A stretch of DNA of 64,000 nucleotides from Escherichia phage arall, in sequence record MN850584.1, one strand, 5' to 3'. The position numbers and the translations under genes were made by a program. The notes beneath the pieces are model-generated. The model was not told the DNA's origin. It searched no databases and was given only the letters and a program-made list of their open reading frames with translations. This document shows positions 1 to 64,000 of this stretch, one piece after another. How positions within the stretch are numbered: position 1 is the stretch's first letter; every line of letters starts with the position of its first letter.

Positions 1-161
1 ATAATTATGGTGTAGATTATCTACTTAAAATTTATGAATATTTAACATTCGAAGATTATGTACAAGATCTTCACGTTAAAGATGCGGATATTAAACGTGG
101 TCAACAGAGAACAATAAGAGAACTGGATACGGCTATGAAAAAATTAATTCCAGATTCATAA
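1..161 (+). CDS. 3' end of an upstream gene (partial, enters from window edge); possibly tail assembly chaperone by position
   Basis: Frame 3 is open from the window start to TAA at 159-161 (…RELDTAMKKLIPDS*), directly upstream of the tape-measure gene. Confidence 0.4.
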   Translation, partial: NYGVDYLLKIYEYLTFEDYVQDLHVKDADIKRGQQRTIRELDTAMKKLIPDS

Positions 162-180
162 GTAATACGGAGGATTACCC

Positions 181-2160
181 TTGTTAGAAATTAACACTTC
201 CAAGATTAAGAATACAGTAACGTTTACTGTAGATAAAGACAGTTTAAAAAATACTAAAGACGCAATTAAAAACCTTAAAACTTTTACAGAATCTATTGAA
301 CCATCTTTAAATATGACTAAAATGCGTCGTCAGTTTAAAAGTATGGAAGAGTATGCTAAAAGAATAAGGCAGCAAATGTCAGGTCTTGGCGGCGGTAATC
401 CTCCACCAATCCCACCAACCGGAGGTTCAAGTGGTGGTGGAAAAGGAGGAAGTGGTAGAGGTGGTTCTGGATCTTCTGGAGGACGTAAGACACCGGAGGA
501 AAGAGCCGCAGAAGCCGCCGCTAAACGTGCAGCACTTGCTAATATGAAGCAAGACGATTTTAGTTTTAAAGCTATGCCTTTTACAAAAGCAGACAGCAGA
601 ATTCTAGAAAAATCTAAAAAGATTGTAGAAGAAACTCTTGAACTTTATCGTAAAGGCGTGATTACTAGCCAACAAATGAACAATACTTTGGCTAGACAGT
701 TAGAAGAACTACGCAGATCTCATAGAGAGAAGAATGCACAACTTCTTGATGAAGAGAGAGCTAGACGTAGAATTGCCCGTCTGCAAGAAGCAGAAGATAA
801 AAGAAGACAGCGTATCCGAGAAAGAGAAAGAAAGGATTTCGAACGTCAGCAAAGAAGAGAGAAAGAAGCAAGACAACGAGATAGACAACGTAAACTATCT
901 GGTGTAGGTAATGCTGCTATTGCTCTTAACCCCGCTATGTTTGGTGCTGCTCTTTTAGGTGCTGGTTTATATCAAGGTATAAGCAAAATAGCTGAAAGTA
1001 TCACAACTGCGGCAGAACGTATTAATATGGTTAGTAAAGGTGGTCAGAACGTACAGGTAAACCCTAATGCAATTTTAACAATGCGTACTTGGGGTGAGAT
1101 GAACGGTGTAGACTCTGCCAGCATTATTAAAGCCATTGACAATATTAAAGACGTTCGTGAACGTTTAGGTAATACTGTACTCCACTCTGAATTTGATGAA
1201 AAATCAGGTAAATGGAAAGGTGGAGATAGTGGTATTAATGAAATCATGAACCAATTTGGTTGGTCGAAAGAAGATGTTGCTAAATTCCAGAACAGACCTT
1301 TAGACTTTGTTCAAGCACTTGTTAATGAAGGTCAAAAAAGAGGAATGAACTCCGCGCAAATTGGTCGTTTGATGGAAAACCTTGGTGATGACTTAATGCA
1401 CTACCAACGTATGTTTTTGGATAACGGTAAAGAGTACATGAAAGTCTTGGATATGTTAAAAAATTCAGGGGCAACTCTTAACGATGAAAACATCAAAGCA
1501 GCACAAGATTTTGTTAAGCTAAGAGCACAAATTAGTGCAGCAGGAGAAGGTTTTACCAATAATTTACTTATAGGATTCATGGATGGTTTAAAATCTGCAC
1601 CAGATTTTGCAGAGAATATGAAAACTTTCCAAGAAGCTGCTCGTGGTCTTGGTGAAATGTCTGGTAGTATTGTAAGTAGCCTTGCAAAAATTGCGAAATA
1701 CTTCCTTGATTTTTCAAATAAGGTTGGGCCAAAAAACAATACTAAAGAAGCTGTAAGAGATTATTATAATGGTACGCAGTATGGGTACGATGCACAGGTT
1801 GGTGGTAATCCTTGGGCTTATTGGCCTATTGGAAGAGATCAACATAAACCTGAAAATCAACCTTTAGGTGACTTTGATAGTAGTTTCTTAACTAGTGCCT
1901 TAAACCCAAGTGCTTCTAGTATCGGTTACAATAGACCTGATTTAACAGCATCTATGCTAACACCACGCCAAGGTGTTCCAATACCGTTAAGTCTAGAGAA
2001 TACGGTTGTTATCCCAGACAACGCATTCCAGATTAATGTTATTCCAGATGGTTATGGTTTTAGTAATTACCTAGATGCGACAATGAATACCAGTTTTAGT
2101 AACTTCTCACAAGGTTTAACTCTTCAGTTAAGCAGTGGACAATCTTCTACTGGTGGTTAA
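181..2160 (+). CDS. tail tape measure protein (candidate)
   Basis: 659 aa; TTG start 6 nt after GGAGGA; Gly/Ser/Pro-rich linker (GGGNPPPIPPTGGSSGGGKGGSGRGGSGSSGG); long Arg/Glu/Gln-rich coiled coil; first gene before baseplate-like genes. Confidence 0.5.
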   Translation: MLEINTSKIKNTVTFTVDKDSLKNTKDAIKNLKTFTESIEPSLNMTKMRRQFKSMEEYAKRIRQQMSGLGGGNPPPIPPTGGSSGGGKGGSGRGGSGSSGGRKTPEERAAEAAAKRAALANMKQDDFSFKAMPFTKADSRILEKSKKIVEETLELYRKGVITSQQMNNTLARQLEELRRSHREKNAQLLDEERARRRIARLQEAEDKRRQRIRERERKDFERQQRREKEARQRDRQRKLSGVGNAAIALNPAMFGAALLGAGLYQGISKIAESITTAAERINMVSKGGQNVQVNPNAILTMRTWGEMNGVDSASIIKAIDNIKDVRERLGNTVLHSEFDEKSGKWKGGDSGINEIMNQFGWSKEDVAKFQNRPLDFVQALVNEGQKRGMNSAQIGRLMENLGDDLMHYQRMFLDNGKEYMKVLDMLKNSGATLNDENIKAAQDFVKLRAQISAAGEGFTNNLLIGFMDGLKSAPDFAENMKTFQEAARGLGEMSGSIVSSLAKIAKYFLDFSNKVGPKNNTKEAVRDYYNGTQYGYDAQVGGNPWAYWPIGRDQHKPENQPLGDFDSSFLTSALNPSASSIGYNRPDLTASMLTPRQGVPIPLSLENTVVIPDNAFQINVIPDGYGFSNYLDATMNTSFSNFSQGLTLQLSSGQSSTGG

Positions 2161-2165
2161 TGCAT

Positions 2166-2195
2166 AAAGCCTCGCTTCGGCGGGGCTTTTTATTT
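2166..2195 (+). terminator. rho-independent terminator after tape-measure gene
   Basis: 10-bp stem AAAGCCTCGC/GCGGGGCTTT (one G-U pair), TTCG loop, followed by TTTTATTT. Confidence 0.6.
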
Positions 2196-2198
2196 GTC

Positions 2199-2228
2199 TT
2201 GACAAAGAGTTGTTTTTCGTGATAAAAT
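2199..2228 (+). promoter_or_regulatory. sigma-A/sigma-70-like promoter candidate
   Basis: TTGACA (2199-2204), 17-18 nt spacer, TAAAAT; sits between terminator and the 2276 gene. Confidence 0.4.
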
Positions 2229-2275
2229 GAGTGATAAGGGAGAATGTTTCTTATCACATTAAGAGGTAAAATTAT

Positions 2276-2986
2276 ATGGCAGCAAACACTCCAGAACAAC
2301 ACGTTCAAGCGGTTTATAAAGCGGAACAAGATATAAATTCTACAAAAAACACAAATAACTCTGCCTCTACTGTGAAAGGGGAGAATGGTTTTTGTATTTT
2401 AGCAAGTGTTTACAATAGTGCAAGTGATCAATATATTCAAAACTACCAAGCTATAGTTTTTGATGCTGTTCCAAATATCGGTGTAAAACGTCAAGCAGAT
2501 GTAACTAGTTATCCTGTAGAAAATGGAGCTAATGTATCGGATCACGTTCAAGTTAAGAATAATACTTTCTCTTTATCAGGAATGATTACAGAGACACCTG
2601 TAAGGTTGATGCGAGATATGTTATATAGTGCTGGTGTTAACGGTACTCGTATTAGTCAAGCAATCACTTACTTAGATAAAATATTTGATGAAAGACAGCC
2701 TATCATTTTAATAACAGAACATAAGGTGTATGAGAATGTTATTTTGAAAGGCATATCATATGAATATCAAACAGAATATGCAATGCAATTTGATTTGGAG
2801 TTTGAACAAGTAAGATTAGTTTCTTACGGGGAAACAAATGCTATTGCGCTTAAGACACAACCAAATAAGAATACAGGTGTTAAGAACAAAAAAGGTACTA
2901 GTCCAGATGCTGATCTTGATGCAAGAACAGGGAAAGCAACTGGTACAGAACATCTTAGTGATCATAGTGCAGATGGTAAAAAATAA
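2276..2986 (+). CDS. tail/baseplate structural protein (unknown family)
   Basis: 236 aa ORF, ATG with upstream GAGG; position immediately after tape measure. Confidence 0.45.
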   Translation: MAANTPEQHVQAVYKAEQDINSTKNTNNSASTVKGENGFCILASVYNSASDQYIQNYQAIVFDAVPNIGVKRQADVTSYPVENGANVSDHVQVKNNTFSLSGMITETPVRLMRDMLYSAGVNGTRISQAITYLDKIFDERQPIILITEHKVYENVILKGISYEYQTEYAMQFDLEFEQVRLVSYGETNAIALKTQPNKNTGVKNKKGTSPDADLDARTGKATGTEHLSDHSADGKK

Positions 2987-2997
2987 GGAGAAAATTT

Positions 2998-3417
2998 TTG
3001 GCTATTTCATCTTATTCAAAGATCAGTAGAAGCACATCTAATAGTGGCTACAATGCAGTATTTATTGATCGAACTTTAGGCTACTATTCTTGGTACTTAC
3101 CTACAGAACAGTACCCAGATCAAACATATACAGTAACTCTCGATGGAGTAGATTACGATATACGTTTGAGGTGGAACACAAGAGATCAAGCGTGGCAAAT
3201 GCAATTAGGCTTATCAGGAGATAATCCTAGTGTAACTTTTAAAGTAACCAATGGCTTAGATCTTCTAGAACCCTATAAGTATATAGAATCTGTACCGGAT
3301 GGTCAACTTTATTTGGTAGATACTGTTAAAATAAACGGTAGACCTAATTACTATGACACAGGTGTAGATAAAAGATTTGCTTTGGTTTATATCGACGCTC
3401 TTCCATATCAAGCATGA
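2998..3417 (+). CDS. hypothetical structural protein
   Basis: 139 aa; TTG start 7 nt after AAGGAG; tightly packed in baseplate module. Confidence 0.45.
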   Translation: MAISSYSKISRSTSNSGYNAVFIDRTLGYYSWYLPTEQYPDQTYTVTLDGVDYDIRLRWNTRDQAWQMQLGLSGDNPSVTFKVTNGLDLLEPYKYIESVPDGQLYLVDTVKINGRPNYYDTGVDKRFALVYIDALPYQA

Positions 3418-3432
3418 TAAAAGGAGTTTTAA

Positions 3433-4443
3433 ATGGCAGAAAAAAGAGATTATACAAAAGCTCCTGCACCCAATCTAAACAGAGCATACAAACTGTTAAT
3501 AGGTACAGCTACTAATACTAAAGAAAAAAGGACAAAAAATTCCTCTTTCAAATCTACAGTAGACTTAGATACTAAACTAGGGGATGCTAAAAAATCAACC
3601 CCTAATTTGTATGTTATTACGGAGCACCAAATATCTTTCACAATAAGAAAAGATAATAATAAAGATCCTAATCAAGCTGAGATAACTATTTATAACCTAA
3701 GCGATGATACTGTTAATTATATTAACAAAGGTATTCGTAACAACTTGGCTGTTGCTTTGGCGGTAGGTTATGAAGGTCAAGAGTTAATTATGATCTTTAA
3801 GGGAACGGTGCAATGGGTGAGTGATACTTTTAACAATACAGACAGACGTACAGTGTTACATTGTCTGGATGGTGGTATTAACATCTCCGAAGCAAGGACA
3901 AGCAGAAGTTATCCGAAAGGTACAAAAGTAAGTAAAGTTGTTAAAGATTTAGTTAAAGATTTAGGTACTACAGAAGGTAATATTCACGTAGACACAGAGA
4001 AAACTTTATCATCTGCAACAGCTATGTGTGGTAACACATCACATTACTTAGAAAGTATCTGTAAAGGTATTGATCATAATGTGTCGATACAAGATGGATC
4101 TGTTTACGTGACACCAAGATCACAAATGTCTAGTGCAAGATGCGCATATATTAGTGCAGAAACAGGTTTAATTGGTAGTCCAGAACCTTTCCACAATGAT
4201 ATTAAACCAACACAAAAAGTAACTAAATCTTCTAAGAAAGCTAAAAAGCCTACAGATGGTGTTAAGTTCAGATGTGAAATGAACGGTGCTATCTTACCAG
4301 AAAAAACTGTTTGGCTCAAGAGTCATAACTATGATGGTGGTTTTAAGGTAGTATCTGTTGTTCATACAGGAGATAGGGAAGGTAAAGACTGGACAACTGA
4401 AGTAGAGTCTGTATCTGTATCTGCAATTATTAAGAAGGGCTAG
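3433..4443 (+). CDS. baseplate hub-like protein (XkdQ/gpD-like by position)
   Basis: 336 aa; AAGGAG RBS; position between tape measure and spike-like gene; no motif confirmed. Confidence 0.35.
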   Translation: MAEKRDYTKAPAPNLNRAYKLLIGTATNTKEKRTKNSSFKSTVDLDTKLGDAKKSTPNLYVITEHQISFTIRKDNNKDPNQAEITIYNLSDDTVNYINKGIRNNLAVALAVGYEGQELIMIFKGTVQWVSDTFNNTDRRTVLHCLDGGINISEARTSRSYPKGTKVSKVVKDLVKDLGTTEGNIHVDTEKTLSSATAMCGNTSHYLESICKGIDHNVSIQDGSVYVTPRSQMSSARCAYISAETGLIGSPEPFHNDIKPTQKVTKSSKKAKKPTDGVKFRCEMNGAILPEKTVWLKSHNYDGGFKVVSVVHTGDREGKDWTTEVESVSVSAIIKKG

Positions 4444-4445
4444 AA

Positions 4446-5183
4446 ATGGATGCTTTAAATTTTGTAACAGCAATCCGTGGATTAATCAACGAGCAAGTTG
4501 CGGAAGTACATACATCTTTACCTGTAAGGGTAATTGGTGTAGATTATGGATCTAAGACAGTAACTTTAGAATCTATTGTAAAAAACACCAGATCTACTGA
4601 AGATGAAATAGATTACCCAACATTCCACGATGTTCCTTTTATGGTAAATGGTGGTGGTACAGGTAGAATTTCATTTCCAATTAAAGCAGGAGATATTGGT
4701 GTTGTTGTCTTTTCAGAAAGAGATCCGTCGAATGCTTTCCAGACAGACGGAGATACAGCCAGCAGCGGAACATTAATTCAACCTTGTGGTTTGTATCCAG
4801 CCTGTTTTATTCCTAAGATAGCAACAGCTACAGATTCTTCTGAAGAAGTAGACTCTGAAAAAGTTGTTATCTCAAATAATAAGCAAACTTACGCTTCGTT
4901 TGATCCTAACGGTAATATATCTGTGTACAACACACAAGGTATGAAAATAGATATGACACCAAACAGTATCGTTCTTACTGATGCAGGAGGAGGAAAACTT
5001 ACACTGCAAGGTGGGACTATGACATATAAAGGTGGTACTGTAAATTTAAACGGTTTAACAATCACACCTGACGGTCGTATGAAAGATAGTGGTGGCATTG
5101 GTTTACACACACATACACACCCTGTACGCGGTGTTGAAACTGGTGGTAGCACTGTTACTTCCGACAAACCAAATGGAGGTTAA
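4446..5183 (+). CDS. baseplate spike / gpV-like protein (candidate)
   Basis: 245 aa; N-terminal segment with GD/G-rich strand pattern (GGGTGRISFPIKAGDIGVVVFSERD) resembling the OB-fold of gpV-type spikes; position. Confidence 0.4.
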   Translation: MDALNFVTAIRGLINEQVAEVHTSLPVRVIGVDYGSKTVTLESIVKNTRSTEDEIDYPTFHDVPFMVNGGGTGRISFPIKAGDIGVVVFSERDPSNAFQTDGDTASSGTLIQPCGLYPACFIPKIATATDSSEEVDSEKVVISNNKQTYASFDPNGNISVYNTQGMKIDMTPNSIVLTDAGGGKLTLQGGTMTYKGGTVNLNGLTITPDGRMKDSGGIGLHTHTHPVRGVETGGSTVTSDKPNGG

Positions 5184-5186
5184 CAG

Positions 5187-5822
5187 ATGGGAATACCATT
5201 TGATTTAAAACTTGATGGTTCTAATGATTTAGTGATGGTGGATGGTGATTTAACACTAACCACAACTAAAAGTGAAATTGCAGCACAGACGCTTGGAATA
5301 ACACTTAGAACTTTCCGTGGAGAATGGTTCCTCAATTCTAATTTTGGGGTTCCATATCTGCAAGAGATTATTGGTGTTGCCAAGAAGAAAGAGATTGTTG
5401 ATCGCATTTTCTTATCAACTATCGCAAGTAATGTTTATATAGATAATATTAATTCCTACACATCCTCTTATGATAGAGATGATAGGTATTACTCAATGAA
5501 CGTTACTGTTACAGTTGGTGAACAAGTTGTTAGTGCTCTATTCAGTACACAGCCGTCTGAAGAATATATCTATCCAGAAGCTGGTGACGATAATGCAGCA
5601 ATCACTTGTGAAGCATTTGAAATTGTTGAATCTGCAAATAGACTCTATCGCTTTATTAACATTGTTGGTCTTCCTAAAGATACTTATTCTACTTGGTGGA
5701 ATGAGTGGTCTAACGAGGCATTGATTGAAAAATACCTTGTTAACGAAGCCAATAAAGGTCTTGCAACCAATTACAACTATGCTATAACAGCAACAATGGG
5801 AGCTACAAATAATAATGGCTGA
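5187..5822 (+). CDS. baseplate wedge protein (XkdS/gp25/gpW-like)
   Basis: 211 aa; N-terminus DGDLTLTT…AAQTLGITLRTFRGEWFLNSNFGVPYLQEIIG matches the XkdS/DUF2634-type pattern as I recall it. Confidence 0.4.
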   Translation: MGIPFDLKLDGSNDLVMVDGDLTLTTTKSEIAAQTLGITLRTFRGEWFLNSNFGVPYLQEIIGVAKKKEIVDRIFLSTIASNVYIDNINSYTSSYDRDDRYYSMNVTVTVGEQVVSALFSTQPSEEYIYPEAGDDNAAITCEAFEIVESANRLYRFINIVGLPKDTYSTWWNEWSNEALIEKYLVNEANKGLATNYNYAITATMGATNNNG

Positions 5823-6288
5823 TTTAACTACAATCAAGGTGTCTGATCTACCTGTAACAACATCTGTTTCAGACACAGATTATTTTGTAACAGATCAATC
5901 AGGCATCACTAAGAAAACATCATTACGTGTTCTTCTTGCGGGTGCTGGTGTTACACGAAATCGTCTTTCTGCAAGGGGTACTGTCACAAATACCCTAGCT
6001 TTAGATATTAGCACGGCAGAGTATTTCTCTGCCACTTTATCTAGTCCAACTTGCAGTATTTCATTTAGTAATGTTCCAGTTACAACTAACATTGTTCAAA
6101 ACTTTACGCTATCCCTACGTCAAGGCAGTGGAGCAAATAAAGTAACGTGGCCTCAATCTGTTAAATGGAGTTTTGGTCGCGCTCCTGTTTTGAGTTATAA
6201 ACAGGGAGCTACAGATATTTTTGAATTTGTTAGTTATGATAATGGAGCTACCTGGATAGGTAGTTTAGTGATGGCAGGAGTGATTTAA
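5815..6288 (+). CDS. hypothetical structural protein
   Basis: 157 aa; start overlaps upstream stop; Thr/Ser-rich. Confidence 0.4.
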   Translation: MADLTTIKVSDLPVTTSVSDTDYFVTDQSGITKKTSLRVLLAGAGVTRNRLSARGTVTNTLALDISTAEYFSATLSSPTCSISFSNVPVTTNIVQNFTLSLRQGSGANKVTWPQSVKWSFGRAPVLSYKQGATDIFEFVSYDNGATWIGSLVMAGVI

Positions 6289-9164
6289 TGTCAAGAATTA
6301 AGCACAGAATTGACAATGTTTTTCAACTGATCGATGGACATATTCAGTTCTTAGATCGTAATACAGGTTTAACTGTAGATCCTACAGTGCAACACTATGT
6401 ATTAAACCCACAAAACGTTCTAGCTAATAACAGACACTTTATAAACTGGACTGCTCAAGAAGGGCAACCAAACGGGGATGCTACAACAGAAGGTCAATCC
6501 GTGCTTATTCTTGGTTGCGCTTATGCATACCTAGCTTCCGGCGATACAAAGTATTTAGACTCTGCTAAAAAATATTGGCAAGCCTATATAGATTACTTCT
6601 TTGGTGGTCAACCTATCCCAGATCCGCCAGCAAAGTATCGCCCTAACTGGATTATTAACGGTAAAGAACCACGTCTTGCACATTATCCTCTTACAGATGA
6701 TGGCTACCCTACACACGGAGGTTTTAAGGGTAGCTTAATGACGTGGACTAACGGTAGAACAGTTATTCCTCATGGTGCTCCACATTGGGGAGAATACCTT
6801 GACAAAGCATGGTTTGCTTTTAATGGTAATCTAGGATGGAACTCTGTAAACGCTACAGTATATGCTGTTAATGCAGATGGTACAACAGATTGGTCTAAGA
6901 AGGGAGATCAATGGGATGTTGATTGGATCATTGATCGTCTAGGACGTAAAGTTGATTGGGATGGAAATATCTTAGAAGAAGGTTTTCCAACATCTCAATA
7001 CGGAACAGTTCAACTAAAAAATACTTCTGTAAATGGTACATATAAATTTAACTACGCGACTTGTAACCCTGTTGAACACGGTGGTTATTTAATGGAGCGT
7101 AACACTATGTGGCATAACAGACCAGTTAACGTTCCGGTAGAAATGGGCTTTCAGGATAATGCGTCAGATGCCGAAACTTGGTGGTGTGATGCTAATTACC
7201 TGATGTACCAAATTACAGGGGAAAGAAAATATTGGCTATGCTGGCAGTCTTCACTGTTAGTGTGTCAAGATTATTCAAACATTGATATGTTTGATAAATT
7301 CTTCCGTAAGTCTACATATGCAACTATTCCGTTTACAGATGGCATCTCTTACGATTATTCGTATCCATCTACAGCAATACCTAAATATTCAAGAGATACT
7401 TTAGGTTATATTGTTATTAGACAAGATGTTGCTGCTCAAACAACATTAGAACAGCAATCCATTTGGTTTAAAGTTGATCAGAAATCTAAGTTACGAGTTC
7501 AGTTCCAAGGTGTAGATGATGCAGGACATGGTATTCTTTTCCGTCCAGAATTGGAGCTAAGTAAGACCAAAGATGAAAATAACACAGTAACTTACCGTTG
7601 TGGCTTACCATTAGGTACAGCTAATATGACAAGCATGGATATTCCATTATCCAGCTTTATGAGAAGTACCCCTCCAAATGGTGGAACATATATTATCGCA
7701 GATCCGCGAATTATTGTTGACTGGGGTGACAATACTGTGGTACAATTTAAGTATGTAACAGGTATTGCTGGAACTAATGATGACCAGATTGTTACTGCAT
7801 CAATGGATACGGATGGTGGTGTCACTGTTGGTTTTTGGTTAACTCCTACATCAAAAGCTAATGTTAAGTCTATTACATATAGAACATATGAGGATGACTT
7901 TAACATGACTATCACGGATGCTCAAGGTTGGAGATGGTGGGCTATGCTGACTAAAACGCAAGGAGCATGGAGTACGAAGACTTTATCAGCTTCTGATTTT
8001 CAGTTAAGTGCTTACCAGCCTAATCATCCAGATACAGATCCTAAACCTTCAGCAATAAATCTGACTGCGGTAGATCAGGTAAATTTAGTTCTGGATACGG
8101 CTCCTGTCAATGGTTTAACAGGAACAATAGATTTCTATTGTATTAACGATGTACCTGAAAGATATTCGTCATCTTCTGGTGATGATTATACAATGTACTT
8201 CCGTATTACTGTACAGGCTTCAAGTCCTCATACTGCTAAGTTAGGTGATTGTACTATTATTGACTATAAGTTAAATAGTCTTAATTACACACCAGGAATA
8301 ATTCCATTCTCTAATATCAGTGACCCAAACACTGCATTATACGATGGATGGCGTGGTATTCCATACCCAGGATACCAGTATCCTTCCTTATACTGTTTCG
8401 CAGGTAGGGATATTGATTGGACACGTTTAAACAACAGTATTGATTTCTTGTATGATGCTCAAATGTGGTTTTATAACACGTTTGATCCTGTGATGCCTGG
8501 GCCTATGGCACAAGCATATGTGTGGGATCGTTGGGATGCAAGAAAATACGGTGAACCTAATACGTTTACAATGAAACACTGGAATGAAAAAGCGTGGGAT
8601 GGTTATGAAGCTCGTGCATTCTACTGTGCTTGTCATGCTGTATACGAACTTGTACAAAGAGGAGAAACACCTCCTGAAAAACTAGTAACTGTTTGTAAAA
8701 ATTGGATCAACTACCTTAAATGGTTCCAAGACAATAATGATGGAAGAACACCAACTATCTTTAACCCAGATGGTACAGTTCTTGCGCCTATAGATGACTT
8801 TACTAGTCATATGTCTGCACTGTTTATGGCTGGTTGTTCAATCATGGGCTTGGCAGGTTATGATTCACAAATTCCAAACATTGGTATTGTAGCAGACAGA
8901 TGTTTTGATCTGATTCAGCAAAACTATATTGTGCTCTCCCCTAACCATCCAATGAATGGTTGCTGGAGTGTTGCACCGCGTCCAGATTCAGATAACGGAA
9001 TGTTCTTTGGTTTCCATGCTGGAGAACTATTACGTGGTTTTGGTTTATATGCTTTATATCGTAAACTAAATCCTCAAAACGCCTTACCAATTTTAGACAA
9101 TAGTAACATACCGACACTAACTGTTCTAACTATGAATGATATTAGTGTTGATGTAACCAAATAA
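6288..9164 (+). CDS. large baseplate-associated protein, possible glycosidase-like receptor-binding protein
   Basis: 958 aa; ATGA overlap with upstream gene; N-terminal region (ILGCAYAYLASGDTKYLDSAKKYWQAY) reminiscent of alpha/alpha-toroid glycosidases; Trp/Tyr-rich. Confidence 0.4.
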   Translation: MSRIKHRIDNVFQLIDGHIQFLDRNTGLTVDPTVQHYVLNPQNVLANNRHFINWTAQEGQPNGDATTEGQSVLILGCAYAYLASGDTKYLDSAKKYWQAYIDYFFGGQPIPDPPAKYRPNWIINGKEPRLAHYPLTDDGYPTHGGFKGSLMTWTNGRTVIPHGAPHWGEYLDKAWFAFNGNLGWNSVNATVYAVNADGTTDWSKKGDQWDVDWIIDRLGRKVDWDGNILEEGFPTSQYGTVQLKNTSVNGTYKFNYATCNPVEHGGYLMERNTMWHNRPVNVPVEMGFQDNASDAETWWCDANYLMYQITGERKYWLCWQSSLLVCQDYSNIDMFDKFFRKSTYATIPFTDGISYDYSYPSTAIPKYSRDTLGYIVIRQDVAAQTTLEQQSIWFKVDQKSKLRVQFQGVDDAGHGILFRPELELSKTKDENNTVTYRCGLPLGTANMTSMDIPLSSFMRSTPPNGGTYIIADPRIIVDWGDNTVVQFKYVTGIAGTNDDQIVTASMDTDGGVTVGFWLTPTSKANVKSITYRTYEDDFNMTITDAQGWRWWAMLTKTQGAWSTKTLSASDFQLSAYQPNHPDTDPKPSAINLTAVDQVNLVLDTAPVNGLTGTIDFYCINDVPERYSSSSGDDYTMYFRITVQASSPHTAKLGDCTIIDYKLNSLNYTPGIIPFSNISDPNTALYDGWRGIPYPGYQYPSLYCFAGRDIDWTRLNNSIDFLYDAQMWFYNTFDPVMPGPMAQAYVWDRWDARKYGEPNTFTMKHWNEKAWDGYEARAFYCACHAVYELVQRGETPPEKLVTVCKNWINYLKWFQDNNDGRTPTIFNPDGTVLAPIDDFTSHMSALFMAGCSIMGLAGYDSQIPNIGIVADRCFDLIQQNYIVLSPNHPMNGCWSVAPRPDSDNGMFFGFHAGELLRGFGLYALYRKLNPQNALPILDNSNIPTLTVLTMNDISVDVTK

Positions 9165-9172
9165 GGAAAATA

Positions 9173-11248
9173 ATGAAACAGGCTATTTTTACTGTAACTC
9201 GAAATACGAGAGTAAATGCCAGTTCATTCAGCTATAAGACCGTCGATGGAACGGCGGTCGCTGGTAGAGATTATGTAGCTAAACAGGGAACAGTAACGTT
9301 CCCTTCTGATGCAGATTCTGCTACTGTAGTGGTTGATGTATATGAACGTCCGGCAAACTCTTTAGATCTTTATTTTACTCTTGAGATTACTAGCATAAGT
9401 CAAAATAACATGATGATCAACGAAGAAATTCGTTGTGTTATTACGACTGATCAATCGAATACAACCCCGCTAACTTGGCCTGTTGTGAAGTCTAGAATGT
9501 TTGATCCTAAGTTTTGGACAATAGATTCTCAAGCAACAGAAAGTTGTTCTATTATCTCTAATGGTGATTCTTTCACAGCAAGAATGGTTAATAGGACAGT
9601 GGCTGGTCTTGCTGGGATTATTTGGTCAACTTACGATAAATATGATCACAAAGGATTAGGCTACCAAGAACATTCTGACTTAAGTAAAGAGAAACTTTGG
9701 TTTAAAATGGAACTTAGTCAAGGTGTTCCTGGATTAAAAGAAGAAAAATTAATACCATCCTTAACAGTGACACTGAAGGATGAAACAGTTCATTATGTAT
9801 CTCTAAACTTTTATGCAGAAGAAGTTTCAGAAGATGGTAAGACAGCAACAATCAAACTAGATTTCTCAAATTTAAAATCTGGGCCAGAAAATGATATTGT
9901 TGTTGACACTACACAGATAGATAATATGTTCTTCTCCTTGATCTCCACAAGGTATCAAGAAATTGAAGATATTATTCCTGTAGACAATGTGGATCTTTCC
10001 TTTAAGTTTACCATACTGGAGCCTGATACTGGTTACAGTATGATGAATATGGGTAATTTAAATGTTCCAGCACACACCATAAGAATGTGTACATCTTATG
10101 ATGATATGTATAACCTGACCCCAGAGCGAGTTATTTCTAACACCTACAGATTAGGTTATAGGGATATGATTAACCATTATAATGGTATGTCACACTATTA
10201 TCAGTTTAGTTGGGATGCTGGTTCTAATAAATGGGTTTTGAATAGAACAGAATATTTAAACCCAGCAACAGAAGCATGGTTTGATAATTTCCACGCTAAT
10301 GCAAAAGCTATGGGCTACACAGTAATGAACTCCTTAAGTTTTGAACTTATGAGTACAGTGTGTCCTGTAGAATGGGTTCAACATACTTGGAATGATGATC
10401 TGGCTGCTACAGGTTATGAGCCACCAAGTTATGTTTTATCTCCTTCAATTGATGAAGGGATGAATTATTTACAAGGTGTAATAAATAAGATAGCTTCTAT
10501 ATCCGCTGCCAATGATCTTCCTGTTATTATTCAGGTTGGTGAACCGTGGTGGTGGTATAACACAGCTACCAATCTACCGTGTATTTATGATTATACAACC
10601 AAAGTTGCATTTAATAATGAAACTGGATTATATGCACAAGATGTTGGTACAGTTAAGAATTATAAAACTGGTACACCATATGATGAATATTATGCATTCC
10701 TATCTAAAACATTAGGACTGCGTGTTGCTAAATTTGCAACAGATACTAGATTAGCATATCCTGGGGCTAAAGTTACATTATTACCATTTGTGCCATCCAT
10801 TTTAGGTAACGGTATGATGGAGTTTGTTAACTTCCCTAAAGATTATTATATCCCAGAAAACTTTGACTTTTATTGTTCAGAATGTTATGACTGGTTGTTG
10901 GAAGGTCAGATGGAAAGATCTTTCGACGCTATTAAAATACCTAATGAGCAACTAGGTTTTAGTTATGATAAGATACATTATCTTGCAGGGTTTGTTCCAG
11001 ATGCAACTCTAGCACCATTATATGGCTTTGATCCTGAATCAGACTACAGAACATATTTGTGGAAAATGATTATAGGTAATATTGTATTGAATGACCAGAA
11101 GTTTGTTGGTTTGTATCAATACATATGGGCTTATCCACAAATTATGGCAGATTCATTAACTGTTCTTAATTCAAAATCCCAAGTTTTTTATATGGGTAAC
11201 GTACCTCTGAATGTCTTTTTACAAGATACAGTATATGTTTCTTCTTAA
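9173..11248 (+). CDS. structural protein with N-terminal Calx-beta-like domain
   Basis: 691 aa; FSYKTVDGTAVAGRDYVAKQGTVTFPSDADSATVVVDV matches the Calx-beta signature (DGTA..G.DY … g.v.F). Confidence 0.45.
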   Translation: MKQAIFTVTRNTRVNASSFSYKTVDGTAVAGRDYVAKQGTVTFPSDADSATVVVDVYERPANSLDLYFTLEITSISQNNMMINEEIRCVITTDQSNTTPLTWPVVKSRMFDPKFWTIDSQATESCSIISNGDSFTARMVNRTVAGLAGIIWSTYDKYDHKGLGYQEHSDLSKEKLWFKMELSQGVPGLKEEKLIPSLTVTLKDETVHYVSLNFYAEEVSEDGKTATIKLDFSNLKSGPENDIVVDTTQIDNMFFSLISTRYQEIEDIIPVDNVDLSFKFTILEPDTGYSMMNMGNLNVPAHTIRMCTSYDDMYNLTPERVISNTYRLGYRDMINHYNGMSHYYQFSWDAGSNKWVLNRTEYLNPATEAWFDNFHANAKAMGYTVMNSLSFELMSTVCPVEWVQHTWNDDLAATGYEPPSYVLSPSIDEGMNYLQGVINKIASISAANDLPVIIQVGEPWWWYNTATNLPCIYDYTTKVAFNNETGLYAQDVGTVKNYKTGTPYDEYYAFLSKTLGLRVAKFATDTRLAYPGAKVTLLPFVPSILGNGMMEFVNFPKDYYIPENFDFYCSECYDWLLEGQMERSFDAIKIPNEQLGFSYDKIHYLAGFVPDATLAPLYGFDPESDYRTYLWKMIIGNIVLNDQKFVGLYQYIWAYPQIMADSLTVLNSKSQVFYMGNVPLNVFLQDTVYVSS

Positions 11249-11259
11249 GGATCTCTAGT

Positions 11260-11505
11260 ATGAGAAAATTTTTAATAGGTATGTTTTGTACATATCCTGA
11301 TAATAAAGTCAGTTCTACTAAAGTTTGGAATGCTATTGGTATGATTGTTATGTCCAGTATGTTTATTTATTTGGGAATTGATAAAGAAATTCCTGAATGG
11401 ATGGGCTGGGCTTTTGTTTTTATGATCACACCATCCAGACTAATGAAGAATTTAATAGATTTACGTTGGGGCAGATCACCTGCCCCTGATAAGGAGGATA
11501 ACTAA
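11260..11505 (+). CDS. small membrane protein
   Basis: 81 aa; hydrophobic segment IGMIVMSSMFIYLGI, second WMGWAFVFMITP. Confidence 0.4.
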   Translation: MRKFLIGMFCTYPDNKVSSTKVWNAIGMIVMSSMFIYLGIDKEIPEWMGWAFVFMITPSRLMKNLIDLRWGRSPAPDKEDN

Positions 11506-12992
11506 TGGCAGATTATGGTTTAACAGATGCTGGTTTTGTCATTCCAACGTTTGATGATATTCTAAATAATTATATGACAGCATTGAAAAACACTTTCGGT
11601 GCAGATACAGCTACATCTGAAGATACTGTCTTTGGTCAACTGTTTCGTATTATTGCATATACAGATTACACCCTTTGGGAAGGTATGCAAGGTGTTTACA
11701 ATACCCAAACCTTAGATGGTGCAGAAGGTATTTACCTTGATGAAATTTTCTCTAAAAGGGGTTTTTATCGTAAAGCTGCTTCTGCTGGTAGTGGTTATGC
11801 TTATGTTAAATCTAACAATAAGGCAGCTTGGACTTATGAGCTAAGTACAGATGTTTATTTTAACGCCGATAACGATTTGACATATTATGTCAGTGCACCA
11901 ACAATGTTGAATGCTAAGATTGGAGCATATACCATTTCTAAAGCAAACGCAACAGCTTCTGGTGAAACTTCTATTACTTTCTACATTCAAAGTGCTATTG
12001 ATGGTGGTCTTAACAGTAAAACACTAAGTCCTAGCAATACAAACTTTATTTTAGATCTCACGAATTTCATTAAAGCTAACGTATCAACAACAGATCGTGC
12101 TTTAGTATGGAATGATGCTAGTAATGTTTACATGGGTTATAATCCAGAAGATAATGTTAACCCAATAGGTCTAGTAACACCAGTGAAATTTTATGCATCT
12201 ATTGCAATAGGTACAAAATGGAGTGAAATTCCAGTTACGTGTTCAGACGTTGGTTATAATCCAGTAGGTACAGAAAGTATCACAGGTATTTCTTCAACGT
12301 TTACAGGCTTTTTAGATACAGGTAACTTCTATCCATTCTCTCCAGGTACAGATGTTGAAACAGATGCAGAATTCCGTTCTCGTTTCAATGATAATATGGA
12401 TGAAGCTAATGCTGCTACTCGTGCTGCTATTGTTAAAGCTCTGCTACTGACAGATGGTGTGACAAAGGTTAAGATTTATGATAACCCTACATTACATGAT
12501 CAGGAACATGCTCCAGCTATGACATTCCAGACTATTGTGTATGGTGGTACAGCAGAAGAAGTTGCACAGGTTATTTATAATACTAAGCCTATTAACACCC
12601 TAACCTATGGTACAACAGCAATTACTATCGTAACAGAAGATGGTGGTCAAGAAGTAATTCGTTTTTCTCCTGGTGACAATGCTGAATATTCACTTAAACT
12701 AGTATATCAAACTGGCAATGGTAGTGTGTTAAGTACAACAGAAAGAGAAAATATTGTTTCTGCTCTTTCAAATCTACAGGCTTATTTTGAGTTAGGGTCA
12801 ACAGTAACTAACGATCAGATAAAAGGTGTAATTTATTCTGCACTTGCGTTCGGACGCTTGACTTCTCTCCGTGTTTATGTTAAACTTAATACTGAGGATG
12901 ACAGTAAATATAATGAGGGAGATATCACTCCAGCGTACAATGTTGTACCATCCTTTGACCTTGATAATATTTCCTACGAGTACGGAGTCTAA
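11505..12992 (+). CDS. baseplate J-like wedge protein (by position)
   Basis: 495 aa; ATGA overlap with upstream gene; precedes a gpI/XkdU-like gene and the tail fiber. Confidence 0.35.
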   Translation: MADYGLTDAGFVIPTFDDILNNYMTALKNTFGADTATSEDTVFGQLFRIIAYTDYTLWEGMQGVYNTQTLDGAEGIYLDEIFSKRGFYRKAASAGSGYAYVKSNNKAAWTYELSTDVYFNADNDLTYYVSAPTMLNAKIGAYTISKANATASGETSITFYIQSAIDGGLNSKTLSPSNTNFILDLTNFIKANVSTTDRALVWNDASNVYMGYNPEDNVNPIGLVTPVKFYASIAIGTKWSEIPVTCSDVGYNPVGTESITGISSTFTGFLDTGNFYPFSPGTDVETDAEFRSRFNDNMDEANAATRAAIVKALLLTDGVTKVKIYDNPTLHDQEHAPAMTFQTIVYGGTAEEVAQVIYNTKPINTLTYGTTAITIVTEDGGQEVIRFSPGDNAEYSLKLVYQTGNGSVLSTTERENIVSALSNLQAYFELGSTVTNDQIKGVIYSALAFGRLTSLRVYVKLNTEDDSKYNEGDITPAYNVVPSFDLDNISYEYGV

Positions 12993-12994
12993 AA

Positions 12995-13624
12995 ATGGCA
13001 GTGAGTGTTGACCATGTGACAACGTGGGATAGTATCAATGAAGATGTTAAAGACCTACTGATTGAAGATTTTAAATCTTCTCCGAACATTGTCAAACTAC
13101 TCTATATCATTTCTAGCGAAAAACAAAAGATAGATCAGGCAATGATCTATCTTGCCAAACACCGCTTAATCTCTACTGCGACTGGTAAGTATTTAGATCT
13201 TATTGGTGAAGAGATGGGGATGGAAAGAAATGGTGCTACAGATGAAGAGTATCGTACAATATTAAAAATCAGGGCTTATCGTGTTGCGTCTTCTGGTACG
13301 CGAGATGATATCATTGATATGTTCGCTCGTTTTACAGGAACAGAAAAAGAAACGATTAATACATACGTTGGACTAAATAAAACATTCGACGTATTCTTTT
13401 ATAATTTGTGTCTACAATCCGATCAGGCAGTAGCACAGTTACTTAACGTTTTCCCGATCCTAAGTAGTTATCGCTTAGGTGCGAAAGCGGGTGCAGCCTT
13501 TGGTTTCACTTCCTATTATGCCACAACTCCACCTCATGGTATAGGTGGTTTAGGTTCTCTTTACACAGAGGCTGAAGGAGATGATACAGGGCGAATGACT
13601 ATGCTGATAGCTCAAATAGAATAA
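12995..13624 (+). CDS. baseplate/tail protein (gpI/XkdU-like by position)
   Basis: 209 aa; between J-like gene and tail fiber gene. Confidence 0.35.
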   Translation: MAVSVDHVTTWDSINEDVKDLLIEDFKSSPNIVKLLYIISSEKQKIDQAMIYLAKHRLISTATGKYLDLIGEEMGMERNGATDEEYRTILKIRAYRVASSGTRDDIIDMFARFTGTEKETINTYVGLNKTFDVFFYNLCLQSDQAVAQLLNVFPILSSYRLGAKAGAAFGFTSYYATTPPHGIGGLGSLYTEAEGDDTGRMTMLIAQIE

Positions 13625-13637
13625 GGAGTTACTCTTA

Positions 13638-14618
13638 ATGGCAAAGCCACAATACTACCCTGACTGGGCGACACAAACAGTAACCCTCCCAGGAACGGGA
13701 AACACAAACAAGATTAGACCAAAAGAAACCATCCGTAATGTTGGTATGGACTTTGGTCAGATTATGACTTGTGAAGAAATGAACTGGATCTTAAACAATA
13801 TTGGGTCTTGGATTCGCTATATGCAAGATGAATTCTTCCCAACATTGCCTACTACATATCTTCCTATAGTCGGTACTAAAATTACAATGGCAGGTGATGC
13901 TACAGGTGAAGTTACATGGAATGGTAATGCTGCTGTAACATTATCTATTCAAGTAGTAGATAACAGTCATAATCACTTATCAGCTAACATTACAGACGCA
14001 ACATCGAACCAAGTTGTAGGAAATGTCCTTGTTAAGCGTGATAATGGTGGTGCTATCTATGCAGGTGATATTTACACTTGTGGTACAGGTGCTACAGATC
14101 CTGCAACATTATTTTTTAGAAACTATAATGGACAAACAGTAGGTAATATGTCCTCTGAACCAGGTGCAGGTGGTCAACTCTATATTTATAGAATGAACCC
14201 ATCAACTGGAGGAACATCTTGTGCAGTCCGTTTATATGATGCAGGTTATGTTTTAATAGACAATCCTCGTTCTAATTCTGGTCAAGATACTGGCAATGGT
14301 AATGCTCTTGTAAGATTAGATTATCTTAACTCAAGACTAAACTCATTGCAAAGTACACTGCAAAATAATATTAACAACGTTAATAGCAACTTGCAAGGCC
14401 AAATTAATAACATTAACAATAGAGTTTCTTCTGTTGTGTCTTCTATCCGTCTAGGTACACGTATTAAAGCTGGTGTATCTGAATCTCCTTTCTATGCTGG
14501 TCACGTGATCACAGGTTGGGGTTTTGGTGATAAGAAAGAACTTCGTGGTGCTTGGTATTGGTCAGCCCCGCTACAATATTATATTAATGGTAGCTGGATA
14601 ACAGTAACCAACGTTTAG
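13638..14618 (+). CDS. tail fiber protein
   Basis: 326 aa; AAGGAG RBS; Gly/Thr/Asn-rich; heptad coiled coil LVRLDYLNSRLNSLQSTLQNNINNVNSNLQGQINNINNRV. Confidence 0.5.
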   Translation: MAKPQYYPDWATQTVTLPGTGNTNKIRPKETIRNVGMDFGQIMTCEEMNWILNNIGSWIRYMQDEFFPTLPTTYLPIVGTKITMAGDATGEVTWNGNAAVTLSIQVVDNSHNHLSANITDATSNQVVGNVLVKRDNGGAIYAGDIYTCGTGATDPATLFFRNYNGQTVGNMSSEPGAGGQLYIYRMNPSTGGTSCAVRLYDAGYVLIDNPRSNSGQDTGNGNALVRLDYLNSRLNSLQSTLQNNINNVNSNLQGQINNINNRVSSVVSSIRLGTRIKAGVSESPFYAGHVITGWGFGDKKELRGAWYWSAPLQYYINGSWITVTNV

Positions 14619-14630
14619 TAAGGAGAACAC

Positions 14631-15182
14631 ATGAAAAAAGATGTTATTTACACTGGCTTTGAACTATATCAACCAGAATTGACAGAAGAAAATGTCATCT
14701 ATCTTTCAATAGGTGCTGGTTTTCTTAAAGATAAAGATGGTAATGATTGGTACGAAATTCAGAAATATTTATCCAAAAATTACCCTGATGCCTATTTCTT
14801 AACTCTAGATCACAACAATGTAGTTGTTGCAGCTACGAAAGATGTTTCTACATATTTTCCCGCTGGTCTTACTGTTCTTGTAACATACAATGTTCCAGAT
14901 AAAATAGAAGAAGAAAGCAATCTAGGATCGTGGAAATATGACAATGGTAAGTTTATTTCTCATAATGGGTTTGCAATAGAAGATGCCAACCTTAAAATGG
15001 AAAAAGAATTAACTTGGGCCACAAATCAAATATCTGCAATTCAAGATTTAGAGGAATTACAAGGTTTATCTGAAGAACAAAAAGATTGGTTAGGAAAAGT
15101 TAAACTCTATCGTGCAACATTAATTCAAATTAACGTTGAAGATGCACCTAATATAACTTGGCCTACAAGACCTAAGAAATAG
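14631..15182 (+). CDS. tail fiber assembly/chaperone protein (by position)
   Basis: 183 aa; AAGGAG RBS; directly downstream of fiber gene. Confidence 0.3.
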   Translation: MKKDVIYTGFELYQPELTEENVIYLSIGAGFLKDKDGNDWYEIQKYLSKNYPDAYFLTLDHNNVVVAATKDVSTYFPAGLTVLVTYNVPDKIEEESNLGSWKYDNGKFISHNGFAIEDANLKMEKELTWATNQISAIQDLEELQGLSEEQKDWLGKVKLYRATLIQINVEDAPNITWPTRPKK

Positions 15183-15191
15183 GGGCAATGT

Positions 15192-15533
15192 ATGGAGCTA
15201 ACAGAAGTATGGGATATCGCTAAAGAGGCGATTATCCCTCTTATTGGCGTAATCTGGGTGGTCTTCAAACAGAAGATAGATGATATGGCAAGTGATTTGG
15301 ATAAAATGGAAGACAAATACCGCGAACTAGAAAAGAAGTTGGTGTTTGTTGAATCCACTTATGCTACCAAAGCAGAACTTGCTCAAATGCTTAACCAGAT
15401 CAACTCTACATTAATGGCAAATAATACTGCCTTAGAACAGAAGATTGAAAAAATAATGGATTTAAAAAATGCTCCTGTTCAATTAATGTTAGAGGAGATT
15501 ACAAAGCGCACACAAAGTAAGGACAAAAATTAA
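15192..15533 (+). CDS. membrane-anchored coiled-coil protein (possible lysis-associated XhlA-like or fiber accessory)
   Basis: 113 aa; one TM segment (AIIPLIGVIWVVF) followed by coiled coil. Confidence 0.35.
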   Translation: MELTEVWDIAKEAIIPLIGVIWVVFKQKIDDMASDLDKMEDKYRELEKKLVFVESTYATKAELAQMLNQINSTLMANNTALEQKIEKIMDLKNAPVQLMLEEITKRTQSKDKN

Positions 15534-17947
15534 TGGCGAATTTTCCAACATATCCTGCTACGACACTAGAACAAGGTGTTGATCTGGTTATATTCTCGTC
15601 TAACCAGATGCATGATGTTATTAATGGGGATGCTACAGCAACTGTAGAAACCGAAACAGGTTTAATACCTACACTGCGTAAAGCACTTGTTGATAACTTC
15701 TTCTTTAAGAGTCCTGTTGCTTGGTCAGCAGGATCAACTGAAACTGTATTTAACCAGTTACGTTATTTTGAAAACGGTATCTTGAGTGGGTACTATTATG
15801 CCCCATCTGCCACTACTGCGAACCCTGTACCTATGCAGGGCACACCTGTAGGGGACAGTAACTGGACTCTGTACGCTCTTAAAACTGAACAGTTAGCTTC
15901 AGATGTATATCCTTGGTATTTTAAAGGTGCTACAGGATATGAAACAGAAATCAGTCCTCCTTATATCTTTGATAATGCTATTGTCACCATTAACGGTGTA
16001 ATTCAGATTCAAGGTGAAGCATTTACTATCAAAGATAGTAAAATTATTCTGGCAGAACCATTAGGTTTAGATCCGTCTACTGGTCTACCTAACAAATTGT
16101 TTGCTTTTATTGGTAAAACAACAGCCTCTACTTCTTACGTAGAGAAAAACCTTTTGTCATCTACCACTGGTGCAGCAATGGTTGGTCTTCCATCTGGAGG
16201 CAACCTGTTACAAGCTCAATACTTTGTAACGCCTGAGCAGTTTGGTGCAATTGGTGATGGAGTTACCGATGATACTCAAGCAATTTTAAAAACTATCACT
16301 TTCGCTAACACGAATAACATTCAAGTACGTGCGGATAAGAATTATAGATTCACAAGCTCAATTGCTATGTCTGGTATTCGTTGGTATGGTGGTACATTCA
16401 CTGGTAACGGTGGAACAATGATTTCTACTGTGTCCTGTTGGATGGAAAACGTTCGCTTTGAAAAATGTTATGTTAAGATGTTAGGTGGCGATTGCCGATT
16501 CTATCGTAATATCTTCTCCAACGCAACATCTACAGCAGCATTCTTAATGCAAACAATGACAAGTGAAGGTACGTTGGACTTCAGTTACAACGAAATGTAT
16601 GGTTGTAAATATGCGATCCTACAACAAGGTACTGGAGAAGTAATGACCTATGGGCGTTACTCTAACAACTATATTCACGATATCAAAGGTGATGCTATTG
16701 AACTTAACGTAGTTCAAAAACACTACACTGAAGGTTTGATTATCGAGAATAACCACATTGCTAACGTAGATGCTTCTGGACAAGGGGCAAACTGGGGTAT
16801 TGGTATTGGTGTAGCAGGTAGTGGCCCATATGGTGTTGATGTTCCTGATTCACAATATGTACGTAACTTCAGTATCGTTGGGAATAGGGTTTACAATTGC
16901 CGTCAATGTTTACACGTTGAAATGGGTAAAAACTTCACGATACGTGATAATGAAGTTTATCCTAACACAGCAGTTTCAACAGGTACAGGTTTAACTACTT
17001 GTGGTGTTGCATTATACGGATGCCAAGATTTTGAAGTTGATGGTTTAACTGGTTATCTGCTTAATGATCCGTCTGTTTCAACACGCATGGTCTTTATTGA
17101 TTGGGGTGTTAACAGTGGAAGATATGCGGGGCCACCAATTAACTTTACAATTAAGAATTTGGATATTCCAGAATCTTCAATTGAGATTGCAACATCTGGA
17201 TCAGATGCTTGGGAAAACTCTACAATTGTTAGTAACATCAATTGTAATGTTTTTAAATGGCGTGGGCTACCATCTAGCTCTACTTTTAATAATATTCGTT
17301 GCCGTAGTATTGACTTTATTGGTCAACACGGAAGCGGAGAAGGAAGTGGTGGCGGTTTCTATACTCGCAGCCAATTCACGTATATGAAGTGGGTAGGATG
17401 TACAGCACTTAGCGGAGATGAAACAACAGTTTCTTTTGCTAAAATCTACACTGATCGTTGCGATCAGGTTGGAAATAACTTTGGTGTTCCAACTGCTGTT
17501 GATGGTACAGGTCATCGTGGGCCAGTTTTAACTACTATTTCTGAACAATATTTTACAGCTTATGATGAATTCCCAGGTGGGCGTGAATTCCCTACTGGAA
17601 CAGTTATTCATTGTGCAAGCGGTAAAAAACATGTTGTTACAGTAGGTGGTGCTTTCTTCAGTGCCAACGAGAAAATAAAAGCAACTGTTACAGGTCAAAC
17701 CTATCTACAGTCTAATGCTTTAAACTGGGCTAGTAATGGCTACGCTAAAGCAGCAGGTACTAAGATTGTTATTCCAGGTGCAGGTGCAAATGGCGGCGAT
17801 CTTGTGACAACTATAGCACGTGCTACATACGTGACAAATAGTTTGTACACAATAGATATTGCAGATCCAATTGTAACACCTACAGCAGAGAATACACAAA
17901 TTAAAGCTCTGAATCCTGTTACTTTTGTTACTGTCAACAATGCTTAA
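15533..17947 (+). CDS. tailspike / depolymerase-like protein
   Basis: 804 aa; Gly/Asn-rich turn-rich stretches (NNHIANVDASGQGANWGIGIGVAGSG) suggest a beta-helix; followed by a terminator. Confidence 0.45.
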   Translation: MANFPTYPATTLEQGVDLVIFSSNQMHDVINGDATATVETETGLIPTLRKALVDNFFFKSPVAWSAGSTETVFNQLRYFENGILSGYYYAPSATTANPVPMQGTPVGDSNWTLYALKTEQLASDVYPWYFKGATGYETEISPPYIFDNAIVTINGVIQIQGEAFTIKDSKIILAEPLGLDPSTGLPNKLFAFIGKTTASTSYVEKNLLSSTTGAAMVGLPSGGNLLQAQYFVTPEQFGAIGDGVTDDTQAILKTITFANTNNIQVRADKNYRFTSSIAMSGIRWYGGTFTGNGGTMISTVSCWMENVRFEKCYVKMLGGDCRFYRNIFSNATSTAAFLMQTMTSEGTLDFSYNEMYGCKYAILQQGTGEVMTYGRYSNNYIHDIKGDAIELNVVQKHYTEGLIIENNHIANVDASGQGANWGIGIGVAGSGPYGVDVPDSQYVRNFSIVGNRVYNCRQCLHVEMGKNFTIRDNEVYPNTAVSTGTGLTTCGVALYGCQDFEVDGLTGYLLNDPSVSTRMVFIDWGVNSGRYAGPPINFTIKNLDIPESSIEIATSGSDAWENSTIVSNINCNVFKWRGLPSSSTFNNIRCRSIDFIGQHGSGEGSGGGFYTRSQFTYMKWVGCTALSGDETTVSFAKIYTDRCDQVGNNFGVPTAVDGTGHRGPVLTTISEQYFTAYDEFPGGREFPTGTVIHCASGKKHVVTVGGAFFSANEKIKATVTGQTYLQSNALNWASNGYAKAAGTKIVIPGAGANGGDLVTTIARATYVTNSLYTIDIADPIVTPTAENTQIKALNPVTFVTVNNA

Positions 17948-17951
17948 TTAA

Positions 17952-17975
17952 AAAGGGGCGAAAGCCCCTTTATAA
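17952..17975 (+). terminator. rho-independent terminator
   Basis: AAAGGGGC-GAAA-GCCCCTTT hairpin followed by A/T-rich tract. Confidence 0.6.
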
Positions 17976-17988
17976 AAGGAGTAGTAAA

Positions 17989-19950
17989 GTGATTTTAACA
18001 CGTCCAAATAGTGCCATTGCAGACATGGTAGAGTCTCGCTATAGAAAGCGTAGAAGTTTTGCAAGTGGTTTTACCTTAAGAGATGCTCGTGAAGCATTGC
18101 TCTTTGAAACTGACGGTAACTACTATCAGTGGAAAGGTTCTCTACCTAAAGTTGTACCTGCTAACTCTACTCCTACATCTACTGGAGGGATTTCAGATAC
18201 AGCTTGGAAAAATGTGGGTAATGCAGATGACATTGCTCAAATAGAATCAGAATTAGATGCTATTGAAGCTGAAATTGAAGATCTTAGAGAATCCATCCCA
18301 GAAGCTGGTAAATCAGCTTACCAAATTGCCGTAGACAATGGTTTCCAAGGTACTGAGACACAGTGGTTGGCTTCTTTAAAAGGTGATCCAGGTGCTCCAT
18401 TAAAGCTACTAGGGACGCTATCTAATACCAACCAATTACCTACAACTGGAAACAATGCAGGGGATGCATGGATTGTAGGCGAGAATATGTATGCTTGGGA
18501 TGGTACTGCTTGGAGAAAAGTAAACTCACAGGGGCCAGAAGGTAAATCTGCTTATGAAGTATGGCTTGCAGCAGGAAACGAAGGTACAGAACTAGATTAT
18601 CTTGCCGCAATTAAAGGTGATAAAGGGGAGCCTGGCTCAGAGGGGCCACAAGGTGTGCCAGGTAATAATGCTAATGGTTTTGATTACCAAGGCGCAGCTA
18701 ATTCCGTTTCAGATCTTCCTTCTGCATCTCCTGGAAACACATCTCAAGCATGGAGTATTGGTACATATCTATACGTGTCAAACGGTGTAGAATGGATCAA
18801 TATGGGCGCTATAGTGGGGCCAAAAGGAGATAAAGGCGACAAAGGAGATAAGGGTAACACTGGTGATTCAGCTTATCAAGTCTGGTTAAATGCTGGTAAC
18901 GTTGGTACTATTGACGAATATATTGCCTCTCTGAAAGGAGAAAAAGGTGATAAGGGAGACAAGGGTGATCAAGGTGCACAGGGTATACAAGGCTTGACGG
19001 GGCCAACTGGTGCAGGGTTGACCATTATTGATATTCTGACTAACACTTCTGAACTACCACAAACTGGAGAAGATGGTGATGGTTATCTAATCAATAATGA
19101 ACTTTGGGTCTGGTTGCAAGGAGCCACAGAGTGGACAAATGTTGGTCGTTTAGCTGGTACTCCAATCACTGCAAAAGGACACGTTGTGTCTGCAAGTGCG
19201 CTTCCTCCTACAGCCAATTACGGTGATGCTTATCTGACGGAAGATACAGGTCATCTTTACATTTACACCTATAATGAACTAACTCAAACTGCTGAATATG
19301 TAGATATGGGTAGTTTGAAAGGTGATAAGGGTGAAAAAGGTGACGCTGGTACTAACGGTACAGACGGTGCAACTTGGATTGTTAAAACAACAGATCCAAT
19401 CTCTAGTGATGGTAAACAAGGTGATTATGCCTTTAATATCTCCACTGGCGAGGTGTTCTTAAAAACATCTGCAACTATCTGGATTTCTCAAGGTACACTA
19501 CCTAGTATCACAGATGCACCTAGTGATGGTAAGACTTATGCTCGTAAAGATGGAGCATGGGAAGAACTCACTAATTCTGTAGATGGTCAAGATATAGTTC
19601 CAACAAAAGTAACAACTAATTTTATAGAGGTTACAGCATATACTAACAATTCTGTTACAGGGGACTGGACACCTCCAGGAACACATAACATGAATGTGTT
19701 GAATCTTACTGGTAACTCTACTATAAAAGCATGGCCTGGTGTCGAAGATAGCACAAAACCTAAACCATTCTCTGCAATAGTTTATCTTATCCAAGATGCC
19801 ACTGGAGGTCGTACTGTTACTTTAGATCCATCTTACAAAGTAATTGGTTCCAGTGATATTAATACAAATCCTAACGGAGTAACAATACTACAACTAACAT
19901 ATTGTGGTGTTGGCGATTACGTGGATGCTATTGTTGCTAAACGCACATAA
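17989..19950 (+). CDS. tail fiber protein with collagen-like repeats
   Basis: 653 aa; GTG start after AAGGAG; G-X-Y runs (GPKGDKGDKGDKGNTG, GEKGDKGDKGDQGAQGIQGLTGPTGAG, GDKGEKGDAGTNGTDG) interleaved with three copies of a ~30-aa SAYQ…LKG module. Confidence 0.55.
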   Translation: MILTRPNSAIADMVESRYRKRRSFASGFTLRDAREALLFETDGNYYQWKGSLPKVVPANSTPTSTGGISDTAWKNVGNADDIAQIESELDAIEAEIEDLRESIPEAGKSAYQIAVDNGFQGTETQWLASLKGDPGAPLKLLGTLSNTNQLPTTGNNAGDAWIVGENMYAWDGTAWRKVNSQGPEGKSAYEVWLAAGNEGTELDYLAAIKGDKGEPGSEGPQGVPGNNANGFDYQGAANSVSDLPSASPGNTSQAWSIGTYLYVSNGVEWINMGAIVGPKGDKGDKGDKGNTGDSAYQVWLNAGNVGTIDEYIASLKGEKGDKGDKGDQGAQGIQGLTGPTGAGLTIIDILTNTSELPQTGEDGDGYLINNELWVWLQGATEWTNVGRLAGTPITAKGHVVSASALPPTANYGDAYLTEDTGHLYIYTYNELTQTAEYVDMGSLKGDKGEKGDAGTNGTDGATWIVKTTDPISSDGKQGDYAFNISTGEVFLKTSATIWISQGTLPSITDAPSDGKTYARKDGAWEELTNSVDGQDIVPTKVTTNFIEVTAYTNNSVTGDWTPPGTHNMNVLNLTGNSTIKAWPGVEDSTKPKPFSAIVYLIQDATGGRTVTLDPSYKVIGSSDINTNPNGVTILQLTYCGVGDYVDAIVAKRT

Positions 19951-19952
19951 TC

Positions 19953-19978
19953 AAAGCCCCTTCGGGGGCTTATTATTT
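19953..19978 (+). terminator. rho-independent terminator
   Basis: AAAGCCCC-TTCG-GGGGCTT hairpin followed by ATTATTT. Confidence 0.6.
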
Positions 19979-19989
19979 AAGGAGATTAA

Positions 19990-21876
19990 ATGTATCCTAT
20001 TCCTTTATTTATGTCAACAACATCAGCTTCAGTAGTAACAGCTACATCTATAACTACTTCCTCTATTGGTATTGCAATAGTTGGTGGTAAAAAACAACTG
20101 ACATACACAGTTACACCGGAAGATGGTGCATTATTTGATATAGCTTTTTCATCTTCAGATAATACCAAAATGGTTATAGATAATAGTGGTATGATGGAGT
20201 TTGTTGCCGAAGGTAGTTTTGATGCAATAATGACAGCTAAAAATAATTTAGGTGCTGTCTTAACTGATCAATCTGGTGGTTATGCTTCAGAATTAAGTGT
20301 GTACACTGAAAGTCTATCGGCTATGGATGTAGGCACTACTCAACAGTTGGTTGCTACAATCAGTCCAGAAGGTGCTAAAGACCTTCCAGATATGGTAATT
20401 ACATACACCACAACAGATCCAGAAGTAGCTACTGTAAGCCCTACAGGGTTAATAACTGCTCTTAAAGATGGCGGTTGCCGTATAGGTTGTACTGCAACGT
20501 ATCAAGGAACAGTTGTGGCCTCTGATAGGTCTTATTTAGGTGTTAATGCTATTCCTGTTATTTCTAATGTAACAGCCGTGGCAAACAGTTATGGAGACGT
20601 TCGTGTTGCTTGGGATGTAACTGATTCGCTAGACGGTGATACTTATACTGTAGAAGTATTAGATTTAAGTAATAATAGTGTTCAGTGGACTACAACAACC
20701 ACGAATACTCATGCTTACTTTGATATCTCTGACTCTATTCCTCTTTATGGGTTTGCTCCAACATACCTTAAAATTAGCGTTAAGAGCACCAAAGCAGCAG
20801 CCGTTATCTTTAATAACTCAATAGCTACAGATGATTCGTTCATTAAAGAAGTTATTGTCTTTGCTGGACAAGATAACGTAAATGCACACTTTACAGAACT
20901 ATCTGGTGCAAATAAAGCAGCAATGAGTAGCACAACAGCCCGTAATGCATATGCTACGCAACGTGGTTTAGCAAATGCTGAAGTTCTTCCGTTAAATACA
21001 GCTTCTGGATCATCAGCAGCAGATAAATATGCTGACGATAAAGCTGGAACAGGTACACCAGACAACTACTGGTATGATCTGGATAACACAGCAGATGGGC
21101 CATGCTTAACTAATTTTATCACTAAAGTCACACCTTATGCAAGTAAGGTTAAAGCGATTATTTGGGGACAAGGTGAAAATGATGCTGTATCAGCATCTTC
21201 AACTGTTGCAGGTAGGTACAGTAACACTACACGTTACCATGATGCTACGATAGCCATCTTTGATAAGATGCGTACAATAGTTCCTGCTTCTCAAGCAAAA
21301 ATTGTTTGGCAGATCCTAGGACGTTCTTATTTATATGGTGTAGAAGTTAATGGTGTGGATTGGCAGAAGTACAGAAATGTACAAAGAACCATCTCTACAG
21401 CACGTGATGATGTTATCATTGGTTCTTGGGTAGATGGTGCTGAACGTTACAGTGGTTATGTTTATGAAGAAGGTATTGATGGTCGTATCCATTATATTTC
21501 TTCTGTATACCAAACAGCAGCTACAAAACTTGCTAAATCGGCAGCAGACGGTACAGACTTAACATCAGCGTCACCTGTTTGGGTTGATATGTCTGTTCCA
21601 ACAGGAGGAGCCGCTGTAAGACAAGCTAACCAAGATGCAATTATCTCTTGGGAACCAGCAGGATATACTAAACATTACTTCCGAAATGTAAACGTCCTCA
21701 CAGCAGCAACTCTTACAGAACAAACCCTGGATACTAACACTTACACATTTACTTATGCAGATCAGGTTGAACAATATGGATTTGCAGCAGGTACAACAGC
21801 GTTTGATGTTGCACACTATGATGCTGATAATGACGTGTTATCACCTCTTGTCAGATTTACAGTCAATGTTACATAA
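19990..21876 (+). CDS. receptor-binding/tail protein with putative carbohydrate-esterase (SASA/DUF303-like) domain
   Basis: 628 aa; AAGGAG RBS; N-terminal Thr/Ser-rich Ig-like region; VFAGQDNVNAHF and IIWGQGENDA resemble the GQSN / WxQGE blocks of sialate O-acetylesterase-like domains. Confidence 0.45.
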   Translation: MYPIPLFMSTTSASVVTATSITTSSIGIAIVGGKKQLTYTVTPEDGALFDIAFSSSDNTKMVIDNSGMMEFVAEGSFDAIMTAKNNLGAVLTDQSGGYASELSVYTESLSAMDVGTTQQLVATISPEGAKDLPDMVITYTTTDPEVATVSPTGLITALKDGGCRIGCTATYQGTVVASDRSYLGVNAIPVISNVTAVANSYGDVRVAWDVTDSLDGDTYTVEVLDLSNNSVQWTTTTTNTHAYFDISDSIPLYGFAPTYLKISVKSTKAAAVIFNNSIATDDSFIKEVIVFAGQDNVNAHFTELSGANKAAMSSTTARNAYATQRGLANAEVLPLNTASGSSAADKYADDKAGTGTPDNYWYDLDNTADGPCLTNFITKVTPYASKVKAIIWGQGENDAVSASSTVAGRYSNTTRYHDATIAIFDKMRTIVPASQAKIVWQILGRSYLYGVEVNGVDWQKYRNVQRTISTARDDVIIGSWVDGAERYSGYVYEEGIDGRIHYISSVYQTAATKLAKSAADGTDLTSASPVWVDMSVPTGGAAVRQANQDAIISWEPAGYTKHYFRNVNVLTAATLTEQTLDTNTYTFTYADQVEQYGFAAGTTAFDVAHYDADNDVLSPLVRFTVNVT

Positions 21877-21881
21877 ACAAA

Positions 21882-21909
21882 AAGGAGCCAATAGGCTCCT
21901 TTTCTTTTA
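21882..21909. terminator. bidirectional terminator at convergent gene junction
   Basis: AAAGGAGCC-AATA-GGCTCCTTT hairpin with T-tracts on both sides; + gene ends 21876, - gene ends 21912. Confidence 0.6.
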
Positions 21910-21911
21910 TC

Positions 21912-22343
21912 TTAATCAGTGAAAATTACGCTTACATCTTCTTTAGAGAAGAGTTTATGATCTTCACCTTTTGTCTCAAGAGTTTCATACAGGTTAAGAA
22001 GTTCTGAAACATCTTTCTCTACCAGTTTCTTCAATGTTGCAATTTTCTGTTTGCGACTCTTAATACGTTCAGCTACAACCTTACGCTGGTATCCGGCAGT
22101 ACGATAACCTGAGAAAGTTACACCAGTGAGACTTGCAGTTACAGGATCGTAGTGACGTTCAATCTGAAATTTATTAAAAGGTACAGCGTCATCACGAATA
22201 ATCTTACCGCCATTACTTACTTGACGAAGACCAGTAACTTGTTCCAGTCGTGCCATAGAAATCTTTGGAGACAGACCAGAGTCCAGGTTCATACCGTTGT
22301 TAATCAGTGCTTTCAGGGTGATTTTGCTGTTCAGTGTACTCAT
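21912..22343 (-). CDS. hypothetical protein
   Basis: 143 aa; GGAGG 9 nt upstream of ATG; start lies inside the 3' end of the methyltransferase gene (44-nt overlap). Confidence 0.45.
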   Translation of the reverse strand: MSTLNSKITLKALINNGMNLDSGLSPKISMARLEQVTGLRQVSNGGKIIRDDAVPFNKFQIERHYDPVTASLTGVTFSGYRTAGYQRKVVAERIKSRKQKIATLKKLVEKDVSELLNLYETLETKGEDHKLFSKEDVSVIFTD

Positions 22344-23031
22344 TTAGTCGTTCCTCCGCTTGCTTAAAAATATTTACATCGGCTTCACAGCCTAAGTATT
22401 CTCTACCTGTTAAAAGTGCCGCAACTTGTGTTGTTGCACTTCCAGAGAAGAAGTCTAAGACTACATCTCCTTCGTTGGTGTGTATATTAATAAGGTCACA
22501 AAACAAAGTCAAGTGTTTTTGTGTTGGATGAAAACGATCTGCTCCTTGATAGATAGGATACTCAAACACACCCTTATGGTAGGAAGCATTGAAGGTTGGC
22601 TTCGAACCTTTAACACAAACAATAGCCATCTCTTTAGCGTTACTAAGATAGTTAACACCGCTGTTGATGGGTACAGGGTTTGTTTTAATCCATTCAATAG
22701 TACGGAACATACGAAAACCAAGCGGTTCAAGGATTTCACGTAGCTCCTGGATCTTCCAGATATCATACCAAACTATGCAAGTACCACCTTTTCTAAGCAC
22801 CCTATAGGCTTCTTTGAATACTTCTTTAAAGTAAGGAATATCTACAACATCCCAATCACCAAAGTTGTAAGATACACGGAATCTATCCGTATCTTTTCCA
22901 GTCGGCTCTCCAGATTGAAAATTTGTGTCACGAGAAATAGCATATGGTGGGTCAGTAAGAATCAAATCTACACTATTGCTTTCGAGGGTTTGCAGGTAGT
23001 TTAATGCGGTGTTGTTTACAAATTCGCTCAT
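22300..23031 (-). CDS. DNA methyltransferase (beta-class N6-adenine or N4-cytosine)
   Basis: 243 aa; motif IV LILTDPPYAIS (DPPY) precedes motif I VLDFFSGSATT, the beta-class order. Confidence 0.75.
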   Translation of the reverse strand: MSEFVNNTALNYLQTLESNSVDLILTDPPYAISRDTNFQSGEPTGKDTDRFRVSYNFGDWDVVDIPYFKEVFKEAYRVLRKGGTCIVWYDIWKIQELREILEPLGFRMFRTIEWIKTNPVPINSGVNYLSNAKEMAIVCVKGSKPTFNASYHKGVFEYPIYQGADRFHPTQKHLTLFCDLINIHTNEGDVVLDFFSGSATTQVAALLTGREYLGCEADVNIFKQAEERLNEYTEQQNHPESTD

Positions 23032-23040
23032 TATATCTCC

Positions 23041-23069
23041 TTCAAAGAAAAGGAGCCGTTAGGCTCCTT
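23041..23069 (-). terminator. rho-independent terminator
   Basis: AAGGAGCC-N4-GGCTCCTT hairpin, T-rich on - strand; near-identical to the hairpin at 21882. Confidence 0.55.
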
Positions 23070-23091
23070 ATATTCACACAATATTTAACTA

Positions 23092-24039
23092 TTAGAAACA
23101 GTGCAGGAAGTTTCGACCATACTGCAAACCGATAGGAGCAAATGGGATATCATCATCGAAATCTTGAATAACAGGTTCTGGTTCTTTCGGTGCTGGCTCT
23201 TTCTTCTCTACTTTTTTAGTTTCTTTCTTAACTTCTTGTACTGGGGTAGACATTCCACGGATAGCAGCAGCCACTTTATCAGACAAAGCAAGAACTTCAC
23301 GAGCAGCTTCAATAATCTCTTCTGCCGTTACAGTTTTACCTGTATGATCACGACAAGCGTTAAGAATTGCGTGTCCAACTGAAGCACCAAGATCATAGTC
23401 AGTCACATCAACGCCACGATCTTTAGCAATTTCAGCTTTCAGAGTAACAGTTGCAGATTGTACCACACCAGCCAAGTCGAAAGCATCACCTTTCACACCA
23501 GCACGTAGAAGCTCCAGAGCGCCGTTTACAGCGTGTCCTGTTTCGATCCCTACGGTATCACGTTTTTTGTAGTTAGGCTTGCTACCGTCATTATTAGATG
23601 GCTTATTTCCACCTTTTGAAGAGGATTGTGCTTGCTGAACACCTTCTGTTGAAAGAATAGTGATTTTACCTTTAGAGGAGTTGTAGTATGTTTTGCCATT
23701 CCATTCAGAAGGTTTAACATCCATAGTTAGTTCTACACCTTTTTCGATAGTAACCCACTTATCACCATCTTTAACTTGCAGGTTTTCATGTTCTGGGTGC
23801 AGTTTAACTTCACCTAGGCTAACCCAAACACCTTTATCATCAGCACCAGCACCTTTCTCTTTAATAAGCAGAGATGCTTTGTGAGTTGATTCAATTTTCT
23901 TATCTGGCTGACCTGCAACCTTAATATAAGAGACTTTCATTTCATCAAACTTATCTAGTTTGACATATTCAACAATACCTTCAGCCCAGAATGCTTCTTT
24001 TTTAGTACGACGGTCGATTTCAGAATTAATTACTGGCAT
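23092..24039 (-). CDS. ssDNA-binding-like protein carrying an SSB C-terminal-type acidic motif
   Basis: 315 aa; …QDFDDDIPF matches the bacterial SSB tip (DFDDDIPF) but is followed by 15 more residues (APIGLQYGRNFLHCF); OB-fold not verified. Confidence 0.4.
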   Translation of the reverse strand: MPVINSEIDRRTKKEAFWAEGIVEYVKLDKFDEMKVSYIKVAGQPDKKIESTHKASLLIKEKGAGADDKGVWVSLGEVKLHPEHENLQVKDGDKWVTIEKGVELTMDVKPSEWNGKTYYNSSKGKITILSTEGVQQAQSSSKGGNKPSNNDGSKPNYKKRDTVGIETGHAVNGALELLRAGVKGDAFDLAGVVQSATVTLKAEIAKDRGVDVTDYDLGASVGHAILNACRDHTGKTVTAEEIIEAAREVLALSDKVAAAIRGMSTPVQEVKKETKKVEKKEPAPKEPEPVIQDFDDDIPFAPIGLQYGRNFLHCF

Positions 24040-24055
24040 AAATTCTCCTCTATAA

Positions 24056-24454
24056 TTACATTACTTTAACACAAAACTCTCGTAAAAGAGTAGCGTCAGT
24101 TTCTTCCAACAGGTATTTACCAAGACCAATACCAAATCCTATTTCACCACTTTCAAAATGGAGGATTTGTATCTTTTCTCCACCAAGGTTAATTACTTTT
24201 GCTTTTCCAGGATTATCCAAAACATCTCGTATTGTATCCTGTAGTAACATTAGTTCACGTTTTGTGATAGTGGTTTCAGATATCTCTTTGTCTTCTACCC
24301 GCACTGTTAAACGGTTGTATCCACCAAAGAGACATAGTATTTGAATAAAAAAGGTATTATCTTGAGGTTCAACATCTTTTTTAGTTAGTTCAAGACGATT
24401 AGTTTCTCTACTGTAGAACGTCTCGACTAAGATTTTAGAACGATTGTCTGTCAT
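24056..24454 (-). CDS. hypothetical protein
   Basis: 132 aa ORF with GAGGA RBS. Confidence 0.45.
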   Translation of the reverse strand: MTDNRSKILVETFYSRETNRLELTKKDVEPQDNTFFIQILCLFGGYNRLTVRVEDKEISETTITKRELMLLQDTIRDVLDNPGKAKVINLGGEKIQILHFESGEIGFGIGLGKYLLEETDATLLREFCVKVM

Positions 24455-24509
24455 TCAAGTCCTCATAATAACACATAATTGTAAGGTTTGTCAACACTTA
24501 AATCTTAAA

Positions 24510-25112
24510 TTATTCGTTGTTAAATGAATCCAGTGTACGTACTTCTGGTTCTTTGGGAATGAAAACGTCTTTTACAAAGCGGAACATAGGGAAACGTTCT
24601 GCCATTTTACGGACGTGTGCTTCTTTACCTGTGTATCGGTGATTAATAGTGCAAATATTAGTTTTCAATGCAAATTCAAAATCTGGATGATATACATAAT
24701 TTTGACCATCCCAGTAACACAGGCAAATAGCTACGTCAAAGTTCCATACGATTTCACTGCGTACACCCTCTTCCATGATCATAAAGTTAAACTTAAGATC
24801 TTTATAGTATGCTTCAAATACCCATTTCAAATGTGGTAGTTCGGCATAAGTGTGTTCTGTTTGCTTAGTGAGTTGTTTAACATTACGTGCACCAACACCC
24901 AACATCAAAAACTTCTCTACTAGCACGAGTGTATTATGGTTAGGCATACGCAAGTAAATGTCAATGTCTTGTGCAGGTTTCTCTAATCGCCAATCACGTA
25001 CAGCGCCGCCAGCTACAATTGCAAACGGATCTACCAGTTGGCACATACGTAATACTTCTAAAGCGCGTACTTTTTGATCTTCAATATTCATATTTTCTCC
25101 TATCGTGTCCAC
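24510..25112 (-). CDS. pol-beta superfamily nucleotidyltransferase, CCA-adding/poly(A) polymerase head-domain-like
   Basis: 200 aa; IVAGGAVRDWRLEKPAQDIDIY matches the GGxVRD…DxD motif of the CCA/PAP head domain. Confidence 0.5.
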   Translation of the reverse strand: MDTIGENMNIEDQKVRALEVLRMCQLVDPFAIVAGGAVRDWRLEKPAQDIDIYLRMPNHNTLVLVEKFLMLGVGARNVKQLTKQTEHTYAELPHLKWVFEAYYKDLKFNFMIMEEGVRSEIVWNFDVAICLCYWDGQNYVYHPDFEFALKTNICTINHRYTGKEAHVRKMAERFPMFRFVKDVFIPKEPEVRTLDSFNNE

Positions 25113-25696
25113 TCTTTATGTTGTTCTACATGCTCAAGCATTTCATTATACAGTGCTTTAAGATGTGGAACAACTCTTTCATCTTCAGTTTCAAAGAATT
25201 TTGTAAGCTGCTCTGCCTTAGCTTTCAACCAGCAAAGATGCGCTTCAATTTCAGTATTAAAACGTCCCAGCGTTTTCATGCGATCATCTACTTTTATATT
25301 GGCTTTGTATTTATTACGATCTTTTTCGTAACTACAGCCTACCATAGTTCCATGAGATCTTTTACTTACTCTATAAGCTAAGAACTTATTAAGATCTCCT
25401 GTTACTAAAAGACAGGTATCGGGAGAGTAAACCCTCCCTCCTATAATATCTTTATCAAGTTCTAAGTTTTCCCAGTTTTCCCAAGTTTGCAACCAGGAGT
25501 AGAAATTTGAGAACAGTTTCCATTCTTCACAAACCGTCACCCCCTTATAACAAGGATCACGTTCTTGTTGGCAAGGGGAGTAACACCTCCCCAGCATAGC
25601 CATCCATTTCATATAATGCGGCGTTAGTTTCTTACTACCAGGTAGCGTACTCTCGCCTTGCAAATCATTAATACCTTCACCATATACGGTAAGCAT
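25100..25696 (-). CDS. free-standing homing endonuclease-like protein (AP2 DNA-binding domain type)
   Basis: 198 aa; N-terminal MKWMAMLGRCYSP…YKGVTVCEEWKLFSNFYSW and C-terminal GCSYEKDRNKYKANIKVDDRMKTLGRFNTEIEA (AP2-like) typical of phage HNH/AP2 endonucleases; abuts polymerase gene. Confidence 0.5.
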   Translation of the reverse strand: MLTVYGEGINDLQGESTLPGSKKLTPHYMKWMAMLGRCYSPCQQERDPCYKGVTVCEEWKLFSNFYSWLQTWENWENLELDKDIIGGRVYSPDTCLLVTGDLNKFLAYRVSKRSHGTMVGCSYEKDRNKYKANIKVDDRMKTLGRFNTEIEAHLCWLKAKAEQLTKFFETEDERVVPHLKALYNEMLEHVEQHKEWTR

Positions 25697-25723
25697 AAAA
25701 ACTCCTTTAAAATCAAAGAGATG

Positions 25724-28303
25724 TCAGTGACAACTGGCCCATGAGTTACCAACATCGTAACCAGCAGTGAGAGGTACATTAAGATTGTAATACTCACCAG
25801 CTTTATTAACAGCGATAGATGCTAATTCTCCAGCACGACTGTAGGCTGTAAACCAACCACCTTTCGGAGATTCATGTACGTTAGCCCAAATCTTGCCAGT
25901 ACGTTTCTCTTCCTCTTCTTTCCAGGCATTAACTTTATCCAAACATTCTTTATCAATTTTCTTTTGTTCTTCTGGATCATCAACTTGAGTCCAACCTAAA
26001 GATTCTTTAGAGAACCATTTAAAATGCACCAGATCACGAGTTACTTCAAGCTGTGCTTCATCGTGATATGCAATCATTTGTTGAACGAATGACTTATTTT
26101 TCCAGTCATCAACAAAAAAGTCAACAGCTAATCCTTCTTCTTCGATAAGATCGTCGTAGATAACCATTGCTCTTTTTGCACAAATAACACCACCACTCTG
26201 GAACAGAGAGTTAAGTATTGCGTGTGCAGATCGTGTAGGTACTTTCCTACCATCAATACCCAGAATGTATTTCTTACCTGTTTTAACCCAGAAATCATGC
26301 AGACGTTCTTTAAGAAGTGCAAGAGGTTTTGCAGCTTCCCAGAAAGCATCGTATACAAGCTGTCCTGTATACATATCACTACCAATAGTTTTTGCTACTT
26401 TTGCAGCTTGAGCACCATAAGTAATGCCATACTTAACAGATTTAGCAGGGCTTCGTTCAAACTTGCGACCAATAGTGTCAGAAATACGTCGAGCCATCAT
26501 TGTATGAACATCATTAGGTTTTTCCAACAATAGAGCATTACAATATTCGTGTGGTTCCTGCTCGTACCGCCAACAGTAGTGTGATTCTATTTTTGCCTCA
26601 AGAGAATCAAAGTCATAACCAATTTGGAAGTATTTTGGAACTTCTACACCAAATAAGTTACGCATTTCATATCCGTACAGAGATGTTACACGTGGGATAT
26701 TTGCTACTAACCTATGTTTCATACGAGACGTAGCTGCATCACACGTTGCAGCAGGAGTTGGTATACGACCATCAGCCCTTACTGCCGCCAGATAACCTTT
26801 ATCGTAATCCTCTTCATCTTCTTCCCAATCAGCACCACCACCTAGAATAGAGTTTCTACGATGTTTATACGTAAGATACTGCACAATCTGCGTAGCATAA
26901 GGAAACTTTTCACCCAGTGCTTCCAGGTTAGGACAAATATCTTTCTCTTGCCCTTTTGTAAAGGAAGGGTTAGTAAGCACTTTAACACCACGACCTTTAG
27001 CTTTAGCAATACGATCTCTTAGTTTCCATTCCAAAGTTTCTGGTGTGCACTCCAGATGATCACATCTATCCTGGCAGAAGTTAGATGCTAATGTTTGATC
27101 AACATAGTCACGAATAGCTTTCTCCATTTGTGCTTCATCTTTCTTAATCTTAGTGCCAGATTTAAGAGTGATATCTTTATCTTTATATTCAGATGGACTC
27201 CAACCTAAACCAACTAACCAATTTTTAATATGTGTAGTGTCGTCTAAAGTAGCAGGTACTGTAGGATCACAAATAGGTTCTTCTGCTGGAATAGGGAGTT
27301 TAAACTCTTTACCTAATGCAAATAACCACCAACCATCTTCTTTTTGTACAAGTTCACCAGAATGTTTCTCTGCAAACTTTATCATGTTACTTGAAGGTTC
27401 ACCATTCTTTTTAAACTGTAGTTTAGGTGGAATGAATGATTTCAAATAACCTTTAGTAGCAGGTTTAGGAGGTAGCACAGGTTCTGCCTCTAAACGACAT
27501 GCTTCCATTCGAGCATCCAGATCACGAATATTATCTTCTGCTTGTTTCATATTGAAAGCAAAGCCACGGTGTTCTTGACGTGTAATAATATCAGCTACAC
27601 GTTGTTCTAAGTTAAATGGTTCAGACCACTTATTATAATCACCCCACTCTTCCATCAAATAACGGAACACTGCGGTGTTAGCTTTGTTATCGTAAATACA
27701 GTAATACAGCATATCTGCTGCAAATGTTCTAAATCTTTCAGCTTCAGGAATGTTTTTTCTAAAATCAATTTTAACATCCCCTCCAGCTTTCTTAGATAAC
27801 TCTGCCAGACTATGACCACCGAAGCGATCAGGGTTTAGTGTCTTACTTAAGATCATAGTATCACAAATTTCAATGTTACTATTACCCCAAGTATTGTACT
27901 TGATACTGTAGTTGAGTTTAAAAAATAATTTAATTGCCAGTAAGTCGAAGTTAATGATGTTGTGTCCAACTACTTTGGTAATTTTATAGTTTGAATTACC
28001 TTTAAATTTACCTGTTCCATTTACAAAATCAGGAAAATCTTTAAGAGGGAAATGGGTATATTCTAAATGCTCATATTCCTCCAGTCGGTATTCATACTTT
28101 CCGTCAGTCTCAATATACGGACGACCATCGAAAAGATATTTATCACCATCATGGAAAGCAATAATCTCTCCAGTATCATGACTTTCGCACACAATACAGT
28201 GCATTGCAAAACTATCTTTTAAACGATATGGACTTGCCAAGTAATCTACACTTTCGTCATTAAGCAAGTTGTTACTTTCAATGTCGAAAGTAAAAGCTCC
28301 CAT
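25724..28303 (-). CDS. DNA polymerase, family A, with 3'-5' exonuclease domain
   Basis: 859 aa; Exo I FDIESNN near N-terminus; motif B-like RSPAKSVKYGITYGA; motif C YHDEAQLEV. Confidence 0.8.
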   Translation of the reverse strand: MGAFTFDIESNNLLNDESVDYLASPYRLKDSFAMHCIVCESHDTGEIIAFHDGDKYLFDGRPYIETDGKYEYRLEEYEHLEYTHFPLKDFPDFVNGTGKFKGNSNYKITKVVGHNIINFDLLAIKLFFKLNYSIKYNTWGNSNIEICDTMILSKTLNPDRFGGHSLAELSKKAGGDVKIDFRKNIPEAERFRTFAADMLYYCIYDNKANTAVFRYLMEEWGDYNKWSEPFNLEQRVADIITRQEHRGFAFNMKQAEDNIRDLDARMEACRLEAEPVLPPKPATKGYLKSFIPPKLQFKKNGEPSSNMIKFAEKHSGELVQKEDGWWLFALGKEFKLPIPAEEPICDPTVPATLDDTTHIKNWLVGLGWSPSEYKDKDITLKSGTKIKKDEAQMEKAIRDYVDQTLASNFCQDRCDHLECTPETLEWKLRDRIAKAKGRGVKVLTNPSFTKGQEKDICPNLEALGEKFPYATQIVQYLTYKHRRNSILGGGADWEEDEEDYDKGYLAAVRADGRIPTPAATCDAATSRMKHRLVANIPRVTSLYGYEMRNLFGVEVPKYFQIGYDFDSLEAKIESHYCWRYEQEPHEYCNALLLEKPNDVHTMMARRISDTIGRKFERSPAKSVKYGITYGAQAAKVAKTIGSDMYTGQLVYDAFWEAAKPLALLKERLHDFWVKTGKKYILGIDGRKVPTRSAHAILNSLFQSGGVICAKRAMVIYDDLIEEEGLAVDFFVDDWKNKSFVQQMIAYHDEAQLEVTRDLVHFKWFSKESLGWTQVDDPEEQKKIDKECLDKVNAWKEEEEKRTGKIWANVHESPKGGWFTAYSRAGELASIAVNKAGEYYNLNVPLTAGYDVGNSWASCH

Positions 28304-28361
28304 TCTCCCTCCTTAAAATATTTCTAAAGTCTTAATTTGTTAATACTGTACCATAAATTAA

Positions 28362-28390
28362 TTGTTTTGTAAAGGGGCTTTCGCCCCTTC
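28362..28390 (-). terminator. rho-independent terminator
   Basis: AAGGGGC-GAAA-GCCCCTT hairpin on - strand between 28394 gene and polymerase start. Confidence 0.5.
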
Positions 28391-28393
28391 TTG

Positions 28394-28789
28394 TTATTTA
28401 TTGTCAGCACTTAATTGTACTTTAATAAGGCAATTAGGGACACCATTGGTATTTCTCAAGCCTACACGTTCAATTTTAACAGTGCCTGTCAAACCATTAA
28501 AAGTGGAAACAATGTTATTAATGTTTTCATCCTTACTAGTGATATCAAGAATAACTTTATCACTAACATTTTTCAACATACGATCTACAAGCTCTCCCAC
28601 AAAACCACTGGTAGTTTGAATGAGAAGGTATAGACAACCATCCTCAAACCACAAATGTTCACCATAAGCATAACCGTATGGTTTTAATTCTGATCCGTCT
28701 TGAAATTTAAACTTAGCAATAGTTTTCGTATAATCATACGCTAAAGCAGAAGGGCATACCCCATAGAGGATATTTTCGTTGTCTTTCAT
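28394..28789 (-). CDS. hypothetical protein
   Basis: 132 aa; start moved to internal ATG at 28789 (MKDNENILYG) which has AGGAGAG RBS; the longer ORF would overlap the primase-helicase. Confidence 0.45.
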   Translation of the reverse strand: MKDNENILYGVCPSALAYDYTKTIAKFKFQDGSELKPYGYAYGEHLWFEDGCLYLLIQTTSGFVGELVDRMLKNVSDKVILDITSKDENINNIVSTFNGLTGTVKIERVGLRNTNGVPNCLIKVQLSADNK

Positions 28790-28799
28790 ATTTCTCTCC

Positions 28800-30572
28800 T
28801 TAATAAGAACCATCAGGAATATTCTCTGGGTTACTTGTGTATTGATCGTAATCGTGAAGTGTCGCTGTTTTAATCTCATAGAAGAAACTACCTGCTGCAC
28901 CAGTCTCTGAGAACTCACGGTTCTTTAGAATGTAGCAATATGTGCGGTTACGTTCCATAGGATCTTCAGCTTGTTTATCACGCTCCAGCGCAATTGTGAT
29001 ACCAGCACCTTTAGCAAGGAAGCTACTACCCATTGCATCATCTTCTACAATATGTTCATTACTATTGTTAGAAGACTTTTTAACGTGTGAAATTACAACA
29101 ATGGTAATTGCATACTCTTTCATAATGCGTTTCAGCCACGTCGCAAGTTCCTCTTGTTGTGACACGTCCATACCAGAAAGCAAATCAGAATAAGGGTCGA
29201 TAACAAGAATGGTTACTCCGAAATAAATAATCATTTCCAGAACCTTCTCTTTAATCACATCTACGTTAGCTCCACGATCATCACAAACATAGAAACGTGG
29301 TGTTCCATCTTCTCGTTCGTAAAAATCACGAATCTTTTCTTCATTATCTTTTAAAATCTTTTCCTTCTCTTCTTTTGTTTTACGGTGAAGAGGGATGTGC
29401 AAGAATGAAGACAGTAAGTTACGAGAATACTTCTTATACGTTGCCTCCAAAGATAAAATACCAAGAGTATGTTCTGGGTGTGCAAGAATAATGTGCTTCG
29501 TAATCTCGTTAACCAACAGTGTCTTACCAATACTTGTTTTTGCAAGTATAACAGTAATTTCTTCTTCTACCAAGCCTCCACCTAACATATTAGAAGCAAC
29601 ACGCATGAATGGAGGAAGGGTGATCATTTTAGCTTCCAGGCATTCCAAGGCTGCTTCATACAGTACGTTAGAAGCATAAACACCAGCAGGTGTGTACAGT
29701 TTAGCTTTGAAAAAGCGATCAAGAAAGTGATCAATTTTTCCTTCTACTAATGCCTGGTTAGGATCTTTAACATCAGTTAGTTCCATCACGTAAACTTTAT
29801 TACGTGGTAAGATTTTAACACATTTCTCAACTGCTGCACGTCCAGCTTCATCATTATCCATACATAGAACAATCTTTTTAAATTGATCTAAGAATTTATA
29901 ACGATGTTGAAGCTGCTTATGCAGAGATGTTTCGCCACAAGTACCAGATACTACAGCAGGAACAGGATATTTACCACCCTTGTTATAATCTTTTAGCATC
30001 TGTGTTGCAGCCAGCATATCGTGTTCACCACCAACGATTAGAATAGTACCGCTGTGGTTACGATATTTAAACTCCCCAAAAAGATCACAATCCTTTCCTG
30101 TTTCACCGATAGGATGTGAGAAATCTTTTGGATCGATACGTTGTTTATACCCAGCAATATTGTAATCTTTAGTTGTAGGGTATAGTGTTGAAATTACTTC
30201 GCCAGTAGCTTCATCGTACATATAACGTACACCGAAAGGCTTAGAGATATCTTCACGAATACCGCGATAACCTTTTGGATTAGTTCCAGTGCTGGCTTTT
30301 AGTTTATCATGTACTTCAGGATTAAACTCACTACCCAAGATATCCTCCTCTTCAATTTCTTCGCCGTGTGCATTTAACCATTTTTGATCAGGGATAGTAA
30401 AGCCACAAGAAAAACAATGTGCTCCTCGATGGTCTTCATCGGCATCTAAGCCATATACCATCAAATTGTTTTGTGATCGATCACGCCCTCCTTTCATACA
30501 ACGAGGACACCCAGTATGTCCTTCTTGACTTAGATCAATGTTATACCCATATTTATTTACAACATAAGACAC
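28800..30572 (-). CDS. bifunctional DNA primase-helicase (T7 gp4-like)
   Basis: 590 aa; Zn ribbon CPRC…CFSC; TOPRIM acidic motifs (GGEHD, MDNDEAG); DnaB-type Walker A AKTSIGKT and Walker B VLVIDPYSD. Confidence 0.8.
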   Translation of the reverse strand: MSYVVNKYGYNIDLSQEGHTGCPRCMKGGRDRSQNNLMVYGLDADEDHRGAHCFSCGFTIPDQKWLNAHGEEIEEEDILGSEFNPEVHDKLKASTGTNPKGYRGIREDISKPFGVRYMYDEATGEVISTLYPTTKDYNIAGYKQRIDPKDFSHPIGETGKDCDLFGEFKYRNHSGTILIVGGEHDMLAATQMLKDYNKGGKYPVPAVVSGTCGETSLHKQLQHRYKFLDQFKKIVLCMDNDEAGRAAVEKCVKILPRNKVYVMELTDVKDPNQALVEGKIDHFLDRFFKAKLYTPAGVYASNVLYEAALECLEAKMITLPPFMRVASNMLGGGLVEEEITVILAKTSIGKTLLVNEITKHIILAHPEHTLGILSLEATYKKYSRNLLSSFLHIPLHRKTKEEKEKILKDNEEKIRDFYEREDGTPRFYVCDDRGANVDVIKEKVLEMIIYFGVTILVIDPYSDLLSGMDVSQQEELATWLKRIMKEYAITIVVISHVKKSSNNSNEHIVEDDAMGSSFLAKGAGITIALERDKQAEDPMERNRTYCYILKNREFSETGAAGSFFYEIKTATLHDYDQYTSNPENIPDGSY

Positions 30573-30584
30573 ATGATTCTCCTA

Positions 30585-30854
30585 CTAAAATGATTCGTTT
30601 GTCTCCATAATATATTGCATTTCCAAATCTTCCATATGTTTCTTAAATTGGTAAACAATTTCCGATGGGGAAATATCTATATCAAAAAGTTCTTTTGTAC
30701 CAGAATAAAATCTAATACCATCAACAATAAGACCACCATAATAATCCCAATCACTTTCTCGTGAGAAAGGGTTAGGTTCTTCATAATAGTAATCTACTTC
30801 AACAATAATAGGTTCTTTATTATCTTGTTTATACTCAAAATCAAAAGTGTTCAT
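30585..30854 (-). CDS. hypothetical protein
   Basis: 89 aa acidic ORF; ATGA overlap with downstream gene. Confidence 0.4.
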   Translation of the reverse strand: MNTFDFEYKQDNKEPIIVEVDYYYEEPNPFSRESDWDYYGGLIVDGIRFYSGTKELFDIDISPSEIVYQFKKHMEDLEMQYIMETNESF

Positions 30855-31798
30855 TATAAATCCTCGATAAGCAGTTTGCGGGTTTCATTTAAATCATCAA
30901 TATTGTAGTTATCTCTTACATACTTAGCAAGAGCTAATCCTTTCTCAATACAAACATCAGGAGATTCGATTAAGTATTCTACAATATCTTTCCACTCTTT
31001 AACTGAATCAGCAAAGAAGATTAGATCTTTAAATTCTTCAGTATAGTAGTTCTCTCGTGGCGAACAAACGAGTGGCAAACCTTTAGCACCAGCTTCAAGA
31101 ATTTTTAAATTACTTTTGGCATTATTAAAATGATTATTTACTAATGGAGCTATGGAGATTTGATGACCATCGTATGCTTCCATATAACACTCATAAGGAC
31201 GAATACCTTCATAAACACAATCTGGTTGAATATCTTCTTTAATTTGCAACCATTGAGCACTACTTAACTCTTCGTGATCTCTACGAAATCCACATAAAGT
31301 TAAATCTTTACCAAAATCAGGAAGAATTGCTAAATCATGTTTATGGGTTTCACTTCCCGCCCAAACCAGTGGACTTTTAGAATAACGATCTTTAGTAAGA
31401 ACAAACTGTCCTTCATCAAAAGGTAGTCCGTTAGGCACAATATGTACATTATCATTGTATTGGCTTAATTCAACCTTTAACGCCGGAGTTGTTGTAGTTA
31501 CAAGATCGCTTCTTTCAAGGAACCATTTTAGATCATCTCGGATTTGATTTTCAAATAATCCTTCAAGCATATGCCCTTCAGGAATAATTAAAGAATCATC
31601 CAGATCCATTACCAATTTAAACCCAAGTTGTTTAAGAGCCAGGAAACCTGGCTTTCCACGTGTTGGTACTCCATTGAACACAAAAATATTATGCTTAGGA
31701 TTAATGGTCAGTTTGCGTTTATATGGCAAAATGATTCTATGAAAATCACATACACTATACTTTTCATTTCCGCGTGTGTCAAGAATAATATTAGGCAT
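30854..31798 (-). CDS. glycosyltransferase-like protein (GT-B-like), paralog A
   Basis: 314 aa; C-terminal ISIAPLVNNHFNNAKSNLKILEAGAKGLPLVCSP; paralogous to 31810-32784. Confidence 0.4.
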   Translation of the reverse strand: MPNIILDTRGNEKYSVCDFHRIILPYKRKLTINPKHNIFVFNGVPTRGKPGFLALKQLGFKLVMDLDDSLIIPEGHMLEGLFENQIRDDLKWFLERSDLVTTTTPALKVELSQYNDNVHIVPNGLPFDEGQFVLTKDRYSKSPLVWAGSETHKHDLAILPDFGKDLTLCGFRRDHEELSSAQWLQIKEDIQPDCVYEGIRPYECYMEAYDGHQISIAPLVNNHFNNAKSNLKILEAGAKGLPLVCSPRENYYTEEFKDLIFFADSVKEWKDIVEYLIESPDVCIEKGLALAKYVRDNYNIDDLNETRKLLIEDL

Positions 31799-31809
31799 AT
31801 ATCTCCTTG

Positions 31810-32784
31810 TTAAAGACTTTCAATAACTTGACGACGCAGTTCATTGGCATCTGCAAGATTATAATTAAGACGAACGTGTTCTGCAAGCATCATACCACGA
31901 TCTTCTGTGTATCTAGGGTTCCTCATTAGCTTGACAACTTCATAATGCCAAGATGCTTTAGAGTCTGCATAGATAACAACCTTTGCATCTACCGGATTGA
32001 AGTACGGCAGCACAGGAGAACAGATAATAGGAAGACCCTTTGCACCTGCTTCCAAAATCTTCAAATTGCTTTTACAGTTGTTGAAGTCATTATCTACTAG
32101 GGGAGCAATTGCAATACTGTGACCGTCATACACAGACATATACTCACCTAAATTTTTAATAGCTGGTTTATACTGTGCATTTGGAATTTTACGTTTTATT
32201 TTAACCCACTCCGCAGTAGTTAGATACTGACTATTATTTCCAACAGGTGCAGAAGGATACACTTCATACCCTGCAATTGTCAATAGTGTATCATCAAATG
32301 TATTAGCTACAAGAGATAAATCAGGCTCATGGCTTGCTCCTCCAGCCCAGATAATAGGTGTGTCAGAACTACGGTCTTTTGTCAAAGTAAATTGACCTTC
32401 GTCGTAAGGTAGTGCGTTTCTAATAACGACAACATTACGATTTAAATGACGAATTTTGTAAGCTAGGTATTCTGTTGTTACAGTAACCACATCTGCTAAC
32501 TTAATCATCTCTACAATAGTCTTTGAGTGATTAGTAAATACGCCAGCCATATAATGTTCAGGATTAAGCGAATAAAAATCATCTAAATCAACAATAATCT
32601 TAACACCTTGTGCCTTCAGGCGTTTAACTTCGTCTGATCCACGAGAATACACTCTATTAAAAACTAAAACGTCTTTCTTAGGTTTAAACGTATTTCCAGC
32701 AAATGGCATTACAATACGATGGTAATCACAACCACTGCCTAACTTATTATCACACTTAAGTACAGGAGTATTAGGATTTACCAT
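31810..32784 (-). CDS. glycosyltransferase-like protein (GT-B-like), paralog B
   Basis: 324 aa from internal ATG (MVNPNTPVLK) with GAGGAGG RBS; IAIAPLVDNDFNNCKSNLKILEAGAKGLPIICSP aligns with paralog A. Confidence 0.4.
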   Translation of the reverse strand: MVNPNTPVLKCDNKLGSGCDYHRIVMPFAGNTFKPKKDVLVFNRVYSRGSDEVKRLKAQGVKIIVDLDDFYSLNPEHYMAGVFTNHSKTIVEMIKLADVVTVTTEYLAYKIRHLNRNVVVIRNALPYDEGQFTLTKDRSSDTPIIWAGGASHEPDLSLVANTFDDTLLTIAGYEVYPSAPVGNNSQYLTTAEWVKIKRKIPNAQYKPAIKNLGEYMSVYDGHSIAIAPLVDNDFNNCKSNLKILEAGAKGLPIICSPVLPYFNPVDAKVVIYADSKASWHYEVVKLMRNPRYTEDRGMMLAEHVRLNYNLADANELRRQVIESL

Positions 32785-33457
32785 ATTTTTGAGCCTCCTC
32801 ATAAGAGATAAAAGTTTTACCATTGCGAAGATCCTCCAGTGATTGTTTATATTGTTCCCAGTTTACACCAATCCCCTGTTCTTTCTCTTCTTTTGACAGA
32901 TTCGCAAAAGGTAAAGGATTATCTCCAAACACATCGTCAGGATGGATAAACGCCATAATTCGAATAGGACATGGTACACCGAGAATGCCTCGGTTCAAAC
33001 CTGCCAGTGGAACGCGCTGAATCCACTCTGCATCTTCATATCCATAACCGTGGGTGTATGAGCGGAAATAGCCAGCTTTCTCAATAACTGCACGGGAATA
33101 CATACCAAACTGGCACATACCTAGTTCCCAAATAACCACCTCCCCTTCAATACCTTTTACTTTATCTTTAAAGTATTCAGGCATACCAAAGAAATCCCAA
33201 CCATTTTCCTTTGCCTGTTTTACAAAATATGTTTCCCACCCTGGAACAACAGGATAGCAATCATCATCAAAAATAAACCAGTAGTCATACCCTTCATCAT
33301 AAAACTTTTTCATCAGTTCATTACGGGCATATGCAACACCTTTTCGTTCACGATCATACTGTACAACAAAAGTAGCATTAGGATCAGTCACAAGATAATC
33401 TTTAAGAGGACGCTTACCTACAGTAATAACACCAACACCAATTTTTGTATTTTCCAA
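32771..33457 (-). CDS. glycosyltransferase, GT-A fold (DxD type)
   Basis: 228 aa; WFIFDDDCYP (DxD) and YGYEDAEW acidic motif. Confidence 0.45.
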   Translation of the reverse strand: MENTKIGVGVITVGKRPLKDYLVTDPNATFVVQYDRERKGVAYARNELMKKFYDEGYDYWFIFDDDCYPVVPGWETYFVKQAKENGWDFFGMPEYFKDKVKGIEGEVVIWELGMCQFGMYSRAVIEKAGYFRSYTHGYGYEDAEWIQRVPLAGLNRGILGVPCPIRIMAFIHPDDVFGDNPLPFANLSKEEKEQGIGVNWEQYKQSLEDLRNGKTFISYEEAQKYGKS

Positions 33458-33466
33458 AATAACTCC

Positions 33467-34030
33467 TTAAATAATTTTATTCATGTCTTGACAATGTAAA
33501 AGGTGTGAAACAGCTTTTCTAGGATCATCATTACCTAAACGGTAGGTGTGAAATAAATATAACCCACGTAATAAACCTAGCCTTTTGTTGTTAGCATGTA
33601 ATGCTTTAGAGAAAATTATATCAAACTGTATTGATCTTTCCTCAAAAGGAATTTCATTCCACAGACTCTTACGAAAGAGAAGAAAGAATCCTGCTAAGAT
33701 AGCATCTGTAGGTACTTCCTCTATTGAGTTTCCCCATTCTAGATGTGCTCTTTTTGCAATCTCAATGTGGTGTAATATATTCGGATCTTCACTTCTTTCA
33801 TTATTAAATAATTGATATGTTGATCCCAATCTGTTACAAGATGCACCAAGAACATCAAAATCAGGATTTGAACGGACAATTGATTCCAGCCAAGCAGGTT
33901 GTTCTGGAAGAAGAAACATTGTATCAATGTCTCTTAGGCAAATCCAACTATCTTCTGGTAAGACACTTATTGTGTCATTGATACCTTTTCCAATATCTCC
34001 AGAAAGATAGGGAGTTATGTGAAATATCAT
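33467..34030 (-). CDS. hypothetical protein, possible nucleotide-sugar transferase-like
   Basis: 187 aa; ICLRDIDTMF acidic motif; GGAGGGAG RBS; adjacent to three glycosyltransferase-like genes. Confidence 0.3.
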   Translation of the reverse strand: MIFHITPYLSGDIGKGINDTISVLPEDSWICLRDIDTMFLLPEQPAWLESIVRSNPDFDVLGASCNRLGSTYQLFNNERSEDPNILHHIEIAKRAHLEWGNSIEEVPTDAILAGFFLLFRKSLWNEIPFEERSIQFDIIFSKALHANNKRLGLLRGLYLFHTYRLGNDDPRKAVSHLLHCQDMNKII

Positions 34031-34087
34031 ACTCCCTCCGTATTATTACTTTAGCATTTTTAGACTAAAAAGTCCAAATGGTTTTAC

Positions 34088-34282
34088 CTATTGATTACGT
34101 TTTGCGAGTTCCATTTGGATAGCTAAACTGTGATCTCGTGCTTCCATATACTCTTTATATGTTTCATTAAGATGATCACGACAAACATCACGCAGTTTAA
34201 TCAGTTTATCTGTAGGGATACCACTAAGATCATCCCAAGATTTTACAACTTCACCAGTATCATTGATCCCAATGGTTTTCAT
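34088..34282 (-). CDS. hypothetical protein
   Basis: 64 aa ORF; overlaps the start region of neighbour. Confidence 0.35.
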   Translation of the reverse strand: MKTIGINDTGEVVKSWDDLSGIPTDKLIKLRDVCRDHLNETYKEYMEARDHSLAIQMELAKRNQ

Positions 34283-34490
34283 CTACAACCTCCTTAATTG
34301 CTACAGCACAGTTTTTGCAGATACACTGCCCTTTACCTTTAGAAATCTGGATGTAAGGTTCATTTTCATTTTCGCCCTTACGTGAGTCATATATTACAGT
34401 ATTGAAGCACACAACGCAAATATTTTTTAAGATTGTATACTTATCAACTTTCTTTTTTGTTTTAAAGTTAACTTCAATAACATCAGCCAT
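34260..34490 (-). CDS. small Cys-rich protein (possible zinc ribbon)
   Basis: 76 aa from ATG at 34490 (TGATG overlap with upstream stop); CVVC…CICKNC. Confidence 0.4.
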   Translation of the reverse strand: MADVIEVNFKTKKKVDKYTILKNICVVCFNTVIYDSRKGENENEPYIQISKGKGQCICKNCAVAIKEVVDENHWDQ

Positions 34491-34768
34491 CAGTGTAACA
34501 CTCCCAGTATGTTGTTTTGTGACATAACCATAGAACATTCAACATTATCGTGACTACGTGAAAAACGTTCCCAAACATCTTCATCGACTCGTAAAGCTAT
34601 ACAAGGATAGACGTTATCATTGATCATTTCAATTGAATAAACATCCACATTGTCTTCGTCTTCGATGAACATCATTGCAAACTGTTCTAAATGTTTCCTA
34701 ATGTAATGTACATCCTCTTCTGTAAGACCAATAACAAGATAACTTGCAACGATAACGCCATCTTTCAT
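34490..34768 (-). CDS. hypothetical protein
   Basis: 92 aa ORF, AAGGAGATATAG upstream. Confidence 0.4.
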   Translation of the reverse strand: MKDGVIVASYLVIGLTEEDVHYIRKHLEQFAMMFIEDEDNVDVYSIEMINDNVYPCIALRVDEDVWERFSRSHDNVECSMVMSQNNILGVLH

Positions 34769-34778
34769 CTATATCTCC

Positions 34779-35288
34779 TTAGCGATAGAATTGATGTTCT
34801 TTGTAGCGGTACACTAGAACCATATCTTTTTCCCAGTGTGCTCTTATTGTAGATTTTTTAAAGTATAATGCTCCTTTTGTAATATCTAATGCAATTCGTA
34901 ATTCTGGAAAATGGTTATCGAGATAAAGTAGACGTTCTGCTATAGCTTTAGCGTCTTTCCACTTATCGTGTTCCATAACGTTGAATGTCTTTGTGTAAGA
35001 GAATTGTCCTTTCTGAAACAAAACTTCTTTTATAGTATCAGGGAAATATGAATCTTTAGCCCTATTCAATACTACATTACCAACAGCAGACATACCGCGC
35101 TTTCCTTGATTACGACTTTCTGCATAGATTGCACAAGCTAATAGATTTTCTTTACTATCACGCTTTGTACACTTGTGAACTACTTTAGCAGTTTTTACGT
35201 TTGCAGCTTCGGCTTGCGCCACAACAGGTGTAAATGTAAAAGCAGTTAAGGATAGTAACGCAATTGCGACAAAGGTTTTTATTGACAA
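34779..35288 (-). CDS. secreted cell-wall hydrolase, SleB/Hydrolase_2-like (endolysin candidate)
   Basis: 169 aa; N-terminal Sec signal peptide (MSIKTFVAIALLSLTAFTFTPVVAQA/EA); CAIYAESRNQGKRGMSAVGNVVLNRAKD matches the SleB-type catalytic region; AGGAGG RBS. Confidence 0.55.
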   Translation of the reverse strand: MSIKTFVAIALLSLTAFTFTPVVAQAEAANVKTAKVVHKCTKRDSKENLLACAIYAESRNQGKRGMSAVGNVVLNRAKDSYFPDTIKEVLFQKGQFSYTKTFNVMEHDKWKDAKAIAERLLYLDNHFPELRIALDITKGALYFKKSTIRAHWEKDMVLVYRYKEHQFYR

Positions 35289-35380
35289 ACTTGCCTCCTA
35301 TTTTGTTAAACGAACTTTTATTGTAACACAGAAGAGGCTATTTTGCAAGTGGAGGGGGACTATCCCCCTCTTACACTCTG

Positions 35381-35983
35381 TTAGATATTGTAAACCTTTG
35401 TATGAGTTACTACACCATCTTCTACAAAATCAATACGTTCTTGATCCGTGACTAGTGCAGACAACACTTTAAATTTAATTTTTACACGTTCAAAAGCTGG
35501 TTGACCATCTTTAAGATAATTATGTTCGGTTGTCACTGTCTTGTTTACAAAATCAACTTTTGCTTTACCGTTTTCGCGTAGGTGGAATGTTTTTCCTGCT
35601 TTATACACAATTTCAACATTACCTTCGAGAGTAATTCCTTCAAAAAGTTCACCCTCTTCTTCATTTTCTTCGCTTTTGAACAGACGACGAAACTCTTCCA
35701 TATCAAGATAAACAACATCTTCAGAATAACTATCAGTAAGGTATGTCTTACCATCCATTAACCCGAAATATTGCCAGATCGCAGAATAAACATCACTAGT
35801 TGATCCAAGGGTATCTCTGAGTTTAGTTCCACGGATTACTTCATAAACTTCAAAATTGAAACCAGACTGCAAAGCATCAAACAGCACATCACTAACTTCT
35901 AAAGCATAATCTTCATTGTTGTCAATATCTACAAGAAAATTGCCGCTACGAATAAGTTTTTGACCTTCTAAAGTAATACTCAT
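35381..35983 (-). CDS. hypothetical protein
   Basis: 200 aa; GAGGAGA RBS; first gene of the Ter-type island. Confidence 0.45.
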   Translation of the reverse strand: MSITLEGQKLIRSGNFLVDIDNNEDYALEVSDVLFDALQSGFNFEVYEVIRGTKLRDTLGSTSDVYSAIWQYFGLMDGKTYLTDSYSEDVVYLDMEEFRRLFKSEENEEEGELFEGITLEGNVEIVYKAGKTFHLRENGKAKVDFVNKTVTTEHNYLKDGQPAFERVKIKFKVLSALVTDQERIDFVEDGVVTHTKVYNI

Positions 35984-36035
35984 TGTTTTCTCCTCTTCTA
36001 TTTAAAATATGCGCCCCGAAGGGCACTATGATTTA

Positions 36036-36632
36036 TTACTCGAACCAATCGTCGCCAGCGCCAAACGCTTTAACTACATCATAAATGTCAAGTCCAGCTT
36101 TACCTACACCATATGCTTTCAGTTTCCATTCACTATCTTCCCGCACCAGGGAGGCAACGTGGCAAATGGTATTACCTGCAAGTTCTGGAGCCAAGAAGTC
36201 AAAATCCAGCAGTTCAACGTTACGTTCATCATCGAAGATTTTAAGGAAACCTTCGGTAGCGTGACCAAGGCGTTTCTTACCCGTTTCGTCATCAATAGTA
36301 ATTACGAATGCAATTTCCTGTGCTTCAGCAGAGATATTATCCAGTGTAACATCAATCTGCTCCATTTGTCCTACACCGTCACGAACATCTTCACCTGCAA
36401 AAGTAGAACGTTCAGGGTCAAATTTCTGTGCGTAGCATACCAGGTGGCGAGGAGACAACAGTTCCGGCAGACCAGATGCATTGTGTCGGCAAATCAGAGC
36501 ACTAACATCCAGATCCAGTTTTTCGTTAGATTTCCAAGAGAATTCCAGACGAATGCGTTTCAGTGCTGGTGCAATCTTTTTCAGAGAAACTTTTTCGCTA
36601 GAACCTTTTTTCAGGGAAATTTTCTGAGTCAT
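36036..36632 (-). CDS. terD: TerD-family stress protein
   Basis: 198 aa; ISLKKGSSEKVSLKK, LDLDVSALIC, AGEDVRDGVGQMEQIDVTL, IAFVITIDDE, SEWKLKAYGVG align block by block with YceD/TerD proteins as I recall them. Confidence 0.65.
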   Translation of the reverse strand: MTQKISLKKGSSEKVSLKKIAPALKRIRLEFSWKSNEKLDLDVSALICRHNASGLPELLSPRHLVCYAQKFDPERSTFAGEDVRDGVGQMEQIDVTLDNISAEAQEIAFVITIDDETGKKRLGHATEGFLKIFDDERNVELLDFDFLAPELAGNTICHVASLVREDSEWKLKAYGVGKAGLDIYDVVKAFGAGDDWFE

Positions 36633-36704
36633 AATTTATTATCTCCTTTGTTGTTAATTTACGTTATCTATTTTACTAATCTTTTCTACAAAGTCAAGCG
36701 TTTT

Positions 36705-37499
36705 TTACGCTTTTGCTCCGAATTTTTTAACCCACTCGCCAAACTCTTCGGATAGCAGTTTATCGTAAAGTTCTTCGTCAGACAAGGACAAATCTGCAAT
36801 ACCGATAAAGTCAACGTTATCGTATTCTTTTGCCAAGTCTTTCAGGAATTTAAAGTTTGCATTACCTACACCAACCATAAACCAGTAAACAGGAGTGTTG
36901 CGGTGTTTGTTCAGCAAACTACGTACTGCTGAAGTATCCATGTTCTCCCCGTCAGTTTGGAAGAAAATCATTGCAGGAGTACGATCAACTTGTGCATCAG
37001 TATCTACAACCTGTTCTACAACAGTACGTGTAACTTCTACAAGTTCTTTTTTACCAGTTAGTTTAGCAAGGAAACCCTTAGCCGGAACTTCTTCATACTC
37101 AACGACTTCGCGTGTAATATTTTTCATAGGTACACTACCGAAGTATGTATCATAGATCTCTTGCATTACTGGAGCATAAGCTGTACCACCATTGATGCAA
37201 ACGTTAGACATACAAGAGCCGACATAATCATCATATACATCAGCCGTAGCAGGAGGCAGTTCAAAAGAAGAACTATTGAAAGCCCACATGTCAATCTGTG
37301 CATTATCATCAAACTTCATACCAAACGGCAGCAGCTTACCTACAAAATCACTAACAGTGCCATCACGATACAGCTCACACATACTACCCGAAATATCTAA
37401 GGCGCTACCGACACGAAGAACAACATCGTTAATCTTTTTCTTACGCAGAGATACGGTAAGAGTTTCTTGACGTTTTTTAAGACTGATTTTATTGGACAT
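36705..37499 (-). CDS. vWA-domain protein, TerF/TerY-like
   Basis: 264 aa; TerD-like N-terminal stretch (ISLKKRQETLTVSL) then vWA MIDAS motif DISGSM. Confidence 0.5.
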   Translation of the reverse strand: MSNKISLKKRQETLTVSLRKKKINDVVLRVGSALDISGSMCELYRDGTVSDFVGKLLPFGMKFDDNAQIDMWAFNSSSFELPPATADVYDDYVGSCMSNVCINGGTAYAPVMQEIYDTYFGSVPMKNITREVVEYEEVPAKGFLAKLTGKKELVEVTRTVVEQVVDTDAQVDRTPAMIFFQTDGENMDTSAVRSLLNKHRNTPVYWFMVGVGNANFKFLKDLAKEYDNVDFIGIADLSLSDEELYDKLLSEEFGEWVKKFGAKA

Positions 37500-37500
37500 A

Positions 37501-37770
37501 TTATTTCTCCTTTCTGAGTGTAATGTTAGTAACTTCTAAATCCACTTCTACCATTTCTGTATCATACGAAATACAGCTAAGTTGACCTCTTTGCGAACCG
37601 TTCAGACACATTGCTTGGTTTGTATTAACTTTAATAAACACTAAGTTTCTGAATGTATCTAAACCAGAATCTTGATAGGCAACATAATATACAAATGTAT
37701 CACCTGCGTCAAGTTCTCCAAAACATTTAGGTTCATCTGATTTGTCGTCTTTGATATTAAATTTAAGCAC
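37501..37770 (-). CDS. hypothetical protein
   Basis: 89 aa ORF; stop abuts the vWA gene start. Confidence 0.4.
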   Translation of the reverse strand: MLKFNIKDDKSDEPKCFGELDAGDTFVYYVAYQDSGLDTFRNLVFIKVNTNQAMCLNGSQRGQLSCISYDTEMVEVDLEVTNITLRKEK

Positions 37771-38326
37771 TGTCTTCTCCTTTACCTGCTCTCAAGCCTA
37801 AATAGAAAGCCTCTCTGGTGATCTTTTGCAACTCGTTTAAAGAGATAGTTACAACTAAATCATCTTCAATTTCTAGCTTTGAGTCTTCTTCTGTCTCAAT
37901 GCAAGTATTATGCACTTTGTGGTAAGGATTGTCAACACGTTTAAATTTATTATTTTCAGTGCTGAAGAAGCAATCTGGATCTTCTTCCCCATCACCCCAA
38001 CCCTGGTTAGGATCTTCTTCAGATCTTTCTGTTGGGATCTCGCCTGTAAAGTGCTCTTCTAATACCAGAGCAATCCCATCTCCAAGATCGGAAGAGAACA
38101 TCAAATTACAAACTTCTTCCCAAGGCATAGACCACTTAAATCTTTTACGATTGCCATGTTTATCTTCTTCGTTAGAGAAAACACTACCATAACTATCATA
38201 ATTCCCATACATCTCTTCGACAACCTTACCACCTTTCAAAAGAAATAGGTAGCAAGGAGAGCCATCGAAAGAGGTAGAAAGAGCAGCATTACCAGACTCT
38301 TTGCACAAGAAACTAAAACACCCCAT
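37763..38326 (-). CDS. hypothetical protein
   Basis: 187 aa; acidic C-terminal half; overlaps neighbour by 8 nt. Confidence 0.4.
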   Translation of the reverse strand: MGCFSFLCKESGNAALSTSFDGSPCYLFLLKGGKVVEEMYGNYDSYGSVFSNEEDKHGNRKRFKWSMPWEEVCNLMFSSDLGDGIALVLEEHFTGEIPTERSEEDPNQGWGDGEEDPDCFFSTENNKFKRVDNPYHKVHNTCIETEEDSKLEIEDDLVVTISLNELQKITREAFYLGLRAGKGEDSA

Positions 38327-38526
38327 TATACACCAGCCTTAAGATCAATTAAAGCCAAAGTTGTTTCAGAGTGTGTTTGCTCGTCTACAGGTGCAGTCAT
38401 ATGATAATACAAAAAATCTTCGGCATCATACCAATCTGATTCTTGACCTTGTTTCCAACCATCAATGAAAGCATCTTCCATAATGGTTTGCAATTCTTCA
38501 CGAGTTAAGTGAATATCTTTACTCAT
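38326..38526 (-). CDS. hypothetical protein
   Basis: 66 aa acidic ORF; ATGA overlap. Confidence 0.35.
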   Translation of the reverse strand: MSKDIHLTREELQTIMEDAFIDGWKQGQESDWYDAEDFLYYHMTAPVDEQTHSETTLALIDLKAGV

Positions 38527-38759
38527 TACACATTCTCCTCTTTTACCAATTCCATCGTTGAATTGTCAAAACCATCTTTAGAAGAATAGGTATAGACAGA
38601 ACGTAGTTCTCGCAGGACAGTGAATACATTAGGATCATCTAACCAAGCATCCTGGAGGAGAACATAACGATCTTCATTGTCATACTGAACAGCAATCATA
38701 GAACCAGACAGTTTGTAAATTTTAATATTCATAATATATTTCTCCTTAAAGTAGACCAC
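38526..38759 (-). CDS. hypothetical protein
   Basis: 77 aa ORF; true start may be the internal MNIKIYKL. Confidence 0.35.
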   Translation of the reverse strand: MVYFKEKYIMNIKIYKLSGSMIAVQYDNEDRYVLLQDAWLDDPNVFTVLRELRSVYTYSSKDGFDNSTMELVKEENV

Positions 38760-39849
38760 GTTTAACAGTTTGAATCATACCATCTTCAAGAGATTGCACT
38801 TCTTGAATGTAATCAATACGAGCAGCACGGGCTTCAGTGTTGATTCGGTTAGTTTCTTCCAACATTTTAACTAAGTTTTCTTGATCACGACGCAATGTTT
38901 CAATATCCAATACTTGACGATTAGCAAGTTGTGTAGCTTCAATCTGGTTTTGTGCAGCCAGATCACTACCCATTGCAATAGCAGCATTAAATTCATTCAG
39001 TACGTTGTTCTGTGTATCGGCTGCTTTCTTCTGGCGTAGACTTTCAATATACATAGAAAAGTTTGCAGAGTAAGCAGGAATAACATTATTCACAATATTA
39101 CGGGCTGATCGCATCAAACTTGCAGATACTTTCTGCATACTTTGTACACGTGGCCCCATCTGAACACATAGTAAGCGTAGGGCTTTCAGGTCTGCAATAC
39201 GAATTTCAAGCAGATCCATAGTATCACGAGTACGTTGACGCTCTTCTACCTCATTTTCAGGTAGTGTATTAAGGCGAATTTCTTCTTTTTCATAAGTAGC
39301 TGTTAGAAGCTCTATATCCCTGTTTAAGCTAAGGGCATATTTTGCAATAGCCTCTTCTAAACGTTGCAGATATCGTAAAGAATCTTCTTCTTTTTTCAAG
39401 TCTGTTTGGAGTGTCTTTACCAAACCTTCAATACGGTTATTGATGGTGTCAAATTCTCCAAACAAATCTTCTTTCATACCTAAAACTTTCTTAACTAGTT
39501 TACCTAAACCTTTAGATTGTTTAATAGAGTTAGGATCAAGTTGCTTTGCTTGCTTAATAAGTGCAGTTAAACGTTCACTCATTTCATCTCCCTGAGATGA
39601 ACGCTGGTGTTTAAGCACTTCAGCATTAAGGTTACGAAGAGTAAGTCCTGCATCAGCACCAACCTGTTCAATCTCTTCACGAGACATTGGAGGCAGCATT
39701 TGTACAGGGCGTGCAACAGCAGGGGCATATACAGGGCTTGCATCCATAGCACTTGGAGCAAACAAAGACTTACTTTTTTCTGTTGTTGCCGTGAATACAC
39801 TCATTTCAGACGGTTTGCTTTTTACGGCACTGATAAAAGGACTGGACAT
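38746..39849 (-). CDS. helical protein, TelA-like (toxic anion resistance family) candidate
   Basis: 367 aa; GGAGGA RBS; predicted all-helical with coiled-coil heptads; size and position between TerD and TerC as in yce-type operons; no motif confirmed. Confidence 0.35.
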   Translation of the reverse strand: MSSPFISAVKSKPSEMSVFTATTEKSKSLFAPSAMDASPVYAPAVARPVQMLPPMSREEIEQVGADAGLTLRNLNAEVLKHQRSSQGDEMSERLTALIKQAKQLDPNSIKQSKGLGKLVKKVLGMKEDLFGEFDTINNRIEGLVKTLQTDLKKEEDSLRYLQRLEEAIAKYALSLNRDIELLTATYEKEEIRLNTLPENEVEERQRTRDTMDLLEIRIADLKALRLLCVQMGPRVQSMQKVSASLMRSARNIVNNVIPAYSANFSMYIESLRQKKAADTQNNVLNEFNAAIAMGSDLAAQNQIEATQLANRQVLDIETLRRDQENLVKMLEETNRINTEARAARIDYIQEVQSLEDGMIQTVKRGLL

Positions 39850-39917
39850 TCAATTTCCTCCATATTCTTTAGTAGATGGTGATACCTCTGTACCACCATC
39901 ATAACACAAATTAAGTA

Positions 39918-40769
39918 TTAAACAAACATATCTAAATAATTTGTAGTAATAAATGCTCCATCTGCTTCCAGATTAACATAACCCGTGGTATTAGCAGTTA
40001 AGAAATCCAGATCGAAGGACTCTTTAACACCCCGTACCTCAACACGAGAGATATCGAATACAGGTAGTGTAACAGCCTCTTCGTGCAATACCGTACCTTT
40101 GTAGGTTGCCTTAATGATAAACTTGATATTACCTGTTCCAGCATCATATAAAACACTTTCAAACCCTTTGAGAGTATATTTATCACCAGAAGTGAAGTGC
40201 AAAGTTGCTTTGTTTACAGTACGTTTCTTACGAGGAGTTCCTTTCACACATTTATGATCACTACGTTTTTTGTATTTAGGAATGAATACAAACGATACAC
40301 TCTCAAGAAAGGTATCAACATCAAGGATTTTAATATCCTCTGTTGCAGCAAATTTTGAAGTCGTTGCATCAAAATGCTTTTCCCTGCGATCATACATAAA
40401 GATATCAAACCGATCTTCTAAATCAAACAAATTATGTATTTTAATTTCAGAATGCTTGCGCATTGCAGCAACCTTGAACTCTTCAAAACGTGGGTGTTCT
40501 ACAAGTTCTTCAAGTTTTACACCAAAGATAGTATATTGCTTCGAAGTCTTTTCTGGTGTTGGCATTACAGAAGCATAGTCCCCGATTGCGCTCTTAAAGC
40601 AAAATTGTTCTTGACCTGTATTTTTACCAACGAATTTACAGTATTCGTCATCGTGCATACTTTCCTTGGTAGTACCAACAAACTCAAAACCATCTTTATT
40701 CTTCTCAAGGATTTCTTGATTAAAGATCCAACCTTCCAGGCGATATACTTTACCAACTTCTAGTTTCAT
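39918..40769 (-). CDS. hypothetical protein
   Basis: 283 aa; GGAGAAACAG upstream. Confidence 0.45.
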   Translation of the reverse strand: MKLEVGKVYRLEGWIFNQEILEKNKDGFEFVGTTKESMHDDEYCKFVGKNTGQEQFCFKSAIGDYASVMPTPEKTSKQYTIFGVKLEELVEHPRFEEFKVAAMRKHSEIKIHNLFDLEDRFDIFMYDRREKHFDATTSKFAATEDIKILDVDTFLESVSFVFIPKYKKRSDHKCVKGTPRKKRTVNKATLHFTSGDKYTLKGFESVLYDAGTGNIKFIIKATYKGTVLHEEAVTLPVFDISRVEVRGVKESFDLDFLTANTTGYVNLEADGAFITTNYLDMFV

Positions 40770-40804
40770 CTGTTTCTCCTTCTTATTTAATCTGTATTAA
40801 ATTA

Positions 40805-41395
40805 TTAACGACGACGTGAGCTACTAAAACTACGTTTCGACGAAGAATAACTTTTCGAAGACTTACTATAAGAGCTAATAGGGCTTGAGTAAGACTTACG
40901 AGCAGAGTAATCACTATTCACTTTTGTTGTTGACGGGCGTGAATACGTTTGTACACTTTGCTGCTTAATTGTGTTTTGTTTAGTGGTTGTATATGTATTT
41001 CCTTGTTTATCATAAAAACTATGCTTTTGTGTTGTATATGCTTTACTGTTAGTTGTAGGAGCAGCGTTGTTATTAATAATTGTTGTGCTGCTACCACCAT
41101 CTCTATAACCGCCACCGCCACTATTACCACTCAACATATGACCAAGAAGCATACCTGTAGCAAACTCACCTACACCAGACGAACCACTGCCGCCTCCTTG
41201 CACAACAACTGTTGAAGGTTGTGCAGGTGCTGCTTGAACAACTTGAGGTGCAGGCTGGTTTACATATTGTTCATCTACCATCTGATTTGGTGTTTGTTGG
41301 TAACGTTGATTTTGTACATTTTCAGAATCATCACAACCTACCAGCAATGCACTACCTAAAACAACTGCAACAATAAAAGATTTAATGTTTTTCAT
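40805..41395 (-). CDS. lipoprotein with low-complexity Ser/Tyr/Lys-rich tail
   Basis: 196 aa from ATG at 41395 (GAGAGGG RBS); signal peptide with lipobox LVGC (MKNIKSFIVAVVLGSALLVGC); C-terminus YSSPISSYSKSSKSYSSSKRSFSSSRRR. Confidence 0.55.
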   Translation of the reverse strand: MKNIKSFIVAVVLGSALLVGCDDSENVQNQRYQQTPNQMVDEQYVNQPAPQVVQAAPAQPSTVVVQGGGSGSSGVGEFATGMLLGHMLSGNSGGGGYRDGGSSTTIINNNAAPTTNSKAYTTQKHSFYDKQGNTYTTTKQNTIKQQSVQTYSRPSTTKVNSDYSARKSYSSPISSYSKSSKSYSSSKRSFSSSRRR

Positions 41396-41588
41396 TTGTA
41401 ACCCTCTCATTTAAAGTCTCAACACAATTTTTAAAATCCCTAGAGAAACAATACATCTGTTCTCCGTTCCTGTTGATAGTAATTGTATGGTTATCAATAT
41501 ATGTTGTCAAGATAAAAATCAAACAAAACAACCCTAGAGCAAAACAAATATTTTCAAACAGAATCCAAAGAACACGTAAAACCACCAT
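41382..41588 (-). CDS. small membrane protein (candidate)
   Basis: 68 aa; GAGGTGA RBS; one hydrophobic helix (FALGLFCLIFILTTY); overlaps lipoprotein start by 14 nt. Confidence 0.3.
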   Translation of the reverse strand: MVVLRVLWILFENICFALGLFCLIFILTTYIDNHTITINRNGEQMYCFSRDFKNCVETLNERVTNEKH

Positions 41589-41599
41589 CAGATCACCTC

Positions 41600-41623
41600 A
41601 ACAAAGCCCCCCGAAGGGGCTTA
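41600..41623 (-). terminator. terminator-like hairpin after terC
   Basis: AAGCCCC-TTCGG-GGGGCTT on - strand; weak T-tract. Confidence 0.4.
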
Positions 41624-41628
41624 ATGAA

Positions 41629-42606
41629 TTAAGCAACAGTCTGGTCTTCTTTTTCAGGGAAGATTAAACTTGCAAGAACACCCAGCCCAAGAGTACCTAA
41701 CACAATATACATACTGATCGTCGGGTCAATGTGTGCTGGCAGGAAACTCATTTTTGCGTGCAGAGTTTCTGCAAACGGATGATACATCAGTTTTACACCA
41801 ACAAATACCAGGACTACGATAACTGCTTTCTCCAGATGAACCAAATACTTCAGTGCAACACTAAGAACAAAGAACAGAGCACGTAAACCTAAGATTGCAC
41901 AGAGCATCGAAGAGAACACCAGCAGAGGTTCTTGTGTCACTGCAATTACTGCTGGAACAGAGTCTACTGCAAAGATTACGTCAACCATTTCCATTACAAA
42001 CACACAAACCAGAGCCGGAGTTGCTACACGAACACCATTTTTTATTGTGAAGAACTTCTCACCATTCATCTGATCAGATACAGGGAACAGCTTACGAACA
42101 ATGCGAGTAGCCCAGTGTTTAGAGTAATCAACTTCTGCATCATCATCCCCAGCGAATACCATTTTAGCCGCACAGAAAAGGATGACAGCACCGAAGAAGA
42201 TATTAACATACCAGCCCAAACTCAACAAGTAAGTACCTACTGCTACAAACACACCTCGGAAGACAATCGCACCTGCAATACCCCAAAGTAGAATTTTGTG
42301 CTGCAAGTGTGTGCTTTTAATACCAAAACTTGCGAAGACTGCCACAAATACTACTAAGTTATCTACAGAAAGAGATTTCTCCAACACATACCCACTCAAG
42401 AACAAGCTCGCAAAATCAGCACCGTGTTGGAAGTATACAAAACCATAGTAGGCTAATGATACCCCAATCCAGAAAATTGACCAGCCAATTGCAGATTTAA
42501 ATGAAATTTCTTTGTTTTCTCTGTGTCCAAAGAAGTCAATACAAATCGACAAGACTAAAATACCCACTAAAACAACCACATCAATAATTGGGAAACCCAG
42601 TTGCAT
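41629..42606 (-). CDS. terC: TerC-family integral membrane protein
   Basis: 325 aa; multiple TM helices; hallmark YVLEKSLSVDNLVVFVAVF (E-x-SLSVDN); AGGAGA RBS. Confidence 0.7.
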   Translation of the reverse strand: MQLGFPIIDVVVLVGILVLSICIDFFGHRENKEISFKSAIGWSIFWIGVSLAYYGFVYFQHGADFASLFLSGYVLEKSLSVDNLVVFVAVFASFGIKSTHLQHKILLWGIAGAIVFRGVFVAVGTYLLSLGWYVNIFFGAVILFCAAKMVFAGDDDAEVDYSKHWATRIVRKLFPVSDQMNGEKFFTIKNGVRVATPALVCVFVMEMVDVIFAVDSVPAVIAVTQEPLLVFSSMLCAILGLRALFFVLSVALKYLVHLEKAVIVVLVFVGVKLMYHPFAETLHAKMSFLPAHIDPTISMYIVLGTLGLGVLASLIFPEKEDQTVA

Positions 42607-42683
42607 TCTTTTCTCCTCTTTAATGCGGAGGACAATCCTCCGCTCTATGTCTTATACTATAAACTGTTTTTAAAGAAAGTCAA

Positions 42684-42932
42684 CTAGTTCAGTTCTGTAA
42701 TTTTAAGTTTATCTTCTTTGTTAATGATAGGGAAAGCTACAGCATCACCTACGTCATCAATAAAGCAAATAGCAAGACCACCTTCCACTTTGCTAATCTG
42801 ACCATTAAAGGCGTGATACGGGGCAGGAACTTGATCTCCATCTTCAAGGAGAATAGCCTCGTAAACCTTGCCGATAGTACAATCACGAGTGTTTCTAAAT
42901 TTTTCAAGCACTTCAACATTTACTTTACGCAT
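42684..42932 (-). CDS. hypothetical protein
   Basis: 82 aa ORF with GAGAGGA RBS. Confidence 0.4.
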   Translation of the reverse strand: MRKVNVEVLEKFRNTRDCTIGKVYEAILLEDGDQVPAPYHAFNGQISKVEGGLAICFIDDVGDAVAFPIINKEDKLKITELN

Positions 42933-42946
42933 ATAAAAATCCTCTC

Positions 42947-43153
42947 TTATTTGTTAGATTGAAAGATACCACGGAGTACCGCAAGAATGAACGTCACACA
43001 GACTACACTCCAAAACGTTACAGGAACATGATGCCAGTCTAAGCCGATAATGTCAATCATATAGTTGTATGCTAAAAGCAGTAGCCAACTAGGGATTAAC
43101 ACAATCAAAAACACAACAATAAAACAACCTAATACTGCTAAAACACCTGCCAT
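42947..43153 (-). CDS. small two-TM membrane protein
   Basis: 68 aa; two hydrophobic helices; GGAGAAAG RBS. Confidence 0.4.
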   Translation of the reverse strand: MAGVLAVLGCFIVVFLIVLIPSWLLLLAYNYMIDIIGLDWHHVPVTFWSVVCVTFILAVLRGIFQSNK

Positions 43154-43162
43154 ACTTTCTCC

Positions 43163-43879
43163 TTATTTCAGTTTGTAAACAATTACATTTAAACCTTTGT
43201 TTACTAGAGTTTCTTCGATCATAAGTTTTACAATATTCCAAGAACCTCCAGCCAAACCACAACCAAGCATTGGTAAACCTACAATTTTACCGCCTGAAGA
43301 TACAACATCGTCTCCCATACTATCTAACGCATTGTAGATAGCTTCATAATTCAGGTCACGCTTACCTTCCTCACGACGACTATAACCATATTGTCCATAT
43401 AAATTATAAATTGTCAAATTGTTTTCTGTATACTTAGTAAACGTACCTAATTTTTTATAATCACCACGTTTAGTGGCACAATCTGCTTTAAACGCACCAG
43501 GCCACTTGCTTTTAATTTTTGGTGCAATACCACTACCCATAGTGCAAAAACAGTTACAGCAGTGTGCTATAGCGTCTATATCGCCTCTCTCGGCTGCTGC
43601 TAAAAGATCACCGTATACCTCAATGATACCTGCTAGATAACTTGTTACAATTTCATCTTCCCAGTACATTTGCTCTACACCACCGATCAGTGCAAAGTTT
43701 TGTGTAAGGCGATCATCAATATAGTTAAGACCTGAAACATACACAGCATATTCATCCTGTGCTGTAATACCTTGTACACGAATTCTTAAGACACCATCTT
43801 TATCTGTTGCTACACGCCCAAAATCTTTTTCTGTAATATTGGTGATAGGATCTCCGAAAGTCATTACTTTATTAGACAT
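43163..43879 (-). CDS. macro-domain protein (TARG1/Poa1p/DarG-like) with N-terminal extension
   Basis: 238 aa from ATG at 43879 (longer ORF would overlap upstream gene by 125 nt); AIAHCCNCFCTMGSGIA and VGLPMLGCGLAGGSWNIV parallel the two signature blocks of TARG1-type macro domains. Confidence 0.5.
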   Translation of the reverse strand: MSNKVMTFGDPITNITEKDFGRVATDKDGVLRIRVQGITAQDEYAVYVSGLNYIDDRLTQNFALIGGVEQMYWEDEIVTSYLAGIIEVYGDLLAAAERGDIDAIAHCCNCFCTMGSGIAPKIKSKWPGAFKADCATKRGDYKKLGTFTKYTENNLTIYNLYGQYGYSRREEGKRDLNYEAIYNALDSMGDDVVSSGGKIVGLPMLGCGLAGGSWNIVKLMIEETLVNKGLNVIVYKLK

Positions 43880-44729
43880 AATAATCCCCTTTAACATTAG
43901 ATTTGTTGATAATGTTGCTTTCAAAAAATTGACGTAGGAAATCAAAGTTCTCTTTATATTTTTCAATGTTATTGTAGCCTTCTGCAAGGCAACCAAAGAA
44001 CAGTTGTTCTACATAATACAAAGGAAGCTGTGAAAGTGCAATTTTAAAATCAACTTCGCTTTGACTCATTAGATACTTAATAGGACGAACCAAACATTTA
44101 GCATCAGTTTCTTGCTTAATCATTTTAATAAAAGCTGCCAGGTTATTGATATAGTTGAAGTTAAGTGCAGCTTCGGTATTGGCTTCTGTACCTTCATACT
44201 TTGCAAAGTACAGGAAAAACGTATCGTTTTCAACACCTTCTTTGTCTAAAATTTCAATAAGTTTTTCTTCGTGCGTTCCTGTAATATTAACATCATCAAT
44301 GAAAATCAGAGTTTTATTACCCCAGAAATCACGATTGATAGAGAAAGTGTCACCATCGATCAAAGCCTTACGATCTTCTTTGCTAAGAAATCCATAATCA
44401 TTGATATAGCTCACTTTACGATGAACGATATCCCACTCCACTGCTTTACCTCCTTTGATAGAGATTAGGTAGTTGAGGTGATCTACAAAATGTTCAGATA
44501 ACACTGTAGCTGCATTTTTCACATAGTTATATGGAGATGGAATAACAACAAAACTTTCATTTACCAGTCGTTCTTCATACTTGGAAAAGAAACTTTCAGC
44601 CAGAATGCGTCCCATTCTTTTTGCTGCTTGGTTACTACCAAACTTTAGTTTGGAATAATCTGCAATGTTAAATTTTGCTTCCTTCAGGTTAGTAAAAGTA
44701 TTAGCAAAATGTTGAATTTGATTACGCAT
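43872..44729 (-). CDS. phosphoribosyltransferase-like protein (type I PRT fold candidate)
   Basis: 285 aa; TLIFIDDVNITGTHEE resembles the PRPP-binding loop (hhhhDDhxxTGxT) of PRTases/PRPP synthetases; 8-nt overlap with HAD gene. Confidence 0.35.
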   Translation of the reverse strand: MRNQIQHFANTFTNLKEAKFNIADYSKLKFGSNQAAKRMGRILAESFFSKYEERLVNESFVVIPSPYNYVKNAATVLSEHFVDHLNYLISIKGGKAVEWDIVHRKVSYINDYGFLSKEDRKALIDGDTFSINRDFWGNKTLIFIDDVNITGTHEEKLIEILDKEGVENDTFFLYFAKYEGTEANTEAALNFNYINNLAAFIKMIKQETDAKCLVRPIKYLMSQSEVDFKIALSQLPLYYVEQLFFGCLAEGYNNIEKYKENFDFLRQFFESNIINKSNVKGDYYV

Positions 44730-45378
44730 TAATAAGTTCCTCTTTTTTAAGTTTAGCCAACAAGTCTTCTGGATTAATAATATGACAGAACTTCATCCCT
44801 ATGTCAACAGCTTTTCCATCATAAATCAAACTATCCCCAACGTGTAAAATCTCCTCTGGTGCGAGATCAAACGTTACCATTTCATCAAAAGAGAGTTTAA
44901 AAAACCTAGGATCTGGTTTACACAAGCAAAACTCATCAGAAAAATGCATAAAGTCAAATGGTAATTTTGTCAAGCCAGAATATACAGCTAAGAAACTACC
45001 AGGTACAAAATTGGTATTGCTTTTAATACTCAAAGAATAGGTTGAACTTAGCTCTTCCAACTTCTTGCAAAGTTCAGGGTTTAATATTGGAGGATGTTTT
45101 ATAAACATTGCTAAACAGTCTCTTTTTAACCCATCTACTTTATCAAGATCAATGTTCAAATGAGCAGAAAGTGTTTCCCAAGCATTTCTAGATGTTCCAC
45201 AAATGCCTTTTTCTGCTCTTAAATCCAGGAGAGTTTTTACTTCTTTATATACGGTAGCTGCTTCTACCTCAGAACAAGAGGCATACTCGGCAATAACCTT
45301 GTTGCGTTCTTCTGCATACAAAGGATTAGCAGTAATAAGAGTATTCCATACATCAAAAGAAATATGCTTAACAGTCAT
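44722..45378 (-). CDS. HAD-superfamily hydrolase (phosphatase candidate)
   Basis: 218 aa from ATG at 45378 (GGAGG RBS); motif I-like SFDVWNTLI and motif IV HVGDSLIYDG. Confidence 0.5.
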   Translation of the reverse strand: MTVKHISFDVWNTLITANPLYAEERNKVIAEYASCSEVEAATVYKEVKTLLDLRAEKGICGTSRNAWETLSAHLNIDLDKVDGLKRDCLAMFIKHPPILNPELCKKLEELSSTYSLSIKSNTNFVPGSFLAVYSGLTKLPFDFMHFSDEFCLCKPDPRFFKLSFDEMVTFDLAPEEILHVGDSLIYDGKAVDIGMKFCHIINPEDLLAKLKKEELINA

Positions 45379-45380
45379 TT

Positions 45381-45536
45381 TTAATCCTCCGTCCAAAAGA
45401 ATATCATCTGCTTAATTTTATTGATCTCTTGATGTAGTAACTTTCCAGCATGTGATTGATCTTTAATATTGACAGCAAGAATTTCAAGCTCCGTTAGTTT
45501 TTCTTGGATAGCTTTATATTCATCATCTGTAAGCAT
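45381..45536 (-). CDS. small coiled-coil protein (below ORF-track size cutoff)
   Basis: 51 aa; AAAGGGGA RBS; stop overlaps HAD start (ATGA-type coupling). Confidence 0.3.
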   Translation of the reverse strand: MLTDDEYKAIQEKLTELEILAVNIKDQSHAGKLLHQEINKIKQMIFFWTED

Positions 45537-45547
45537 TTTCTTCCCCT

Positions 45548-45739
45548 TTAGAATGGTAATCTTTGTATGTCACTTATCCCCACACCAAGAAGTCTAGCAA
45601 TATCCTTATCTAAAAGCAACTCTTTTTGTTCTAAAATGTTAATCAGATCTCCTAATACTTCTTTAATGTCACGATCATTTTTAGCAACGTGACCACCTGC
45701 GGTATCAACTTTATCTTTAAAAACAAAATAATGATCCAT
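45548..45739 (-). CDS. hypothetical protein
   Basis: 63 aa from internal ATG (MDHYFVF) with GGAGGG RBS; the longer start lies inside the terminator hairpin. Confidence 0.35.
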   Translation of the reverse strand: MDHYFVFKDKVDTAGGHVAKNDRDIKEVLGDLINILEQKELLLDKDIARLLGVGISDIQRLPF

Positions 45740-45749
45740 AATACCCTCC

Positions 45750-45780
45750 ATATAAATAAAGGAGGCTTTCGCCTCCTTTT
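45750..45780 (-). terminator. rho-independent terminator after AAA ATPase gene
   Basis: AAAGGAGGC-GAAA-GCCTCCTTT hairpin followed by ATTTATAT on - strand. Confidence 0.55.
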
Positions 45781-45785
45781 ATCAC

Positions 45786-46946
45786 TTAGTAAGAACGACC
45801 ACCAAACACATACTCTGTGTAGTTTTTACGTTCTTTGTTTTTAATAACAACTTCAATGTTGTTACCTTTATCATCGGTGAACATAAAGTGATAGCCGTCA
45901 CCACCCATTGTACGAATGTGTTTTTCATCATACGTTAGCAAGATACGGTCTACACCCCAGTAGTAGTCACCTTCTTCATCTTTATCTTCTACGGTAACAA
46001 TCCCTTCCATTTCAGGAAGATGCTCTTCACCTAGTTTATGGTCTACAGCTACAACATAACGATTACCGCTAAACAAACCTTGTGCTGTCATACCGTCAAT
46101 ATCGGTATCTGACGAAACATCTCCTGTACGATCTACACCGTTAACTTTCAGAAGTTTAACCTCTTTTGCAGCATAGCGGTGTTCAGTAATACTGATACCC
46201 ATCAATGCAAGTGCATCAGAGAATTTGTCATTAGGGTAACGGTTAAGTTCTTCTACTAATGACTGAACAATATCAAAGTTCAAATCCACGGAGAGATTAT
46301 AAAGCGTTTCAAAATCTGGTAAGAAGGCTTTGTTCTCCAGATTTTTAGCCAGATAATCATCCATAGTAGCTTTAGGTAGTTTCTTATAGCTAAAACTGTA
46401 GAAAATACGGCTAGGACGATTACGCAAAAATTCTGATACATAACCATCATTTTTAGTCAATACAAACAGTTTGTCGTAGCCACCAACACCATCCAGCAGG
46501 GTAAGCAAACCATCTTGTGCATCTTTTTCAGCATACAGTTTATCAAATTCATCGATCATAATCATCACAGGTTGTGTGATTTTAGACATAAAATTGATAA
46601 AGCCTTCACCATTAAAAGCACTACCGATAGAAATAGTAGGAATACCCATTTCACGAAGAGCAGAAGACAGCATTTTAGCTTGCAAAGTTTTACCGCTACC
46701 TTTCGTACCTTCAAGGAGAACACCTGTGTTTTTACCTTTGCGGCTAAGGAACGTTTTGATAATACGTTCTGATTTATCATCAGTATCACCGTATGTTACT
46801 GAAGGGACTTCCATATCGTTTTTAGGATACAGGAAGAACTCACCACTTTGAGTAACACCTACACCAAAAGTTCCTGCTGGAATTTCTTCAATATCTGTAC
46901 CAGATTTCTGACGCAGAAAGATTTGATTGCCGAATACTGTAAACAT
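45786..46946 (-). CDS. classic-clade AAA ATPase, copy 1
   Basis: 386 aa; Walker A GTKGSGKT, Walker B MIMIDEFDK, sensor-1 TKN, SRH-like EFLRNRPSRIF; paralog of 62965->64000. Confidence 0.6.
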   Translation of the reverse strand: MFTVFGNQIFLRQKSGTDIEEIPAGTFGVGVTQSGEFFLYPKNDMEVPSVTYGDTDDKSERIIKTFLSRKGKNTGVLLEGTKGSGKTLQAKMLSSALREMGIPTISIGSAFNGEGFINFMSKITQPVMIMIDEFDKLYAEKDAQDGLLTLLDGVGGYDKLFVLTKNDGYVSEFLRNRPSRIFYSFSYKKLPKATMDDYLAKNLENKAFLPDFETLYNLSVDLNFDIVQSLVEELNRYPNDKFSDALALMGISITEHRYAAKEVKLLKVNGVDRTGDVSSDTDIDGMTAQGLFSGNRYVVAVDHKLGEEHLPEMEGIVTVEDKDEEGDYYWGVDRILLTYDEKHIRTMGGDGYHFMFTDDKGNNIEVVIKNKERKNYTEYVFGGRSY

Positions 46947-46966
46947 AGTTTTCTCCTCTATTTAAT

Positions 46967-47437
46967 TTAGTCAGATTCCCAAATGTTGTCTTTCTTAACC
47001 CACATTCGTTGATTATCTGAACCTCTATAACGTTTCGTTGTTGGTTGATTCATATCATACTTACCATCTATCACTATGTCAACCAGTTTTTTAATTTTCT
47101 CTGGAATTTCTTCAAAAAGATATCCTGTATATAAGACAATATCTTTTTTGTTTCCAAAACAATCTCTTACCTTCTCAAGAACATACTCTACAGTGTCAAT
47201 GTTCTCTTTGTCAAGAGGTTCACCACCTAAAACTGTTAATCCTTTAATGAAAGGTCGAGATAAATCTTCCAAGATAAGATCTAATGTTTCAGCAGTGAAC
47301 TCTTGTCCGTAGTTATACGACCAGGCTTTCTGGTTAAAGCAGCCACGGCAACCGTGGCTACAACCGCTCACCCACAAAGAGCATCTTACACCGTCACCGT
47401 TGAGCATGTCAACAGGTTCATATCCGGCGTAATTCAA
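46967..47437 (-). CDS. nrdG: anaerobic ribonucleotide reductase activating protein
   Basis: 156 aa; radical-SAM cluster motif CSHGCRGC (CxxxCxxC); overlaps nrdD stop. Confidence 0.75.
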   Translation of the reverse strand: MNYAGYEPVDMLNGDGVRCSLWVSGCSHGCRGCFNQKAWSYNYGQEFTAETLDLILEDLSRPFIKGLTVLGGEPLDKENIDTVEYVLEKVRDCFGNKKDIVLYTGYLFEEIPEKIKKLVDIVIDGKYDMNQPTTKRYRGSDNQRMWVKKDNIWESD

Positions 47438-48375
47438 AAGTGTTTCTCCCTTTCTAGTACCTCTTGCATTTTACCTTTATTATAAGGGCGAGAGTTAGGG
47501 GCAGAAAGGTATCCTGACACTCTTCTGATCACAGATATGGATTCTTCTTCGTGATTACCGCAACTTGGACACTCGAAGCCTTTAGCTGTTGCCTTAAATT
47601 CACCATGAAAACCACATTTGAAACACTGATCTACAGGTTGGTTCACGCCAAAATAAGGGATTTTGTTGTAGGCATAATCTACAAGAGTTTCCAGTGCTTG
47701 CAAGTTATTTTTAAGGTTCGGTGTTTCTACATAACCTATGTTCCCACCATTACTAATTTGTGCAAAACCTTCCTCATAATCCCACTTTTGGAACGGGGTA
47801 GTGTGCATCCATACAGGTTGATGGAAAGAGTTTGTCAAGTAGTCACGATCAATAGAGCCAGGATAGCGATCATTTAACGCTTTGGCAAATTTATAGCACA
47901 AGGATTCTGCTGGTGTTCCATACAAACTAAAAGCTAAACCAGAACGTTCTTTAAATGTGCAACAGATATCCTTCATATATTGAAGGATGTTTTTACCCAT
48001 TGCTTTTGGATTGGTGTTACCTGGGTATAAAATCTCCATAGCTTCTGCTAAACCTACATAACCGATACTAATAGAGGCATAACCACCTTCGAATAGCTTA
48101 CCAATCTCTTCATTAGCTTCTAGTCGAGCTAAAGCCCCTTCCATAAACAATGTAGGGTTTTGAGATGCTTTGGTATGTCTAATACGGTTAACACGTAGCA
48201 TATGTGCCTTATACGCCATCTCCATATGTTGTTCCAACAGTTCAGTAAATAAGATGCCCTTTTCACGGGACTCTGCTGCAATGATAGGTAAGTTTAAAGA
48301 AACTACGCCTAAGTTGAAACGACCATCATATTTTTCACCTTGCTCTGTTGCATAGTATGACAAGAAACTTCTACA
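47434..48375 (-). CDS. nrdD: anaerobic ribonucleoside-triphosphate reductase, exon 2
   Basis: Begins CRSFLSYYATEQGEKYDGRFNLGVVSLNLP; C-terminal glycyl-radical region RRVSGYL and Zn ribbon CFKC…CPSC; the ORF-track start (GTG at 48405) is intron read-through; junction approximate. Confidence 0.7.
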   Translation of the reverse strand, partial: CRSFLSYYATEQGEKYDGRFNLGVVSLNLPIIAAESREKGILFTELLEQHMEMAYKAHMLRVNRIRHTKASQNPTLFMEGALARLEANEEIGKLFEGGYASISIGYVGLAEAMEILYPGNTNPKAMGKNILQYMKDICCTFKERSGLAFSLYGTPAESLCYKFAKALNDRYPGSIDRDYLTNSFHQPVWMHTTPFQKWDYEEGFAQISNGGNIGYVETPNLKNNLQALETLVDYAYNKIPYFGVNQPVDQCFKCGFHGEFKATAKGFECPSCGNHEEESISVIRRVSGYLSAPNSRPYNKGKMQEVLEREKHF

Positions 48376-49144
48376 CATTATGTTCAAAGTGGCTCGCAAG
48401 GCCACTCCCGCACCATTACGTGCTGCTGCATGTCACCATGCAGATCAGACTATATCTTCATGCTTAAAGCATGTCTACCATTTGGGGTGTCATAGGCTTA
48501 CACCCTACGCTGCTACATTCATCACAGCTAGTCGTTAGGCATTTCGTAACAGAACTCATAATCATAATTATTTGGTGCTCCGCGCTTTAAGATTGCAGAT
48601 ATTCTTTTTCTGTCCAACCCTAAAGCGTCAGCACAACATCTCAGACTTTTAAAGTAAAAAACTTCACCAGTAGCCTTATGAGTAGCTTTTACACTGTGAC
48701 ACCTTGTGTAGAAAGCATAACAGTTATTATCGTAACCCTCTTGCGTGTTGTCTGGACAAGATCCCCACTCAAGATTGTATACACTGTTGTCTTTCCTATT
48801 GTCACCTTTATGCTTCACATAAGGTAAATTGTCTGGATTGGGTAAAAACGCTTCAGCTACAAGTCTGTGCACCCGAAAGCAAACAGTTTTCTTGTTTTTA
48901 CGTATTCTGACAAGTTGGTATCCTGTGTTTATTTCTTCCCACGAGCGAAGGATTCTTTCATCCTTATACCTGGTACAATAAACATTTCCAAGCTCGTCAA
49001 TTTCATACCCTTCAAAATCACGAATTTGTTTTCTCATACCAGTACCCCCTTCTTCTGTGTTGGGAGTTCTGTTACGTTTAGCACGGGATTGTCTCGTTGA
49101 GAGTTCCCCCGTTTAGGCAGATTTTACATGAGCAGTTATAGTTT
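48376..49144 (-). mobile_element. group I intron interrupting nrdD
   Basis: 769 nt between …ATGGGT (exon ends in U) and TGT…; ends in G; contains P/Q-like pair (CUAAACGGGGGAAC / AAUCCCGUGC) 5' of the endonuclease ORF and R/S-like elements (CCUAACGACUAGC / GAAGAUAUAGUC) 3' of it. Confidence 0.65.
48528..49037 (-). CDS. intron-encoded HNH homing endonuclease
   Basis: 169 aa; FEGYEIDELGNVYCTRYKD…YQLVRI…VHRLVAEAF…KHKGDNRKDNSVYNLEW typical of HNH_3-type homing endonucleases; stop codon falls inside the R element. Confidence 0.65.
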   Translation of the reverse strand: MRKQIRDFEGYEIDELGNVYCTRYKDERILRSWEEINTGYQLVRIRKNKKTVCFRVHRLVAEAFLPNPDNLPYVKHKGDNRKDNSVYNLEWGSCPDNTQEGYDNNCYAFYTRCHSVKATHKATGEVFYFKSLRCCADALGLDRKRISAILKRGAPNNYDYEFCYEMPND

Positions 49145-50002
49145 ACCCATGCTTGTGACGCGACCATCTGAAGATCCTGTAACTTCTTTGTTTAAAGGTA
49201 CAGAGATAAAATCAGGATAAATGCGTTCAGCACAACACTCCATTGCCAGTTGCTTCAAATCATAGTTTGGATCGCCAGCTTTCATGTTAACACCATCTTC
49301 CAAGAAGAAGATAACTTTAGGAAACACAGGAGTTACCCTATCTTTTCCTAATCCTTGTTTGTGCACCATTAGGTAGTTTTTAGTGATCATTCTACCAAAA
49401 GCAGAGGTATCCAAACCTAAACTAATTGTTATAAAAGGTGACTGACCATTTACACTCATTAGAGTGTTCACCTGGTAGATTAAAGTTTGCATTGCATCAT
49501 AGACCTGTTTATCTACCATACGCATAGCAATATCATAATCGCCAACATCGGCATATATTTTATTAAAACTTGCTTTAACGTATTGACTAAGCCCAGTATC
49601 AACATGTGCACAAGTTTGTCCACCATATTGGCTAGAAGCTACTGCTTGAATAATTTGAGTTAGGACAGTAGTCGCTACACCGATAGATTTTGGTTTTTCA
49701 ATATGTGCATTACCAATACGGAAACCGTTCTCAAGCATATCTTGGTAATTTACCAGGCAACAATTAGTTAAAGGTGAGAGTAAATAATCTAAATCGTGAA
49801 TGTGACCATACCCACTTTTATGCCATTCTGCCAGATCTTCCGGTAAAATATGGGTCATTGCCATGTGCTTGCTTAGGATACCTGCTAGTAAGTCTCGGTG
49901 AGTATTAACAATCATTGCAGGTTTGTTTGCATTTTCACGAGTAAATTCTTCGGATGTTTGTTCGAGGAATCCGATTACATCCTCATATAGTTTTTGGGTC
50001 AT
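49145..50002 (-). CDS. nrdD: anaerobic ribonucleoside-triphosphate reductase, exon 1
   Basis: N-terminal NrdD portion ending …DGRVTSMG; the last two ORF-track codons (KL*) are intron-derived; GGAGG RBS. Confidence 0.7.
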
Positions 50003-50011
50003 TAATCCTCC

Positions 50012-50044
50012 GTGGAAAATAAAAGCCAGCTTAATGCTGGCTTT
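50012..50044 (-). terminator. rho-independent terminator upstream of nrdD
   Basis: AAAGCCAGC-ATTAA-GCTGGCTTT hairpin followed by TATTTTCC on - strand. Confidence 0.55.
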
Positions 50045-50091
50045 AGGGTGGATCTTTATTTTAAATCTTTTTCGTAAGATTGTCCTTGATC

Positions 50092-51042
50092 TTAGTCAAG
50101 GTTTTTGGTAATACGTGTACAACCGTCAGAAGTCAAACCGTCAACTTGAGTTTCCCAAGTGCCATGAATATTTCGGAACAATGTTGTTACACCTTTTGGT
50201 TCATTAATAATGATTGCCATAACAAGTTTAGGATCGATAACAGACATAATCTTTTCCTCAATACCCTCTGTAATAACATTATTGCGCACAATATTAATTG
50301 CATCTTCTTGTACAGTAAGAGCACTTACATTCTTAAGAGTATATACCTGCTGTGTAGTGTAAATGATACGAACATAGCTTACAGAACGAGTAGGCACAGG
50401 TTTACGCGGTCGGCGAAAACGTGGTTTTGGTGAAGATTCAGTCTTACTTTCATTTTTTGAATAATACTCCTCAAACAGTTTAGTAAATGTTTTTACATCA
50501 ACTACAAACCGATCTTTCCTATATGGAGAATTCTTATGTGCACCATTAATACCACTGTTTTCATCGAAGAAAGTAATGTTTTCTTCAGTTGAATACATTA
50601 GATAATGATCTGCATTTTTCCAATGTGGTTGTGGACAACGAGGATTACAAACGGAAAGCAGATAACTAATATCTTCTTCCGTGGCATCAGTATCCAGGAA
50701 ACACGTATTATGCACAGTCAGTTGTACTTTTTCAGCCATATCTTTTTCTTTATCCTCTTTAGCAAGATATTCAGTACGAATAATCTCCAGAAAACCTTCA
50801 GGTGTTACTTCCATAAATTTATATTCAGGATGAAGCTCCATATATTCAAATCCACAACCATCTAATTGCTGTAGGAAGTTAGGGTAGAAGAACAAATCAT
50901 TAACACTGTGAATCAGATCATTGATTTCTGCTTCAGTTGTGTAACCAAAACTCTTGTGAATTGCTTCGTTAAGAATATGCAGGATACCCATCTCTTCTGC
51001 TGCTTTTTTAACTTCCAGTTTATTAGCGTAAAATGCAATCAT
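50092..51042 (-). CDS. hypothetical protein
   Basis: 316 aa; basic Pro-rich linker (PKPRFRRPRKPVPTR) between two domains. Confidence 0.45.
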   Translation of the reverse strand: MIAFYANKLEVKKAAEEMGILHILNEAIHKSFGYTTEAEINDLIHSVNDLFFYPNFLQQLDGCGFEYMELHPEYKFMEVTPEGFLEIIRTEYLAKEDKEKDMAEKVQLTVHNTCFLDTDATEEDISYLLSVCNPRCPQPHWKNADHYLMYSTEENITFFDENSGINGAHKNSPYRKDRFVVDVKTFTKLFEEYYSKNESKTESSPKPRFRRPRKPVPTRSVSYVRIIYTTQQVYTLKNVSALTVQEDAINIVRNNVITEGIEEKIMSVIDPKLVMAIIINEPKGVTTLFRNIHGTWETQVDGLTSDGCTRITKNLD

Positions 51043-51059
51043 TATGTTCTCCTTCTAAA

Positions 51060-51494
51060 TTAGTTTAAAATTTCTTTGGCAATGGTAGAAGCAAGTTTTC
51101 CATCATATTGATTAGGATACTCTGCTTTAAGGTGTTTCATCATATCTGGCATTTTCTTGCCTGTCAAGGCAAATTCTTCAGCAATCGCTCGAAGGTCATC
51201 TTCAGATAGCATTTCTGGTAAATATTTTTCCAGGGTGGTGATATCCCGCATAGCTCGCTCACATTTGCTAATGGAGGCATTAACTTTCTTAAGCGAGTCT
51301 AGTTCCTCTTTAGCGTGTGCAATACCAATCTTAACAATGTTAATCATAATATCATCTTCTGATTTATTCAGATTTGCCTTTTGAGTACGAGCAAGGTCAA
51401 ACTCACCAATAATATTAGTTAACAAAGCAAAAGCACCCTTATCGGTTGTACGTGCTAAGATACGATCTGCTTTCATTTGTGTCACAATAGACAT
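51060..51494 (-). CDS. GatB/YqeY-domain protein
   Basis: 144 aa; C-terminal KYLPEMLSEDDLRAIAEEFA…KKMPDMMKHLKAEYPNQYDGKLASTIAKEIL fits the YqeY pattern. Confidence 0.5.
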   Translation of the reverse strand: MSIVTQMKADRILARTTDKGAFALLTNIIGEFDLARTQKANLNKSEDDIMINIVKIGIAHAKEELDSLKKVNASISKCERAMRDITTLEKYLPEMLSEDDLRAIAEEFALTGKKMPDMMKHLKAEYPNQYDGKLASTIAKEILN

Positions 51495-51506
51495 TCTATT
51501 CTCCTC

Positions 51507-52079
51507 TTATTTGCCAATGCTTTGAATCTTATTTACAACACGGTTTATTGCCAGTGAAGCCCTAGGCTCCGCAATACCTGTTGCATAGATATAAGGATGA
51601 CCTTTTGGAGACTCCCTCATACCGAATGAACCTAATTCTAAACCATATTCATCCTCTACGTCAACCCCAATATTAGTGGGTACTAAATATGTTTTAACTC
51701 CATAATAAGTAGAGAAGAAACAGCGCATAGAGTTAGCATACTCTTCAATTGTAGCATCAGGGTAGAACTCAATCAACTCCAATTTCAAGAAAATATTAAA
51801 ATGGGTATCATCTAAATTTTCTTCTGTACGGTAACATGGCGTTAGTGCCATATACGGATTACCTGCTGCAAATTCAAAACCATCCTTCTCCATTTGCAGG
51901 AAAGATTGTTCTGCACTAGCTACATAGTATTTACCGTTAGGATGCCCTAATGGGCGATCCTCTTTATTTTCTGGTAGTGTGTACGCCAGTATATCAGCAT
52001 CCACGAGATATGGAACTTCTAACATTTGTGCAAATCGACCATAGTACTCAATAGCTTGAGCTATTACTGCAACATTCAT
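51507..52079 (-). CDS. hypothetical protein (enzyme-like, unassigned)
   Basis: 190 aa; no motif recognised. Confidence 0.45.
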   Translation of the reverse strand: MNVAVIAQAIEYYGRFAQMLEVPYLVDADILAYTLPENKEDRPLGHPNGKYYVASAEQSFLQMEKDGFEFAAGNPYMALTPCYRTEENLDDTHFNIFLKLELIEFYPDATIEEYANSMRCFFSTYYGVKTYLVPTNIGVDVEDEYGLELGSFGMRESPKGHPYIYATGIAEPRASLAINRVVNKIQSIGK

Positions 52080-52327
52080 GATCGACCTCCATTGCGGAAT
52101 GCACGTTTAGTAATGTTTGACATAGTGATCAAATCTTGAAGCGTCATATCAGGAAAATGCTGTTCAAGAACACCTTCAACAGCGCCTACAATATCTGATA
52201 ACTCAATAAGTTGCATCAGCTTGCAATCTTGATCAATAGCATCTTGAAGTTCATAAAGCTCTTCTTGAATCTTAGCAACAGAACCATATTCCTCTTTGCT
52301 AATCTCCTTCAAATGATACCCTGCCAC
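52076..52327 (-). CDS. small MazG/HisE-like all-alpha NTP pyrophosphohydrolase (candidate)
   Basis: 83 aa; EELYELQDAI…LIELSDIVGAVE resembles the EExxE…ELxD metal-binding helices. Confidence 0.3.
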   Translation of the reverse strand: MAGYHLKEISKEEYGSVAKIQEELYELQDAIDQDCKLMQLIELSDIVGAVEGVLEQHFPDMTLQDLITMSNITKRAFRNGGRS

Positions 52328-52337
52328 TTTAACCCCC

Positions 52338-55112
52338 TTAGTTTACCAGTTTATTTATATCTGGTAAAAGATTTATTTCACCTAAGAAATCACCTTCACC
52401 TTCCTCTAGCCAACTCTCATATGCTTGTGCATGATTATAGTTACCATCAAAAGAATCTGCAACAAATTTTTCTACAGTTTTTCGAGATGTGCCAGCGCCA
52501 AATACACCAAGTTTAATACCATTGATCGGTAAAGTGGTGCTTGTGGGTACTTTCTCTGTTGCAACACGGTTGATATCTATAATCTCCTGTACGGTTGTAT
52601 TCCATTGTAAGCATTTAACACAACGGGTGTGCGCTACATACAGTAGGTTTCGCTCTGCCTCTTCCAGTCCTACCCATTCACCAGTCTTTTTATCATAGTT
52701 GGAAGGAAAATCATTAGCAACAATAACCTGATCCCACTCCAAACCTTTAGACTTGTGTGCTGTAGTAAGTGTGACTTTTGCTGTAGGAGAATTTCTATGC
52801 GTTCTAAGTGTATGTGCTATAGTGTTTGCCTTACCAGAAACTACGATGTTTAACAAGCGTTTAGCATCTGGATCAGCCTCTGCACACTCAACAAATTCAT
52901 CCCAGTCTGCGTAAGGTAATACAGTTTCATGTTTTACTTTCTCAATATCTCCTCTCCGAAGAGCATTAACACTATCTACCATAGAGATAAAATCCCTGGT
53001 ATCTACGTTAATAATAATTTCTTCCCCATCTGCAATACGATCCATTGCCTCCATAAGCAAGGTTAAATTCTTGCGAAAGATGATAGTGTAAGGTTTTGTA
53101 TAGTCTACAACATCTGATTTGTAGCTACCTACTACAGTATCAAAGCCTTTACCAACCAAAGGGTGACGCAAAGGTTCTTTATCGCTTAAAATCATATTGG
53201 CAATGTTTGCCACTTTGGGGCCAAAACGGAAGCAAGCAGTTAATGGAAGCTCTGCCCCATACTTAGCTGTTTCAATCATCATATTAGAGCTACCTCTAAA
53301 TTGATAAATGCAGTTGTGGCTAAGAATTTCATTGCCAAAGAAGTTAGCAGTATCCTCTACTTCAATATCATAATAGATACCCTCACTATCTACAATGTCC
53401 ACAATCTCTTCTGCCGTTACAGTATCACCATCTTTTACCAACACAGACATGCCTTTAAACAAACCCGCTGCCGGAATTAAGTTATATTTGGCACTGTTCA
53501 CAGAGGACATGCATTCTTTTAAAGATGCAAACGGAACTATTTCAAGGATCTTTTGTGCAAAACTCAATGCTTCACGATAAGAATTGAAATATTTACGTAC
53601 ACGGTAACGACCTTCCAATTTAGCAGCACTTACGCTTACACCTGCTTTAATCAGTGAAGAATAGATCGGCATTTCACTTTCTGTCCACTCAAAACTAACT
53701 TGTGTTCCTTTACAACTTTGTGCTCGCAAAGTCACTGTTAGCATTTTTCTTTCATCTACTGCACAATTGATGCTGTGCCAGTGTGGATAAGCAAAATGAT
53801 AATCTTTATCCTCTAAAAGTTTAAAACCATTTTGTCCGAATTGTTCAAAGATGTTATTGATCCTTTCTTGATTAATGCCGCGTGAACTTGCTTCAAATAC
53901 ACAAGTAGGAATGCCATATTGTAAACTGTATGCCATTTCTTTTTCCATAGCAGCTTCACGGTTTTCAACAATATCCAACACCCATAATTTCTGTGCTTTT
54001 TCAGAACGTGTACGTTGCCCCAGTTTAGAAAAACCTTCTTTATCATCGAATTTGTTAGTGATCCCTACTCGGAAACCTAAATCTTTCCTCCACATTAGGT
54101 ATACCACCATCTGATCATCTTTCAGAACATAGGATGAAGCCCAAATACGATGGTTATGTGTCATATCTAAAGTTTTACCTGTGGCAGTAATAATATTCCT
54201 ACCTTTTGTACGTGTAGATAAAGTCTTATTTGTTACTTTTCTAAATGTAACTTTACCATTAGAGTAAGACTCTACCTTATCACCGATTTGCAGGTCTTTC
54301 ATTGTAACCTGACCATTCTCGGTATTAAGTACCGTGTTTTCCGACACACATTGGAATTCATCGCCCACTACCACAATTTGTTTTGCAGATTTAGCATTTC
54401 GCAGAATAGACAAGAATGCAGGGTTAACATCCTGGAATTCATCACCAAAAATAATATCATAACCAAGATCAGCACCAGACAATTCAAACAATTTTACATA
54501 GGTGTCATGCGTCATCAAAGTATCTGTATTAGGATCAATGCGCTCTCGCCACAATTGTTTTGCATACTTAACTACTTCTGTAATTAGTTTGTGTTCGTTA
54601 ATACCTTTTCTTTTAATATCTGCAAGATGTACACTAGGAAAATGTTTACGGCTGATAAAAGGATCATCCGAAAATTCAAACTTACCTACGGTTTGTTTGA
54701 TCATTAAACCAATCATAGCACGAGTTAACAGTGTTTTCCCTCGTTTATCAATAAGATTATTAATCTTAAATTTCTTTGCTATCTCGCTACCTGTACCTGC
54801 AACGTTAACATACTGTCCTTCTGGTCGTGACAGTTTTGCACGTAAACGATGATCCAGGAATTGATAGCAAATAGAATGCAATGTACGGCATTCTACATTT
54901 AGTGGCATCTTACGTCGTGCTTCTTCTGCCATGCTTTTATTGAAAGCTAAGTAAAGAATGCGATCTTCTGTACTGTTAGCCAGCAAATAAAGTGTTGACG
55001 TTTTGCCTGATCCAGATTTAGCTTGGATAGTTAAAAAGCGATGGTCTGGAAAAGCCTCCTTAATAGCTGTTTGCTCTTCTGTTGGAGTGAAGCTCAACTC
55101 TTTCTTAGCCAT
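52338..55112 (-). CDS. SF1 (UvrD/Rep-like) DNA helicase, intein-containing
   Basis: Start set at MAKKELSF (GAGG RBS); Walker A AKSGSGKT, motif II FGDEFQD, motif III VVVGDEFQ/CIYQFRGSS split by the intein, motif VI-like TAHKSKGLEWDQV. Confidence 0.7.
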   Translation of the reverse strand: MAKKELSFTPTEEQTAIKEAFPDHRFLTIQAKSGSGKTSTLYLLANSTEDRILYLAFNKSMAEEARRKMPLNVECRTLHSICYQFLDHRLRAKLSRPEGQYVNVAGTGSEIAKKFKINNLIDKRGKTLLTRAMIGLMIKQTVGKFEFSDDPFISRKHFPSVHLADIKRKGINEHKLITEVVKYAKQLWRERIDPNTDTLMTHDTYVKLFELSGADLGYDIIFGDEFQDVNPAFLSILRNAKSAKQIVVVGDEFQCVSENTVLNTENGQVTMKDLQIGDKVESYSNGKVTFRKVTNKTLSTRTKGRNIITATGKTLDMTHNHRIWASSYVLKDDQMVVYLMWRKDLGFRVGITNKFDDKEGFSKLGQRTRSEKAQKLWVLDIVENREAAMEKEMAYSLQYGIPTCVFEASSRGINQERINNIFEQFGQNGFKLLEDKDYHFAYPHWHSINCAVDERKMLTVTLRAQSCKGTQVSFEWTESEMPIYSSLIKAGVSVSAAKLEGRYRVRKYFNSYREALSFAQKILEIVPFASLKECMSSVNSAKYNLIPAAGLFKGMSVLVKDGDTVTAEEIVDIVDSEGIYYDIEVEDTANFFGNEILSHNCIYQFRGSSNMMIETAKYGAELPLTACFRFGPKVANIANMILSDKEPLRHPLVGKGFDTVVGSYKSDVVDYTKPYTIIFRKNLTLLMEAMDRIADGEEIIINVDTRDFISMVDSVNALRRGDIEKVKHETVLPYADWDEFVECAEADPDAKRLLNIVVSGKANTIAHTLRTHRNSPTAKVTLTTAHKSKGLEWDQVIVANDFPSNYDKKTGEWVGLEEAERNLLYVAHTRCVKCLQWNTTVQEIIDINRVATEKVPTSTTLPINGIKLGVFGAGTSRKTVEKFVADSFDGNYNHAQAYESWLEEGEGDFLGEINLLPDINKLVN
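53313..54350 (-). mobile_element. intein (346 aa) inserted in helicase motif III
   Basis: N-terminal CVSENTVLNTENG, block B-like MTHNH, C-terminal …EILSHN followed by extein Cys; removing it restores VVVGDEFQ-CIYQFRGSS. Confidence 0.6.
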
Positions 55113-55113
55113 T

Positions 55114-55590
55114 TCAACCTCTCTTAATTTGTTTAACAAGCATAGGAACAAAATCTCGTTTTAAAATTTGTTCAATAATATGATCAGGTAGCTGTTGGAA
55201 ATTATAATTAAAAGCTACTGTCTCACCTTTAGGTGTTTCTACCCGCACATATAACATGTTACGAAGTTTATCCACTTGTGCTGTGTATTCTAAACCATGT
55301 AATTGATGCATTGCAAACATCAAATCATCAGTTTCAGTTTGGAATCTATCATTTGCTTGCATTAAGGACAAGGTAAAAGGTAGATTTTCCCTAAGAGCCA
55401 CCTTCTTAGGAACTAGTGAAGGAAAATACTCACCAATAACTTCCTGTGTAAGCTGGATACACTCTTTTTCAAGTTGGTTTTGTTCCTTAAGTTCACAAAC
55501 ACTTTTTTGTAAAGTGTTAACCTCTTTTTGCAAAGCTGCTAGTTGAGCACTTAACTTTCTTTTTTGATTACGACCAAAACGTTTAGACAT
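55114..55590 (-). CDS. hypothetical protein
   Basis: 158 aa; basic N-terminus with coiled coil. Confidence 0.45.
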   Translation of the reverse strand: MSKRFGRNQKRKLSAQLAALQKEVNTLQKSVCELKEQNQLEKECIQLTQEVIGEYFPSLVPKKVALRENLPFTLSLMQANDRFQTETDDLMFAMHQLHGLEYTAQVDKLRNMLYVRVETPKGETVAFNYNFQQLPDHIIEQILKRDFVPMLVKQIKRG

Positions 55591-55598
55591 ATTTCCCC

Positions 55599-56114
55599 CT
55601 AGTAAAACCCTTTAACAATCTGTATTAACTCGGCACAACGGTTGACCAACTTTTCCTCATACAATACACGTTGTGGCATATGTTGTATAATATACTCCAT
55701 TTGCTCATGCCATGTCCACTTTTCTTTTTTGTCCGGGATAACATCACTAGCACGAGAATTATCTTTTAATGTTTGTATAATCCAATTGCTTGGAAAGTGC
55801 TCTCCACCTTTCTTAAATGGTTTATAGTGGCCTAGAGTGAATTGAGAATCCCCTGTTAGAGCACCCAATTTATTTAGATGGATAATCAAACTACGAAACA
55901 CATAGTATTCATAGATGTTATCCACCGTATAGCAAGCATAATATTTCAAGATGCCCTTATCTCGCGGATACTTACCAACATCCAGATTGCACCAGTTGAC
56001 ATTTTCTGGATCATAGTGGTGTTCCTTAAGCCATATTTCTCTTTCATCAAAGTCTGGATATATTACCGCTCTGCTTACAGAGTCAACAAGTGGAGATTGA
56101 GCATCAAAAAACAT
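55599..56114 (-). CDS. hypothetical protein
   Basis: 171 aa ORF. Confidence 0.45.
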   Translation of the reverse strand: MFFDAQSPLVDSVSRAVIYPDFDEREIWLKEHHYDPENVNWCNLDVGKYPRDKGILKYYACYTVDNIYEYYVFRSLIIHLNKLGALTGDSQFTLGHYKPFKKGGEHFPSNWIIQTLKDNSRASDVIPDKKEKWTWHEQMEYIIQHMPQRVLYEEKLVNRCAELIQIVKGFY

Positions 56115-56135
56115 TATATTTTCCTTATTGGTTTG

Positions 56136-56501
56136 TTAAACGTTTTCTAAATCTTTTAAGGCATTACCCAACGTTAGAACAATAACATCGTTTGCTGCCT
56201 CTTCCCCATTGATATTGGTGAAATTTGGTGTGACAAAAGTAACCATATAAAACTCGTCCACCTGGAAGATAGCAATAACACCATCCATCTTAACATCTTG
56301 ACGAAAGGAAAAACCAAGCATCTTCTCTTGCAAAGGCATATCCCCTTCCTTCATTACTGCCAGGGAGTTTTCAGGAATGTTATATTTATCTGCTCCGATG
56401 TAGATGTACGTAATGTTATCTTTATCGTGATGATACAGGGTTGCTTTTTCCATATCTAAACCTGACAGATCAAATACGTTAATTTCTTGTGTAGTCTTCA
56501 T
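56136..56501 (-). CDS. hypothetical protein
   Basis: 122 aa from ATG at 56501 (MKTTQEINVF) with GGGAGGA RBS. Confidence 0.45.
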   Translation of the reverse strand: MKTTQEINVFDLSGLDMEKATLYHHDKDNITYIYIGADKYNIPENSLAVMKEGDMPLQEKMLGFSFRQDVKMDGVIAIFQVDEFYMVTFVTPNFTNINGEEAANDVIVLTLGNALKDLENV

Positions 56502-56889
56502 AAATATCCTCCCAAATCCAATAATCATCTGTGTAAGTAGGATGCCTTTTATCCCACTCTGTTCTAGCCCAAGCAACCGCTGCTACCAACACATCACCAT
56601 GACAAGGTTGAGGTGCGCAGAAGCAAACTAAGTCTTTCCCTTCTAATTCTAACAAATCCTCAAGAGTGATTTTACCACAACGAATTTGTTCCCACAACCA
56701 CTCTTTATATCTTTGTATAGTTGATCCTCGTGGTTCATCATCCTTTAACTTAAAAGGATTTGCAAACTTTGAGGCTTTTAACCCCATATGAGGCATAGCT
56801 CTGCCAATGTAAACTGCACCTTCAGGTATTACTTTACCTAAGTGGTAAAAATTTAATACTTTCATATTAACCCAAACACATCTGTGCAA
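56479..56889 (-). CDS. hypothetical protein with conserved GNPF-like and Cys/His motifs
   Basis: 136 aa; SKFANPF … LVCFCAPQPCHGDVL; family not confirmed. Confidence 0.4.
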   Translation of the reverse strand: MHRCVWVNMKVLNFYHLGKVIPEGAVYIGRAMPHMGLKASKFANPFKLKDDEPRGSTIQRYKEWLWEQIRCGKITLEDLLELEGKDLVCFCAPQPCHGDVLVAAVAWARTEWDKRHPTYTDDYWIWEDIYEDYTRN

Positions 56890-57217
56890 TCAAGCCCTGT
56901 ATAAATTTATTAGCTTCTTTACTGTCGTAGTCAGTCTCTTCTGGATATCCATCTTCATCGTACACAACTGTACCTTCAATATACCCTGCCTCAATTAAGG
57001 CGCGGATCATATCAAATTGCCAGCATGAGTTACCAAATGGACGTTTACCATTAAAACACTCTTCTTCTCTCCATAACGTAGAGAGTAGTTGTCGGAAATA
57101 TTCCCGTACAGTGACAGTACCAAGATCTGAATCCTCAAACATAACATCCAGGGCATCAGGATTGCTTTTCTCTACATAAGGGATATATTTAACACCGTTA
57201 ATAGTTACATCAAGCAT
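56867..57217 (-). CDS. hypothetical protein
   Basis: 116 aa acidic ORF. Confidence 0.4.
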   Translation of the reverse strand: MLDVTINGVKYIPYVEKSNPDALDVMFEDSDLGTVTVREYFRQLLSTLWREEECFNGKRPFGNSCWQFDMIRALIEAGYIEGTVVYDEDGYPEETDYDSKEANKFIQGLIAQMCLG

Positions 57218-57580
57218 TTATTTCTCCTTATCATCATATTCTAAGAACATATCTGCACGATATGCTTTACGCTCTTCAAACTTAGCAGGATCTACAACAA
57301 TAAGCAATACAAGGTTAATATCTAAATACTTCTTAACAAATAGAAATAAATCTTTTCCACAGTTAAAACCTACACCAGTATAGGCATCCCCATATTGATC
57401 TACTGATTTAATCTTCTTACTAACCGTACACTCTATGCTATTCTTTTCTTCTTGGTATAAGGCTTTCCCACCCCAATATGTAAAGAATTTAGTACCGTCA
57501 GCACCAAGTTTAAAACCCTCTGTTGCATGTCCCGCAAATGAAAGTAAGCATAACCAAGTGATCATCAGGTACTTTAGCAT
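57218..57580 (-). CDS. secreted/periplasmic protein
   Basis: 120 aa from ATG at 57580; signal peptide MLKYLMITWLCLLSFAGHA. Confidence 0.4.
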   Translation of the reverse strand: MLKYLMITWLCLLSFAGHATEGFKLGADGTKFFTYWGGKALYQEEKNSIECTVSKKIKSVDQYGDAYTGVGFNCGKDLFLFVKKYLDINLVLLIVVDPAKFEERKAYRADMFLEYDDKEK

Positions 57581-57581
57581 T

Positions 57582-58064
57582 TTAACCACCCAATTGCAAA
57601 TGTTTAGAAAGAACAATATCCCACTGATCACCACAACCGTTATCTATGCGGAACATAATGTACGTATCATCTTCTTCTACGACATATAATACCTCATAGG
57701 AATTACAACAGCCTTCCCAATTTTTAACAGCTTCTGGTGTATCATGTGTAAAAATTTCATTACCATCATATGACCAAAACAAAGGGGTAAGGTTTTCGAA
57801 GGTCAGTGAAGTAGGGTTTACTTCATCTTTAACTGCTTCCTCATATTCTTTATGCGTTTGTACTGCTTTAGTTAGTGTACTCATGTCTATCTCCTTTTCT
57901 CCTTCTTGACTATGGAGGATAGCAAACTCTCTAAACTCCACTTCACGCCATGTTTTCAGGTAGTGCTTTATAATTTTATCAACATCTGCCTGTTCAACAT
58001 TACTTTTCAAGCAATAGTAATCATGGTCTTCGCCCATTCTACCCCATATGCTATACATTGTCAT
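57582..58064 (-). CDS. hypothetical protein
   Basis: 160 aa acidic ORF. Confidence 0.45.
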   Translation of the reverse strand: MTMYSIWGRMGEDHDYYCLKSNVEQADVDKIIKHYLKTWREVEFREFAILHSQEGEKEIDMSTLTKAVQTHKEYEEAVKDEVNPTSLTFENLTPLFWSYDGNEIFTHDTPEAVKNWEGCCNSYEVLYVVEEDDTYIMFRIDNGCGDQWDIVLSKHLQLGG

Positions 58065-58332
58065 CTGATTGATCCTTTACATTGTTCTTGGCATACACAG
58101 GAATAACATCGTCGTGATCTTTATTACTTTCATCTGTTAAAGCCCAAAACAATTTACCTGCTGGATGTTTAAAGATGTAAGCAATAGGTTCCTCTTCCTG
58201 GGCTTCTTTGCTACGGATACCATCCCGCCAGGCAAGCCAAGTGTAGATCATCACTTCTTGACGTTCTTCTTCGTTAGGCCACATATGTGGTGGAAAGTTT
58301 TTATCAAACCATTGCTTAAATTCTTCAGTCAT
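58051..58332 (-). CDS. hypothetical protein
   Basis: 93 aa; AGGAG RBS. Confidence 0.45.
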   Translation of the reverse strand: MTEEFKQWFDKNFPPHMWPNEEERQEVMIYTWLAWRDGIRSKEAQEEEPIAYIFKHPAGKLFWALTDESNKDHDDVIPVYAKNNVKDQSDDNV

Positions 58333-58342
58333 AGTCTACTCC

Positions 58343-58507
58343 TTAACGTACAAAGTTAACCTCTGCTTCTTTCAGCTTTGACACTTCTACATAACCACCA
58401 TGATCATCTTTAATCCATTCTTTTCCTTTACGGATGATAACAGGATATGTAGAGTGAGTAAGTTTAGGTACAGATCTTTTTGTTTTAGTGATAGAAATGT
58501 TTTGCAT
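58343..58507 (-). CDS. small basic protein (below ORF-track size cutoff)
   Basis: 54 aa (MQNISITKTKRSVPKL…); AAGGAG RBS 7 nt upstream; fills an otherwise 235-nt gap. Confidence 0.35.
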   Translation of the reverse strand: MQNISITKTKRSVPKLTHSTYPVIIRKGKEWIKDDHGGYVEVSKLKEAEVNFVR

Positions 58508-58567
58508 AGTAGTCTCCTTAGTAAATTTTACAAAGAGTCTAGATTATTTAGTAGATAGAGTCAATAA

Positions 58568-58834
58568 CTAATTACTGTTAGATCTGTATTCTGTCTTCCA
58601 TTCACAATGGTAAACTTCAACAGGTTCTAACTTCCAATGTTCAGGAACTAATTCAGGACAATATCTACAAAAGAGAAATAGATAGATAACTAAGACAGGT
58701 ATTAAATAGTAAAATGGTATACGATCATAACCATACTTACGAGATAACATGTAGACGTATAGATAGGGTATAACAATTAATCCTATAACTATAAGTAAGA
58801 AGAGAAGTATAAACCTTAGTGTAGTAACATCCAT
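58568..58834 (-). CDS. small two-TM membrane protein
   Basis: 88 aa; AGGAGA RBS; two hydrophobic helices. Confidence 0.45.
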   Translation of the reverse strand: MDVTTLRFILLFLLIVIGLIVIPYLYVYMLSRKYGYDRIPFYYLIPVLVIYLFLFCRYCPELVPEHWKLEPVEVYHCEWKTEYRSNSN

Positions 58835-58998
58835 AGTATTCTCCTATACAGTAATATACTCTGTTCCTGCCCCTCCATGAGTGACAGGAACAATATCTAT
58901 AGAGAATACTAACTCGCTTCGCTCGTCACCTTTCAGGTTTAGGGTAGCATGTTTTTCTGAAAAAGTCAATACTCTCCACAAAACTTTACAAAATACTT

Positions 58999-59271
58999 TT
59001 ACATAGGTACAACAGAGTCTGTTTTGAAGTCGTACATATGATTTACACCTGTGATTTTTGACATAGAGATTGCACGTTTAGCACCTGCAATTACCTGGTC
59101 TGTCTTCTTAATCTCTTCACGGAACTTACGTACAGTTAAAGAGAAGAAACGATGATCCATCCATTGACGATTCACACGATCACGCTTGAAGTGACGGAAA
59201 TCTTCAATCTGTTTATTGCGCAATCGGCGCAGTACATGCAATAGTTGATAGTAAGGGTGTTTATTTTTCAT
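58999..59271 (-). CDS. hypothetical basic protein
   Basis: 90 aa; Arg/Lys-rich. Confidence 0.4.
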   Translation of the reverse strand: MKNKHPYYQLLHVLRRLRNKQIEDFRHFKRDRVNRQWMDHRFFSLTVRKFREEIKKTDQVIAGAKRAISMSKITGVNHMYDFKTDSVVPM

Positions 59272-59274
59272 AAA

Positions 59275-59703
59275 TTATTCTCCAAATCGAAAATCGTCAA
59301 TATCATCAAACCATACACAATGGCGAGTCCTTTCTTTTTCTGTTGCAGACATTGTTTCAACAGCTTTAGGACTAAGCACAACAGGAATGTAACGAACAGG
59401 TCGTTCATAATAGTAGCCATACTTTTCTGTATTAGCTGCCTCAAAGACTTTACGGCGTTCTTCAAGATCTTCTATGGTGAATCCTACCATATAACCATCA
59501 TGTTTGCTACCCCATCCTTCCTCACTTTCAACAATCGGGATATAAAAGCCGTTACGAGTCCCTGACACTGGTTTTTCTTGAGCCTGAAGGCAAGCCTCCC
59601 ATCCTGCTTTAAAGACGTTATAGAGCGATTTACGCACATTATGAGTGCCGCTTTCGCTTGCTGGATATAGTTCATTAAATTTGTCTTGAATTTGTTGTGT
59701 CAT
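59275..59703 (-). CDS. hypothetical protein
   Basis: 142 aa; GGGGCGAG upstream. Confidence 0.45.
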   Translation of the reverse strand: MTQQIQDKFNELYPASESGTHNVRKSLYNVFKAGWEACLQAQEKPVSGTRNGFYIPIVESEEGWGSKHDGYMVGFTIEDLEERRKVFEAANTEKYGYYYERPVRYIPVVLSPKAVETMSATEKERTRHCVWFDDIDDFRFGE

Positions 59704-59846
59704 ACTCGCCCCTTAGTGATTATTTGACCAGCTAAACAAATAGCTTGTAGTACAATAAAGAAGTAGCCTAATTTTACACTACCCAATACCCAAAATGCAA
59801 TGTTTGCAAACAAACAAAAAGCAATATTAAGTCTAAAGAATAACAT

Positions 59847-60047
59847 TTAATCCCCTTCATATTTAGGTAAAGGCATATATGCCACAATAGGAGGGTAATC
59901 AAAGTGAAAATGATGGTTCACCACAATAATCTTACCAGACATACTTTTATGCACTTCACAATACCCTTTTTCACCATCTTCCATTACCACCACATACTCA
60001 CCTAGTGGGATATCGTATGGATCTTCTACTTTTACCCATTCTGTCAT
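59847..60047 (-). CDS. hypothetical protein
   Basis: 66 aa ORF. Confidence 0.4.
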   Translation of the reverse strand: MTEWVKVEDPYDIPLGEYVVVMEDGEKGYCEVHKSMSGKIIVVNHHFHFDYPPIVAYMPLPKYEGD

Positions 60048-60058
60048 TTTGGAAACAC

Positions 60059-60313
60059 CTATTGTCCATCTTCATGCATTTGTAGTAAAGTTTCACAGAT
60101 TTCATACACATCTTGGTATGTTACAACTGAGAGATCAGAGTCTTGATCTTCGACAAGCATAGCACAAAGAGCTTTAATATCAATACCTTTACAATGTTCC
60201 GTAGCTATACGGTACATTTCACCATCCTCCCAAACAATTGGTTGCGGAAGCAAAACGTCTGTACCATCTTCACAAGTTACAATGTAATCTGCAATATTAT
60301 CACGAATTTTCAT
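60059..60313 (-). CDS. hypothetical protein
   Basis: 84 aa acidic ORF; overlaps neighbour stop. Confidence 0.4.
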   Translation of the reverse strand: MKIRDNIADYIVTCEDGTDVLLPQPIVWEDGEMYRIATEHCKGIDIKALCAMLVEDQDSDLSVVTYQDVYEICETLLQMHEDGQ

Positions 60314-60567
60314 TGTACTACCCCCTTAAATCCAGATGTGCTGCCAGTTTTAACTTTTGCTTTAAGATGTTCCAACTCTACCATAGGTGTTGCTACTTGT
60401 ATAGGATTTTCCTCAACCTTATGAATATAATATTCATAATAAGCATACTTACCAATAGAGTGCAGATACTTAATTGCATGTTCAGGCGAATCTGCTTCGA
60501 CATACCCTAAATCTTTTGTGGTACGACCTTCGCAATCACCTTCGGTAGTTACATGATAAAGTGTCAT
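60310..60567 (-). CDS. hypothetical protein
   Basis: 85 aa; GAGGAGG RBS. Confidence 0.45.
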   Translation of the reverse strand: MTLYHVTTEGDCEGRTTKDLGYVEADSPEHAIKYLHSIGKYAYYEYYIHKVEENPIQVATPMVELEHLKAKVKTGSTSGFKGVVQ

Positions 60568-60716
60568 AAAACCTCCTCATAGTAAGGTAAAGCCTTGATC
60601 AGTTGTTCTGAAGTGCCATTTTGCACCCACGTAACCCCGTTGTCAACAGAAACATACCCTTTTTTGTCAATAAATTTACGCAGACAGCCAGTGAACTTAT
60701 TTTTGTAGATAACCAT
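60564..60716 (-). CDS. small protein (below ORF-track size cutoff)
   Basis: 50 aa (MVIYKNKFTGCLRKF…); AAGGAG RBS; stop overlaps next start (ATGA). Confidence 0.3.
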   Translation of the reverse strand: MVIYKNKFTGCLRKFIDKKGYVSVDNGVTWVQNGTSEQLIKALPYYEEVL

Positions 60717-60728
60717 GTTCACTCCTTG

Positions 60729-61082
60729 TTACATCCACAGATTATGAAAATACTTAGCAAACAAAATGCGACCTTCTAAACGATCTTGCCGCTGTTTTTC
60801 ATTAACCTCTTCTGGTGGAGTTGAGTCCTTAAAAGAAGACTCCATTTTTTCAAGAATTTCTAACCAGTGTTCTGCTGCTCGTTCTTCCATATAAGGTAGA
60901 TAGTCACCTTTAGCGTGTGGGTACATCCGACGAAGTAACCCACTAGGAATTTTAACATTGTTTGTGGCTATCACTTTTGCACGATATGCAGAAAGTGCAT
61001 TGTAGATCAGTTTACTTAGTGTCACATCTAGATCAAGAAGATCACTCTCTTCAAATTGAATTTCATCGTGTACAATTTTCAT
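60729..61082 (-). CDS. hypothetical protein
   Basis: 117 aa; AAGGAGAG RBS. Confidence 0.45.
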   Translation of the reverse strand: MKIVHDEIQFEESDLLDLDVTLSKLIYNALSAYRAKVIATNNVKIPSGLLRRMYPHAKGDYLPYMEERAAEHWLEILEKMESSFKDSTPPEEVNEKQRQDRLEGRILFAKYFHNLWM

Positions 61083-61093
61083 ATCACTCTCCT

Positions 61094-61384
61094 TTATAGT
61101 AAAACACGTTTTGCACTGCTTGGTGCATTGTCGAACATGTTTATCACTTTGTCAAGTTTGTGTATTAACTCGTTCGTAATGTTCCACTCTTTGTATGATC
61201 TCCATTGTTTCTTATTCTCACCTACCTGGTGTAAAACTTTGATGGGTGCATTCAAACGTACATTGCGTTCTTTGTCCTCTTCAAAAGAGGCTAACCATTT
61301 TTCGTTATGCCCATGAACAGCAATAATAATGCCAAAACCATCAAAAGTTTCTGTAATATTCTTAGTTGCTAGTGTGATGTTCAT
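61094..61384 (-). CDS. hypothetical protein (first gene of the - strand block)
   Basis: 96 aa; AAGAGG RBS; upstream is the divergent intergenic region. Confidence 0.45.
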   Translation of the reverse strand: MNITLATKNITETFDGFGIIIAVHGHNEKWLASFEEDKERNVRLNAPIKVLHQVGENKKQWRSYKEWNITNELIHKLDKVINMFDNAPSSAKRVLL

Positions 61385-61442
61385 ATCTAACCTCTTTTGT
61401 TACGATGCACACAGAGTACCAGAAATTAATTTCAGATCAAGT

Positions 61443-61470
61443 ATTGACATACTGTTTTATTGTGCTAATC
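61443..61470 (+). promoter_or_regulatory. sigma-A/sigma-70-like promoter with extended -10
   Basis: TTGACA (61443-61448), 16-nt spacer ending in TGc, TAATCT; 34 nt upstream of the 61504 start. Confidence 0.4.
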
Positions 61471-61503
61471 TTAATGCATACACAAATGAGAGGAGATAAA
61501 CGA

Positions 61504-62055
61504 ATGCAAAACACCAATCTGACTTGGATAGAAGCCAAAGAAGCAATGTTAAAAGGCAAACGCGTTAAACATAAATACTTTTGCGAAGGAGAATGGTTTG
61601 AAATGCGTAACCGATCCCTTGTAGATGAAAAAGGGAATGACATGGAACAATGGTTCAAAAATGAAATTTGGCAGGGGACAGGTTGGTCTATAGTTGAAGA
61701 GCAGCCTAGCCCAAGCGCACTGTTTAGCCCTATTATGTATCGCGTTATCGGTGCTTTAGTTGTTGATCACGGAATTGCAGTGGAAAAAGAATGCTGGGAA
61801 AAGGTATCTTTTTTCAACCTGGCTTCTTATGCAAAAAGCCATATGCACTTGTTTGAAGAAGGGGATGAATTTGTTCTTCGTATGCGATATGGCAAAGAAT
61901 TCAGATTACCACTTGATAATGATGTAGACACTGTTGTAAAATGGTTAGCAGAGCATTACGCTTACGATGCAATTTGTGGTCGCAGCTTCGGCAACGAACG
62001 CTGGGACATGATTTGTGAAAAATATGATTTTGAGCCAGAGTACGGAGTTTTATAA
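61504..62055 (+). CDS. hypothetical protein
   Basis: 183 aa from ATG at 61504 (GAGAGGAG RBS); the longer ORF-track start would precede the promoter. Confidence 0.45.
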   Translation: MQNTNLTWIEAKEAMLKGKRVKHKYFCEGEWFEMRNRSLVDEKGNDMEQWFKNEIWQGTGWSIVEEQPSPSALFSPIMYRVIGALVVDHGIAVEKECWEKVSFFNLASYAKSHMHLFEEGDEFVLRMRYGKEFRLPLDNDVDTVVKWLAEHYAYDAICGRSFGNERWDMICEKYDFEPEYGVL

Positions 62056-62306
62056 TGTTAAGTATCAAACCTAAAATGATAACAGAAGACGAAGCAGACT
62101 TTATTTTCAAATGTGGACGTGTATGGAGAGAATTCACAAAAGGGAATGAAGTGGTTGTTGTTGTCGAACACAAGATATCTATCCAGGATCTGTTTGGACA
62201 ATATGTTGATGTTATTAAATTAGGTATTGACAAGGGTTTAGTTGAGGTGTTAACATTAGATCAAGTTGAAGCAGAGCACCTCGATAAAGTGGTGGTTGAA
62301 TTTTAA
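62055..62306 (+). CDS. hypothetical protein
   Basis: 83 aa acidic ORF; ATGA-type overlap. Confidence 0.4.
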   Translation: MLSIKPKMITEDEADFIFKCGRVWREFTKGNEVVVVVEHKISIQDLFGQYVDVIKLGIDKGLVEVLTLDQVEAEHLDKVVVEF

Positions 62307-62326
62307 AATACAGACGGGAGAAAGGT

Positions 62327-62500
62327 ATGAGTTTCTTTGTTACAGTATTTATGGCTATCTGGATTGTAGTCTCACTCGTTCTTTTCCTGGTGGGTTGTCT
62401 GGAAGAGATTAAGAAAGCGGTTATTTGCGGTTTCTTTGGCTTTATTATCTCTCCTGCCTGGATGTGGTTCTTCATTATGATTGGTTTCCTTAAAAGGTAA
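62327..62500 (+). CDS. small two-TM membrane protein (below ORF-track size cutoff)
   Basis: 57 aa (MSFFVTVFMAIWIVVSLVLFLVGC…); GGGAGAAAGG RBS. Confidence 0.4.
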   Translation: MSFFVTVFMAIWIVVSLVLFLVGCLEEIKKAVICGFFGFIISPAWMWFFIMIGFLKR

Positions 62501-62514
62501 GTGAGGAATAAAGA

Positions 62515-62952
62515 ATGAGTAAAACAAACGCAATCGCAGATAAAGCAACGGATGTACTTCTGAACATGGTTAACGTCACTATTCAAACAATGAGTGATGT
62601 TGTGGAGTTTGGAAAACAACAAATTCCAGAAGTAATCCATCAATTATTAGTGTGGAAAGCAGTATCCGCAGGTTTATGGCAACTTTTTAGTATTTGCTTT
62701 ATGTTTATTACTTTTATTGCTGTGCGGAACCTCGTAAAAGCAATTAAAGATAAAGAATGCCTGTGGTCACGAGATCGCTATGGTGAAGTATCTGCTTTAC
62801 CTATTGTTGGTCTTGTTGTCTGTGCTTTCTTTTTCTTTTTAGGATTTGTTATTTTCTTTTCGAATTTTGATTGGCTAAAAATTATTATTGCACCAAAAGT
62901 GTATCTGATTGAATTTGCTGCTGATTTAATTCGTTCATCTCAACAAAGATAA
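62515..62952 (+). CDS. membrane protein
   Basis: 145 aa; GAGGAA RBS; two long hydrophobic helices. Confidence 0.45.
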   Translation: MSKTNAIADKATDVLLNMVNVTIQTMSDVVEFGKQQIPEVIHQLLVWKAVSAGLWQLFSICFMFITFIAVRNLVKAIKDKECLWSRDRYGEVSALPIVGLVVCAFFFFLGFVIFFSNFDWLKIIIAPKVYLIEFAADLIRSSQQR

Positions 62953-62964
62953 AAGGGGGTTAAA

Positions 62965-64000
62965 ATGAAATACACGATTTATGGTGATATTGTAAGTGTA
63001 AATAAAGATATGGGCGTGGAATCTAACTATCTTCCACCTGGATTCTATACTGTTAGTCGTGATCCCCTTGGCAATTACTTTTTAAGCCGTGGTAATCTAA
63101 CAGGTGTACCGGATGTTCTGTATGGTGAAACAGAAAAACGAGCAAATCACGTTATTCGTACATTCCATCGCCGGAGTGCACAAGGTAAAAATACAGGTTT
63201 GCTCCTGACAGGAACTAAGGGCAGTGGTAAAACTATGTTAGCCAAACTCATTAGTCGTGACCTTGTAGAAGAAGGTATTCCAACTATTATGGTTACTCAA
63301 GCCTACAGTGATGCTAATTTCATTGAACTTATTAGCAAGATCACAGACAAAGCAGTCATTATTTTTGACGAGTTTGATAAAGTATATGAGAAGAAACAAG
63401 ATCAAGAAGCACTTCTCACTTTGTTAGATGGTACTGGCAGTGGTAATAAACTGTTTATTCTGACTAAAAACAGTGGTTTTATCTCTGAATTCTTTTTAAA
63501 TCGTCCTAGTCGTGTGTTTTATAATTTTAATTATGATAAAATCTCACTAGAAACTATGATTGACTATTTAGATAAAAACCTGGATAACAAAGCACACTTT
63601 GATAATTTCCAAAGACTTTGGGATGTAAGTTTAGAGTTGTCCTTTGATGTGATCCAAGGTATAGTAGAAGAACTTAATTTCTATCCTGATTTATCCTTTA
63701 AAGAATGCATCTCTATGATGGGCGTTTCTTTGGGTGGTGGTAATAAATGGGATATCAGCAGCGTTGTTATTAATGGAAAACTTCAGAAAGTTAGCTGGGT
63801 ATCTAGTTGGCATAACTTCACACCTGCAATCTTTTTAGGTGGTTCGTGCACACTAGACGTGTACTTGTCATCTCCAAGTGATGCAGACTCTAAAGAAGCC
63901 CTTGCTAATAGCTCTTACGTGGTTTTTGATGATGAAGGCGATGCTCGAATTCCATTGAATGCGACAAAAATGAAAGCAGATCTTATTACAGGCGGTAAAA
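62965..64000 (+). CDS. classic-clade AAA ATPase, copy 2 (partial, runs off window end)
   Basis: ATG at 62965 after AAGGGGG; Walker A GTKGSGKT, Walker B IIFDEFDK, TKN sensor, FLNRPSRVF; aligns along its length with 45786-46946. Confidence 0.6.
   Translation, partial: MKYTIYGDIVSVNKDMGVESNYLPPGFYTVSRDPLGNYFLSRGNLTGVPDVLYGETEKRANHVIRTFHRRSAQGKNTGLLLTGTKGSGKTMLAKLISRDLVEEGIPTIMVTQAYSDANFIELISKITDKAVIIFDEFDKVYEKKQDQEALLTLLDGTGSGNKLFILTKNSGFISEFFLNRPSRVFYNFNYDKISLETMIDYLDKNLDNKAHFDNFQRLWDVSLELSFDVIQGIVEELNFYPDLSFKECISMMGVSLGGGNKWDISSVVINGKLQKVSWVSSWHNFTPAIFLGGSCTLDVYLSSPSDADSKEALANSSYVVFDDEGDARIPLNATKMKADLITGGK

Follow-up and report, generated by a model that had tools for sequence, protein, structure and literature searches.

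The DNA polymerase gene of Escherichia phage arall is followed by an open reading frame that is a genuine, intact gene, under purifying selection and with its own ribosome-binding site. On the evidence of sequence similarity, it is a member of the IPA-HNH family of putative homing endonuclease genes. We lean towards regarding it as a free-standing selfish gene of the homing endonuclease type, which belongs to this family and occupies the spacer between the polymerase and nucleotidyltransferase genes.

The gene and its neighbors

Coordinates refer to the window, which is the whole 64-kb stretch of DNA that was analyzed (record MN850584.1). The host genome is that of a phi92-like coliphage (Justusliebigvirus). 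The gene and the signals at its ends are:

25100..25696, minus strand: complete open reading frame of 198 residues, a putative free-standing homing endonuclease of the IPA-HNH family (open reading frame list, phrog_953, BLASTP match to ICP1 Gp209, pN/pS, AF2 model)
25702..25709, minus strand: ribosome-binding site of the open reading frame, AAAGGAG, 5 nt ahead of its ATG (sequence; kept in gene-bearing and remnant-bearing relatives)
25097..25102, minus strand: TAG stop codon of the open reading frame (25100-25102), overlapping the AGGAG ribosome-binding site (25097-25101) of the nucleotidyltransferase gene (sequence, RefSeq, junction alignment)

The protein matches phrog_953 with an E-value of 7.8e-74 in a PHROG search, and its AF2 model has a pLDDT of 93.6 and a pTM of 0.86. 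The pN/pS ratio across the entire gene is 0-0.25 (21 pairs) and is well under 1 also in comparison with a 14%-diverged allele. The full 2.5-kb region that includes the gene is found in 28 records, where the reading frame is full-length and intact.

The family to which the gene is assigned was defined as a divergent HNH domain combined with an AP2 domain, and its members were proposed to be homing endonuclease genes (Barth, Dunham & Seed 2023, PMC10448857). The founding members are Gp59, Gp115/116 and Gp209 of phage ICP1, and the family also includes genes of Barbavirus and Flaumdravirus; 29% of the 431 IPA-HNH genes adjoin DNA polymerase genes, near which they are described as marking recombination boundaries (PMC10448857). 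The window protein and ICP1 Gp209 share 33% identity over 178 residues (BLASTP, E 9e-24), and the tblastn match in ICP1 is the gene annotated as 'previously called GP209'. A Barbavirus homolog and the Phapecoctavirus homologs are also located directly 3' of the polymerase gene. The homologs number in the thousands, and the family, with 32,707 cluster representatives, lacks a Pfam model. The window gene was not found among the listed rows of the supplementary tables of Barth et al. (PMC10448857). Among the papers searched, the only one that uses the family name is computational, and none gives an experimental report of nuclease activity or homing for any IPA-HNH member.

The spacer between the polymerase stop codon (25724-25726) and the open reading frame is 27 nt long and holds the ribosome-binding site of the latter. 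The surrounding genes constitute a replication set: primase/helicase, polymerase, nucleotidyltransferase and a putative single-stranded-DNA-binding protein, the last label being taken from the annotation of related genomes only. A preliminary description of this DNA had called the gene a free-standing element next to an uninterrupted polymerase gene. Both statements are borne out, as the gene has its own ribosome-binding site, an Rfam scan of 24000-28500 gave no intron or other RNA match, and the polymerase gene of this phage is uninterrupted, although that of several relatives contains a 735-nt intein. Because promoter and terminator signals between the gene and its neighbors do not exceed chance level, the gene probably shares a transcript with the polymerase operon.

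The same description placed a 13-nt overlap between the gene and the nucleotidyltransferase gene, which requires the latter to start at GTG 25112. The RefSeq annotation of the near-identical phages phi92 and PHB05 has the start at ATG 25091. As read from the junction alignment, the frame ahead of this ATG is broken by a stop codon in phi92, where the GTG start is thus not conserved. If the ATG, which is conserved, is taken as the start, the two genes do not overlap, and the 13-nt overlap is a start-codon artifact.

The two domains of the protein

The predicted structure and the conservation pattern divide the protein as follows:

25349..25696, minus strand: N-terminal domain, residues 1-116, a helical part with the signature W..M..RC..Y.GV.V..W..F..F..W followed by a β-β-α unit
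25379..25465, minus strand: candidate active-site unit, residues 78-106 (secondary structure; invariant columns in 75 sequences)
25193..25348, minus strand: AP2-type DNA-binding domain, residues 117-168, with strands 121-124, 129-136 and 139-146 and helix 149-168
25271..25324, minus strand: variable cassette within the AP2 domain, residues 125-142, a β-hairpin (substitution counts between allele types)
25103..25192, minus strand: C-terminal helical tail, residues 169-198 (AF2 helix 176-191)

The N-terminal domain is conserved and is modeled with a pLDDT of 92. The first strand of the candidate active-site unit (residues 78-81) carries an invariant D81-K82-D83, the only residues there being L-E-L-D81-K82-D83. 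It is followed by a loop that carries the invariant Y90 in a YSPxTC motif, of which C95 is also invariant, then by strand 96-99 and by helix 100-106, in which N103 is invariant. The catalytic His expected at the end of the first strand is absent from all 75 aligned sequences and the invariant K82 takes its place. The K-then-Y pattern is present in 200 of the 201 motif-bearing homologs; in distant relatives Arg replaces Lys (DRID...Y.P.NCRW). The invariance of D81, K82, D83, Y90 and N103 over very divergent sequences looks like that of an active site, rather than that of a scaffold, with D81, D83 and N103 (the last in the helix) as candidate metal ligands. A precedent is provided by PacI, in which a loop tyrosine stands in for the catalytic His (PMC5714182).

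The description of the protein as 'HNH-type' was not supported by any profile method. A Pfam profile search of the protein (E<=1) gave neither HNH nor any other match, an NCBIfam search returned nothing relevant above noise, and phmmer found no match among PDB sequences. A profile of the N-domain family matched the PDB only by chance (deoxycytidine kinase, E about 0.3). When this family was compared by hhalign with a 50-sequence I-HmuI/HNH_3 family, no similarity was detected (probability 0.13, E 0.45), and in a Foldseek search of the PDB with the N-domain the top-ranked structure, PacI, was not significant. There are no precomputed HNH Pfam matches among about 240 homologs. A search outwards from a distant homolog, P0120, for relatives with the canonical His or an HNH Pfam match encountered Lys/Arg variants only. 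The relatives reached in this way carry other DNA-binding modules. The 'HNH' labels come solely from PHROG family names and RefSeq product names, and the HHsearch matches reported for the ICP1 proteins by Barth et al. (PMC10448857) were not reproduced here. In a hand alignment, whose register has no hhalign support, the spacing of 22 between D81 and N103 equals that between D74 and N96 of I-HmuI; since hhalign finds no similarity between the two, the alignment of D81-K82...N103 with D74-H75...N96 is conjectural. With no HNH profile match and with Lys at the expected His position, nuclease activity is something that we infer, not a finding.

The C-terminal half of the assignment fared better. 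The preliminary description had named an AP2/HNH profile search as its own check. With the protein alone against Pfam neither domain was found (for AP2, PF00847), but AP2 emerged once the family profile was used. This profile matches AP2/ERF chains in the PDB with E-values of 7.7e-5 to 0.03, and individual homologs score 17-32 bits against the Pfam AP2 model (cut-off 33.3; E down to 2e-7). The predicted structure has the three-stranded antiparallel sheet and the single packed helix of the AP2 fold. The 'C-terminal AP2-like block' is thus supported by the family profile and borne out by the predicted structure.

The missing histidine lends weight to a different explanation, possible if somewhat doubtful, in which the protein is a nuclease-dead, sequence-specific DNA binder that derives from a homing endonuclease and no longer promotes its own transfer. 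It might, for example, control its own expression or that of the operon by binding to the 3' end of the polymerase gene, immediately ahead of its own start codon, or it might silence genes of competitors or of the host (cf. CapR, CasPRs and Smad MH1). The presence of Lys or Arg instead of the catalytic His and the lack of any HNH profile match agree with this explanation. Furthermore, His-Me finger groups without the catalytic residue are documented as DNA binders, for example Smad MH1 (PMC5714182); phage proteins that combine AP2 and CapR domains are purely transcriptional silencers (bioRxiv 10.64898/2026.02.23.707548), and some homologs of the window protein carry CapR domains. The tight packing of the operon, in which the stop codon of the gene lies inside the ribosome-binding site of the next one, also points this way, and the covariation of the AP2 hairpin with a site 37-51 nt upstream of the gene's own ATG (see below) suits an operator as well as a cleavage target. 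On the other side, the strictly invariant D81, K82, D83, Y90 and N103 resemble an active site, and the invariant loop Tyr is exactly the replacement of His used by PacI. A regulator that is needed would hardly be so patchily distributed, deleted independently more than once and decayed in about half of the relatives. A location next to polymerase genes, which recurs in phage groups that are not related, is a typical trait of homing endonuclease genes.

Distribution, cassette exchange and the polymerase-end hot spot

The preferred reading, that of a free-standing homing endonuclease gene, agrees with the placement of the gene, which is intergenic, outside of introns and inteins, and sporadic among close relatives. 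Within Justusliebigvirus it is found in about half of the genomes, which are otherwise 96-98% identical. The preliminary description had proposed that the junction be compared in relatives lacking the gene. About 27 records contain a decayed, frame-broken remnant of the 3' end of the gene in a spacer of ~137 nt. The surviving stretch corresponds to the last ~88 nt of the gene with the stop codon and the SD sequence (roughly 25092-25179); in phi92 it is roughly 70-75% identical to the tail of the gene, as counted by eye, with two 1-nt indels. An independent in-frame deletion in phage outra has left an open reading frame of 40 residues. In Phapecoctavirus, a homolog is present in about 10 of roughly 65 records; absence was read directly in phAPEC8 and was judged by 66% coverage alone in the other gene-less records. 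The phAPEC8 genome has a clean empty site with a GC hairpin, GGGGCTTCTGCCCC. The gene behaves like a dispensable, mobile or decaying element. The 'empty' allele of Justusliebigvirus is an old deletion and hence no sign of recent homing in this genus.

Two main alleles of the AP2 hairpin cassette exist among 18 gene-bearing phages, ..ANIKV.. (in this phage) and ..AHIQR... Between the two types, 6-8.5 of about 10.5 synonymous sites and 7.5-9 of about 43.5 nonsynonymous sites of the cassette are changed, compared to 8-14 of 108 and 2-3 of 432, respectively, in the remainder of the gene. Positive selection on the hairpin was considered and rejected, because the synonymous sites in the hairpin are saturated as well; this pattern points to a cassette that has been exchanged by recombination. 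The first ~27 codons of the gene (about 80-110 nt) have also been exchanged by recombination.

A second variable element is situated in the polymerase gene itself:

25733..25747, minus strand: hot spot of polymorphism within the final 8 codons of the polymerase gene, which precedes the ATG of the open reading frame by 37-51 nt (polymorphism density, haplotypes, cassette association)

The interval 25700-25799 contains 23 polymorphic sites, compared to a density of about 5-6 per 100 nt elsewhere. Three haplotypes, which are balanced in number, can be distinguished: A, AAC..GCC AGT (this phage); B, AGT..TCA ACT; and C, AAC..GCG TCT. The contrast includes a synonymous change, GCC AGT to GCG TCT, and the only flip between Ser AGY and TCN codons in 582 codons of 25 phages (AGT in 10, ACT in 7, TCT in 8). 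A separate 85-nt patch of SNPs is present at 24912-24996; like the hot spot, it is at most an indirect sign of cleavage with co-conversion of the flanks.

In the 18 gene-bearing phages, which are related genomes and not independent samples, the ANIKV cassette occurs with haplotype A (7) or B (3), never C, and the AHIQR cassette with haplotype C (6) or B (2), never A. The normalized mutual information between cassette and haplotype is 0.48-0.73 at 25734-25736 and at most 0.32 anywhere in the flanking genes. Ordinary linkage across a distance of about 430 nt can account for this association. The hot spot is a candidate recognition or target region, or else a recombination boundary; it does no more than hint that the polymerase alleles of competing phages may be the target. 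A simple scheme, in which gene-bearing phages have a resistant site and gene-lacking phages a sensitive one, is rejected since all three haplotypes are found in both groups and do not correlate with the presence of the gene. No fixed differences in the flanks distinguish the two groups outside of the remnant.

Two observations fit a distinctly unlikely alternative, namely an active nuclease, the main role of which is not homing: the polymerase-end haplotypes are independent of the presence of the gene, and Justusliebigvirus, with an old deletion as its 'empty' allele, gives no clean sign that homing took place recently. Such an enzyme would exclude or degrade the DNA of co-infecting phages or of the host, or process DNA for the surrounding replication and recombination machinery, and its patchiness would reflect accessory-gene turnover. 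The gene is indeed embedded among replication genes and under purifying selection. However, a nuclease-type module joined to AP2 is what free-standing homing endonuclease genes encode, and the family context agrees with them as well. Moreover, of a set of phages that are otherwise 96-98% identical about half do without the gene, and the swapped recognition hairpin suggests shifting specificity and not housekeeping. That the gene is a non-functional relic or a chance open reading frame is barely credible: decayed remnants do lie at the same place in relatives, but the full-length frame intact in 28 records, pN/pS far below 1, a confident predicted fold and thousands of family homologs already contradict it.

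Proposed mechanism and known systems

If the gene is a homing endonuclease gene, as we prefer to think, its AP2 domain would recognize a particular sequence close to the 3' end of the polymerase gene, or in the spacer downstream of it, in the genome of a co-infecting phage that has either another allele of the gene or none. Cutting or nicking close to this sequence would fall to the N-terminal domain, using a one-metal β-β-α site in which the loop Y90, aided by K82, may replace the usual His as in PacI. Repair by recombination with the gene-bearing genome would then transfer the gene together with adjacent markers. Once fixed, the gene would decay, as in phi92-type genomes.

A bolder version, which we rate as unlikely, combines two propositions: that the N-terminal module is an active, His-less β-β-α nuclease of the PacI type relying on Tyr90 (with Lys82), and that its specificity co-evolves with the tri-allelic polymerase-end target. 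The ANIKV and AHIQR cassettes would then pair non-randomly with this site, each allele leaving its own genome intact and acting against another. If so, a very large family of phage genes without a Pfam model would have the Tyr90 module as its catalytic core, and nuclease-target conflict would keep a three-way polymorphism standing.

Like the described IPA-HNH proteins, the window protein has a divergent N-terminal domain that is not recognized by Pfam HNH_3, a C-terminal AP2 domain and a gene adjacent to that of the polymerase; the LDKD...Y.P..C...N motif is also present in Gp209. Unlike them, it comes from another lineage, the Stephanstirmvirinae coliphages. The family-wide lack of the catalytic His, as well as the remnants, cassette swaps and polymerase-end hot spot at the window locus, are added here. 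The canonical HNH(HNN)-AP2 phage endonucleases and I-HmuI (HNH_3; PDB 1u3e), cf. Magnani et al. 2004, have the same arrangement of an N-terminal nuclease module and a C-terminal AP2 domain, and canonical HNH-AP2 genes, including the HNN-AP2 genes of Xanthomonas phages (PMC2248197), are likewise free-standing, patchy and prone to degeneration. Their motif, however, is D-H...N...N, compared to D-K-D...Y...N in the window protein, and the N-domain profiles have no detectable similarity. PacI (PDB 3m7k/3ldy; His-Me finger group 20, Jablonska et al. 2017, PMC5714182) has a loop Tyr comparable to the invariant Y90, whose role we infer. The free-standing genes of T4-type phages (seg, mob and F-CphI) are similarly intergenic between conserved essential genes and sporadic in close relatives, with a cut expected near, but not at, the insertion point, co-conversion of flanks expected, and an adjacent polymorphism hot spot. 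They differ in encoding GIY-YIG, canonical HNH and Endo VII enzymes, for which cleavage and marker exclusion were demonstrated by experiment.

As a gene, the open reading frame is routine: near-identical phages already carry a RefSeq-named 'HNH endonuclease' and the family has been described. It is of significance that, since an HNH signature is not detectable and the catalytic His is missing family-wide, thousands of such 'HNH' annotations are unverified. The IPA-HNH proteins either represent a tyrosine variant similar to PacI or have no nuclease function. Phages of the phi92 type can be grown and crossed with ease and are a test bed, since full-length, deleted and decayed alleles occur naturally among them, along with two types of cassette and three haplotypes of the flank. 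The gene has no paralogs within the 64-kb window, where the sole other endonuclease-like match is a canonical HNH_3, I-HmuI-like gene in nrdD (48528..49037).

Gene order and neighbors

The putative homing endonuclease gene and its neighbors are arranged as follows.

25100..25696, minus strand: putative homing endonuclease ORF, 198 amino acids, ATG start
25702-25706, minus strand: its ribosome-binding AGGAG, five bases 5' of the ATG
25724..28303, minus strand: family A DNA polymerase gene, 859 amino acids, single frame, upstream of the ORF
25097-25101, minus strand: AGGAG ahead of the ATG of the downstream nucleotidyltransferase gene

The ORF is a real gene. Its overall pN/pS is 0-0.25 in 21 pairwise comparisons of seven alleles, and comparison with the phiWec179 Phapecoctavirus allele gives a pS of 0.43 and a pN of 0.066. 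The surrounding 2.5 kb are 96-98.8% identical to the phi92-like coliphages (genus Justusliebigvirus, subfamily Stephanstirmvirinae), W22 and vB_EcoM_PHB05 being the closest matches. The polymerase (Pfam DNA_pol_A, E 3e-13; phrog_17, E 2.7e-111) and the nucleotidyltransferase (phrog_1614, E 1.8e-34) were assigned by profile. No promoter or terminator above chance level separates the ORF from its neighbors, so the gene and the polymerase operon are probably transcribed together.

The preliminary description is largely right in its observations and partly supported in its interpretation. The N-terminal pattern is present (M34..R37-C38, Y50-K-G-V53, W59, F65), and the polymerase gene is indeed uninterrupted. 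The proposed 13-nt overlap with the nucleotidyltransferase gene is not solid: it requires a GTG start at 25112, whereas RefSeq phi92 and PHB05 start at the ATG equivalent to 25091. In our reading of the alignment, a stop codon closes the phi92 frame upstream of this ATG. If the conserved start is used, the two genes do not overlap and the TAG of the endonuclease-like gene (25100-25102) lies inside the nucleotidyltransferase ribosome-binding site.

The polymerase gene has 2580 nt in the window compared to 3315 nt in phi92, UAB_1, SD2, PaulScherrer, PD114, PD06 and ESCO32; the additional 735 nt are annotated as an intein in PaulScherrer. In two related sequences used for this comparison, the stretches concerned are 4067-4801 (L018) and 4230-7544 (L001). 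The intein is present independently of the neighboring endonuclease-like gene.

Fold and family of the protein

The protein belongs to phrog_953 ('HNH endonuclease', E 7.8e-74). Searches against Pfam (even at E<=1), NCBIfam and PDB sequences gave no match. The AlphaFold2 model, calculated from a 75-sequence alignment, has a pLDDT of 93.6 and a pTM of 0.86. Residues 1-116 constitute a separate N-domain (pLDDT 92.2 when modeled alone), in which several helices are followed by a strand (78-81), a loop, a second strand (96-99) and a helix (100-106). W31, Y50, F65, D81, K82, D83, Y90, C95 and N103 are invariant in 75 diverse sequences.

The HNH assignment of the preliminary description finds no counterpart in the Pfam HNH models, none of which matches the protein; precomputed HNH Pfam matches number 0 among ~240 homologs. 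The N-domain profile gave chance matches only in the PDB, and hhalign against 50 I-HmuI relatives gave a probability of 0.13 and an E of 0.45, with the aligned piece outside the active site. Foldseek ranked PacI at the top, but with an E of 2.8. PacI is the documented case of a His-Me-finger enzyme in which the catalytic histidine is missing and a tyrosine in the loop between the two strands is used instead; groups that have neither residue are considered inactive binders (Jablonska et al. 2017, PMC5714182). In the present family, L-D-K-D occupies the strand expected to end in His, and an invariant tyrosine is found in the loop, within Y-S-P-x-T-C. The Lys-then-Tyr pattern occurs in 200 of 201 motif-bearing homologs, and more distant relatives have Arg-then-Tyr (D-R-I-D...Y-x-P-x-N-C-R-W). 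A PacI-like histidine-less ββα site is plausible but unproven, and the name 'HNH' is a label, not a result.

Relatives have the N-domain fused to DNA-binding modules that are usual in homing endonucleases (NUMOD1, I-HmuI NUMOD-like, HTH, CapR zinc ribbons and AP2), which supports a role as a nuclease module.

By tblastn, 1,566 phage records contain relatives, among them those of Vibrio phage ICP1 and the Rheinheimera Barba phages. The ICP1 match (33% identity, E 9e-24) is the gene 'previously called GP209', whose product shares the LDKD...Y.P..C...N motif. ICP1 Gp59, Gp115/116 and Gp209 have been named 'IPA-HNH' homing endonuclease genes; the N-domains are too divergent for Pfam HNH_3 (HHsearch hits were reported), AP2 is at the C-terminus, the genes are enriched in Barbaviruses, and 29% of 431 adjoin DNA polymerase genes (Barth, Dunham & Seed 2023, PMC10448857). 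The Barba21A homolog is likewise directly 3' of the polymerase gene. Our gene is a further member of this already described family, and its RefSeq copies are already named 'HNH endonuclease'. In the literature searched, the name 'IPA-HNH' occurs only in Barth et al. 2023, and no activity assay of a member was found. Among 1.84 billion proteins, the N-domain profile matched 32,707 cluster representatives at E<=1e-3 and 1,527 at E<=1e-30. No Pfam-A model matches the N-domain (25349..25696, minus strand), which appears to represent a very large phage-associated family without a curated Pfam model.

Distribution and allelic variation

In Justusliebigvirus, 28 records span the full 2.5-kb query, and many others cover 79% of it in two pieces. 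The phi92-type junction, found in ~27 records when used as query, is not empty. It retains the gene's ribosome-binding site and ATG and a ~88-nt remnant of its 3' end, with roughly 70-75% identity and two 1-nt indels. Phage outra shows a deletion of another kind, internal and in frame, after which a 40-aa ORF remains. In Phapecoctavirus, the sister genus, the gene likewise comes directly after the polymerase gene in nieznany and phiWec179, but only ~10 of ~65 records have it. The one gene-less genome examined, phAPEC8, has a clean site with a 49-nt spacer (L029, ~690-740), which contains a GC-rich hairpin followed by T's, AAGGGGCTTCTGCCCCTTT, precisely at the nieznany insertion point; the hairpin may represent a terminator or else the original insertion or target site. 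The overall distribution is what a selfish, dispensable gene is expected to show: gain, fixation, decay and loss. Four records with 99% identity to phi92 at this locus, MG065639, MG065645, MG065656 and MG065689, are named 'Campylobacter phage' (A150, A145, C3 and A110a) with Campylobacter jejuni as the stated host; probably the host assignment is an error, or contamination of the samples is responsible.

Amino-acid differences among the 18 gene-bearing phages cluster at residues 125-142, the AP2 hairpin, of which there are two main types, ..ANIKV.. in ten phages (including the window) and ..AHIQR.. in eight. Between types, the hairpin has 6-8.5 synonymous changes per ~10.5 sites and 7.5-9 nonsynonymous per ~43.5, compared to 8-14/108 and 2-3/432 outside it. 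The pattern points to a recombinational cassette swap. Positive selection by point mutation was rejected, because synonymous changes pile up there too. The first ~27 codons also exist in two versions (MLTVYG.. and MVYG..).

Polymorphism is ~5-6 sites per 100 nt in the flanks versus 23 in 25700-25799. Its core is the last eight polymerase codons, which have three haplotypes.

Haplotypes of the last eight polymerase codons
A: AAC..GCC AGT
B: AGT..TCA ACT
C: AAC..GCG TCT

A and C encode an identical peptide. At the Ser codon in this stretch, 25 phages have AGT (10), ACT (7) or TCT (8), the sole AGY/TCN flip in 582 codons; phAPEC8 and nieznany have further variants, GCA TCC and GCG AGC, respectively. 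All three haplotypes are found in phages with the gene as well as in phages without it and are therefore not simple resistance markers. In the gene-bearing group, however, haplotype follows AP2 cassette type: ANIKV phages have haplotype A (7) or B (3), and AHIQR phages C (6) or B (2). Normalized mutual information with the AP2 cassette is 0.48-0.73 at 25734-25736, ~0.03 in the intervening N-terminal block and <=0.32 anywhere in the flanking genes. This covariation is a lead only, as ordinary linkage can explain it (18 related genomes, ~430 nt between the sites). The nucleotidyltransferase gene has, in its 5' part, a patch of 85 nt (24912..24996, minus strand) with ~8 linked SNPs that, among 18 phages, only PHB05, AMO3598 and PD06 have in common. 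This patch resembles a short tract of recombination and is located 100-190 nt downstream of the endonuclease-like gene.

Proposed mechanism and an endonuclease ORF in nrdD

What is established comprises anatomy, family membership and population pattern only; binding, cutting and transfer we infer. On balance, a free-standing homing-endonuclease-type gene is the reading we somewhat favor. AP2 would recognize a sequence close to the polymerase 3' end or in the spacer, the N-domain would cut by means of a PacI-like site, and the gene would then be copied across in the course of repair. Confirmation of the histidine-less chemistry or of cassette-target covariation would increase interest in the gene. 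The main alternative, a nuclease-dead DNA binder derived from a homing endonuclease gene, is rather unlikely; CapR, the CapR+AP2 CasPR silencers and Smad MH1 provide precedents, and the covarying site just 5' of the gene start could equally be an operator. Of two minor alternatives, a nuclease with a non-homing role is improbable, and a relic, contradicted by the selection on the gene, is hardly credible.

A canonical endonuclease ORF lies in nrdD (anaerobic ribonucleotide reductase).

47434..50002, minus strand: nrdD region in two pieces, 49136..50002 and 47434..48405
48528..49037, between the pieces: I-HmuI-like canonical HNH_3 endonuclease ORF (I-HmuI family profile, E 1.4e-36)
48426..48533, between the pieces: group I intron match (39.3 bits, E 9e-8; under the gathering score of 50)

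The ORF is probably a homing endonuclease carried by an nrdD intron.

Follow-up and report, generated by a model that had tools for sequence, protein, structure and literature searches.

The mycobacteriophage cassettes Corndog gp35-38 and Che8 gp108-110 are said to glycosylate capsid and tail proteins, in work attributed to Freeman et al. in 2023. TarP and GtrABC belong to temperate phages or their hosts, work with membrane partners and modify lipid-linked or wall polymers. In bacteria, a glycosyltransferase gene beside an adhesin gene is the classic arrangement of dedicated cytoplasmic protein glycosyltransferases (Aah/AIDA-I, TibC/TibA, HMW1C/HMW1). Other phage glycosyltransferases act on DNA, such as the T-even alpha/beta-GT, the beta-glucosyl-HMC alpha-GT, the RB69/DLP3 arabinosyltransferases (PMC13326640) and the MT/TET-associated enzymes and TAGT/JGT (bioRxiv 10.1101/2023.12.21.572611).

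We analyzed a 64,000-nucleotide stretch of DNA (the window) from a phi92-like virulent myovirus (146-150 kb) with a Gram-negative host, E. coli. The phage is a Justusliebigvirus, and the window matches Escherichia phage PaulScherrer/Bas60 at 99%. As a preliminary description had proposed, a four-gene glycosyltransferase module lies within the replication gene block, and the four open reading frames agree exactly with the coordinates given there (30854-34030), all on the minus strand (Table 1). RefSeq and BASEL already list all four as glycosyltransferases or "disaccharide synthases", and literature searches found no experimental work on them.

Table 1. Glycosyltransferase cassette and flanking features (positions in the window)
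Feature	Position	Strand	Remarks
GT4, 187 aa, compact GT-A-fold glycosyltransferase	33467..34030	-	invariant DxD (D34, D36); first cassette gene in the direction of transcription
GT-A, 228 aa, GT-A-fold glycosyltransferase	32771..33457	-	TTG start; invariant R16...D64-D65-D66...E141-D142
GTB2, 324 aa, GT-B-fold (GT4-like) glycosyltransferase	31810..32784	-	phrog_7162 match, 6.2e-149
GTB1, 314 aa, GT-B-fold (GT4-like) glycosyltransferase	30854..31798	-	more diverged tandem paralog; phrog_7162 match, 9.7e-145
89-aa gene downstream of the cassette	30585-30854
SleB/CwlJ-type cell-wall hydrolase	34779-35288		signal peptide; "lysin" of the preliminary description

The longest reading frame of the upstream GT-B gene spans 31810-32823 (337 aa). 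Its true start is probably the ATG at 32784, because a GAGGAGG ribosome-binding site lies 9 nt ahead of this codon and the phAPEC8 ortholog has 316 aa. Each of the four genes has its own Shine-Dalgarno sequence; they are spaced by gaps of 9 and 11 nt and one 14-nt overlap, and the cassette contains no terminator-like site. The scan for promoter-like signals gave nothing above shuffled expectation and therefore no promoter was assigned. Comparison with phAPEC8 gave pN values of 0.16-0.24 and pS values of 0.68-0.81 for the cassette, and the same for the primase-helicase. These are genuine glycosyltransferase genes under strong purifying selection, conserved against Phapecoctavirus as strongly as the essential primase-helicase. 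Of the flanks described earlier, the lysin needs correction: the gene concerned codes for a SleB/CwlJ-type hydrolase, is separated from the cassette by three small ORFs, and the PaulScherrer endolysin is annotated elsewhere in the genome, beyond the region matching the window. The 89-aa gene was considered as a further module member and rejected, since its homologs extend to phages, PVP-SE1 for example, that were not among the matches listed in the glycosyltransferase searches; it therefore goes with the primase-helicase.

The GT-B pair are indeed tandem paralogs that align along their full length with 131 of 324 residues identical (40%, E 9e-82); both carry the block IAPLVxNxFNNxKSNLKILEAGAKGLPxxCSP. 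GTB1 matches the C-terminal donor-binding domain Glyco_trans_1_2 (PF13524) above the curated threshold (26.8 bits, cutoff 25), and GTB2, at 40% identity to it, is sub-threshold on the same model. Among 32 members of the family, 24 match PF13692 and 21 match PF13524; the PDB profile search returned only weak MshA/TreT matches, with MshA 3c4q as the best (E 0.002). Of the canonical E-x7-E motif, the second glutamate (E235, in LEAGAKGLP) does not vary; eight residues before it stands Ala or Cys, next to an invariant K228-S229. This is therefore a divergent subfamily, in which several invariant residues of the acceptor-side N-domain are kept across phages of differing hosts and which has at least 547 relatives in IMG/VR. 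A metagenomic relative (L007) has the same three families with one GT-B only, 52% identical to GTB2 and 39% to GTB1, and a Burkholderia homolog is 44% and 35% identical, respectively. From these comparisons, GTB2 is the copy nearer to single-copy homologs elsewhere and GTB1 the more diverged one. The duplication is specific to the Justusliebigvirus/Phapecoctavirus lineage.

The two other enzymes share a Rossmann-like GT-A fold and a conserved DxD metal/nucleotide-sugar motif. The DDD and ED motifs pointed out previously were borne out in the 228-aa protein, where D64-D66 and E141-D142 are invariant in 14 homologs. The "fourth putative transferase", the 187-aa protein, also proved to be a GT-A-fold enzyme, with D34-x-D36 invariant in 25 sequences. 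Profile-profile comparison of their families was not significant (probability 1%), and they were therefore treated as separate. PDB sequence searches with single proteins and profiles gave nothing useful for either of them, NCBIfam has no family for any of the four cassette proteins, and the BFVD fold search returned generic viral GT-A matches only. Overall, the fold matches of the cassette enzymes, whose structural neighbors include the wall-teichoic-acid rhamnosyltransferase RmlT, are generic and do not discriminate between types of acceptor.

The 228-aa protein scores 23.3 bits against TAGT (Pfam PF20691), below the gathering threshold of 27.5, and only over residues 16-75 (~60 residues). 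Weak matches, all sub-threshold, occur in 13 of the 14 family members, the best E-value being that of the window protein itself, and among 100 more distant members we found Glyco_transf_7C in 48, GT2 in 39 and TAGT in 7. The TAGT resemblance is generic as well as sub-threshold. The closest out-group phage relatives of this enzyme are glycosyltransferases at the right genome end of Mycobacterium phages (341 records); among the matches listed, these belong to the right-end glycosyltransferase locus of cluster-F-type phages, for example Boomer gp102 (pairwise E 1e-13). No hydrophobic segment was detected in any of the four cassette proteins (maximum Kyte-Doolittle 19-residue mean 1.23); all are soluble by prediction and three are acidic. 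The isoelectric point was tried as a proxy for DNA binding and rejected: three of the four proteins are acidic, yet so is the T4 alpha-GT (pI 6.1).

Most likely, the sugar chain that the four enzymes build is short and attached to a protein or a component of the cell envelope, not to the phage DNA. The context of the homologs favors a protein acceptor, probably a virion protein, a reading absent from the preliminary description. Tentatively, and with less than even confidence, we propose that the cassette assembles a short glycan in the cytoplasm on phage virion proteins, probably by way of the phage dTDP-rhamnose pathway. We infer the acceptor, the order of steps and the sugars as follows. 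Four soluble Leloir-type enzymes (two GT-A, two GT-B) would form a cytoplasmic glycan-assembly line with a non-DNA acceptor, namely capsid, tail or fiber proteins modified before or during assembly. One GT-A enzyme would put the first sugar on a protein side chain, and the other GT-A and the two GT-B paralogs would contribute one further sugar or linkage each, the tandem duplication representing an extra step gained. Host UDP-sugars and dTDP-L-rhamnose, the latter boosted by the phage RmlABCD operon, would serve as donors, and the finished particle would carry a surface coat of glycan. In support, all four proteins are predicted to be bona fide glycosyltransferases with intact catalytic motifs and without a transmembrane segment, and the phage encodes, outside the window, a complete dTDP-rhamnose pathway (RmlABCD operon).

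In small phages, homologs of the cassette families head the packaging/head operon or sit inside it. In L011 the small terminase gene is immediately preceded by a GT-A and GT-B pair. The GT-B gene occupies the interval from TerL to the portal/protease genes in L025, precedes TerL/portal/capsid in L028, and is close to terS in both L013 and Streptomyces phage KimJongPhill. The 187-aa enzyme also has homologs in such places: in Cellulophaga phage phi18:2 the gene stands between portal and prohead protease/capsid, and in L021 it separates terminase from portal. Sugar-type methyltransferases accompany it in both, and a deacetylase in L021. An IMG/VR sample comprised 80 loci with a related glycosyltransferase, forming 18 clusters at 60% identity; in the 42 where TerL was found, it was always on the same strand as the glycosyltransferase, and downstream of it in 39, at a median distance of 2.9 kb. 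The loci named above and these 42 conform to the packaging/head-operon placement; in our window the cassette lies in the replication block instead, and linkage to replication genes (primase-helicase, DNA polymerase) is retained in L007/L008. Both bacterial GT-B homologs examined (2/2) have an autotransporter-type adhesin neighbor; in Burkholderia dolosa it is an intimin/invasin gene, and in L027 it is of pertactin type. A soluble glycosyltransferase gene beside a surface-protein gene recalls Aah/AIDA-I, TibC/TibA and HMW1C/HMW1, but the glycosyltransferase families differ and the resemblance is one of gene context only.

The Corndog gp35-38 cassette has the same layout as the phi18:2/L021-type loci (Cresawn et al. 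2015, PMC4351075). Like Che8 gp108-110 and Corndog gp35-38, our cassette clusters several soluble GT-A/GT-B enzymes without a base-hydroxylating enzyme. Sugar methyltransferases sometimes stand alongside both the Che8/Corndog cassettes and the homologs described here, which also share the Corndog/Che8 positions (the portal-protease interval or just upstream of terminase). Unlike these systems, our cassette lies in a replication block, belongs to a phage of a Gram-negative host and is known from its genes. BLASTP and profile searches detected no homology between Che8 gp108-110 or Corndog gp36-38 and the three cassette families (E at least 0.2), and the link to mycobacteriophage virion glycosylation is suggested by context and analogy only. 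That particles of Justusliebigvirus/Phapecoctavirus bear a phage-made, rhamnose-containing glycan on capsid, sheath or fiber, through enzymes unrelated in sequence to the mycobacteriophage system, is a possibility to which we give roughly one-third of our confidence.

Several observations count against a virion acceptor. The cassette is apparently co-transcribed with the primase-helicase within the replication block and not with late genes, some DNA-modification genes also adjoin terminase (Burke et al.), and our literature searches found no report of a glycosylated virion protein in any Justusliebigvirus/Phapecoctavirus. We also considered the Ser/Asn-rich C-terminal tail of the sheath protein as a glycosylation site tracking the cassette. 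This tail is present in PaulScherrer and Klebsiella phage 05F01 and not in phAPEC8 or the Vequintavirus MaxTheCat; there is therefore no clean correlation with the cassette, and the candidate was rejected, as phAPEC8 has the cassette without the tail.

The main rival to a virion glycan is remodeling of the host envelope, which we consider rather unlikely. The enzymes would act on undecaprenyl-linked or core intermediates (LPS core, O-antigen, ECA, NGR glycan, capsule) or make a new glycan, and the altered phage receptors would result in superinfection exclusion or keep progeny from sticking to debris. dTDP-L-rhamnose, whose pathway the phage carries, is a classical O-antigen/LPS donor, phi92-like phages recognize surface glycans by many tailspikes, early/middle expression with replication genes would fit, and the neighbors of the homologs include sugar acetyltransferases, GT2, epimerases and aminotransferases, typical of polysaccharide loci. 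However, a membrane anchor, flippase, polymerase and priming phosphotransferase are all missing from the cassette. A Gtr-type system would comprise a GtrA flippase, a GtrB bactoprenol glycosyltransferase and a GT-C type GtrC, and the cassette has no such neighbors; unlike TarP and GtrABC, it belongs to a virulent phage and includes no membrane components. These families are found in phages of Streptomyces, of Cellulophaga and of enterobacteria, hosts with no envelope glycan in common, yet several residues of the GT-B acceptor-side N-domain are invariant. Moreover, the small-phage homologs lie inside head-morphogenesis operons, which are not typical moron sites, and a lytic cycle is short for surface turnover.

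Another soluble acceptor is improbable in our view; it could be RNA, a host or phage protein outside the virion, or a small molecule, for instance an immune signal or a metabolite derived from a nucleotide, modified for host takeover or anti-defense. Solubility of all four proteins and acidity of three would fit, as would the position of the cassette within a long early/middle block where genes of takeover/anti-defense type are abundant according to the PaulScherrer annotation (a Ter-like set, a macrodomain, a phosphoribosyltransferase and HAD, with NAD-salvage genes and a DUF4326 protein elsewhere). On the other side, the homologs in other phages show no conserved linkage to such genes, their partners being sugar enzymes and packaging/head genes, and four sequential glycosyltransferases would be unusual for a signaling molecule.

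Glycosylation of hypermodified DNA bases, the leading idea of the preliminary description, fared worse, and we regard it as very unlikely that a modified base in the phage DNA receives rhamnose or another sugar from these enzymes. As in the DNA-glycosylating phage systems listed above, a multi-glycosyltransferase cassette lies near replication genes of a virulent phage, here beside primase-helicase and DNA polymerase, and the phage supplies nucleotide sugars of its own. Its rml operon is surrounded by genes of nucleotide metabolism, a setting from which Olsen et al. 2020 proposed DNA glycosylation. The R..DDD..ED pattern of the GT-A enzyme matches that described for phage/JGT DNA GT-A enzymes, the weak TAGT matches point the same way, and a phage Dcm-like C5 methyltransferase could mark sites. 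Proven DNA arabinosyltransferases resemble ordinary bacterial GT-B enzymes, and therefore the fold does not argue against a DNA acceptor.

Unlike in the known DNA-modifying systems, however, neither a dCMP/dUMP hydroxymethylase or hydroxylase nor a TET/JBP or dCTPase-kinase module is detectable or linked to the cassette. A search of the window together with the remainder of the near-identical PaulScherrer genome found no enzyme that would make an acceptor base, nor any relative of T4 gp42. The sole thymidylate synthase is ThyX, with no ThyA-type hydroxymethylase/hydroxylase in the genome, and among the families listed for the 60 unannotated proteins of 110 aa or more there is no TET/JBP, 2OG oxygenase or ThyA. 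The enzymes needed for a glycosylatable DNA base are absent from the searched genome, and a ThyA-family gene lies within 10 kb in none of the 80 related viral loci. The TAGT matches stay sub-threshold, and the distant relatives anchor in Glyco_transf_7C/GT2. In the supplementary file consulted, the GT-A HMM scan that Burke et al. ran over NCBI phages includes no genome of a phi92-like phage, Justusliebigvirus or Phapecoctavirus. Against T4 a-gt and b-gt, profiles A1-A3 gave E values of at least 3, and tblastn of both enzymes against the window plus the remainder of PaulScherrer gave no match below E 0.8. Relatives are routinely Illumina-sequenced, and Bas60-62 are "exceptionally susceptible" to type I, II and III restriction-modification systems (Maffei et al. 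2021); DNA glycosylation would therefore have to be confined to a low-frequency, sequence-specific subset of sites. Teichoic acid, also suggested earlier as a target, is no candidate because the host is E. coli.

Glycosyltransferases among replication genes alone are thus not evidence of DNA hypermodification, a lesson for genome scans. Either a virion glycan or envelope remodeling would answer the puzzle raised by Olsen 2020 and Maffei 2021, that of restriction-sensitive phages with a dTDP-rhamnose pathway and four glycosyltransferases; the latter would represent a receptor-editing system of a lytic phage. Phi92-like and phAPEC8-like phages are broad-host-range coliphages, recurrent in therapeutic cocktails and in the BASEL collection. 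If their virions do carry a glycan coat, antibody recognition, clearance and stability of therapeutic phages would be affected, as reported for mycobacteriophages. Virion glycosylation would then not be confined to actinobacterial phages, this being the first such system in phages of Gram-negative hosts, and the GT-B family, whose genes typically come shortly before TerL, would stand for a widespread, overlooked type of enzyme that decorates virions.

The preliminary description placed a four-gene glycosyltransferase module with a tandem paralog pair at 30854-34030, and this part held: the ORFs coincide exactly with those positions and all lie on the minus strand. GTB1 and GTB2 are full-length paralogs (40% identity, E 9e-82), and the sequence block quoted as common to them is present in both. 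GTB1 scores above the threshold for Pfam Glyco_trans_1_2, while Glyco_trans_1_4 is matched by 24 of the 32 GT-B family members. By profile, the closest solved relative of this family is the GT4 enzyme MshA (E 0.002); within the GT4 E-x7-E motif the second glutamate is invariant and the first is replaced. Judged by its sequence, the GT-B family appears to be a divergent GT4-like subfamily. Compared with the Phapecoctavirus genome phAPEC8 (66-76% amino-acid identity), the cassette shows a pS of 0.68-0.81, which is saturated, and a pN of 0.16-0.24, values that match those of the primase-helicase (pN 0.20, pS 0.72). The paralogy, the Pfam and profile matches and the purifying pN versus pS therefore confirm that the cassette is not a chance pattern and that all four genes encode glycosyltransferases.

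All four genes already carry the label glycosyltransferase in RefSeq, the BASEL record lists two "putative disaccharide synthases" and two "putative glycosyltransferases", and PHROGs holds families for all three enzyme types. Our literature search turned up no experiments on any of them. The cassette was already annotated, and the puzzle that it poses has been flagged in print; it belongs to the known class of phage multi-glycosyltransferase cassettes and is not a new kind of system.

Features of the window and of related loci (window coordinates unless a genome or locus is named)
Feature	Coordinates	Strand	Remarks
GT4	33467-34030	-	ORF, 187 aa
GT-A	32771-33457	-	ORF, 228 aa, TTG start
GTB2	31810-32823	-	longest ORF
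GTB1	30854-31798	-	ORF, 314 aa
89-aa gene	30585-30854	-	phrog_4240
Primase-helicase	28800-30572	-	downstream of cassette and 89-aa gene
DNA polymerase	25724-28303	-	859 aa
SleB/CwlJ-type hydrolase	34779-35288	-	Pfam Hydrolase_2, 8.6e-20
Ter-stress-like set	~36000-45400	-	PaulScherrer bas60_0057-0072
TerD	36036-36632	-	Ter-stress-like set
vWA-TerF-like gene	36705-37499	-	Ter-stress-like set
Dam-like methyltransferase	~21900-22700		PaulScherrer bas60_0039
Dcm-like methyltransferase	L002 (PaulScherrer):38016-39005		bas60_0189, outside window
Tail-fibre indel	~11228-11260		PaulScherrer 23982-26325 missing
Ribonucleotide-reductase indel	~48369-49145		extra versus PaulScherrer
rml operon	PaulScherrer ~119.2-122.5 kb		outside window
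Tail sheath	L010 (PaulScherrer):10170-11576		just outside window
GT-B homolog locus, Burkholderia dolosa	L006:3025-8440		beside intimin/invasin gene
GT-B homolog locus, JGI metagenome	L027:100-5501		beside pertactin-type autotransporter gene

In the order of transcription (GT4, GT-A, GTB2, GTB1) the genes are spaced by a 9-nt gap, a 14-nt overlap and an 11-nt gap, followed by a 1-nt overlap with the 89-aa gene. No terminator-like site was found within the array, and each of the four genes has a Shine-Dalgarno sequence. The true GTB2 protein is probably 324 aa long and begins at the ATG at 32784, because a good ribosome-binding site (GAGGAGG) precedes this codon and the phAPEC8 ortholog has 316 aa. 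The 89-aa protein is conserved, is encoded directly upstream of the primase-helicase and is very acidic (pI 4.1). We rejected its gene as a cassette member: besides Stephanstirmvirinae, phages such as PVP-SE1 and several Cronobacter phages have it, and since these phages outside Stephanstirmvirinae are not among the glycosyltransferase matches listed, it goes with the primase-helicase. Its product may be a replisome accessory protein.

The phage is a phi92-like myovirus of the genus Justusliebigvirus (Stephanstirmvirinae). Positions 30500-34400 are 99.1% identical to PaulScherrer (Bas60), in which the window corresponds to ~12.75-80.4 kb; over 50 further isolates, phi92 included, match them at 98-99% identity. 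Among the matches listed, the cassette is limited in cultured phages to three groups: Justusliebigvirus (98-100% identity), Phapecoctavirus with close relatives (66-78%), and a few Klebsiella and Citrobacter relatives. With Vequintavirus this lineage shares its sheath protein (28-29% identity), and no member of that genus is among the matches listed for the three glycosyltransferase types. In a metagenomic relative (L007/L008), members of the 187-aa and GT-A types adjoin the primase-helicase together with an epimerase and a single GT-B. GTB2 is closer to this single-copy enzyme than GTB1 (52% versus 39% identity), so GTB1 is the copy that diverged after a tandem duplication specific to this lineage.

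Several differences from PaulScherrer were observed along the window. The DNA polymerase is intein-free, whereas its PaulScherrer ortholog (1104 aa in total) carries a 245-aa intein, with a matching gap in the blastn map. One indel removes ~2.3 kb comprising one lateral tail-fibre gene; another adds ~0.8 kb that falls within the anaerobic ribonucleotide-reductase genes or adjoins them and could be a mobile element. Both a Dam-like N6-adenine and a Dcm-like C5-cytosine methyltransferase are encoded by these phages, yet published data indicate high restriction sensitivity.

Outside Stephanstirmvirinae, the cassette families recur with packaging and head genes in the loci examined. A GT-A and GT-B pair lies directly upstream of the small terminase gene in L011; it shares its strand with the late genes, and the replication genes are on the other one. 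GT-B genes are located between TerL and portal/protease genes (L025), upstream of TerL, portal, protease and capsid genes (L028), upstream of terS together with a hexapeptide acetyltransferase and a GT2 (L013) and, in Streptomyces phage KimJongPhill, just ahead of terS with a UDP-glucose dehydrogenase and a methyltransferase. The 187-aa family is found between terminase and portal/capsid genes in L021, with a GT2, a polysaccharide deacetylase and two Methyltransf_24 genes. In Cellulophaga phage phi18:2 it forms a fusion with a TOD1/MUCI70 glycosyltransferase-like domain and lies beside a Methyltransf_24 gene, between portal/MuF and prohead protease/capsid genes. Positions of this kind match the layout of gp35-38 in mycobacteriophage Corndog.

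GT-B relatives are encoded on at least 547 IMG/VR stretches, a large family in uncultured viruses. We surveyed the best 80 of these loci (18 clusters at 60% identity, one holding 50 of the 80), seeking TerL and ThyA with improvised seeds. An ad hoc profile detected TerL in 42 of the 80 loci, from 8 clusters, and in 33 of the 46 whose sequence runs on downstream for 4 kb or more. All 42 TerL genes share the strand of the glycosyltransferase, and 39 of them lie downstream of it (median distance 2.9 kb). Typically, the GT-B gene of these loci (L030-L109) precedes the large terminase gene by 1-7 kb on the same strand. The commonest Pfam neighbours are GT2, hexapeptide acetyltransferases, ParB, portal and terminase.

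As our favoured but tentative reading, the four enzymes would form a soluble line that builds a short glycan, one in which rhamnose is probably included, on virion proteins of the phage. The rml operon is absent from the window and present elsewhere in PaulScherrer. Freeman et al. are said to have reported in 2023 that the Corndog locus and the genome-end cassette of Che8, both mycobacteriophages, glycosylate capsid and tail proteins. Sequence homology of the three cassette families to Che8 gp108-110 or Corndog gp36-38 is not detectable, and the link to virion glycosylation is one of gene context only. Terminase proximity is also reported for some DNA-modification genes (Burke et al.), and the cassette of the window itself sits among replication genes. 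In PaulScherrer the tail-sheath protein has a C-terminal tail rich in Ser/Asn, NRTANSQNSNSSTVSS; the tail in Klebsiella phage 05F01 is similar and Thr/Ser-rich, and phAPEC8 and Vequintavirus MaxTheCat have none. This tail was rejected as a candidate acceptor feature, its presence not tracking with the cassette.

None of the four cassette proteins has a hydrophobic segment. That they remodel glycans of the host envelope seems unlikely to us, and that they serve another soluble acceptor more doubtful still.

The preliminary interpretation is upheld in part; its suggestion that the cassette may glycosylate hypermodified DNA bases finds little support. Olsen et al. (2020) described a complete dTDP-rhamnose pathway in phi92-like phages and Phapecoctavirus and speculated that it serves DNA glycosylation. 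As known in phages, this modification requires a hydroxylated base, which either a ThyA-family enzyme provides ahead of replication or a TET/JBP oxygenase generates following methylation. In the window and the rest of the PaulScherrer genome, the sole thymidylate synthase is ThyX (Pfam Thy1), and nothing related to T4 gp42, alpha-GT or beta-GT was detected. For 60 unannotated proteins of 110 aa or more, a Pfam scan listed families such as Ter-type, NADAR-like and MazG-like, and no TET/JBP, 2OG-oxygenase or ThyA family; a T4 gp42 seed likewise found ThyA-family genes in 0 of the 80 IMG/VR loci. GT-A does give a weak Pfam TAGT match and has an R..DDD..ED pattern, one that Burke et al. also describe for phage/JGT DNA GT-A enzymes. 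However, the match covers 60 residues at 23.3 bits (cutoff 27.5), and assignment as a TAGT-type DNA enzyme was not upheld. The GT-A family has 1495 representatives in a library of 1.8 billion proteins, and 100 more distant members anchor in Glyco_transf_7C (48) and Glycos_transf_2 (39), with weak TAGT matches in 7; Boomer gp102 exceeds the GT2 threshold and the L011 GT-A the 7C threshold. In the supplementary file of Burke et al. that we examined, which lists a GT-A profile scan of NCBI phage genomes, T-even phages are included and no phi92-like, Justusliebigvirus or Phapecoctavirus genome appears. Moreover, Maffei et al. (2021) found phi92-like phages "exceptionally susceptible" to restriction-modification, their putative dTDP glycosylation machinery notwithstanding. 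With acceptor-making enzymes undetected, the TAGT lead failing and restriction sensitivity published, we consider bulk hypermodification very unlikely. Rare modification at specific sites may occur, but we found no route to it. Proven DNA arabinosyltransferases of RB69/DLP3 resemble ordinary bacterial GT-B enzymes (PMC13326640), and fold likeness therefore cannot decide the acceptor either way. Altogether, we regard DNA-base glycosylation as the least likely of these readings.

The gene taken for the lysin in the preliminary description does encode a cell-wall hydrolase, of the SleB/CwlJ type and with an N-terminal signal-peptide-like segment. Because the PaulScherrer endolysin is annotated elsewhere (bas60_0207, outside the window), the product of the window gene is predicted to be a second, secreted muralytic enzyme. 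In IMG/VR locus L030 the cassette is likewise accompanied by this hydrolase. Beyond the hydrolase gene, the window holds a Ter-stress-like gene set. The Pfam scan of unannotated PaulScherrer proteins, which was genome-wide, also found TelA, TerC and CapR, and macrodomain, phosphoribosyltransferase and HAD genes are annotated upstream of the Ter genes in that phage. The set resembles the "nucleoside-like metabolite" Ter neighbourhoods that Anantharaman, Iyer and Aravind reportedly predicted.

Both bacterial GT-B homologs that could be placed (2/2) adjoin autotransporter-type adhesin genes. Dedicated cytoplasmic protein glycosyltransferases are arranged in this way, and by this analogy the bacterial homologs would point the same way as the viral gene context. 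Because both adjoin such genes, our results suggest that these homologs form an uncharacterised family of adhesin-modifying glycosyltransferases. On the viral side, the phi92-like phages are therapeutically relevant.

Follow-up and report, generated by a model that had tools for sequence, protein, structure and literature searches.

The SleB/CwlJ-like gene of the window, the whole 64-kb stretch of DNA analysed here, most likely encodes a periplasmic lytic transglycosylase that, judging from its sequence, would be exported through the Sec pathway and processed by signal peptidase. The gene is the same as that for phi92 gp170 (YP_009012502.1), from which it differs in nothing material, and its product (hereafter gp170) is a second, probably exported wall enzyme of the phage, not the only one. 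Our best overall explanation, to which we give an even chance, is that exported gp170 would aid lysis beside a T4-type lysozyme. Over the window, identity is 98.7% with Escherichia phage ALITA and 98.3% with phi92 (Justusliebigvirus, Stephanstirmvirinae), and the window represents less than half of a phi92-like genome of about 147 kb. Orthologues that are 97-99% identical occur in about 55 genomes, and annotators have labelled them 'endolysin' (RefSeq), 'putative cell wall hydrolase' or 'hypothetical protein'. The gene is already known and annotated, and the signal peptide and the orphan position have been described previously for homologs.

Sequence family, fold and signal peptide

gp170 matches the Pfam family Hydrolase_2 (PF07486) with a score of 71.7 bits against a cut-off of 27 (E 8.6e-20); the match covers residues 61-168 and profile positions 2-100 of 100. 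The PHROG match is phrog_938, 'endolysin'. A search of PDB sequences gave matches to the SleB catalytic domains 4f55 and 4fet and to nothing else. In an AlphaFold2 model, pLDDT exceeded 90 over residues 33-169 and was lower than 50 over residues 1-32, the part with the predicted signal peptide, which is disordered in the model. Foldseek aligned the model with the same two catalytic domains (probability 1.00, target-normalised TM 0.72-0.74, rmsd 2.8-2.9) and with no other significant structure. In a sequence comparison, Glu57 was aligned to the glutamate of the SleB YGESRG motif. Among the aligned relatives, Glu57 and Arg76 are each found in 146 of 146 sequences and Asn75 in 143 of 146. In SleB, the aligned glutamate is essential for lytic transglycosylase activity (PMC12331253). 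The Hydrolase_2 match, the SleB fold and the invariant Glu57 bear out the original prediction of a SleB-like cell-wall hydrolase at 34779-35288, and it is highly probable, from family and fold, that gp170 would be a muralytic enzyme.

gp170 is not SleB proper, however. The SleB equivalog model TIGR02869 gave 52.3 bits against a cut-off of 236.5 and was matched at model positions 81-199 only, and a Pfam scan found Hydrolase_2 alone, with no N-terminal peptidoglycan-binding domain. Thus, gp170 is a member of Hydrolase_2 and not a SleB orthologue. It has in common with Bacillus SleB/CwlJ (4f55, 4fet) the catalytic fold and the essential Glu in Y-x-E-S/A-R, but it lacks the N-terminal peptidoglycan-binding domain of SleB and any spore or YpeB context. 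SleB requires muramic-delta-lactam, which is absent from the peptidoglycan of E. coli. The substrate of gp170 cannot be muramic-delta-lactam cortex, and action of the enzyme on the host wall is an assumption.

Table 1. Features of the gp170 locus, the Ter-type cluster and candidate lysis genes; positions are those of the window
Feature	Position	Strand	Basis or remark
Protein of one N-terminal TMD and coiled coil	15192-15533	+	weak Rz-like spanin PHROG match
81-aa protein, two hydrophobic segments, charged C-terminal tail	11260-11505	+	phrog_1322 'membrane protein'
Three small soluble genes, phi92 gp169/gp168/gp167 orthologues	34088..34768	-	downstream of gp170 orthologue
SleB/CwlJ-like (Hydrolase_2) cell-wall hydrolase gene, 169-aa precursor	34779..35288	-	phi92 gp170 orthologue
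Predicted mature periplasmic enzyme, 143 aa, 16.7 kDa, pI 9.6	34782..35210	-	sequence, model
Putative catalytic Glu57 codon	35118-35120	-	alignment to SleB
Predicted Sec-type signal peptide MSIKTFVAIALLSLTAFTFTPVVAQA, codons 1-26, predicted cleavage AQA/EA	35211..35288	-	rules and homologs
TTG start codon	35286-35288	-	same TTG in 9 lineages
Ribosome-binding site AGGAGG	35294..35299	-	5 nt ahead of TTG; conserved
Sigma-70-type promoter-like site TTGCAA-17-TACAAT, extended -10 TG	35320..35348	-	sequence and conservation
8-bp GC hairpin GAGGGGGA-nnn-TCCCCCTC	35352..35370	-	between upstream gene's stop and -35 hexamer
TerD	36036-36632	-	Ter-type cluster
vWA-TerF	36705-37499	-	Ter-type cluster
TelA-like gene	38746-39849	-	Ter-type cluster
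TerC	41629-42606	-	Ter-type cluster
Membrane protein, 68 aa, two TMDs	42947-43153		without family assignment
Membrane protein, 88 aa, two TMDs	58568-58834		without family assignment

Signal peptides were called with a strict rule set applied to the 96 non-overlapping ORFs of the window, with shuffled N-termini as the control. Two ORFs passed, against about 0.5 expected from the shuffled N-termini: gp170 and the lipoprotein at 40805-41410 (LLVG/C). In gp170 a positively charged n-region (MSIK) is followed by an uncharged hydrophobic core (FVAIALLSLTAFTF) and then by TPVVAQA/EA, with Pro at -6, an A-X-A motif at -3/-1 and an acidic residue at +1. The N-terminus thus reads MSIK, TFVAIALLSLTAFTF, TPVVAQA/EAANVK; a second possible cleavage site is VVA/QA. 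A lipoprotein or a Tat-exported protein was rejected, as neither a Cys nor an RR occurs in residues 1-26.

The signal peptide is kept in 19 of 19 close homologs (61-98% identity). Within this close family the mean pairwise identity is 83% in the h-region, 70% in the mature part and 48% in the c-region, which is the least conserved part of the protein and in which the small residues at -3 and -1 are nevertheless retained; this is the pattern expected for a cleaved signal. Canonical, cleavable-looking signals are also found in independent phage lineages, with the sites VVA/AP in rV5-like phages, ALA/KE in CB7 and SQA/SH in orf081 of the T5-like phage AKFV33. By a crude heuristic, 123 of 170 homologs gathered in two protein searches were signal-peptide-like and 12 carried a lipobox. 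Cys40 and Cys52 of gp170 are invariant in the close family, and the number of cysteines in the mature part is mostly even among relatives (two in 80 of 146), as fits a disulfide-bonded exported protein; Cys40 and Cys52 probably form a periplasmic disulfide. The classical, cleavable-looking Sec signal with an AQA/EA site that had been noticed at this gene is therefore supported both by the rule set, which only two of the 96 ORFs pass, and by its retention in homologs. Export of gp170 by the Sec pathway is highly probable, and cleavage of the predicted signal is probable.

The same N-terminal segment could be read as that of a SAR-type or otherwise membrane-tethered endolysin, in which it would stay uncleaved and the enzyme inactive in the inner membrane until depolarisation releases it. 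A long uncharged stretch of about 20 residues (positions 5-24), an h-region more conserved in the close family than any other part and a Pakpunavirus homolog with an N-terminal anchor but no obvious cleavage site are all consistent with this reading, and the type of a signal has been mispredicted in the past, as for T4 RI (PMC8385771). We nevertheless consider it unlikely: the cleavage site is a canonical A-X-A with Pro at -6, the c-regions of homologs vary yet keep their small -3/-1 residues, the segment has neither Gly nor a Cys for disulfide caging, and the acidic first residue of the mature part favours export and processing. The SAR endolysins P1 Lyz, phage 21 R21 and Mu gp22 share with gp170 a Sec-dependent, holin-independent transport, which in gp170 is predicted. 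Their SAR domains, however, are uncleaved, and the release step regulates activity, whereas the signal-peptidase site of gp170 is maintained across homologs. Conservation of the h-region above that of the mature part could imply a role beyond that of a disposable export tag.

Expression signals and gene neighbourhood

The TTG start of gp170, 5 nt after AGGAGG, is invariant across nine lineages with 61-100% protein identity. Selection seems to act on this weak start, perhaps to hold down the expression of a toxic exported enzyme. In the promoter-like site upstream (Table 1), TTGC and TGnTAnAnT are kept in nine of nine divergent lineages while the spacer drifts, and the site is also conserved in a Phapecoctavirus. 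So is the GC hairpin, which abuts the -35 hexamer and has no U-tract; no terminator was called there. In ALITA, equally good sigma-70-like sites precede early-region and structural genes alike, and the promoter was for this reason rejected as a clue to the timing of gp170. No useful transcriptome, whether of a Vequintavirus or of a phi92-like phage, turned up in the literature searched.

Between 35169 and 35273 (-), about codons 6-40, the gene forms a near-identical nucleotide island (93-100%) with a Phapecoctavirus, the rest of the gene being 60-80% identical. In the nine lineages, 623 of the 926 codon pairs compared over codons 6-45 are the same codon, against 419 expected from the per-amino-acid rates in the remainder of the gene. 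Phe is encoded only by TTT and Leu only by TTA or CTA in the region that codes for the signal peptide; in the mature part Phe is mostly TTC. The signal-peptide coding regions of exported proteins show a bias to non-optimal, AU-rich codons. The pattern in gp170 fits this bias, and it also fits selection that caps a potentially toxic enzyme. An mRNA structure was rejected as the source of the conservation, with a single-sequence z of -0.40, an RNAalifold consensus over codons 6-45 of only -4.8 kcal/mol and compensatory changes that come from one sister pair, and no overlapping ORF of at least 30 aa was found over these codons.

The gp170 gene is placed between the Ter-type cluster and glycosyltransferase and replication genes. 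The phage-borne Ter-type cluster spans 36036-42606 (-). The order vWA-TerF, TerD, (gp171), SleB-like gene is kept in eight divergent phage contigs, and in divergent relatives the SleB-like gene always lies one or two genes downstream of TerD. On its other side, the phi92 gp168 orthologue (34260-34538, -) has a pair of CxxC motifs (CVVC...CKNC) in the manner of a small zinc ribbon, and gp168 or an equivalent of 72-76 aa is found within two genes after the SleB-like gene in all the related contigs. The stretch 40805-41588 (-) holds a 201-aa lipoprotein (LLVG/C) in which the Asp at +2 is a signal for retention in the inner membrane, and a 68-aa single-TMD gene overlaps the start of the lipoprotein gene; both are immediately downstream of TerC.

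As the original prediction had it, gp170 has no adjacent holin; nor does a spanin gene adjoin it, and the neighbours on both sides lack TM segments. On the same strand, the nearest small ORF with two TMDs lies at a distance of 7.7 kb. The three small ORFs at 34088-34768 had been described as upstream genes for non-membrane proteins. They are indeed non-membrane proteins: no hydrophobic segment was found in them, nor in the product of the 200-aa gene that flanks gp170 opposite them. In the direction of transcription, however, they lie downstream of gp170. Since the lysis genes of this phage group are dispersed (PMC7344957, PMC12210895, PMC6658697), the lack of a holin gene next to gp170 says little.

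In the rV5-like phage that we inspected (gene at 2495-2995), the SleB-like gene ends in a stop codon that overlaps the rIIA start, rIIB comes after rIIA, and rIIA was found under the same match in most of 116 rV5-like records. This coupling of the SleB-like gene to rIIA suggests co-expression with genes for membrane integrity and lysis timing. The rV5-like coupling to rIIA/rIIB is absent from the gp170 locus, as is the arrangement in CB7-like phages, where the SleB-like gene overlaps a gene for a 2-TMD holin candidate.

The position of gp170 in its gene block hints at early expression and perhaps at a role other than lysis. It is possible, though we are doubtful, that gp170 is a periplasmic wall-remodelling effector of early or mid infection that stands outside the lysis machinery, the T4-type lysozyme being the true endolysin. 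Remodelling could serve the control of envelope or membrane integrity together with rII or Ter proteins, cell enlargement, the passage of an envelope-spanning complex or interference with superinfection. Such a role would suit a gene that sits among replication, Ter and glycosyltransferase genes and not among late genes, with a vWA-TerF/TerD synteny fixed in the eight divergent contigs, a conserved weak TTG start, a stop codon that overlaps rIIA in an rV5-like phage and a T5-like homolog in the early region (PMC3326045). Moreover, a canonical endolysin accompanies the SleB-like protein in every lineage checked, namely phi92-like phages, Phapecoctavirus, Certrevirus, Septuagintavirus, T5-like phages and PVP-SE1, of which the characterised endolysin is gp146 and not the gp243 homolog (PMC3352856). 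Against this, T4 e is also found among non-late genes, the sigma-70-like promoters in ALITA carry no timing signal, no function other than lysis is known for phage Hydrolase_2 proteins, and the Pakpunavirus homologs are annotated as endolysin.

A broader form of this idea, which we put forward tentatively, is that SleB-like proteins with a signal peptide are a distinct, unrecognised class of periplasmic effectors that would condition the sacculus or envelope rather than act in terminal lysis. Equally tentative is the suggestion that those of T5-, rV5-, PVP-SE1- and phi92-like phages would be low-level lytic transglycosylases of early or mid infection. These might act with rII or Ter-type membrane proteins. 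If so, capped expression would explain both the invariant TTG and the synonymous constraint on codons 6-45.

Other lysis genes of the window and the genome

A signal-less T4 e-type lysozyme of 166 aa (Phage_lysozyme, PF00959) is encoded in ALITA at 123277-123777, which is outside the window. Its gene was found at an identity of at least 95% in 55 phage records, and the SleB-like region was matched at at least 95% in the same number of records, 55. In JohannJBalmer, the BASEL label 'endolysin' is that of the T4 e-type lysozyme gene; for PaulScherrer, no feature under the match in which the SleB-like gene lies is labelled as an endolysin or a hydrolase. Within the window, gp170 had been called the only recognisable peptidoglycan hydrolase. 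This agrees with our results: the 38 of the 96 ORFs that were scanned with Pfam, among them 20 from the structural module, contained no other peptidoglycan-hydrolase domain, and the ALITA annotation of the region that matches the window contains no second peptidoglycan hydrolase.

The further claim, that lysis would depend on Sec export of gp170 rather than on a holin, makes gp170 the sole or main endolysin. The absence of another hydrolase from the window, the RefSeq label 'endolysin' and the lack of an adjoining holin gene all lean that way. The claim is not supported by the comparison with other genomes, however, as the T4 e-type lysozyme gene lies outside the window in ALITA and in all 55 of 55 near-identical relatives, and the BASEL curators call that gene, not the gp170 gene, the endolysin. 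Known endolysins with a signal peptide, such as Lys44 of fOg44 and Lys of the Campylobacter phage F352, still require a holin for activation (PMC6116005, PMC7692668). Given a second lysozyme outside the window, export of gp170 is no proof of holin-free lysis, and we regard holin-independent lysis by gp170 as very improbable.

It is more improbable still that gp170 is a virion-associated lysin that serves DNA injection. A second muralytic enzyme in the virion is common among phages, but a Sec signal would take gp170 out of the cytoplasm, where virions are assembled, and its gene lies outside the structural module. In addition, the homolog CB7_83 is not part of the virion proteome of CB7, in which the sole protein from that region is CB7_55.

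Three loci had been singled out as holin-like (15192-15533, 42947-43153 and 58568-58834). All three encode membrane proteins, and those at 42947-43153 and 58568-58834 have the two TMDs listed in Table 1; the product of 15192-15533, however, looks more Rz- or spanin-like than holin-like. Its gene (+) has the database label 'lipoprotein' but no lipobox in its product, and it lies between the tail-fibre chaperone and tailspike genes. An i-spanin-like protein of ALITA, which has a TMD at its N-terminus together with a coiled coil, is encoded next to the large terminase, outside the window, and phi92 is listed with phages that have two-component spanins (PMC6139136). The product of 11260-11505 is a plausible class II holin candidate. 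The gene is inside the late tail-fibre module and was absent from the holin candidates named originally; for BME3, an 81-residue class II candidate has been mentioned. Pfam, PHROG and NCBIfam searches gave no holin assignment for the small membrane proteins of the window. The small membrane proteins that are candidates for the holin are scattered in the genome.

Proposed mechanism and comparison with known systems

Under the preferred reading, in which gp170 aids lysis beside the T4-type lysozyme, the classical signal peptide would target the precursor to SecYEG and signal peptidase I would cut it after AQA26. The basic mature enzyme of 143 aa may then fold in the periplasm, where a Cys40-Cys52 disulfide would probably form. 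With a promoter of its own and a weak, invariant TTG start, the gene would yield small amounts of gp170, which could accumulate in the periplasm without causing lysis, like the lytic transglycosylases of the host itself. Low expression and an energised membrane would probably keep the enzyme harmless. On the model of Lys44 and F352 Lys, gp170 would join in the destruction of the sacculus when a holin collapses the membrane potential, and it would act alongside the T4-type lysozyme freed through the holin holes. Whether gp170 makes a real contribution to lysis is, in our estimate, evenly balanced.

Exported ('e-') endolysins, whose signals are cleavable, form an established class. The closest precedents for such a sequence of events are Lys44 of the Oenococcus phage fOg44 and Lys of the Campylobacter Fletchervirus F352, muralytic enzymes that both have a cleavable Sec signal, as is predicted for gp170, and lysis genes that form no cassette. 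Lys44 builds up in its processed form in the wall compartment, and it is inactive there as long as the membrane potential has not collapsed (PMC6116005). F352 Lys is a lytic transglycosylase with a signal peptide, which in E. coli needs Sec and its own holin, and it resembles gp170 also in the type of activity, which in gp170 is predicted, and in its Gram-negative host (PMC7692668). The catalytic families differ, however, with SLT (PF01464) or lysozyme in F352 and fOg44 and Hydrolase_2 in gp170. Furthermore, Lys44 and Lys are the only endolysins of fOg44 and F352, whereas gp170 coexists with a cytoplasmic T4-type lysozyme. T4 gp e, too, is a small phage muralytic enzyme of a single domain, with its gene at a distance from that of the holin. 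It is, however, a cytoplasmic GH24 enzyme that depends on a holin, and the phi92-like phages encode an e-type lysozyme of their own at another place in the genome.

Orthologues of gp170 are found in Justusliebigvirus and Phapecoctavirus, and more distant relatives are PVP-SE1 gp243, the rV5 'SleB', CB7_83, CR3_087 and T5.083/AKFV33 orf081. Common to all of these are the size, the signal peptide, the Hydrolase_2 domain, a separate canonical endolysin and the lack of a lysis cassette. The combination of a SleB-like protein with a signal peptide, a separate endolysin and no cassette has been described for rV5-, PVP-SE1-, CB7-, T5- and phi92-like phages. The Certrevirus CB7 has a second peptidoglycan hydrolase and no classic lysis cassette; homologs of CB7_83 occur in all genera of Vequintavirinae, the CB7 homolog, for which a signal peptide is predicted, is toxic on expression in E. 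coli, and CR3_087 has been implicated in lysis (PMC7344957). P7_Pc and Septuagintavirus have been described in terms like those for CB7, and the Phapecoctavirus iGC_PHA_EC001 similarly. For T5-like phages, a SleB-domain 'endolysin far from holin' has been reported, and the authors state openly that which of the two enzymes the phage actually uses is unknown (PMC11180984).

The rV5-, phi92-, PVP-SE1- and T5-like phages are large groups of virulent phages of Enterobacteria, are in use for therapy and biocontrol, and have two wall-degrading enzymes each. If gp170 aids lysis, it would be a coliphage signal-peptide endolysin that works beside a canonical one; if it plays no part in lysis, it points to a periplasmic function during infection. 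A small basic muralytic enzyme that is predicted to cross the inner membrane unaided would be relevant to enzybiotic design and to cloning, on both of which the toxicity of the CB7 homolog in E. coli also bears. Finally, several records labelled 'Campylobacter phage' (MG065639, MG065647, MG065644 and others) are 97-99% identical to genes of phi92- or rV5-like coliphages, and the C. jejuni host labels of these records look doubtful.
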